Part shown: piece after piece, positions 1 to 18,563 of the stretch | How positions within the stretch are numbered: the stretch's first letter is position 1 | How the letters are laid out: the number at the start of each line of letters is the position of its first letter | DNA from: Methanothermococcus okinawensis | Lineage (GTDB): Archaea; AGJL01; Methanococci; Methanococcales; Methanococcaceae | NCBI GenBank assembly: GCA_015661585.1 | Contig: DQVU01000044.1 | Coordinates: 1-18,563 of the forward strand | Direction: 5' to 3' | DNA: 18,563 bases | Made by a program: the position numbers and the translations under genes | Notes under the pieces: model-generated | Database searches by the model: none | Told to the model about the DNA's origin: nothing | What the model saw: only the letters and a program-made list of their open reading frames with translations

Positions 1-12
1 AAATAAAAAATT
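1..12 (-). terminator. oligo-T tract downstream of rps27ae (candidate archaeal terminator)
   Basis: The minus strand reads TTTTTTATTT beginning 8 nt after the rps27ae stop codon. This rests on the oligo-T heuristic only. Confidence 0.3.
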
Positions 13-18
13 TAACAT

Positions 19-201
19 TTACTTCTTCTTCTCAGGCTTTTTCCACTCTGTATATCCACACCTTCCACAGGTGTATCTATTTAAGTGCTCCGCCATAAAT
101 ACACCAGGACCACATCTTGGACATGTCTTCTTCAACCTTACTACCTTCCCATCTTCTATTTTGTAATATTTATACTTCTGGACGTTCTGATGCTTAACCA
201 T
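19..201 (-). CDS. rps27ae: 30S ribosomal protein S27ae
   Basis: The protein has a C4 zinc ribbon (CPRCG...CGRCG) and matches [44 protein letters not shown] place the start at ATG 199-201 (GGTGA 5 nt upstream) rather than the track's GTG at 216. The ATGGTTAA overlap with the rps24e stop suggests translational coupling. Confidence 0.9.
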
Positions 202-505
202 TGTTCTCACCCTCACCCTCTTTTTCTTCCTCTATCTTATTCTTCTCCAATGTGGATTTCTTCTCTATCATCTTCATAGTATTTTCATCGGAGTATATCT
301 TTACATAGCATTTGGATTCCATCTTACCGAATTCCTGATCTATCTTATCTACGATCACTAAGTTTTTATCTACGTTGTACATTGCTGCTATTTTCAACTT
401 TACATCCTTTATGGTAGGTGTTGGACCCTCGTATCTTATTAAAAACCTGATTTCCTTTCTATTCAACAGGGGGTTTTCCCTTTCAGAGAGTATCTCGATT
501 TCCAT
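194..505 (-). CDS. rps24e: 30S ribosomal protein S24e
   Basis: The 103-aa protein begins [21 protein letters not shown]... and has the acidic/lysine-rich tail typical of archaeal S24e. An AGGTGA ribosome-binding site lies upstream of the ATG at 505. Confidence 0.9.
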
Positions 506-517
506 CTTATCACCTTC

Positions 518-994
518 TTATTTCTTTATCATTAGTGAGAATATTTTATTAACTCTCTCCTTTAAATCTTCATCTATCTTTAGCACTACTACACCCATAT
601 CAGGTTGTCCGTAGAGCACATAGGTGCCATAGGGGAAGTACTTTATAACAGGTAGTGCTAAGAGATCCTCCTCTCCATCTACCTTTAGTGCTATATTCCC
701 CTCCTCCACCTTGGAGAGACGTCTAATAATCCTCATAGCCTCGTCAGATATGCATCCTGGAGGATTTCTCACTTGGAAAACTCTACTAAATCTATGTTCT
801 ATAGAGACAGGTATATTCCTCCTAGTCTTCAAGTCAAAAATGGATAGATGGGGTATGACATTCTTAGATAAGAGGTTCTTGGTAGTGATATCTCCAATGG
901 AAATAACCTTTCCATTTATATAAGGTAATTCTTTATATACTTTTCCAAAGGGTTTTTTGAGTATCTCCCTCAACTCTTGGGTAATTACATACAT
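518..994 (-). CDS. DUF359/COG1909 protein, archaeal GTP-dependent dephospho-CoA kinase family
   Basis: The 158-aa ORF keeps the conserved position between spt4 and rps24e seen in Methanococcales. The family assignment is from sequence recognition and was not searched. Confidence 0.7.
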   Translation of the reverse strand: MYVITQELREILKKPFGKVYKELPYINGKVISIGDITTKNLLSKNVIPHLSIFDLKTRRNIPVSIEHRFSRVFQVRNPPGCISDEAMRIIRRLSKVEEGNIALKVDGEEDLLALPVIKYFPYGTYVLYGQPDMGVVVLKIDEDLKERVNKIFSLMIKK

Positions 995-1007
995 GAGTTT
1001 CCCTGCC

Positions 1008-1184
1008 CTATTTCACACTCAATGCATACTTTCCCTTAATATCTATTTTAACCTTCTTCGCTATTTCAGATTTAAGGGGATCTAGTACTATCAACAAACC
1101 CCTCCAGTTCTCAGAGACCTCTGAGTTACATATGGGACATCTATCTTTATCTGTTAAGTACTTGCACTTTAAACAGGCTTTCAT
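1008..1184 (-). CDS. spt4: transcription elongation factor Spt4 (RpoE'')
   Basis: This ORF is absent from the ORF track. My translation is MKACLKCKYLTDKDRCPICNSEVSENWRGLLIVLDPLKSEIAKKVKIDIKGKYALSVK, 58 aa with a CxxC...CxxC zinc ribbon. The start lies 4 nt after the rpoE' stop and is preceded by a GGTGA ribosome-binding site. Confidence 0.88.
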   Translation of the reverse strand: MKACLKCKYLTDKDRCPICNSEVSENWRGLLIVLDPLKSEIAKKVKIDIKGKYALSVK

Positions 1185-1188
1185 TGGA

Positions 1189-1761
1189 TCACCTACTTAC
1201 AACTTGCACTTTTTTCTTTTTCTTCTCCTCCTCTATCCACTCTATCTTCCCTAGTCCTGGCTGTCTCATCGTTAAGGCTATCTTACTACCCCTCTTTTTA
1301 GTTTCCCTCAAACTCACCGCTATAATTCTTGCCCTCACTATATCCCCTTTCTTTATAACCTTTCCAGTATCCCTTCCCACCATCCTCTCATTTTTTGGAT
1401 CGTAAGAGACGTAGTCATCCATAATCTGGGATATATGGACTAGGCCATCTAAGGGGCCTAATCTTACAAATATACCAAACTCTACAACATCTACAACCTC
1501 TCCCTCCACAACCTCGTAGAGTTCAGGTATGTAGCATAAGGCATCAAAAACTACAGGATGATAGGCTGCACCATCCCCGTATATTACTTTGCCCTCACCT
1601 ATCTCCTTTATATCCCCAATGGAAAGGATGAGACCTACATCTTTATCTAAGATTCCCTCGTATTTTTCTACCAGTATATTGTGTATACTCTCTTTAAGGG
1701 AGTTTCCAAACATACTTGGGGGTACTCTAACAGTATCAGAGATAGTTACCACTTTATACAA
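1189..1761 (-). CDS. rpoE: DNA-directed RNA polymerase subunit E' (Rpo7), S1 domain
   Basis: The 190-aa protein shows strong recognisable similarity to Methanocaldococcus RpoE' (…[11 protein letters not shown]…[30 protein letters not shown]…). The start codon is TTG (caa at 1759-1761 on the + strand), with AGGTGA 5 nt upstream. Confidence 0.92.
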
Positions 1762-1938
1762 CTTATCACCTTAAAAAATTATAGAGAAAATAGAGAGGTT
1801 AGGATTAAAAATAAAATTAAAAGAGTAATTATAACAATGTTAATTTATTTACAATTGGAATATATATAGTTTTTTATGTTAATTATTTTTGAAGTTATTG
1901 TAAAACAAAATCCAACTGTAGAAATATAGCAATGTCTT

Positions 1939-2256
1939 AATTTCCATCAACCTAAATATAACTTATTATAAGTACTTGAGGAAAGGATTATATCTCTTGT
2001 TGGCAGGACTCTATCTATGATTGTAGCAAGTCAAATACCTTTAAGGAGAGAGGGCTAACAGGATTTCATTCTATTATTCCCCTCAGTGTTCAGATATCTA
2101 AAGGATAAACGGTGGGGTTAATCTTTTTTGTTCATTTTAAGTATCTAACAATTCGGATTAACAGACTAACACCTTCTTAGACGCTCCTATATAGTGGAGG
2201 AGTATGACAAATCTTCCTTCCCAGGAGTTGTTATCATAAACCTTATTAATGGTGTG
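1939..2256. repeat. foldback repeat, double-core composite (copies A1 forward 1971-2123, A2 reverse about 2153-2240)
   Basis: The left terminus is AATTTCCATCAA (1939-1950) and the right terminus is CTTATTAATGGTGTG (2242-2256). The A1 3' part, CAGTGTTCAGATATCTAAAGG...TTTTGTTCATTTT, matches copy B1 (GGTGTTCAGAAAGATCTGAGATATAGGTTGTTTCATTTTT). The reverse complement of A2, ACTCCTGGGAAGGAAG...AAGGTGTTAGTCTG, matches the half-core. Confidence 0.6.
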
Positions 2257-2289
2257 TATGTTAATCAAGAATAGGTTTCTCATTTTTTC

Positions 2290-2487
2290 AGTTTAGCCAT
2301 TAAAACAATAATTAAAAGTTTCTAAGTTGTTGAATCTATTAAAAAGTAGAATGAAAACTTCCTGTCTATTTAACAAAAATAATATAGGGATAGAAAATCC
2401 TACCAATGTTGGAATTTTCTCCTTTTTAAGTGCTTAGGAGTCTCCCAAAGATAAAACAAATTTCTCTTTTTAATCTTATTGTATCGA
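2290..2487. repeat. foldback repeat, short copy A3
   Basis: The left terminus is AGTTTAGCCATTAAAAC (2290-2306) and the right terminus is CTTTTTAATCTTATTGTATCGA (2466-2487). The internal reverse half-core is ATCCTACCAATGTT (2397-2410) and CTTAGGAGT (2433-2441), split by a 22-nt insertion. Confidence 0.5.
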
Positions 2488-2620
2488 TTTTTAATTTAGT
2501 TTATTATTTATCATTATTATTTTTTAGTATTTTTCTAATAGATATAATTATTAATATAAATTCCATTTCTATAGATCTTTAATAAATAGTTATTCAAATT
2601 TACACCATAATGGTGATTCC

Positions 2621-3874
2621 ATGGAGTTAACTGTTAGCATCGGGTATCTTGCCCTACTCTTAATTTCAGGTACATTTATTGCAAAAGTAGGGGAGAAATT
2701 AGGAATACCTGATATACCTTTATTTTTAATATTTGGACTGATAGTAGGGCCACTCTTAAATATTGTACCTCCAAGTTATGCCCAGAATATCTTCGAATAC
2801 GTTGCCAACTTAGGTTTAATAGTGATCCTTCTAGTAGGAGCATTTGAGATGAGATGGATAGTGTTAAAGAGAGTTCTAAAAACAGTCTTAAAATTAGATA
2901 CCGTCACCCTCGTTGTTACAATGTTAGTCTCTGGTATTATTTACAACGTCATCTTGAGGATACCCTTTTTCAGTCCAGTGGGATACCTCTATGGGGCTAT
3001 AACTTGCGCCACAGATCCTGCTACCCTTATGCCTGTATTCTCCAAGTCAGATATAGATCCAAAACTGGCTATAACCTTAGAGGCAGAGAGTGTATTCAAC
3101 GATCCTCTAGGTATAGTGATTACAACTATAATCCTTACTACTATGGGATTAGCCACGTCCTTGAATCCTGTGATCAGTTTCCTATCCCTTGCCCTCGGAG
3201 GTATAATCTTAGGGATCTTAGGAGGAAAGATCTTCGAGATGTTGTTTTTAAAGTGTGATTTTAAAGAGTATATAATTCCTCTGTTCATTGGATTGGCCTT
3301 TTTCCTGTGGTACTTTGGAGATAGGATATTCCCAACTCTCACAGGATATCAGATAAGTGGTTTTATGGCTGTGGCTATTATGGGACTTTACTTGGGAAAC
3401 ACCCTTACTAAATATCACCATAAAACTAGGTGTATAGAAAGTATGGTGAGATTTTGTGAGGAGTTGTCCACAATATTCAGAATACTGATCTTCATATTCT
3501 TAGGGGCAAGTATCAGTTTAGTTATACTTGAAAAGTACTGGATATTTGGATTACTTTGTGCATTGGGATCTATATTCATAGCTAGACCCTTAGGTGTATT
3601 TCTTGCAACCTCCATTCCTCCTGCAAATTCCCTTAAGGAAAAGATATACTTTGCCTTGGAGGGTCCAAGAGGTGTAGTACCTGCGGCGTTATCTGCTACA
3701 GTGTATAGTATAATAGAGACTCACTCCTCCTCCATACCTGCAACTATTGTTAAATACCTCCCACCTCAGGAGATTGCAGGATCTATACTTGTGGCAACAT
3801 TTATAACAATACTCCTAAGTGTGATCCTCGAGGCCTCCTGGGCAGAACCTCTATATAAGAAACTTTTTAAATAG
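2621..3874 (+). CDS. nhaP: Na+/H+ antiporter, CPA1/NhaP type
   Basis: The 417-aa protein is polytopic and membrane-embedded. It carries the ATDPAT motif (CATDPATL) and the ND motif (SVFNDPLG) characteristic of NhaP-type exchangers. A GGTGAT ribosome-binding site lies upstream. Confidence 0.85.
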   Translation: MELTVSIGYLALLLISGTFIAKVGEKLGIPDIPLFLIFGLIVGPLLNIVPPSYAQNIFEYVANLGLIVILLVGAFEMRWIVLKRVLKTVLKLDTVTLVVTMLVSGIIYNVILRIPFFSPVGYLYGAITCATDPATLMPVFSKSDIDPKLAITLEAESVFNDPLGIVITTIILTTMGLATSLNPVISFLSLALGGIILGILGGKIFEMLFLKCDFKEYIIPLFIGLAFFLWYFGDRIFPTLTGYQISGFMAVAIMGLYLGNTLTKYHHKTRCIESMVRFCEELSTIFRILIFIFLGASISLVILEKYWIFGLLCALGSIFIARPLGVFLATSIPPANSLKEKIYFALEGPRGVVPAALSATVYSIIETHSSSIPATIVKYLPPQEIAGSILVATFITILLSVILEASWAEPLYKKLFK

Positions 3875-3939
3875 TAGGTGATATTGTGATTAAATATTTA
3901 CATTATGAAAGCAAGGATCCTCTAAACTTTGGTGGTTAA

Positions 3940-5223
3940 ATGAAGAATAAAGACGACAGAAGAATAAAAAAAATATGTGTAATTGGATTAGGATATATTG
4001 GGCTACCAACTGCCTCTATGCTTGCAAACCATGGATACAAGGTAGTAGGTGTAGATATCGACAGGGAGAGAGTAAGGAGTATAGAGAATGGAAATTTAAA
4101 TATAAAGGAACCTGGGTTGAAAACCCTCGTAAGTGGTGCTATAAACTCTGGAAATCTAAGGGTGAAAACTACACCTGAGGACGCCGATGCATATATAGTA
4201 TGTGTCCCTACACCTGTAAAGTGGGAAAATAGCACCCCAAGGTGTGATCTCTCTTATGTCTATAGTGCCATAGAGAGTATAAAACCATATCTACGTGATG
4301 GTAACTTAATAATTATAGAGAGTACAGTGCCTCCAAAAACTACGGAGAGGATATACAGGTATCTCAACAATGGTAGAAGAATATACATGGCCTACTGTCC
4401 TGAGAGGGTGCTGCCTGGTAAAATATTGAAGGAACTTGTAGAGAATGACAGGATTATTGGAGGAGTAAATAGGGAATCTGCAGAGTTGGCCAAGGAGATA
4501 TACTCATCCTTCGTAGATGGAAATATATATTTAACTGACTCCACCACTGCAGAGATGGTAAAACTTATGGAGAATACCTACAGAGATGTAAATATAGCCT
4601 TGGCAAATGAATTCGCGAAAATATGTGAGGAGATAAATGTAAATGTATGGGAGGCCATAGATCTCGCCAATAAACATCCAAGGGTGAATATACTGAATCC
4701 CGGGCCTGGCGTAGGCGGACACTGTATAAGTGTAGATCCCTGGTTCATAGTGGAGATATCTAAGAATGCAAAACTTATAAGGAGTGCGAGGGAGTTAAAT
4801 AACAGTATGCCTTACTACGTCTGTGATCTTGTATGTAAGGAACTTAAGAGGAGAGAGATAGAGAATCCAAAGGTTGCTATATTCGGAGTTGCCTACAAGG
4901 GAAATGTGGAGGATACAAGAGAGAGTCCTGGAAAGAATGTAATAGAGTGTCTCATCTCTAAGGGTATCTCTGTTTCCATATACGATCCCTATGTAAAAAC
5001 CTTTGAGTATCCACTGGAGAGTTTAAAGGAGTGTGTCACCAAGGGGGATATTATCTTGGTGATAACAGATCATGATGATTTTAAAAATTTCAAAGAGGAG
5101 GAGATCAGAGAGATATACGATCTGATGAGAAATAAGATAGTAATAGATACGAGGAATATACTTAAACATGATCTCTGGAGGAAGGCTGGTTTCTATGTTA
5201 AGTTGTTGGGAGATGGAAGATAA
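3940..5223 (+). CDS. wecC: UDP-N-acetyl-D-mannosamine (nucleotide-sugar) dehydrogenase
   Basis: The 427-aa protein has an N-terminal Rossmann motif ([10 protein letters not shown]) and the catalytic GGHCI motif of the UDP-glucose/GDP-mannose dehydrogenase family. The WecC subfamily call is from overall resemblance. Confidence 0.8.
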
Positions 5224-5230
5224 GCCATAA

Positions 5231-5237
5231 TTTTTTT
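5231..5237 (+). terminator. T7 tract 8 nt after the wecC stop (candidate terminator)
   Basis: The call rests only on the TTTTTTT run. Confidence 0.35.
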
Positions 5238-5247
5238 ATCCTAACCC

Positions 5248-5490
5248 AGTCCCATCAAAGTGATAGTTATAAAAATTATTTAAAAATAATAAGGTAAAAA
5301 TAATGAGAAGTTGTTAAAAAAAGAAAGTATAAAGAATACCTACTCCTGAACATTGGAAATAGGACAATTCTCTGTAATATCTTCTGATACTACTCATCTT
5401 TATCTTGGTGTTCAGAAAGATCTGAGATATAGGTTGTTTCATTTTTATTTTTATTATAGTAACAAACAAAACTTTTTAAATTAACAACAC
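5248..5490 (+). repeat. foldback repeat, copy B1
   Basis: The left terminus is AGTCCCATCAAAG (5248-5260), followed by an AT-rich arm. The forward half-core is at 5341-5372 and the reverse half-core at 5396-5419. The right arm is degenerate and AT-rich. Confidence 0.7.
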
Positions 5491-5497
5491 CCTCGAG

Positions 5498-5757
5498 GAT
5501 CTCCAATAAAATAATTAAGAATAATTAAAATAAAAAAAATTCTTAAAACACCTAAATAAAGAGTAAATACAGGTAAAAAGCAAAAATATAGCCTTTATAT
5601 CAGAGTACTGGAGAAGTAGAGTAAGATTTCTTTTTATTATACTTCTGAACATTAGAGGAAGGGAATTCTCCCCTAACTGGATTGACATTATTATCTTCCA
5701 ACTATAACTGTTGGATATCTCTTATATTATAACCGACTGAGAATTATATTTCCATTT
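5498..5757 (+). repeat. foldback repeat, copy B2 (3' half degenerate)
   Basis: The left terminus is GATCTCCAATAAAAT (5498-5512), followed by an AT arm. The forward half-core TACTTCTGAACATTAGAGGAAGGGAATTCTC is at 5640-5670. The central segment TATCTTCCAACTATAACTGTTGGA matches copy E (TATCTTCTAACTACAACTATGGGA). Confidence 0.6.
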
Positions 5758-5878
5758 TTTTTAAATAGGTGAAGGTTTCTTATAATTTTTATATAAGATG
5801 TTTTAATTATTACTTGATGGAAGTAAGATATCTATAAAAAATATAATCCAGAATATTTTACTACAAAAAACGAGGGAT

Positions 5879-6805
5879 ATGATGCTATACGTGGTAGGAC
5901 ATAAGAACCCAGACACTGACAGTATATGCTCCTCCATAGTTTTGGCATACTTCTTAGATGGAGTTCCTGCAAGGTTAGGAGATATAAATCCAGAGACTCA
6001 GTTGGTATTGAAGAGATTTGGAGTTATGGAACCTGAATTAATAAGATCTGCAGAGGGTAAAGAGATATTCTTAGTGGATCACAGTGAGAGATCTCAAACT
6101 TTAGAAGACTTAGAGAAGGGGAAACTTGTAGGTATTCTGGATCATCACAAAATAGGTATTACTACATCAGAACCTATAATATATCTTGCAAAACCTGTAG
6201 GATCTACCGCCACATTAATAGGAGAACTCTACTTTAAAAATACGTTGGACATTATAGGGGGAAAGAATAAGGAGTTGAAACCTGACTTGGCAGGGCTACT
6301 ACTCTCTGCAATACTCTCAGATACAGTTCTCTTTAAATCTCCAACTACCACAGATATAGATAGGAAGATAGGGGAAAAACTTGCAGAGATTGCAGGTATA
6401 GAGGACATACAAACCTACGGTATGGAGTTACTGAGGGCAAAATCTACAGTGGGTAAGATGACTCCCGAGGAGATCGTTAAATTGGACTACAAGGAGTTCA
6501 ACTTCAACGGTAGGAAGGTGGGTATTGGACAGGTTGAGGTGATAGATATTGGGGAGATTCAGGAGAAGAAGGAGGAGATATACAGGATCCTAGAGGAGAA
6601 ACTTAAAGAGGGTTACGATCTAATACTGTTCCTTATAACTGATATAATGAGAGAGGGTAGTGAAGTGTTGGTTGTAGGTAATAAGGAAGCATTTGAGGGA
6701 GCCTTCAATGTAAATTTGGAAGGGAGGAGTATATACTTAGAGGGTGTTATGTCCAGGAAGAAACAGGTAGTTCCCCCCTTGGAGAGGTACTATAAAAGTT
6801 TGTAA
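5879..6805 (+). CDS. ppaC: manganese-dependent inorganic pyrophosphatase (family II, DHH/DHHA2)
   Basis: The 308-aa protein has the N-terminal GHKNPDTDSICS motif, the DHH motif (LDHHK) and a DHHA2 C-terminal domain. Confidence 0.9.
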   Translation: MMLYVVGHKNPDTDSICSSIVLAYFLDGVPARLGDINPETQLVLKRFGVMEPELIRSAEGKEIFLVDHSERSQTLEDLEKGKLVGILDHHKIGITTSEPIIYLAKPVGSTATLIGELYFKNTLDIIGGKNKELKPDLAGLLLSAILSDTVLFKSPTTTDIDRKIGEKLAEIAGIEDIQTYGMELLRAKSTVGKMTPEEIVKLDYKEFNFNGRKVGIGQVEVIDIGEIQEKKEEIYRILEEKLKEGYDLILFLITDIMREGSEVLVVGNKEAFEGAFNVNLEGRSIYLEGVMSRKKQVVPPLERYYKSL

Positions 6806-6837
6806 TATTAACTTTTCTGTTATTTCTTATATTTTAT

Positions 6838-7030
6838 TAGGGGAAAATGATTCCTGAATATTTTTTATACAACTGTTGATATTACAATAGATTCCTAATC
6901 TTTATCTCGGTGTTCAGAAAATATTTTGAGGTATTTAATGATTTTATTCATTTTTTATAGATTTTTATTGTTGTTTTATTATTATAACAATTATTATTTT
7001 ATCTTTTAATCACTACTTTTAATGGGAACT
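6838..7030 (+). repeat. foldback repeat, copy C (5'-truncated)
   Basis: ATCTTTATCTCGGTGTTCAGAAA (6898-6920) matches B1 5396-5418 with one mismatch. CTTTTAATCACTACTTT (7003-7019) is identical to 13498-13514. The right terminus is CTTTTAATGGGAACT (7016-7030). Confidence 0.7.
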
Positions 7031-7134
7031 AAGTTTTTTAATTATTTTTGTTATAGTTTAAAATGTTATCTCCATGACCTATGAGTAAATTTCAATTGTG
7101 GCAGAATTCTATCCACAAAATTATAGTGGGGTTA

Positions 7135-8250
7135 TTAGTTTTGTCCAAAGTTATCTAAGAGATTACATAACCTTTCAAAATCCTCCTCCCTATGTTTCAC
7201 ATTTATACTTACTCTTATCCTCTCAAGCCCTTTAGGTACAGAGGGGTATCTGATTCCTGGGGCAAATATTCCATTTTTAATTAGATACTCTGAAATTTCC
7301 ATAGTCCTCTCCCCCAGTATTATGGGATATATAGGCGTTAAATTATCCTCCCCAATAAGGTTGTACCTCTTAAATATCCTATTTGCACTCCTTATGTTCT
7401 CCTGTAACTTCTTAGTTAAATATCCTTCCTCTATCAACTCTAAACTCCTAAGGACTCCAGAGACTACTGGGGGAGGCAATGCAGTTGAGTAGATGAAACT
7501 CCTAGAGGTGTTTATTAGATACTCCACCACCTCCTCTATTCCACATACAAAGCCCCCCAACCCTCCAAAGGCCTTGGAGAGAGTACCTATCTGGATGATG
7601 TTATCTGAGGGTTTTATGTTGAAGTGTTTCAAGGTGCCTTTACCTTCACCTAATACCCCCGTACCATGGGCGTCATCTACTATCACTACACCGTTGTACT
7701 CATCTGCAACCTTCTTTATATCCTTCAGTGGTGCAATATCTCCATCCATGGAGAACACTCCATCAGTAACAATAAATATATTGTTGTATCTTCTCCCCTT
7801 ATTCTCCAATATATTTACTAAACTCTCTATATTACAGTGTTCGTATATCTCCACATCTGCCCTACTTAACCTACATCCATCTATTATAGAGGCATGGTTT
7901 AACCTATCACTTAGAATCAGATCTCCCTTTTTACAGAGGGAACTTATAACTCCAACGTTTGTAGAGTATCCAGTAGGATATACTAAGGCTCTTTCTGTCT
8001 CCTTGAATTCTGCCAACCTCTCCTCTAAGATCTCGTGGTTTATATTTCCAGAGGTTAATCTGGATCCTGTGGAACCTAAACCGTATTTTAATCCCTCCTT
8101 TACGGCCTCTATTACCTCAGGATGTTTTGAGAGACAGAGGTAGTCATTTGAGGAGAAGTCTAAGACATCTCCACCTTTTTTTCTTAGAAATCTGTATAAG
8201 TTGTTTCTCTTAATAATCTCCAATTCTTTCCTTAGTTTTAATCTAAACAT
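7135..8250 (-). CDS. bioF: 8-amino-7-oxononanoate synthase (class II aminotransferase)
   Basis: The 371-aa protein has the PLP-lysine context GTLSKAFGGLGG and the DDAHG motif. Overall it resembles the BioF/Kbl family. No other bio genes are in the window. Confidence 0.8.
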   Translation of the reverse strand: MFRLKLRKELEIIKRNNLYRFLRKKGGDVLDFSSNDYLCLSKHPEVIEAVKEGLKYGLGSTGSRLTSGNINHEILEERLAEFKETERALVYPTGYSTNVGVISSLCKKGDLILSDRLNHASIIDGCRLSRADVEIYEHCNIESLVNILENKGRRYNNIFIVTDGVFSMDGDIAPLKDIKKVADEYNGVVIVDDAHGTGVLGEGKGTLKHFNIKPSDNIIQIGTLSKAFGGLGGFVCGIEEVVEYLINTSRSFIYSTALPPPVVSGVLRSLELIEEGYLTKKLQENIRSANRIFKRYNLIGEDNLTPIYPIILGERTMEISEYLIKNGIFAPGIRYPSVPKGLERIRVSINVKHREEDFERLCNLLDNFGQN

Positions 8251-8260
8251 ACTTTCACAC

Positions 8261-8558
8261 GTTAAAATTAAAGGATATTATTAGTCGATAAAAAATAAAA
8301 AGATAATAAAAAAACCCTGTATTACCTTTCTCCGGAGTGTCTTTGAGATCTACTGTTTAAATCCACCTCACCACCCATATATGGTAGTAGAACCAACACA
8401 CTTTTAAAAAGAAGAGGTGGCAGGAATTCTACCTTCTTTCCCAATTCTCAGAAGTGTCCGAGAAGAATAATGTTTTTTATGTGTTAATATCTTTAAGTGT
8501 TTAACAATTTTAGAGTTTATACCATATTTTTTATTATATTCTTTTAAATTCTTTAAAT
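8261..8558 (-). repeat. foldback repeat, copy D (core inverted relative to B1/E)
   Basis: The half-core lies on the minus strand (GAATTCTACCTTCTTTCCCAATTCTCAGAAGTG, 8424-8456). TCTCCGGAGTGTCTTTGAGATCTACTG (8334-8355 region) is homologous to the reverse complement of E 13403-13432. AT-rich arms lie at 8261-8325 and 8527-8558. The termini are weak. Confidence 0.55.
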
Positions 8559-8673
8559 ATTTTTAAGATTTAAAATGTTAAAAACCCCTATTTAGACATT
8601 TGAAAATATCAATTTATTATATCATCATAGGTAAAATCAAAATTATCTAATCTTTGTACGGAGAGGTGATACC

Positions 8674-9903
8674 TTGACAGAGGTTGTTAATATTACACCA
8701 ACTACCAGGCATGAAGGGCATGCCAAGTTGATACTTGAAGTTGATGGGGAGGGTATAGTAAGTAAAGCCTACTACATAAATACCACCCCAGTTAGGGGTT
8801 TTGAAACTATGTTGGTAGGGAGACCTGCTGAATTTGCCCCAATTGCAGTTATGAGGATATGTGGTATATGTCAAACTACCCATGGTATAGCCTCATGTAG
8901 TGCAATTGAGGATGCTATCGGTTGTGAGGTACCAGAGGATGGACTTCTGTTAAGGGAGTTGGTGGGATTGGGAAATAGAATGCACTCCCATCCACTACAC
9001 CACTTACTAACCCTTGAGGACTTTATAAAACCTGAGGAGGAGACTCTAAAGATTGATACTATAAAACTTATCCAGAGGATGAGAAAGGTCGGACAGTTGA
9101 TAGTGGATACTGTAGGAGGTGAGGGTATTCATCCTCCAAATATTGTGATAGGTGGTATGAGGACAAATATCTCTGAAAGAGCTAAGGCAAAGTTGTACTA
9201 CGCGTTGAAACAGTATGAAAAGGATGCCTATATGATGTACGAGATATACGTAGAATTAGTAGAGAGATACTTGGAAGAAGTTGGTATCCCAGATTTAGGA
9301 TCCCACGACTACCCTTATATAGCATCCCATACCACCTACGGAGATAGATATGCTATAAACTGGGATGGTGTTGTGGAGATACCTCCCCATAGGTACTATA
9401 AGGATATCAAGATCGCAGAGAGTACCTCGGTAATGATACCTCTCTACGAAGGAGTTCCTGCTGAGGGGGGACCAAGGGCTAGGTTGGTTAAATTTGGGAA
9501 CTTTAGATCTGGAGGAAGTGTAATGGATATAAACATTGCAAGGGCCAAGGAAAACTTAGGGGCAGTATATAGAGCCATGGAGATACTTGATGAGTTAGAT
9601 ATAAATGGAAAGACTAGGACAACACCTGAGTACAGGGATGGCTTTGGAATAGGAGTCCATGAGGCACCTAGGGCTACAAATACCCACTTTGCAGAGGTTG
9701 GAAAGGATGGAAGGATTAAATCTTACAAGATTATAGCTGCATCAACCTGGAACTTCCCCGTAGTTGAGAAGGCTATTGAGGGTTATCCTCACCAATACGC
9801 AGAGGTTATAATGCGTGCTTACGACATATGAGCATCATGTGCAACCCATGTAATTGTTAAAGATGATGAGAGCAAAGAGATAATAGAGATAAGAAAGATT
9901 TAA
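8674..9903 (+). CDS. fruA: F420-reducing [NiFeSe] hydrogenase alpha subunit, selenocysteine at codon 386 (TGA 9829-9831)
   Basis: The start is TTG, with GGAGAGGTGAT upstream. The N-terminal Ni-binding motif is RICGICQTTH. The frame continues past the TGA as ASCATHVIVKDDESKEIIEIRKI*, which gives D-I-U-A-S-C-A-T-H in place of the DPCxxCxxH large-subunit motif, plus the usual C-terminal propeptide. A SECIS hairpin follows immediately downstream. Confidence 0.9.
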
Positions 9904-9937
9904 GACTCGAGGGGAACCATTTCTGGACCCGAGAGTC
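9904..9937 (+). promoter_or_regulatory. archaeal SECIS element for fruA
   Basis: The sequence is GACUC-GA-GGG-GAA-CCA-UUUC-UGG-A-CCC-GA-GAGUC. It forms a 5-bp lower stem, tandem G-A pairs, a GGG/CCC helix, the conserved asymmetric GAA/A internal loop, a 3-bp apical helix and a 4-nt loop. It starts 1 nt after the true fruA stop codon. Confidence 0.85.
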
Positions 9938-9954
9938 AAGATAAGGGTAATAAC

Positions 9955-10467
9955 ATGGAGGGATTAAATCCATCCTACTTTAAGGAGATAATGGTTTTAG
10001 GTTGTGGGAATATCCTATTTGGAGACGACGGTTTCGGTTTTCACGTCATTGAGAAACTTAAAGATCTACTAACTGAGGAGGAGAAGGAAAGGGTAGCCCT
10101 TGTAGATGCAGGTACGGGGGCACCACAACAGGTGCTCTCCCTTATAGATGAGACTACAAAGACAAAAAAGATAATCGTTGTGGATATCATAGATTACAAT
10201 CTAAAACCTGGAGAAATAAAGATATTAAAAAAGGAGGATCTACCAGATCCTAAGTATTCTCGATTGGATATCCACAACTGGCCCTTGGCAGGTATCTTAA
10301 AAGAGATATGTGAGAGGTACAACATAGACATCCTTGTGGTGGGTTGTCAGGGGAAGTTTATACCAAAACCTGATGTATATATTGGACTTAGTAAAGAGGT
10401 TGAGAAGGGGGTTGATAAAGCGGTGGAGATAATTCTAAAGGAGATAAGAAACAACAAAGAGGGATAA
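9955..10467 (+). CDS. fruD: F420-reducing hydrogenase delta subunit / large-subunit C-terminal maturation protease
   Basis: The 170-aa protein has [18 protein letters not shown], typical of the HycI/FrhD endopeptidases. It occupies the operon position between the alpha and gamma subunits. Confidence 0.88.
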
Positions 10468-10468
10468 G

Positions 10469-11140
10469 ATGGAGGATAAAAGGATAACTGTAGCACATGT
10501 ACAGTTAAGTAGTTGCTGTGGATGTTTAATATCTCTAACAGATACCTACGAGAAACTTCTAGACGTCCTAAATAGTGTAGATCTTGTATACTGTCAGACA
10601 CTGATGGATGTAAGGGAGATTCCTAAGGCAGATATTATCTTAGTAGAAGGTGCTGTATGTCTCGATGATCACCATGCCATGGAGATAGCAAAGGAGGTTA
10701 GAGAGAAGGGGAAGATAGTAGTTGCATTAGGTGCATGTGCAGCAGTAGGAGGTATTACAAGGTTCTCCAAAGGGGGACAGATGTCTAAACCTGTCCAAAG
10801 CTCCTTCTCCTCACTGACAGAGGTAGTAAAGTGTGATCTTGCTATACCTGGATGCCCTCCATCTCCAGAGTTAATAGTAAATGTTATCACTGCAGTTATA
10901 GAGGGAAACACTGAGTATTTAAAACCCTTTGTGAGATATGGAGAGAGGAAGTATGAGGCTTGTGGATGTGATCTTATAATTAACGCTATAAACAAATCCC
11001 TCTGTATGGGATGTGGTGTCTGTGCAGCCTCCTGTCCAACGAGAGCCATAGAGATGGTTGAGGGAAGACCCTTAGTGTCCTCCCAACTATGTATAAAGTG
11101 TGGAGTATGTTCCTTCCAATGTCCTAGAATAGAGGTTTAA
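10469..11140 (+). CDS. fruG: F420-reducing hydrogenase gamma (small, FeS) subunit
   Basis: The 223-aa protein has the N-terminal small-subunit Cys pattern (SSCCGC) and two C-terminal ferredoxin-type CxxCxxCxxxCP motifs. Confidence 0.88.
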
Positions 11141-11163
11141 ATATAATTTTTATAGGTGATTCC

Positions 11164-12021
11164 ATGGAGCCCCTTGGAAGTTATAAAAGTATAATATCGG
11201 CAAGAGCTACAGATAGTAGAATACTCAAAAGATCCCAGGATGGAGGTATAGTATCTGCAGTATTCATATATGGGTTGGAGAACAACATTTTAGATGGGGT
11301 TATCGTAGCAGATAAGGAGGAGAACTTTAAACCAGTCCCAAAGGTTGTCACTACACCTGAGGAGGTGTTAGAGGCGGCAGGTACTAAATACACAGTATGT
11401 CCAAATCTCAGTGTATTAAAAAGTGCTATAAGGGAGTACGGCTGTGAAAGGATCGGAGTAGTTGGTACCCCCTGTCAGATCATATCCTTAAGGAAGGTCC
11501 TTAAGTATCCGGTAGGGTTTCGACATCTGGTAAATAAGGTTGCACTACTTCTAGGTATATTCTGTATGGAAAACTTCCCATATATGGGGATGAAGACTAT
11601 AGTGGAGGAACTCTGTGGTGTAAAGTTGGAGGATGTAGTTAAGATGGATATTGGAAAGGGTAAATTCTGGGTATATACTAGATGGGGAGATGCGAAATCT
11701 ATTAAACTGAAAAAAACCCATCCCTATGAACAGATATCCTGTCATGTATGTACAGATTATACTGCAGAGTTGGCAGATATTTCAACAGGTTCGGTAGGTA
11801 GTCCAGATGGCTGGAGTACAGTACTCATAAGAAGTGAGAAAGGAGAGGAGATCATCAATAAAATGATAGAGGAGGGTTATCTAGAAACTAAACCTGTAGA
11901 TGAGGGTAAGTTTGGATTAGGCATACTTAAAAAACTCGCACTTACTAAAAAGGAGAAAAATATGAAGGAGATAGAGCATAGAAAGGAGTTAGGATTACCT
12001 GTACCACCTAAGGTATGTTAA
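11164..12021 (+). CDS. fruB: F420-reducing hydrogenase beta subunit (FrhB family, FAD/F420-binding)
   Basis: The 285-aa protein resembles the FrhB family (SQDGGIVS..., [21 protein letters not shown]). It is the last gene of the operon. Confidence 0.88.
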
Positions 12022-12024
12022 TTA

Positions 12025-12037
12025 TTTTTTTATTTTT
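12025..12037 (+). terminator. oligo-T tracts after fruB (candidate terminator)
   Basis: TTTTTTTATTTTT begins 4 nt after the stop codon. This is a heuristic call. Confidence 0.4.
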
Positions 12038-12203
12038 ATAACGAGACTGTGAGATGGCAACAATAAAGCAAGAACCCTAAAATAAATTTAATAAAAATAA
12101 TATAAAAGAGTAATTTAAATTGAGATTGTCAAACATCTAAAAAGATAGAGTTATAAAAAAGTGAAATTCGTATTTTAATATTTTATTATAAATAATAAAA
12201 ATA

Positions 12204-12221
12204 AGATCCCATTAATCAAAA
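12204..12221 (+). repeat. solo terminus-like motif of the foldback family
   Basis: AGATCCCATTAATCAAAA resembles the left terminus AGTTYCCATYAAAG. It is short and AT-rich, so support is weak. Confidence 0.3.
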
Positions 12222-12296
12222 CTATGGAAGACCTATTTTAATTTATATTATAATAATTTACATTTTATATTAAAAGTAGGGATAGAAGGGGTGACG

Positions 12297-13187
12297 ATGA
12301 ATATATTTCTCTTTGAATACGCCGTAGGGAGTAACGAAGATGTGGATCCCCATATACTACAAGAGGGTAAGTTGATGTTCGACAGATTGTTAGAGGATTT
12401 TCTAAATAACAACTTCACTGTTATCACTGTTGTAGGTGAGAGGTGTATACAATACTACAGGGGTAGAGATAACCTGAAAGTGTATATCCAGAGAGATTCC
12501 AACGTAATGGAAACCGTGGAGGAGGTGTTAAATAGGGAGAAAATAGATGGTGCCCTTGTAATTGCACCTGAGTGTGATGGATCGCTTTACAGACTGACTA
12601 AGTTGATCGAAGAAGAAGGCATCTTAAACTTAGGTTCCCACAGTGAAGGTGTGAGAATTGGGGGAAATAAATATCTAACCTACGAGAAGATAAAAGATGT
12701 TGTTAAAACTCCTAAAACTTTACCTCCAAAGAGATACATATTAAAGGAAATAGACGGTTGTGGTGGTTCCAATCAATTGGTAGTCCCTGAGAATTACATA
12801 ATTCAGGAATATATAGAGGGAGAACCTTATTCCACAAGTTTCATAGTAGGGGGTAAATTCTATCCTCTATCCCTCAATAAACAGTATTACAGGAATGGGA
12901 AATACATAGGGGGAGAGATCAACATAAATCACCCCCTCAAAGATAGGATAATAGAGGAGTCGATGAAGGCACTGAGGGAGATAGAAGGTTTAAATGGGTA
13001 TGTAGGTGTGGATATCTTATTGGATGGAGATACTATATATATTCTCGAGATAAACCCCAGAATAACCACATCTATAGTAGGTATATACACCACCCCTACC
13101 ATCTCACAACTATTAGTAGATAACGCCAAGGGGAAGGATCTTAGATATAGTGTAGTGGGAAGTAGGAAGATTACTATAGATTTATAG
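12297..13187 (+). CDS. ATP-grasp (ATP-grasp_3-like) ligase, possibly tyramine--L-glutamate ligase of methanofuran synthesis
   Basis: The C-terminal half looks like an ATP-grasp fold (EYIEGEPYS..., GYVGVDILLDGDTIYILEINPRITTS). I prefer the ATG at 12297 over the track's GTG at 12291 (GGGGTGA directly upstream). The MfnD assignment is by resemblance from memory only. Confidence 0.6.
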   Translation: MNIFLFEYAVGSNEDVDPHILQEGKLMFDRLLEDFLNNNFTVITVVGERCIQYYRGRDNLKVYIQRDSNVMETVEEVLNREKIDGALVIAPECDGSLYRLTKLIEEEGILNLGSHSEGVRIGGNKYLTYEKIKDVVKTPKTLPPKRYILKEIDGCGGSNQLVVPENYIIQEYIEGEPYSTSFIVGGKFYPLSLNKQYYRNGKYIGGEININHPLKDRIIEESMKALREIEGLNGYVGVDILLDGDTIYILEINPRITTSIVGIYTTPTISQLLVDNAKGKDLRYSVVGSRKITIDL

Positions 13188-13524
13188 AGTTTCCATTAAA
13201 AGAATAATAAAAAATAATAAAAATAATAATAAGAATAAAAAAATAACAAAAAAGGTTTTAAAAATAAAAACCTCTATCCACTCTGAATACAAATATATCC
13301 CCTCTACTCCTGAAGATTGGAGGAGGGAATGATTCTCTGAATATCTTCTAACTACAACTATGGGATGGTCCTTATACCATGGTAGAATTTCCTTATCCTA
13401 TACCAGTATTCAGAAAACATCCGGAGACATGGATATAGTTATTTATTAGGATTTTTACTTTTTTATTTTTATCATTATTTTATTATTTTTTATTATTCTT
13501 TTAATCACTACTTTGATAGAAACT
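13188..13524 (+). repeat. foldback repeat, copy E (most complete, 337 bp)
   Basis: The termini are AGTTTCCATTAAAAG (13188-13202) and CTTTGATAGAAACT (13511-13524). There is an exact 27-nt inverted repeat, 13196-13222 versus 13478-13504. The forward half-core is at 13305-13337 and the reverse half-core at 13381-13416. The element starts 1 nt after the upstream stop codon. Confidence 0.8.
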
Positions 13525-13587
13525 AAGGTACAATTTGTACTTTATCAGGATTTTTGATGAGACGTAAGGCGTTAAATTTGTGATAAT

Positions 13588-14466
13588 ATGAAGTTTCTAA
13601 TACTGAAGATAACTAACAACTGTAACTTAAGGTGTATCTACTGCTATAGGGAAGATAACACAGGTAAAAAAGAGATGAGATTCAAAACTGCTAAAAATGC
13701 CATAGACTATATCCTAAAGAAAGATGATAAATTAAAGATCCAATTTACTGGGGGGGAGCCTCTATTAAATTTCAAATTAATTGAGAGAATTGTAGATTAC
13801 TGCAAGGATCAATATCCGGATAAAAATATAACCTACGCTGTTCAAACCAACGGAACTTTACTGGAGAAAGGGATTATAGAGAAGATTAAAGAGTTGAATA
13901 TAAAAGTGGGAGTAAGTTTGGATACCATAGATCCCACGGATACTATCTTAAGACCCTACAGGGATGGGAGACCTTCTACCTTGGATACCTTAAGAGGTAT
14001 GTACCTCCTGAAGGAGGACAAGGTACCCTTTGGAGTTACAACTGTGGTAACTAATAAAAACCTCCCACATCTTCAGGATCTCGTGTATTACCTTGTCTCA
14101 ATGGGTGTAAAGAGTATAAGTTTTGATCTGTTGAAGCCTAAGAAGAGAGAACATCTCTCACTGATGCCAGAGGAGGAAGAATTTAGAAAAGTTCTGGAGA
14201 AGATGAAGGATCTTCCCATCTATATAAAGAATTTAAGAAAGAGATCTAAGGATAAATACTGCTATCTAAACAGTGGGGACCTTCTCTTCGTCAATGAAAT
14301 TGGAGATATTTATCCCTGTCCCACCTTAGAAGGTCACTTCTACGGGGGAAACATTAACAGTGGAAAAGATATTAAAGTATTTAAAGTTAAATGTAACTAC
14401 TGTTTTGCCAGAGGTTATCTAATTGGAAGATTGCTAACTACCCTTCCCAACACTGAGATACTCTGA
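13588..14466 (+). CDS. radical SAM enzyme with a truncated SPASM/twitch-like C-terminal Cys domain
   Basis: The CNLRCIYC motif (Cx3Cx2C) lies at residues 12-19. The C-terminus has C-x13-G-x4-C followed by CNYC, enough Cys for one auxiliary cluster. The substrate is unknown. Confidence 0.8.
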   Translation: MKFLILKITNNCNLRCIYCYREDNTGKKEMRFKTAKNAIDYILKKDDKLKIQFTGGEPLLNFKLIERIVDYCKDQYPDKNITYAVQTNGTLLEKGIIEKIKELNIKVGVSLDTIDPTDTILRPYRDGRPSTLDTLRGMYLLKEDKVPFGVTTVVTNKNLPHLQDLVYYLVSMGVKSISFDLLKPKKREHLSLMPEEEEFRKVLEKMKDLPIYIKNLRKRSKDKYCYLNSGDLLFVNEIGDIYPCPTLEGHFYGGNINSGKDIKVFKVKCNYCFARGYLIGRLLTTLPNTEIL

Positions 14467-15102
14467 TAGGAACCTTCCAAATTCTACGATATTCCTACTT
14501 TGGATGAATATCTTACCTGTCCCTCTGAATTCATATACTCTGCCCTCTCCACTGAAGATCGTAGTTTTTAAACCCCCTATTCTTTTTAGGGAATATTCAA
14601 GGCCCTCAGTGAATCCTACGAGGTTTCCGTTATCTACTATAATCTTGTCGTCCTCTAACTCGATAGTTTCAAGAACCCCAAAGGAGGATAGGAACACATC
14701 CCCCTCTCCCTTAAGTTTCATCAAAAAAAGCCCCATTCCACCAAATATCATCTTCAAGTCACTAAGCTTAGTATCTATCTCTATATCTGGTGAGGACGCT
14801 AAGTAGGCGCCACTTTGGACGTAGAGAGTTCCATCTAATCTGTAGTGAGTAATATCCCCTACGTATTTTGGAGCTAAGGCCAAGGTACCAGTCCCATAGA
14901 ATTTATTTAAAAAGAGATTCTCCCCTACTACCATCCTCTTTAACGCCCCCATCAAACCTCCCCTTATATCTGTATCCACCTGGATACCCTTGGACATATA
15001 GACCATGGCGCCGGTTTCTGCTATTATACTCTGATCTCTAAGGTTTATTTTTAGTAGAGAGTAAGCTGGGCCATACTCTATTTTAAAATCGTACTCTGTC
15101 AT
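14434..15102 (-). CDS. AIM24/DUF124 (TIGR00266-like) family protein
   Basis: The 222-aa protein begins ...YSLLKINL...GAMVYM, and its repeated beta-rich pattern is typical of DUF124. A GAGGAGAT ribosome-binding site lies upstream. Confidence 0.7.
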   Translation of the reverse strand: MTEYDFKIEYGPAYSLLKINLRDQSIIAETGAMVYMSKGIQVDTDIRGGLMGALKRMVVGENLFLNKFYGTGTLALAPKYVGDITHYRLDGTLYVQSGAYLASSPDIEIDTKLSDLKMIFGGMGLFLMKLKGEGDVFLSSFGVLETIELEDDKIIVDNGNLVGFTEGLEYSLKRIGGLKTTIFSGEGRVYEFRGTGKIFIQSRNIVEFGRFLSEYLSVGKGS

Positions 15103-15181
15103 AGTATCTCCTCAGTAACTTTTAATGTGTTTTATAAAAGTTGGATATATTTATTGTTTTTTATTTTGCTCCTCATAACCG

Positions 15182-15194
15182 AAAAGTTTATATA
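15182..15194 (+). promoter_or_regulatory. BRE/TATA box for tRNA-Cys
   Basis: AAAAGTTTATATA matches the Methanococcales consensus (A-rich BRE plus TTTATATA). Its position, 47 nt upstream of the mature 5' end, implies a short leader. Confidence 0.5.
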
Positions 15195-15240
15195 GTAGAT
15201 ATAATTACTACCATATTAGATATCCTTAAGTGGGTGTTGT

Positions 15241-15317
15241 GCCAGGGTAGTCTAGTCTGGCAAGGCGGCGGACTGCAGATCCGCTTTAGGAGGGTTCAAA
15301 TCCCTCCCCTGGCTCCA
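15241..15317 (+). tRNA. tRNA-Cys (anticodon GCA), CCA encoded
   Basis: I folded it by hand. The acceptor stem is GCCAGGG/CCCTGGC, the D stem GTCT/AGGC, the anticodon stem GCGGA/TCCGC with loop CTGCAGA, and the T arm GAGGG-TTCAAAT-CCCTC. The discriminator is U73 and position 37 is G. Confidence 0.92.
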
Positions 15318-15445
15318 TTTTTTTGTAGATATTATATTTATATATTTAAATATATTAGTAAAATATGGATAAGTATTAATTTATTAAATATTTAGATATC
15401 ATATTTTAAATTTATTAATAGATATCTCCATAATTCCAAAACGAC

Positions 15446-15458
15446 AACTTTTTATATA
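15446..15458 (+). promoter_or_regulatory. BRE/TATA box for hmd
   Basis: The TATA box of AACTTTTTATATA ends 44 nt upstream of the ATG. An AGGTGA ribosome-binding site lies at 15492-15497. Confidence 0.5.
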
Positions 15459-15501
15459 ATTTCTATAAATAATATTGATTGTCAAAAAATAAGGTGATAT
15501 T

Positions 15502-16533
15502 ATGAAGATTGCCATATTGGGAGCAGGGTGTTATAGAACTCATGCCGCTTCAGGGATTACAAACTTTGCAAGGGCTGTAGAGGTGGCAAACAAGGTAAAT
15601 AAACCTGAGATTGCATTAACCCACTCCTCAGTTACCTACGGAGCAGAATTGCTACACCTTGTCCCAGAGGTAGATGAGGTTGTACTCTCAGATCCCTGCT
15701 TCTCAGAGGATCCAGGCCTCGTTATAATAGATGAATTTGACCCACAGGAGGTTATAGAGGCACATTTATCTGGAGATCCTGAAAAGATAATGCCTGCCAT
15801 TAGAAAAGCTGTAATGGAAAAGGCTAAGGAACTTCCAAAACCGCCAAAGGCCTGTATCCACTTAGTACACCCAGAGGATGTAGGATTAAAGACAACCTCG
15901 GATGATAGGGAGGCAGTAAGTGATGCAGATATTGTAATAACCTGGTTACCAAAGGGGAAGAGTCAGCCAGGAATAATTGAAAAATTCGTGGATGCAATAA
16001 AAGAGGGGGCTATAGTAACACATGCCTGTACAATTCCAACTCCAAAGTTTGCTAAAATATTCAAGGATGCTGGAAGGGAGGATCTAAATATTACATCATA
16101 TCACCCAGGAGCAGTACCTGAGATGAAGGGACAGGTATTCTTGGCAGAGGGATTCGCATCTGAAGAGGCATTAGAGAAACTTTACAATATAGCAAAGATT
16201 GCAAGAGGTAATGCCTACAGACTACCTGCAAACCTCATAAGCCCAGTATGTGATATGGGATCAGCAGTTACCGCCACAGTATATGCAGTATTGCTGGCAT
16301 ATAGAGAAGCTGTTACAAAGATACTTGGAGCACCTGCAGACTTTGCCCAGATGATGGCAGATGAGGCTATCACTCAGATACTGGAGTTGATGAGGAAGGA
16401 AGGTATAGGTAAGATGGAGGAGAAGTTAGATCCTAAGGCTCTAACTGGTACAGCAGACAGTATGTGCTTTGGGCCTCTCTCAGATATATTACCCAATGCA
16501 TTGAAGGTTCTTGAGAAGTATGGTAAGGATTAA
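15502..16533 (+). CDS. hmd: H2-forming methylenetetrahydromethanopterin dehydrogenase ([Fe]-hydrogenase)
   Basis: The 343-aa protein is near-colinear with Methanocaldococcus Hmd as I recall it (MKIAILGAGCYRTHAA...ITWLPKG...THACTIPT...YHPG.VPEMKGQ...GTADSMCFGPL). It includes the FeGP-binding Cys in THACTIP. Confidence 0.93.
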   Translation: MKIAILGAGCYRTHAASGITNFARAVEVANKVNKPEIALTHSSVTYGAELLHLVPEVDEVVLSDPCFSEDPGLVIIDEFDPQEVIEAHLSGDPEKIMPAIRKAVMEKAKELPKPPKACIHLVHPEDVGLKTTSDDREAVSDADIVITWLPKGKSQPGIIEKFVDAIKEGAIVTHACTIPTPKFAKIFKDAGREDLNITSYHPGAVPEMKGQVFLAEGFASEEALEKLYNIAKIARGNAYRLPANLISPVCDMGSAVTATVYAVLLAYREAVTKILGAPADFAQMMADEAITQILELMRKEGIGKMEEKLDPKALTGTADSMCFGPLSDILPNALKVLEKYGKD

Positions 16534-16546
16534 TTAAATATCCCTA

Positions 16547-16561
16547 TCTTTTTACTTTTTA
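16547..16561 (+). terminator. oligo-T tracts after hmd (candidate terminator)
   Basis: TCTTTTTACTTTTTA begins 14 nt after the stop codon. This is a heuristic call. Confidence 0.4.
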
Positions 16562-16582
16562 CATCTTAGTAATAATTATAAC

Positions 16583-16640
16583 CCCGTTCCCATTAAAATA
16601 TCCTATTATTTTTATTATTATAACGATTATTATTTTTTAA
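16583..16640 (+). repeat. solo left terminus plus AT arm of the foldback family
   Basis: GTTCCCATTAAAA (16586-16598) is followed by TATTATTTTTATTATTATAACGATTATTATTTTTT. Compare ATTATTATAACAATTATTATTTT in copy C. No core is present. Confidence 0.5.
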
Positions 16641-16653
16641 TATACTTTGAGAA

Positions 16654-17415
16654 TTAAGATACTATATATCTATCTACAATTTTTTCGACTTCCCTATATA
16701 CCTCGTTATTCTCATCTATCTCAAATAAAGGTATCCCTAAGAGATCGTACTTGGCAATTTCTTCACTGTAGGGCAACTTTGCAATTAACTTGAGTCCAAG
16801 TTCCCTGGCGTATCTCTCTACCATTTCTGAAGTTTTCTCATTAACCTTATTAGCCACTACATAGATGTTTTTAAATTTGATATCTAACTCCTCTGCCAAC
16901 TTCTTTATCCTCTTTGCAGTCCCAAGTCCCCTCTTAGATGCATCAGTCACCACTATCATAGTATCTACATTTTGAGTTGTCCTCCTACTTAGGTGTTCCA
17001 GTCCAGCCTCAGTATCTATCACTACGTAGTCGTAGGATGTTGATAGGTTATCTATTATCTGTCTTAACCAGTTATTTACACTACAGTAACAGCCACTACC
17101 TTCAGGCCTTCCCATAACTAACAAGTCGAAGTTGTCAGTCTCCACTATTATCTCGTATATCTTTCCCATAAGGTACTCCTGTTTAGATATACCTGGCGGC
17201 AACTTATTCTCCTCTACCAACCTCTTCAACTCCTCCCTTATATCACCTATGGTTCTCTCCACCTCTACACCTAGGGTTTCTGGAAGGTTAGAGTCTGGAT
17301 CTGCATCTATAACAAGTAGATTTTTACTCATTTTAGATAATACTTTTACAAGGAATGTGGAAAACATGGTTTTCCCAGTCCCTCCTTTCCCACTTACAGC
17401 GATTATCTTTGCCAA
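16654..17415 (-). CDS. CooC-type (MinD/ParA superfamily) metal-insertion ATPase
   Basis: The protein has the deviant Walker A GKGGTGKT and the CxC motif (GSGCYCSVN) typical of CooC nickel-insertion ATPases. The start is TTG, with GGTGAT upstream. Confidence 0.75.
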   Translation of the reverse strand: MAKIIAVSGKGGTGKTMFSTFLVKVLSKMSKNLLVIDADPDSNLPETLGVEVERTIGDIREELKRLVEENKLPPGISKQEYLMGKIYEIIVETDNFDLLVMGRPEGSGCYCSVNNWLRQIIDNLSTSYDYVVIDTEAGLEHLSRRTTQNVDTMIVVTDASKRGLGTAKRIKKLAEELDIKFKNIYVVANKVNEKTSEMVERYARELGLKLIAKLPYSEEIAKYDLLGIPLFEIDENNEVYREVEKIVDRYIVS

Positions 17416-17543
17416 TATATCACCAAGAATTAAATATTATTTCAATAATGGATACTTATGTACCTACACAAAAGATTTATATCTATTGTTATAATATTCC
17501 TTTTTGATTATTATTATTTTAAAATTTATATATAGGGATTTAT

Positions 17544-18563
17544 ATGTATGATCAAATGTTTCAAAAAGATCTTTTACAACTTTTCCTTGAATATTACAAA
17601 CAAGATTGGAAGAAACGATCTGAAGCTGCTAAAATATTAGGATATATTAAAGATCAAGAGGAGATAAATAAATTAACCCCTTACATTGTTGAGTTGGCCT
17701 TAGATACAAATAGATTCATTAGAATAAACTTAGCTCACTCCTTAAAGAAAATAGTGTTGGAATACAATATCATAAATGAGGATATCTTTGTCCTCTTGTA
17801 CCTTTGGGCTAACTCTCCAATTGCCATACTTTCAGAGATGGCTAGGAGAATTATATCGTCCTTAGATATACATGTGATATCAAGATACATACTATCTCTG
17901 TCTTTGAAGTTGTACTCTTCAGAACCTATAAAAGTGATATATGCACTATTCAGTATGGGGTTGATATCCACTGTAAATCCTGAATATATCACAAACACAC
18001 TACCTGAAATAATAACCATTGCCAACGGACATAGGTACAAACTTATACAGTTACTCGCCATTGAGATATTGGAAGAATTTGTAAATATGAAAAAGGAGCA
18101 TTTAATATCTAACTTTGTACATATCTACAGAGTGTATATATACACCGAATATAAAAAGGAAGGACAACAACTTAAGAGGGGGAGTGTTGAGTATATTCTC
18201 TCTAAGTACTTTAAAAAACAGCTGACAAAGGATGATATTGCAGATTTAATCTACGATTTGATACAACTTCAAACTCCAGGTAAAAAGATAATATTACTGT
18301 TGATGTACACCCACTTCAAGCCTCTCAGGGAGTTATTAGATGGAGATGAAAACCTCAGTAAGATACTACTGGAGGAGGTCCTAACGCAGATAAAGAATGA
18401 TGAATTCATCGTTAAACTCTCTGCAATACTACTTTTCTCAAAAATCGTAACTGTAGAGAAAGTTTATAAAAATCTAAGTAAAAAAGACATTGAGAATTTC
18501 TTTAAGGTGATAGAAGATAGTCTAACTAAGGGTAACTACCTCCTCAAGGGATTCTCCCTTGAG
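17544..18563 (+). CDS. hypothetical alpha-helical HEAT/ARM-like repeat protein (3'-truncated by the window end)
   Basis: This ORF is absent from the ORF track. The frame is open from ATG 17544 for exactly 340 codons to the last base of the window. The N-terminus, DWKKRSEAAKILGYIKD, resembles a PBS-lyase HEAT repeat. An alternative start is ATG 17556. The listed 17735-18061 minus-strand ORF is its antisense shadow. Confidence 0.65.
   Translation, partial: MYDQMFQKDLLQLFLEYYKQDWKKRSEAAKILGYIKDQEEINKLTPYIVELALDTNRFIRINLAHSLKKIVLEYNIINEDIFVLLYLWANSPIAILSEMARRIISSLDIHVISRYILSLSLKLYSSEPIKVIYALFSMGLISTVNPEYITNTLPEIITIANGHRYKLIQLLAIEILEEFVNMKKEHLISNFVHIYRVYIYTEYKKEGQQLKRGSVEYILSKYFKKQLTKDDIADLIYDLIQLQTPGKKIILLLMYTHFKPLRELLDGDENLSKILLEEVLTQIKNDEFIVKLSAILLFSKIVTVEKVYKNLSKKDIENFFKVIEDSLTKGNYLLKGFSLE

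Follow-up and report, generated by a model that had tools for sequence, protein, structure and literature searches.

The bacterial ERIC/IRU, Correia/NEMIS, RUP and BOX repeats are classed as MITE-like and can be co-transcribed, and the REP/BIME/REPIN sequences are mobilised by RAYT (IS200/IS605-like) transposases. In methanogens, ISM1 of Methanobrevibacter smithii has a length of about 1.4 kb, 29-bp inverted repeats and an 8-bp duplication; 8-bp duplications are also made by several other IS families, and a DDE-type enzyme is the usual maker of such target duplications. The closest described systems are the archaeal MITEs, e.g. SM1-SM4 of Sulfolobus solfataricus and the haloarchaeal MITEs, which are covered by a review (PMC10969869) and a census (PMC11602168), and neither of these two texts, as searched, names Methanococcales as a MITE host.

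The 18,563-nt stretch of DNA analysed here, hereafter called the window, carried copies of a repeat family which is very probably a decaying non-coding MITE whose copies occupy part of the long spacers. The family is restricted to the Methanofervidicoccus-like branch of the Methanococcales and was apparently undescribed before; a literature search returned no repeats reported for Methanofervidicoccus and no MITEs for Methanococcales.

Copies of the family in the window

In the window, the profile supported six copies, to which a mini copy of 80 bp is added, and no ORF of at least 60 aa was present inside any of them. They summed to about 1.65 kb, or about 9% of the window; of the roughly 4.66 kb of non-coding DNA in it they occupied about 35%. 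A preliminary description of this DNA had estimated about 8 copies and about 2 kb, or most of the non-coding DNA, which was too high, while its placing of one family in five long spacers was borne out by a profile match in every one of them.

Copy E (13183-13529, plus strand) was full length with 347 bp, detected by the profile (E-value 4e-57) and by a self-inverted alignment, and consisted of an A-rich arm, a core (13305-13416) and a T-rich arm in this order. Its left end, TATAGAGTTTCCATTAAAAG, was degenerate and included the TAG stop (13185-13187) of the upstream ATP-grasp gene, and its right end was CTTTGATAGAAACTAAGGT. The flanks matched at 2 of 8 positions, which is no target-site duplication, and the orthologue in the sister strain L024 was 67% identical with indels. 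Copy B1 (5244-5490, plus strand, about 247 bp) was revealed by the profile and by alignment to the left half of E, with a left end ACCCAGTCCCATCAAAG near the family consensus and a degenerate right end; its right half (5386-5487) was missing from L024. In tandem with it lay copy B2 (5493-5829, plus strand, about 337 bp; profile and alignments), the left end of which was the variant GATCTCCAATAAAA and the right end TTTTAATTATTACTTGATGGAAGTAAGAT, and whose 40-nt insert (5593-5633) was 95% conserved in L024. Copy C (6836-7034, plus strand) was left-truncated to the core, the T-rich arm and the right end CTTTTAATCACTACTTTTAATGGGAACTAAGT, and aligned with the right half of E over 214 nt at 68% identity; L024 retained the left arm of this copy plus a further copy beside it. 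Copy D (8266-8552), a minus-strand profile match with both termini degenerate, shared 57% identity with its L024 orthologue. Copy A (2391-2541, minus strand) was a partial copy of one arm and a half-core, alignable to L024, whose E-value was 0.62 with a profile of window copies only compared to 1.5e-5 with the iterated profile. It was the sole supported family sequence in the spacer 1762-2620. The left part of this spacer (1762-2390), also assigned to the family by the preliminary description, received no support from profiles or similarity search, and 1940-2330 was rejected as a further copy because it had no profile match and no similarity anywhere.

The mini copy (16581-16660, plus strand, 80 bp) was recognised by terminal-motif matches and right-arm similarity, and ran from the left end ACCCCGTTCCCATTAAAAT through 40 nt of the right arm to the right end CTTTGAGAATTAAGAT, which holds the stop codon (16654-16656) of a convergent ParA-like gene. 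A stretch of 27 nt was 96% identical to the right arm of copy C, and the counterpart in L024 possessed 63-66 extra internal nt; the mini copy is probably an internal-deletion derivative. It is too short for a profile match, so confidence in it is moderate. Ends in the window were degenerate yet recognisable (13183/13529, 7034, 5244 and 16581/16660), and an intact target-site duplication or perfect ends were found on none of the window copies. Given this lack of duplications (2/8 in E), the window copies can be read as old and decayed.

The terminal motif AGTTYCCATYAAAG, searched with up to 2 mismatches, gave 5 matches in the whole window against 0.99 expected, including a chance one in a gene at 1300. 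Among ten sites proposed for this motif, those at 7017 (minus), 13188 (plus), 13511 (minus) and 16585 (plus) matched, and those at 5248 (one deletion) and 5498 (the variant GATCTCCAATAAAA, which the sister strain shares) were plausible by alignment, while 1939, 2290, 2242 and 2466 remained at chance level. The motif YCTGAAYAYY, picked post hoc, occurred 9 times against 1.09 expected, with 8 of the 9 in spacers. The strings quoted as shared between spacers were indeed present, including 26 nt at 92% identity (5393/6895), an 18-nt core at 5340, 5639 and 13304, and the identical string CTTTTAATCACTACTTT at 7003 and 13498.

Profile searches and distribution

The profile constructed from copies E, B1, B2 and C also recovered the reverse strand of E, and it matched copy D at 8270-8547 on the minus strand (E-value 3e-4), in agreement with the conserved asymmetry and the opposite orientation of D that had been noticed at the outset. 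In Methanofervidicoccus sp. A16 (CP022242.1), the same window-only profile detected copies at unrelated loci, non-syntenic with the window copies, with E-values ranging from 1e-7 to 1e-13: 3-176 (4.8e-12), 13216-13543 (2.7e-8) and 17286-17554 (6.9e-8) in locus L030, and 8914-9209 (7.3e-13) in locus L031. After copies from other genomes were added, the iterated profile matched the window at 13186-13515 (E; E-value 4e-57), 5504-5833 (B2; 1.9e-28), 5251-5483 (B1; 2.9e-28), 6840-7018 (C; 2.9e-20), 8547-8270 (D, minus; 5.7e-19) and 2541-2391 (A, minus; 1.5e-5). This profile yielded 7 copies in the 41.8 kb of A16 sampled and 2 copies in Methanothermococcus sp. SCGC AD-155-C09, and at least 20 copies, some tandem or nested, were counted in about 130 kb of carrier-lineage DNA. 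Unrelated genes flanked the copies in the window and in L006 as well as in A16, where the copies came from two separate regions, 629-650 kb and 862-883 kb of CP022242.1.

As null control, all loci were shuffled five times in 150-nt blocks with their dinucleotide content kept, and the shuffled sets were searched. The best match had an E-value of 0.018, compared with 1e-19 to 1e-57 for the real DNA, which indicated that the family is not an over-alignment of AT-rich sequence; the similarity beyond low complexity claimed in the preliminary description therefore survived a composition-corrected null. These results supported one real family, descended from one asymmetric master rather than from independent palindromes, as that description had also argued.

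A core-pattern search of a metagenome collection that does not contain the source contig returned only one chance match, in DNA of 49% G+C; two end-pattern scans of viral contigs gave no match and one chance match, and BLAST of plasmid and phage collections with two copies gave no match. A GTDB scan with Hmd retrieved 20 loci, the nearest being okinawensis-like MAGs (90% aa), which had only AIM24-tRNA-Hmd-ParA in common with the window and contained no family copies; L002, 99.8% identical to the window, was uninformative and was excluded from the comparison. The element share of DNA was 5-9% in three sampled regions that were not randomly chosen. Since the carrier-lineage contigs L033 (11 kb), L041 and L042 (12-15 kb) held weak remnants at most, the family is unevenly dense, and a copy number for the whole genome can only be roughly extrapolated.

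Intact ends, decay and alternative readings

The A16 copies were less decayed than those of the window. The intact element was 260-410 bp long and non-coding (80-410 bp for all copies including the mini copy, below the roughly 600 bp that bounds MITEs), AT-rich with about 25% G+C, and ordered from left to right as an A-rich arm, a core of slightly higher G+C and a T-rich arm. Its terminal inverted repeats were imperfect, about 17-30 bp long, with the consensus ACCCTAGTTCCCATCAAAAG; the intact left end was ACCCTAGTTCCCATCAAAAGGATAGTT and the right end, in reverse complement, ACCTTAGTTCCCACCAAGTAGTGATTAAAAG. When the 20-mer ACCCTAGTTCCCATCAAAAG was searched with up to 5 mismatches, it appeared as inward-facing pairs in L030, L031 and L006 (0-5 mismatches), as single or paired matches in the window and L024, and with 0-1 matches in 20 other Methanococcales and Methanobrevibacter loci. 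Target-site duplications identical at 8 of 8 positions were located exactly at the predicted ends of three A16 elements: TCTTTTAT at L031 8909-9218, ATTAAAAA at L030 13571-13977 and ATATATTT at L030 17562-17820. In comparable AT-rich DNA, the chance of an 8/8 flank match was 0.0004 per test. The last of the three was nested within another copy (17276-17868), about 48 nt from the left end of its host copy and with its own duplication. Additionally, an element with family ends and a different interior was flanked, exactly at its predicted ends, by ATTTATATTT (10/10) at L006 14276-14668. Of the A16 copies whose ends were good, about half had no duplication. The class had been left open in the preliminary description, and the placement among MITEs rests on the terminal inverted repeats, the 8-bp duplications and the nested insertion in A16.

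Orthologous spacers were short in the family-free lineage. The Hmd/ParA spacer was 3 nt in an okinawensis-like MAG (L004) compared with 120 and 184 nt, the RraA/MoeA spacer 1 nt compared with 867 nt with copies, and the Fer4/ArgB spacer 16 nt compared with 274 and 1209 nt. Between the window and L024, the elements were 64.7% identical with 285 and 118 nt unaligned, whereas four-fold degenerate sites were 82.7% and promoter-proximal non-element spacer 89-93% identical; one extra copy and missing halves also distinguished the two strains. Decay of the elements is neutral or faster, exceeding that of synonymous sites. The profile search in relatives and the comparison of orthologous spacers, both suggested in the preliminary description, provided the answer. 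No clean empty site with a single target 8-mer was recovered among the orthologous spacers compared: the RraA/MoeA copy was common to A16 and the L033 lineage, and the Fer4/ArgB spacers were too AT-rich and diverged for unambiguous alignment.

The position of some copies could also suggest a host intergenic module retained for its function, for example a bidirectional terminator or insulator or a regulatory element bound by proteins, which recombination would have spread or the host would have exapted after transposition. Copy E lies directly after a stop codon (13183-13188), B1 starts 21 nt beyond the one at 5223, and the convergent Hmd and ParA genes enclose the mini copy; the distal arm always offers T5-T7 runs to polymerase from either side, and across genera conservation is highest at the termini. 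However, orthologous copies outpaced four-fold sites in divergence and carried large indels next to well-conserved promoter-proximal DNA, the sister lineage leaves no more than 1-16 nt between the genes of these pairs, and the 8-bp duplications show insertion by transposition and not by recombination. Such a module is unlikely compared with the MITE reading.

Folding bears on a further reading, in which the family would consist of genes for structured, long-hairpin non-coding RNAs located in AT-rich spacers. Compared with shuffles, the whole-length DNA fold of copy E was far better (z -5.2), and the cores are slightly richer in G+C than the arms, which would fit such genes. The corresponding values were z -0.05 for B1 and z -1.6 for one A16 copy, and a strong whole-length hairpin, with halves complementary over most of the length, was found in E and in neither of the other two; 'foldback', proposed as a property of the family, could not be upheld. 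RNAalifold on nine cores found no consensus base pair. Co-evolution of the arms within a copy to keep the hairpin was rejected, as arms were equally complementary to those of other copies, and the partial palindromy is explained by the terminal inverted repeats together with arms that are A-rich on the left and T-rich on the right. Rfam scans of the window (E-values up to 1) and of the A16 loci (gathering score) returned only tRNAs and 5S rRNA, in line with the preliminary description, which could not assign the family to any named Rfam family. With conservation of the elements under the level of synonymous sites, and neither conserved pairs nor purifying selection detected, RNA genes are most improbable.

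An equally slight probability was given to origin-like modules, in which AT-rich unwinding DNA would lie between inverted initiator sites. The architecture of inverted terminal motifs around A/T-rich arms invites this comparison, the termini ACCC..GTTCCC loosely resemble the G-string and GTTTCC of archaeal ORBs (the Aeropyrum ORB being ACCCCTCCGTTTCCTGTGGAG), and some ends read ACCCCGTTCCCATT (16581). Archaeal origins occur once or a few times per genome, usually next to orc1/cdc6 and with dyad ORBs, whereas the family had many dispersed copies, some tandem or nested and with target-site duplications, that decay fast, lacked the ORB dyad (TCCAnnGGA) in the termini and adjoined no orc1/cdc6-like gene. 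It is likewise a very long shot that the termini (ACCC-n-GTTCCCAT...) mimic an ORB for a highly divergent Methanococcales Orc1/Cdc6-like initiator and make the element a mobile origin-like module, since the elements carry duplications, decay rapidly and lack the dyad; if true, this could be relevant to the replication origins of Methanococcales, which are poorly defined. Finally, an artefact of over-aligned low-complexity spacers, to which the many pairwise BLAST matches made of A/T runs and the four motif sites at chance level might point, has a practically negligible probability, because shuffles stayed far from the real E-values and the core and termini, which are not of low complexity, recurred in a different genome.

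Proposed mobilisation and comparison with known repeats

For a decaying MITE, we infer mobilisation in trans, in which a transposase encoded elsewhere would bind both element ends and insert the element into AT-rich intergenic DNA via an 8-bp staggered cut. The AT-rich target preference might take in the arms of copies already present, and this would account for tandem and nested copies as well as for the ballooned spacers. For the host, one possible consequence is that transcription entering from either side would stop at the oligo-T runs of the distal arm. In about 100 kb of sampled loci from carrier lineages, a search for transposase domains and for pairs of ends spaced 0.6-2.5 kb found neither, and no transposase gene with these ends on both sides turned up. 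A 397-aa ORF beside a broken aminotransferase gene in A16 was rejected as transposase because it is a WD40 propeller, and ORFs of 416 and 418 aa in L006 were rejected as TiaS and PGK.

The family is an ordinary kind of selfish DNA and changes no concept of genome function. It accounts for spacers of 300-1200 bp where the closest compact relatives have 1-20 bp between the same gene pairs, and it points to a transposase in these genomes. Annotators of Methanofervidicoccus-like genomes and MAGs gain a repeat defined by its consensus end, 8-bp duplication and profile; as several contigs end in or beside copies, the repeat probably breaks short-read assemblies. Methanococcales thus join the archaeal orders with an apparently abundant MITE family. 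If the density of 5-9% held genome-wide, an extrapolation from three non-random regions, a couple of hundred copies per 1.5 Mb would be present, a number near the top of the archaeal genomes in the published census (PMC11602168).

Compared with the REP/BIME/REPIN sequences, the family likewise consists of palindromic intergenic repeats in many copies, but it is not of REP/REPIN type: REPs are G+C-rich hairpins of 20-40 nt without target-site duplication, whereas its elements are AT-rich, 260-410 bp long and flanked by 8-bp duplications. Like ERIC/IRU, Correia/NEMIS, RUP and BOX, it forms imperfect palindromes that enlarge spacers near gene ends. At about 100-160 bp, the ERIC, Correia, RUP and BOX repeats are shorter, and they often form conserved RNA hairpins whose effects on mRNA are documented, while the hairpin of this family is not conserved between copies. 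With ISM1 it has in common the methanogen host and the 8-bp target duplication, and on these two points an autonomous partner of the ISM1 type is a candidate. Known Sulfolobus IS elements have been linked to SM1-SM4, whereas no partner IS was identified for the present family. It differs from SM1-SM4 and the haloarchaeal MITEs in its host, the Methanococcales, and in sequence, with no similarity to them, and from archaeal MITEs in its extremely AT-rich, strand-asymmetric arms (A-rich/T-rich) and its high local density of 5-9%. It shares with the archaeal MITEs a length of a few hundred bp, the non-coding nature, terminal inverted repeats, target-site duplications, multiple intergenic copies and a presumed mobilisation in trans.

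Reality and extent of the repeat family

The window originated from a JGI metagenome contig (3300013794, Ga0180415_1000419), and its host is a hydrogenotrophic methanogen. The genes encoded Rpo7, an Na+/H+ exchanger, UDP-glucose dehydrogenase, a DHH phosphoesterase, 8-amino-7-oxononanoate synthase, the F420-reducing hydrogenase operon, an ATP-grasp ligase, an HcgA-like radical-SAM protein, AIM24, tRNA-Cys, Hmd and a ParA-like ATPase. The repeat family that a preliminary description had placed in the long intergenic spacers was real in the main. Copy E (13183-13529) was alignable to its own reverse complement across ~330 nt. Copy C (6836-7034) shared 68% identity with the right half of E in a 214-nt alignment, and the right ends of the two were nearly identical. 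B1 was alignable to the left half of E; B2 gave a weak alignment to E at full length. A profile of only these four copies recovered D on the minus strand (E-value 3e-4), and the search in relatives that the preliminary description had proposed found copies at unrelated loci of the complete Methanofervidicoccus sp. A16 genome (E-values 7e-13 to 1e-7). Once the profile had been iterated twice, it matched E, B2, B1, C and D (5.7e-19) in the window, together with a partial copy, A (2391-2541; 1.5e-5). When every locus was shuffled five times in 150-nt blocks with dinucleotides preserved, no profile match below an E-value of 0.018 was obtained. Composition therefore does not explain the family, and the similarity was confirmed to exceed low complexity, as had been claimed. 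Additionally, both ends were present in an 80-bp mini copy (16581-16660), in which 27 nt were 96% identical to the right arm of C. In total, seven copies covered ~1.65 kb, equivalent to ~9% of the window sequence and ~35% of the ~4.66 kb that is non-coding.

Other details of the preliminary description were not borne out. The proposed terminal-motif sites at 1939, 2290, 2242 and 2466 were at chance level, and whole-length foldback was significant in E only (z -5.2), but not in B1 (z -0.05) or one A16 copy (z -1.6). Family sequence had also been claimed within the longest spacer, in its left two-thirds (1762-2390), and was supported there neither by profile search nor by sequence matching. This segment had a slightly raised G+C content (up to 35%), and no Rfam match, no ORF >44 aa and no match among the fetched loci was detected in it. 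A synteny break was located here: upstream of the Na+/H+ exchanger, the sister-strain contig L024 carried a PII (GlnB-like) gene, versus Rpo7 in the window.

Anatomy and class of the element

The anatomy was readable in the A16 copies, which were better preserved than those of the window. The family end sequence was ACCCTAGTTCCCATCAAAAG. Next to the left end (ACCCTAGTTCCCATCAAAAGGATAGTT) lay an A-rich arm, then a ~100-nt core, a T-rich arm and the right end (GTTCTTTTAATCACTACTTGGTGGGAACTAAGGT). The two ends formed an imperfect inverted repeat with the right one ~13 nt longer, which is the asymmetry between halves described before. By fuzzy search, the 20-nt end was present in the window, L024, both A16 regions and Methanothermococcus sp. 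SCGC AD-155-C09, and absent in 20 other Methanococcales and Methanobrevibacter loci.

The 8-nt flanks immediately beyond the predicted boundaries were compared for every inward-facing end pair, and perfect 8/8 direct repeats flanked three elements (TCTTTTAT, ATTAAAAA and ATATATTT); the chance of such a match in comparable AT-rich DNA was 0.04%. One of these elements was nested within another copy, ~48 nt from the left end of its host, with its own duplication. A fourth element, in the SCGC genome, had a 10/10 direct repeat, with the ends of the family and a different interior. With terminal inverted repeats, target-site duplications, small size, dispersal and no ORF, the family is a MITE family of Methanofervidicoccus-like Methanococcales, apparently undescribed so far, and its copies in the window are old and eroded.

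In SCGC AD-155-C09, elements with the terminal repeat of the family and a different, less AT-rich interior were located at 14276-14668 and 2513-2790 of locus L006; a 45-nt block was common to two, and one, with a perfect 10-bp duplication, also had a 43-codon ORF. They look like a second MITE family with the same ends. Another repeat of A16, an identical stretch of at least 60 nt (…CCCAAAAGTCTGATGTTCAAAGTTTAAATTAAGAC…), occurred twice, 8.5 kb apart, at 11697 and 20243 of region L030, with five clustered tRNAs and a 5S rRNA (11958-12513) downstream of one copy. It is different from the MITE family.

Decay and distribution among relatives

L024, a 15-kb contig of another metagenome, was collinear with the window, and the coding DNA was 93% identical. 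The same copies were found at the same places in both, and are therefore older than the strain split. The aligned element columns were 64.7% identical, with 285 and 118 nt unpartnered, compared with 82.7% at four-fold degenerate sites and 89-93% in the spacer DNA that directly precedes frhA and the radical-SAM gene. By these identities, the family copies are decaying fast. L024 lacked the right half of B1, retained the left arm of C with one extra copy beside it, and had a mini copy 63-66 nt longer than that of the window. A 40-nt block inside B2 (5593-5633; CCTTTATATCAGAGTACTGGAGAAGTAGAGTAAGATTTCT) was ~95% conserved in L024, unlike the surrounding element; compared with the family profile, it was an insertion, without an evident C/D-box pattern.

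The region upstream of frhA/fruA (8553-8673) was 93% identical to L024, with a ~75-nt block (8556-8630) almost invariant, and probably serves as promoter or regulatory region for the hydrogenase operon; the adjoining copy D was just 57% identical. In the hydrogenase large-subunit ORF, the "stop" TGA (9829-9831) resembled a selenocysteine codon. The frame across it reads ...RAYDI-U-ASCATHVIV... and continues to TAA at ~9901-9903, therefore the Sec form (FruA) was assigned. Directly after this frame, a hairpin, GACTCGAGGG...CCCGAGAGTC (9905-9938), was without an Rfam match and could be the SECIS element. In the comparison across 14452-15140, the AIM24-family gene (14434-15102, minus strand) was missing from the otherwise collinear L024. 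In the okinawensis-like MAGs L003 and L004, which are more distant, it adjoined Hmd, and it was therefore probably lost recently in L024.

The nearest named genome to the window was A16 (aminotransferase 89% identical), followed by GTDB representatives labelled Methanothermococcus okinawensis (Hmd 90% identical). In A16, a second, truncated 8-amino-7-oxononanoate synthase gene (226 aa; 87% identity across 60% of the query) was located in region L031 (10001-11971; CP022242.1 ~638-640 kb), and behind it lay the gene of a 397-aa WD40/beta-propeller repeat protein, itself internally repetitive at the DNA level. The metagenome of the window contained a second Methanococcales population (L028/L029) whose aminotransferase was 90% identical but lay in another gene neighbourhood, very densely packed and free of repeat copies, and marker-gene binning could mix up the two populations.

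In the okinawensis-like lineage, which lacked the family, the same gene pairs were almost touching. The Hmd/ParA spacer was 3 nt there versus 120 nt in the window and 184 nt in L024, the RraA/MoeA spacer 1 nt versus 867 nt in A16, and the Fer4/ArgB spacer 16 nt versus 274 nt in L041/L042 and 1209 nt in A16. Therefore, the family accounts for the long spacers of its carriers. No clean empty site was recovered among the orthologous spacers compared. The density was patchy: copies occupied 5-9% of the sequence in the window and in the two A16 regions, and almost none were found in the carrier-lineage contigs L033, L041 and L042. Four independent sister-lineage assemblies (L033-L036) ended ~90-370 nt after the RraA gene, the longest (L033) within a spacer holding a degenerate family copy, which suggests that family repeats break short-read assemblies.

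Alternative readings and a possible transposase partner

As a side effect, the elements may serve the host, for example in bidirectional termination, given that T5-T7 runs were always offered by the distal arm and several copies began at or shortly after stop codons, but the decay rate and the compact relatives speak against selection for such a role. It is unlikely that the elements are structured RNA, since no Rfam match was obtained, nine cores yielded no consensus structure, arms within a copy were not more complementary than arms from different copies, and conservation was under the synonymous level. The ends loosely resemble archaeal origin recognition boxes, but the copies are numerous, nested and bounded by duplications, and none adjoins an initiator gene.

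Although conceptually unsurprising, the MITE family is of use to genome annotators and helps to understand how genomes expanded in this lineage. No transposase with the family ends was found when ~100 kb of carrier-lineage DNA and collections of plasmids, phages and viruses were examined. ISM1-type elements of methanogens produce 8-bp duplications, and by this analogy an ISM1-type element may be taken as a lead, and only a lead, to the partner of the family.

Follow-up and report, generated by a model that had tools for sequence, protein, structure and literature searches.

MITEs derived from IS982 insertion sequences have been documented in bacteria, for example MITECca01 of Cardinium (PMC9769881). 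The family described here was traced from one copy in an 18,563-nt stretch of DNA from Methanothermococcus okinawensis, called the window below. It resembles MITECca01 in being short, non-coding and high-copy, in carrying IS982-type terminal repeats and, as predicted here, in being mobilized in trans. Unlike MITECca01, it has an archaeal methanogen as its host, and its parental insertion sequence is absent from its carriers, whereas Cardinium keeps an intact ISCca4. Two further traits set it apart from the IS982-derived bacterial MITEs: only the first 17-19 nt are common with the insertion sequence, the interior being unrelated, and almost the whole element is palindromic. Few insertion-sequence families are rarer in archaea than IS982 (PMC13343696).

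Within the archaea, the palindromic repeats MJRE1-3 of Methanocaldococcus jannaschii are a described system of similar appearance (Suyama, Lathe and Bork 2005, FEBS Lett 579:5281, as cited in PMC2229807 and PMC2996958). Both groups of repeats come from the same archaeal order, are palindromic and intergenic, and are occasionally fused to coding sequence, which is represented here by the end of an ATP-grasp gene. The MJRE are reportedly palindromic and mostly intergenic, present in more than 100 copies of low inter-copy identity (and hence old) and occasionally fused to coding sequence; neither a transposase partner nor a target duplication is said to have been reported for them. In all 17 genomes of the sister family (genus g5), which we take to be Methanocaldococcus, the terminus 16-mer of the present family stayed at background (0-4 matches), and only AT-rich arm matches were obtained when the element was compared with these genomes. 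By the terminus counts in these 17 genomes, the present family is probably not the MJRE sequence family.

The MITEs SM1-SM4 of Sulfolobus (Redder, She and Garrett 2001, as cited in PMC2229807) are, like the present family, non-autonomous, with terminal repeats matching insertion-sequence families and with target duplications. They differ in the insertion-sequence families and the hosts involved. The Sulfolobus MITEs are also said to coexist with their insertion sequences and not to be long foldback palindromes. The bacterial REP/BIME and ERIC repeats are likewise abundant intergenic palindromes that can influence where transcripts end. REPs measure 20-40 nt, have neither terminal inverted repeats nor target duplications and owe their mobility to RAYT tyrosine transposases, and none of these traits applies to the present family. 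A literature search found no paper on this family in Methanothermococcus. The family is an orphan MITE family of the IS982 type that had not been described before, and it reveals no new mechanism. We read the sequence at 13183-13529 of the window as the fossil of a foldback-type MITE, a non-autonomous DNA transposon with IS982-type ends, at a probability of roughly 0.88.

Anatomy of the palindrome

The assembly that contains the window (the source genome) comprises 1.10 Mb in 244 contigs, with 35.7% G+C and 65% completeness. A Pfam scan of the window identified genes for F420-reducing hydrogenase subunits, Hmd, an ATP-grasp_3 protein and a radical SAM protein, a gene set that marks the host as a methanogen of the hydrogenotrophic kind. 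Among the relatives of the ATP-grasp protein, those with names were from Methanothermococcus single-cell genomes, and the order-level set of genomes accordingly stands for Methanococcales. The genomes used for comparison included the closest relative (G003), a complete genome of 1.5 Mb from the same genus (G004), G005 and G007 from the same genus as the window, G015 and G017, each from a sister genus, and G022 from the other family of the order.

The first-pass annotation had placed a near-complete palindrome at 13188-13524, between the ATP-grasp and radical SAM genes, and direct reading of the sequence agreed with this description. The exact 27-nt inverted repeat (13196-13222 and 13478-13504), the small local hairpin, the TAG stop at 13185-13187 and the radical SAM ATG at 13588 were all present. 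A repeat search extended the inverted repeat to 47 nt with 81% complementarity (13195-13241 and 13459-13505). Folding of 13188-13524 lay well beyond chance, as RNA of both strands and as DNA. The + strand RNA reached -83.8 kcal/mol against -53.1 +/- 4.7 for dinucleotide shuffles (z -6.6), the - strand RNA -101.6 kcal/mol (z -7.9) and the DNA fold -48.5 kcal/mol (z -5.2). Since folding far exceeded that of the dinucleotide shuffles, the palindrome is real and no chance feature. Folding no better than that of shuffled controls had been named beforehand as an argument against a functional RNA; the folding beat the shuffles, and this argument does not apply.

The ends of the palindrome had to be moved. 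The family consensus, together with the positions of target-site duplications elsewhere, put them at about 13183-13529, so that 13188-13524 is about 5 nt short on each side. The element does not begin 1 nt after the ATP-grasp stop, as had been described, but overlaps the last sense codon and the stop of that gene, and its distance to the radical SAM start is 58 nt rather than 63 nt (Table 1). The 12-nt duplication described for the right arm is only apparent: that arm agrees with the family consensus ...CCCATCAAAGTAGTGATTAAAAGAATAAT, and it is the left arm that has lost 12 nt (CAAAGTAGTGAT) by deletion. The copy had also been called an archetype, a term that does not suit it: its left terminus is damaged, and a position behind a stop codon is no rule of the family. 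The complete ends of family copies lay 0 to 654 nt from gene 3' ends (median 115), and the start directly behind a stop is thus peculiar to the window copy.

Table 1. Features of the element and its neighbours in the window
Feature	Position	Strand	Basis or remark
ATP-grasp gene (PF02655)	12291..13187	+	Pfam scan; last codon and stop lie within the left terminus of the element
Left terminal inverted repeat, damaged	13183..13196		TATAGAGTTTCCAT against consensus ACCYTAGTTCCCAT
Left arm, A-rich as shown and T-rich when read on the opposite strand; complement of the right arm	13197..13253		47-nt inverted repeat, 81%
Local hairpin GGTTTT-AAAAATA-AAAACC	13254..13272		In family consensus AAGGTTTTAAAAATAAAAAC
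GC-richer core, imperfectly palindromic (CTGAAGATTGG ... CCAGTATTCAG)	13273..13450		Folds
T-rich right arm, runs of 5-6 T on the + strand	13451..13510		Sequence, inverted repeat
Right terminal inverted repeat CTTTGATAGAAACTAAGGT (consensus CTTTGATGGGAACTARGGT), intact	13511..13529		Termini alignment
Stretch of 58 nt between the element and the radical SAM start, outside the element	13530..13587	+	Highly conserved with G003

In the left terminal repeat, which was compared with the full-length copies and about 240 termini above chance, the outermost 5 nt are mutated (TATAG for ACCYT), and the 12 consensus bases that should follow are deleted. These mutated 5 nt are read today within the ATP-grasp gene, where they contribute to codon Leu298 and to the TAG stop. 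In the alignment, the G003 ortholog retains TCCAGAGTTCCCAT at its left terminus. The left arm corresponds to about positions 20-65 of the family profile. The non-palindromic centre at about 13338-13380 falls within the core, and the core alone gave about 90 matches in the source genome. The element is non-coding, the only ORFs inside it being of 29 and 36 aa. On the right it truly ends at 13529, and target-site duplications adjoin the ...GGT in the G004 copies. Oligo-T stops archaeal RNA polymerase, and from its oligo-T runs the right arm is likely a termination signal for transcripts leaving the ATP-grasp gene. The 58-nt stretch beyond the element probably contains the promoter and the ribosome-binding region of the radical SAM gene.

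The dispersed family and its transposition

A BLAST search of the element against its own genome returned dozens of copies at 70-80% identity. Three rounds of nhmmer defined a family of 169 non-overlapping loci that cover 34,491 bp, or 3.1% of the assembly, and 22 of these loci are full-length. Family copies are 210-410 bp long, the window copy measuring 347 bp. Almost all of the family sequence (99%) is intergenic, with 1.1% overlapping ORFs of at least 100 aa, while ORFs of this size, a crude measure of coding sequence, take up 76% of the genome. The family therefore makes up about 13% of the non-coding DNA. Contig edges hold 55 of the 169 loci, which accounts for the shattered state of the assembly as the result of repeats breaking it. 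The orientation of the elements relative to flanking tandem genes was random (18 vs 16), and truncations fell at random places. Convergent spacers contained 32 of the 114 typed element loci (28%), compared with 125 of 777 spacers overall (16%).

The family termini read 5'-ACCYTAGTTCCCATCAAAG...CTTTGATGGGAACTARGGT-3' and are conserved out to ACC and GGT, forming terminal inverted repeats of 17-19 nt. The conserved terminus in the alignment of the full-length copies and about 240 termini is AACCY-TAGTTCCCATCAAAG-TAGTGATTAAAAGAATAAT... The family thus displays the features by which MITEs are recognized: it is short (less than about 600 bp) and non-coding, has terminal inverted repeats and occurs in many dispersed copies. 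Termini were counted with a 16-mer allowing up to 2 mismatches, and a reversed pattern served as control. There were 108 matches in the source genome, 163 in G004, 18 in G003, 32 in G015 and 7 in G017; the other 35 Methanococcales genomes gave 0-4 matches, as did the reversed-pattern control. A second terminus pattern found 314 matches in G004 against 0 for its control. The copy numbers are patchy and lineage-specific, and a mobile element is strongly supported. In the clade formed by the source genome, G003 and G004, the family was amplified to one copy per 7-10 kb.

Perfect target-site duplications of 8-10 bp were found in about 20 of the 40 G004 copies that were fetched with flanks. They were judged by eye, because rigid 8-bp scoring under-counts duplications of 9-10 bp. 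The duplications directly abut 5'-ACC...GGT-3' (AAATAATA, CAATATCT, TTTAATTA, AAAAAGAAT, ATAAAAGA, AATTTTCTAG and about 15 others), and duplications also surround a few copies in the source genome. The flanks of the G004 locus L071 meet in contig C176 of the source genome with a 7-nt overlap, ATATAAA, and C176 thus holds a clean empty site of this insertion, with a single target copy. The G004 locus L061 and the source contig C160 probably represent a second case. Automated empty-site calls for four further G004 insertions were ambiguous, their flanks being of low complexity. Four G004 copies at different loci (L078, L091, L092 and L093) formed a young cluster with 93-96% identity, which appears to derive from a copy orthologous to the one in source contig C87. 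The duplications, the empty site and the young cluster indicate that the family is a genuine transposable element that moved after the species split, and it kept moving in G004 after that genome had separated from the source species. Between the source genome and G003, no new insertions were found in the source genome; each difference was a deletion or erosion of a shared copy (window spacers, contig C51). A mobile element and a functional RNA had both been left open by the first-pass annotation. At the level of the family the mobile element is the one that was supported, and the functional RNA found no support.

The palindrome was analyzed across 103 copies from the source genome and G004, aligned to the family profile. 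Watson-Crick pairs occurred at 58.7% of the palindromic positions, against 58.9% after column permutation and 36-41% in slid registers. The symmetry is therefore a property of the consensus and is not preserved in each copy separately. RNAalifold found no consensus structure for these 103 copies. When 70 copies were folded by strand, the - strand was better in 44 and the + strand in 26 (Wilcoxon p 0.024), but the mean difference amounted to 1.8 of about 50 kcal/mol, the two strands being about equal. The window copy is the best-preserved palindrome, with about -82 and -100 kcal/mol for the two strands compared with a family mean of about -49. The palindrome goes back to a founder element that already had it, and selection does not maintain it.

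The probable IS982-type partner

In G015, elements of about 1.04 kb with a 240-aa ORF are bounded by ACCGTAGTTCCCATCAAAAC... and ...GTGATGGGAATTAGGGT. Related elements of 942-1042 bp with ACC-N-TAGTTCCCATCA at both ends were detected in G015, G005, G007 and G022, and one such end was found at a locus in G026. Three of the insertion-sequence copies are flanked by duplications of 7-8 bp, namely TATTATA in G005, TAATTATC in G022 and TTAAATT in G007; duplications were not seen around four copies in G015. IS982 elements, as catalogued in ISfinder, are about 1 kb long and have one ORF, inverted repeats starting with AC and short direct repeats. The partner insertion sequence has a single ORF of 240-241 aa and ends starting with ACC. 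Its 240-aa product matched the NCBIfam model of IS982 (NF033520) with E 3.7e-37, the alignment spanning profile positions 21-242 of 243; at 128.2 bits the match falls 2 bits short of the curated cut-off of 130, and the next best families scored 29 bits or less. The same product matched the Pfam family DDE_Tnp_1 with 40.7 bits (cut-off 23).

The ends of the insertion sequence match the MITE ends at 17 of 19 positions without gaps and with the same cut positions. The two share the first 17-19 nt, the exact cut positions and the duplication length, and nothing internal. From these shared properties we infer mobilization in trans. The DDE transposase of an IS982-type insertion sequence would bind both ends of the MITE, the cut would fall exactly outside ACC...GGT, and the element would enter AT-rich intergenic DNA with duplication of about 8 bp of the target. 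Other DDE_Tnp_1 elements, with ORFs of 317 aa and 339 aa (G017 and G015; loci L097-L101), were also considered as partners and rejected, as no family-like termini bracket them.

Pfam searches for DDE_Tnp_1 found none in the source genome, G003 or G004 and many in the sister genus. Likewise, protein and profile searches found no intact IS982-type transposase in the source genome, G003 or G004, and the family in these three genomes is therefore an orphan MITE family. In G004, a decayed 3' (C-terminal) transposase fragment was detected (tblastn E 8e-9) that ends in the right terminus, indicating that the parent insertion sequence was once in G004 and has since been lost. Against the MITE reading stands the fact that none of the three carrier genomes has a capable transposase, yet some G004 copies look recent.

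Fate of the window copy and competing explanations

In G003 the gene order is the same and the element is at the same site, the ATP-grasp proteins being 91% identical. The ends of the element are conserved between the two copies, while the interior shows many substitutions and indels; hardly any changes separate the two genomes in the 58 nt that precede the radical SAM ATG. The G004 genome has no element behind its ATP-grasp gene: a convergent gene lies there at a distance of 10 nt, and about 1 Mb separates the ATP-grasp from the radical SAM gene. A spacer conserved throughout and ancestral had been named beforehand as weakening the mobile-element reading; this applies by half, the copy being ancestral to the source genome and G003 and absent from G004. 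The ATP-grasp protein ends in ...ITIL* in G004, ...ITIDL* in the source genome and ...ITIDLQSSH* in G003. This end differs in the three sister species because of the insertion, which, as the compared sequences indicate, replaced the native ATP-grasp stop. The present stop consists of mutated terminal bases of the element in the source genome and lies inside the element in G003. By the same comparison, the window copy was inserted at the 3' end of the ATP-grasp gene before the source genome and G003 split.

No target-site duplication was recognisable at the window copy (CTATAGATT on the left and ACAATTTGT on the right), and its insertion is therefore deduced from its membership in the family. 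The missing duplication may be a matter of age, of a rearrangement at the element's end or of coding constraint acting on the left flank. A genome-wide search for a lost duplication partner of this copy returned only non-specific AT-rich matches. Judged against the consensus, the copy has since its insertion lost 12 nt of the left repeat, its outermost 5 nt have mutated and the duplication has become unrecognisable. The damaged left end and the lost duplication suggest that it can no longer be mobilized. Its effects are now passive, as it supplies the ATP-grasp stop codon and fills the spacer to the radical SAM gene. The T-rich distal arm probably ends the ATP-grasp transcript, by analogy with oligo-T termination.

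A comparison of the window with G004 showed scattered gene blocks. Of the five synteny breaks, four lie in spacers with family sequence, and the spacer studied here is one of the four. Both unbroken spacers likewise hold family sequence, and contigs C85 and C51 were similar. The coincidence is therefore no evidence for rearrangements caused by the element.

It is unlikely that the elements are, or have become, modules of the host, i.e. bidirectional terminators or insulators or promoter-bearing cassettes, of which some copies are kept by selection. Such a role would be an addition to the MITE origin and no alternative to it. A transcript from either strand meets an A-rich arm and then a T-rich arm with its polymerase-stopping oligo-T, the arms of the window copy hold runs of T5-T6, and convergent spacers are over-represented among the element loci as given above. 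An individual case is the copy at C69 2397-2697: over the element and the remainder of its spacer, identity to the G004 ortholog is 92%, or about 96% without gaps, compared with 86-88% for the flanking genes. By this alignment the C69 copy is conserved beyond its flanking genes, which pure neutral decay does not predict; its G003 ortholog is truncated and only 74% identical. Some copies may thus have been taken over for function as regulatory or terminator modules. Other copies point the opposite way. The C87 copy is 71% identical to L093 of G004 with flanks at 91-94%, a pair that looks like neutral decay, and the indels between the window copy and G003 also argue against conservation. Furthermore, most copies have been worn down or removed in G003 with no evident damage (18 termini vs 108 in the source genome), and what remains in its orthologous spacers is for the most part a truncated version of an element that the source genome preserves more completely. 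A scan with bacterial promoter and terminator models, which do not cover archaea and are uninformative here, found no terminator.

A combined reading is distinctly improbable: that the family was recently active in G004, whose complete chromosome has no IS982-type transposase, through an unrecognised or extrachromosomal enzyme, and that some copies were adopted by the host, the window copy then being a functional 3'-end and insulator cassette between its two genes. The G004 copies with 93-96% identity at different loci have perfect target duplications.

That the family was moved by a transposase other than IS982, either the IS6-family element of G004 or a plasmid- or virus-borne enzyme, is very unlikely. 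Such an enzyme would account for recent-looking MITE copies in a genome where no IS982 transposase was found; the IS6 element is present in G004 in 11 copies at 98-100% identity, IS6 elements likewise make 8-bp duplications, and the IS6 end GGACCTGTCCAC loosely resembles the MITE end ACCTTAGTTCCCATC. The IS6 element was nevertheless rejected as a partner, as its ends do not match those of the MITE: three gaps are needed to align them, and the terminal GG is missing from the MITE, whereas the IS982-type ends fit at 17 of 19 positions with identical cut positions, and the decayed fragment in G004 points to a parent that was formerly present.

A small RNA encoded by the family, structured and specific to one strand, with its long hairpin kept for function as an antisense or regulatory RNA or as a processing substrate, is very improbable and unsupported, since the strong folding of the window copy on both strands, the slightly higher count of G:T than of A:C at palindromic positions (796 vs 694) and the small advantage of the - strand are set against pairing without covariation in the 103 copies (z vs permutation -0.1 in the terminal repeat, -3.7 in the arms and +1.2 in the core), the lack of an RNAalifold consensus structure, near-equal strands, random gene-relative orientation and truncation, and Rfam searches in which the sole match of the window at gathering score was a tRNA-Cys at 15241-15314 and the element itself, at permissive thresholds, reached at best 21.9 bits and 20.8 bits, for families with gathering scores of 45 and 40, respectively.

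The palindrome between the ATP-grasp and radical SAM genes is, as a MITE copy, ordinary selfish DNA that happens to supply the stop of a gene, and no special RNA or regulatory device. Its family, at about 13% of the non-coding DNA, explains the unusually long spacers in a compact methanogen genome. The MITE load is very uneven among close relatives, with 108, 18 and 163 termini in the source genome, G003 and G004, respectively, and it has been eroded by deletion in the most streamlined of these genomes, G003. A Methanococcales-wide IS982 clade together with a large orphan MITE family provides a useful case for the dynamics of transposons in hyperthermophile genomes.

Synteny and gene content around the window copy

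Five spacers of the window coincided with breakpoints of synteny with G004, the complete genome of the same genus, and sequence of the dispersed palindromic family with IS982-type ends (MITE) was present in four of them. When the window was compared with G003, the closest relative of the source genome, the first spacer was the sole breakpoint among these five. The AIM24-family gene downstream of the window copy is convergent with the radical SAM gene, which it overlaps by 33 bp. This gene was absent from the otherwise collinear G003 locus L032 (about 13014-13020), where only ~6 bp corresponded to window 14451-15141. It is a clean presence/absence difference of one gene between the window and G003. 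The perfect GTACAA-T-TTGTAC palindrome falls in a conserved stretch 5' of the radical SAM gene and may represent a binding site for a regulator. In G003 the palindrome was retained only in part (GTATAATTATGTAA).

Coordinates of the features in the window, the source genome (G000) and G004
Feature	Location	Remarks
Synteny breakpoints, window vs G004	window 1878-2596, 6807-7163, 8255-8553, 12042-12296, 13178-13578	five spacers
GTACAA-T-TTGTAC	window 13528-13540	6-1-6 palindrome, directly after MITE right end
AIM24-family gene	window 14434-15102	- strand; PF01987
IS6-family copies (n=11)	G004 97510-97809, 102039-102338, 388227-388526 and eight others	loci L102, L105, L107
IS6-family fragment	G000 C76 937-1089	weak
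IS982-type transposase, C-terminal fragment	G004 about 218009-218363 (L122 1209-1563)	decayed; tblastn E 8e-9
Second dispersed repeat	G004 L061, L064, L069, L072, L079, L082, L089	
Second dispersed repeat	G000 C206 5609-5790; C89 4950-5155	at least two occurrences
AT-rich stretch adjoining MITE	G000 C87 1-140; G004 L093 930-1053	intergenic
Orthologous MITE copy	G000 C69 2397-2697 (L119); G004 1313239-1313549 (L034 6753-7040)	

Insertion sequences and a second repeat

Within the MITE-rich clade (G000, G003 and G004), the parental insertion sequence has left a single trace: the decayed IS982-type fragment of G004, which terminates in the right terminus GAGAACTAGGGT. G004 also contains an insertion sequence of the IS6 family, ~710-740 bp long, whose open frame spans 215 aa and whose ends read GGACCTGTCCAC. 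Judging from its 11 copies, of which the three compared were 98-100% identical, this element is apparently active. Only a weak fragment of this family was detected in G000. A second dispersed repeat of ~170-200 bp, whose copies were 77-90% identical to one another, directly adjoins many of the MITE copies in G004.

Conserved sequences at two MITE loci

An intergenic stretch of ~90 nt beside the MITE on contig C87 displayed 100% identity between G000 and G004, while the adjoining MITE displayed only 71%; a promoter or regulatory region has probably been conserved in this stretch. On contig C69, the MITE and the remaining spacer were 92% identical to the G004 ortholog (~96% without counting gaps), and the flanking protein-coding genes only 86-88%. 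The G003 ortholog was truncated, with 74% identity. The C69 copy may be a promoter or regulatory element co-opted from a MITE, or it may reflect local exchange between lineages.
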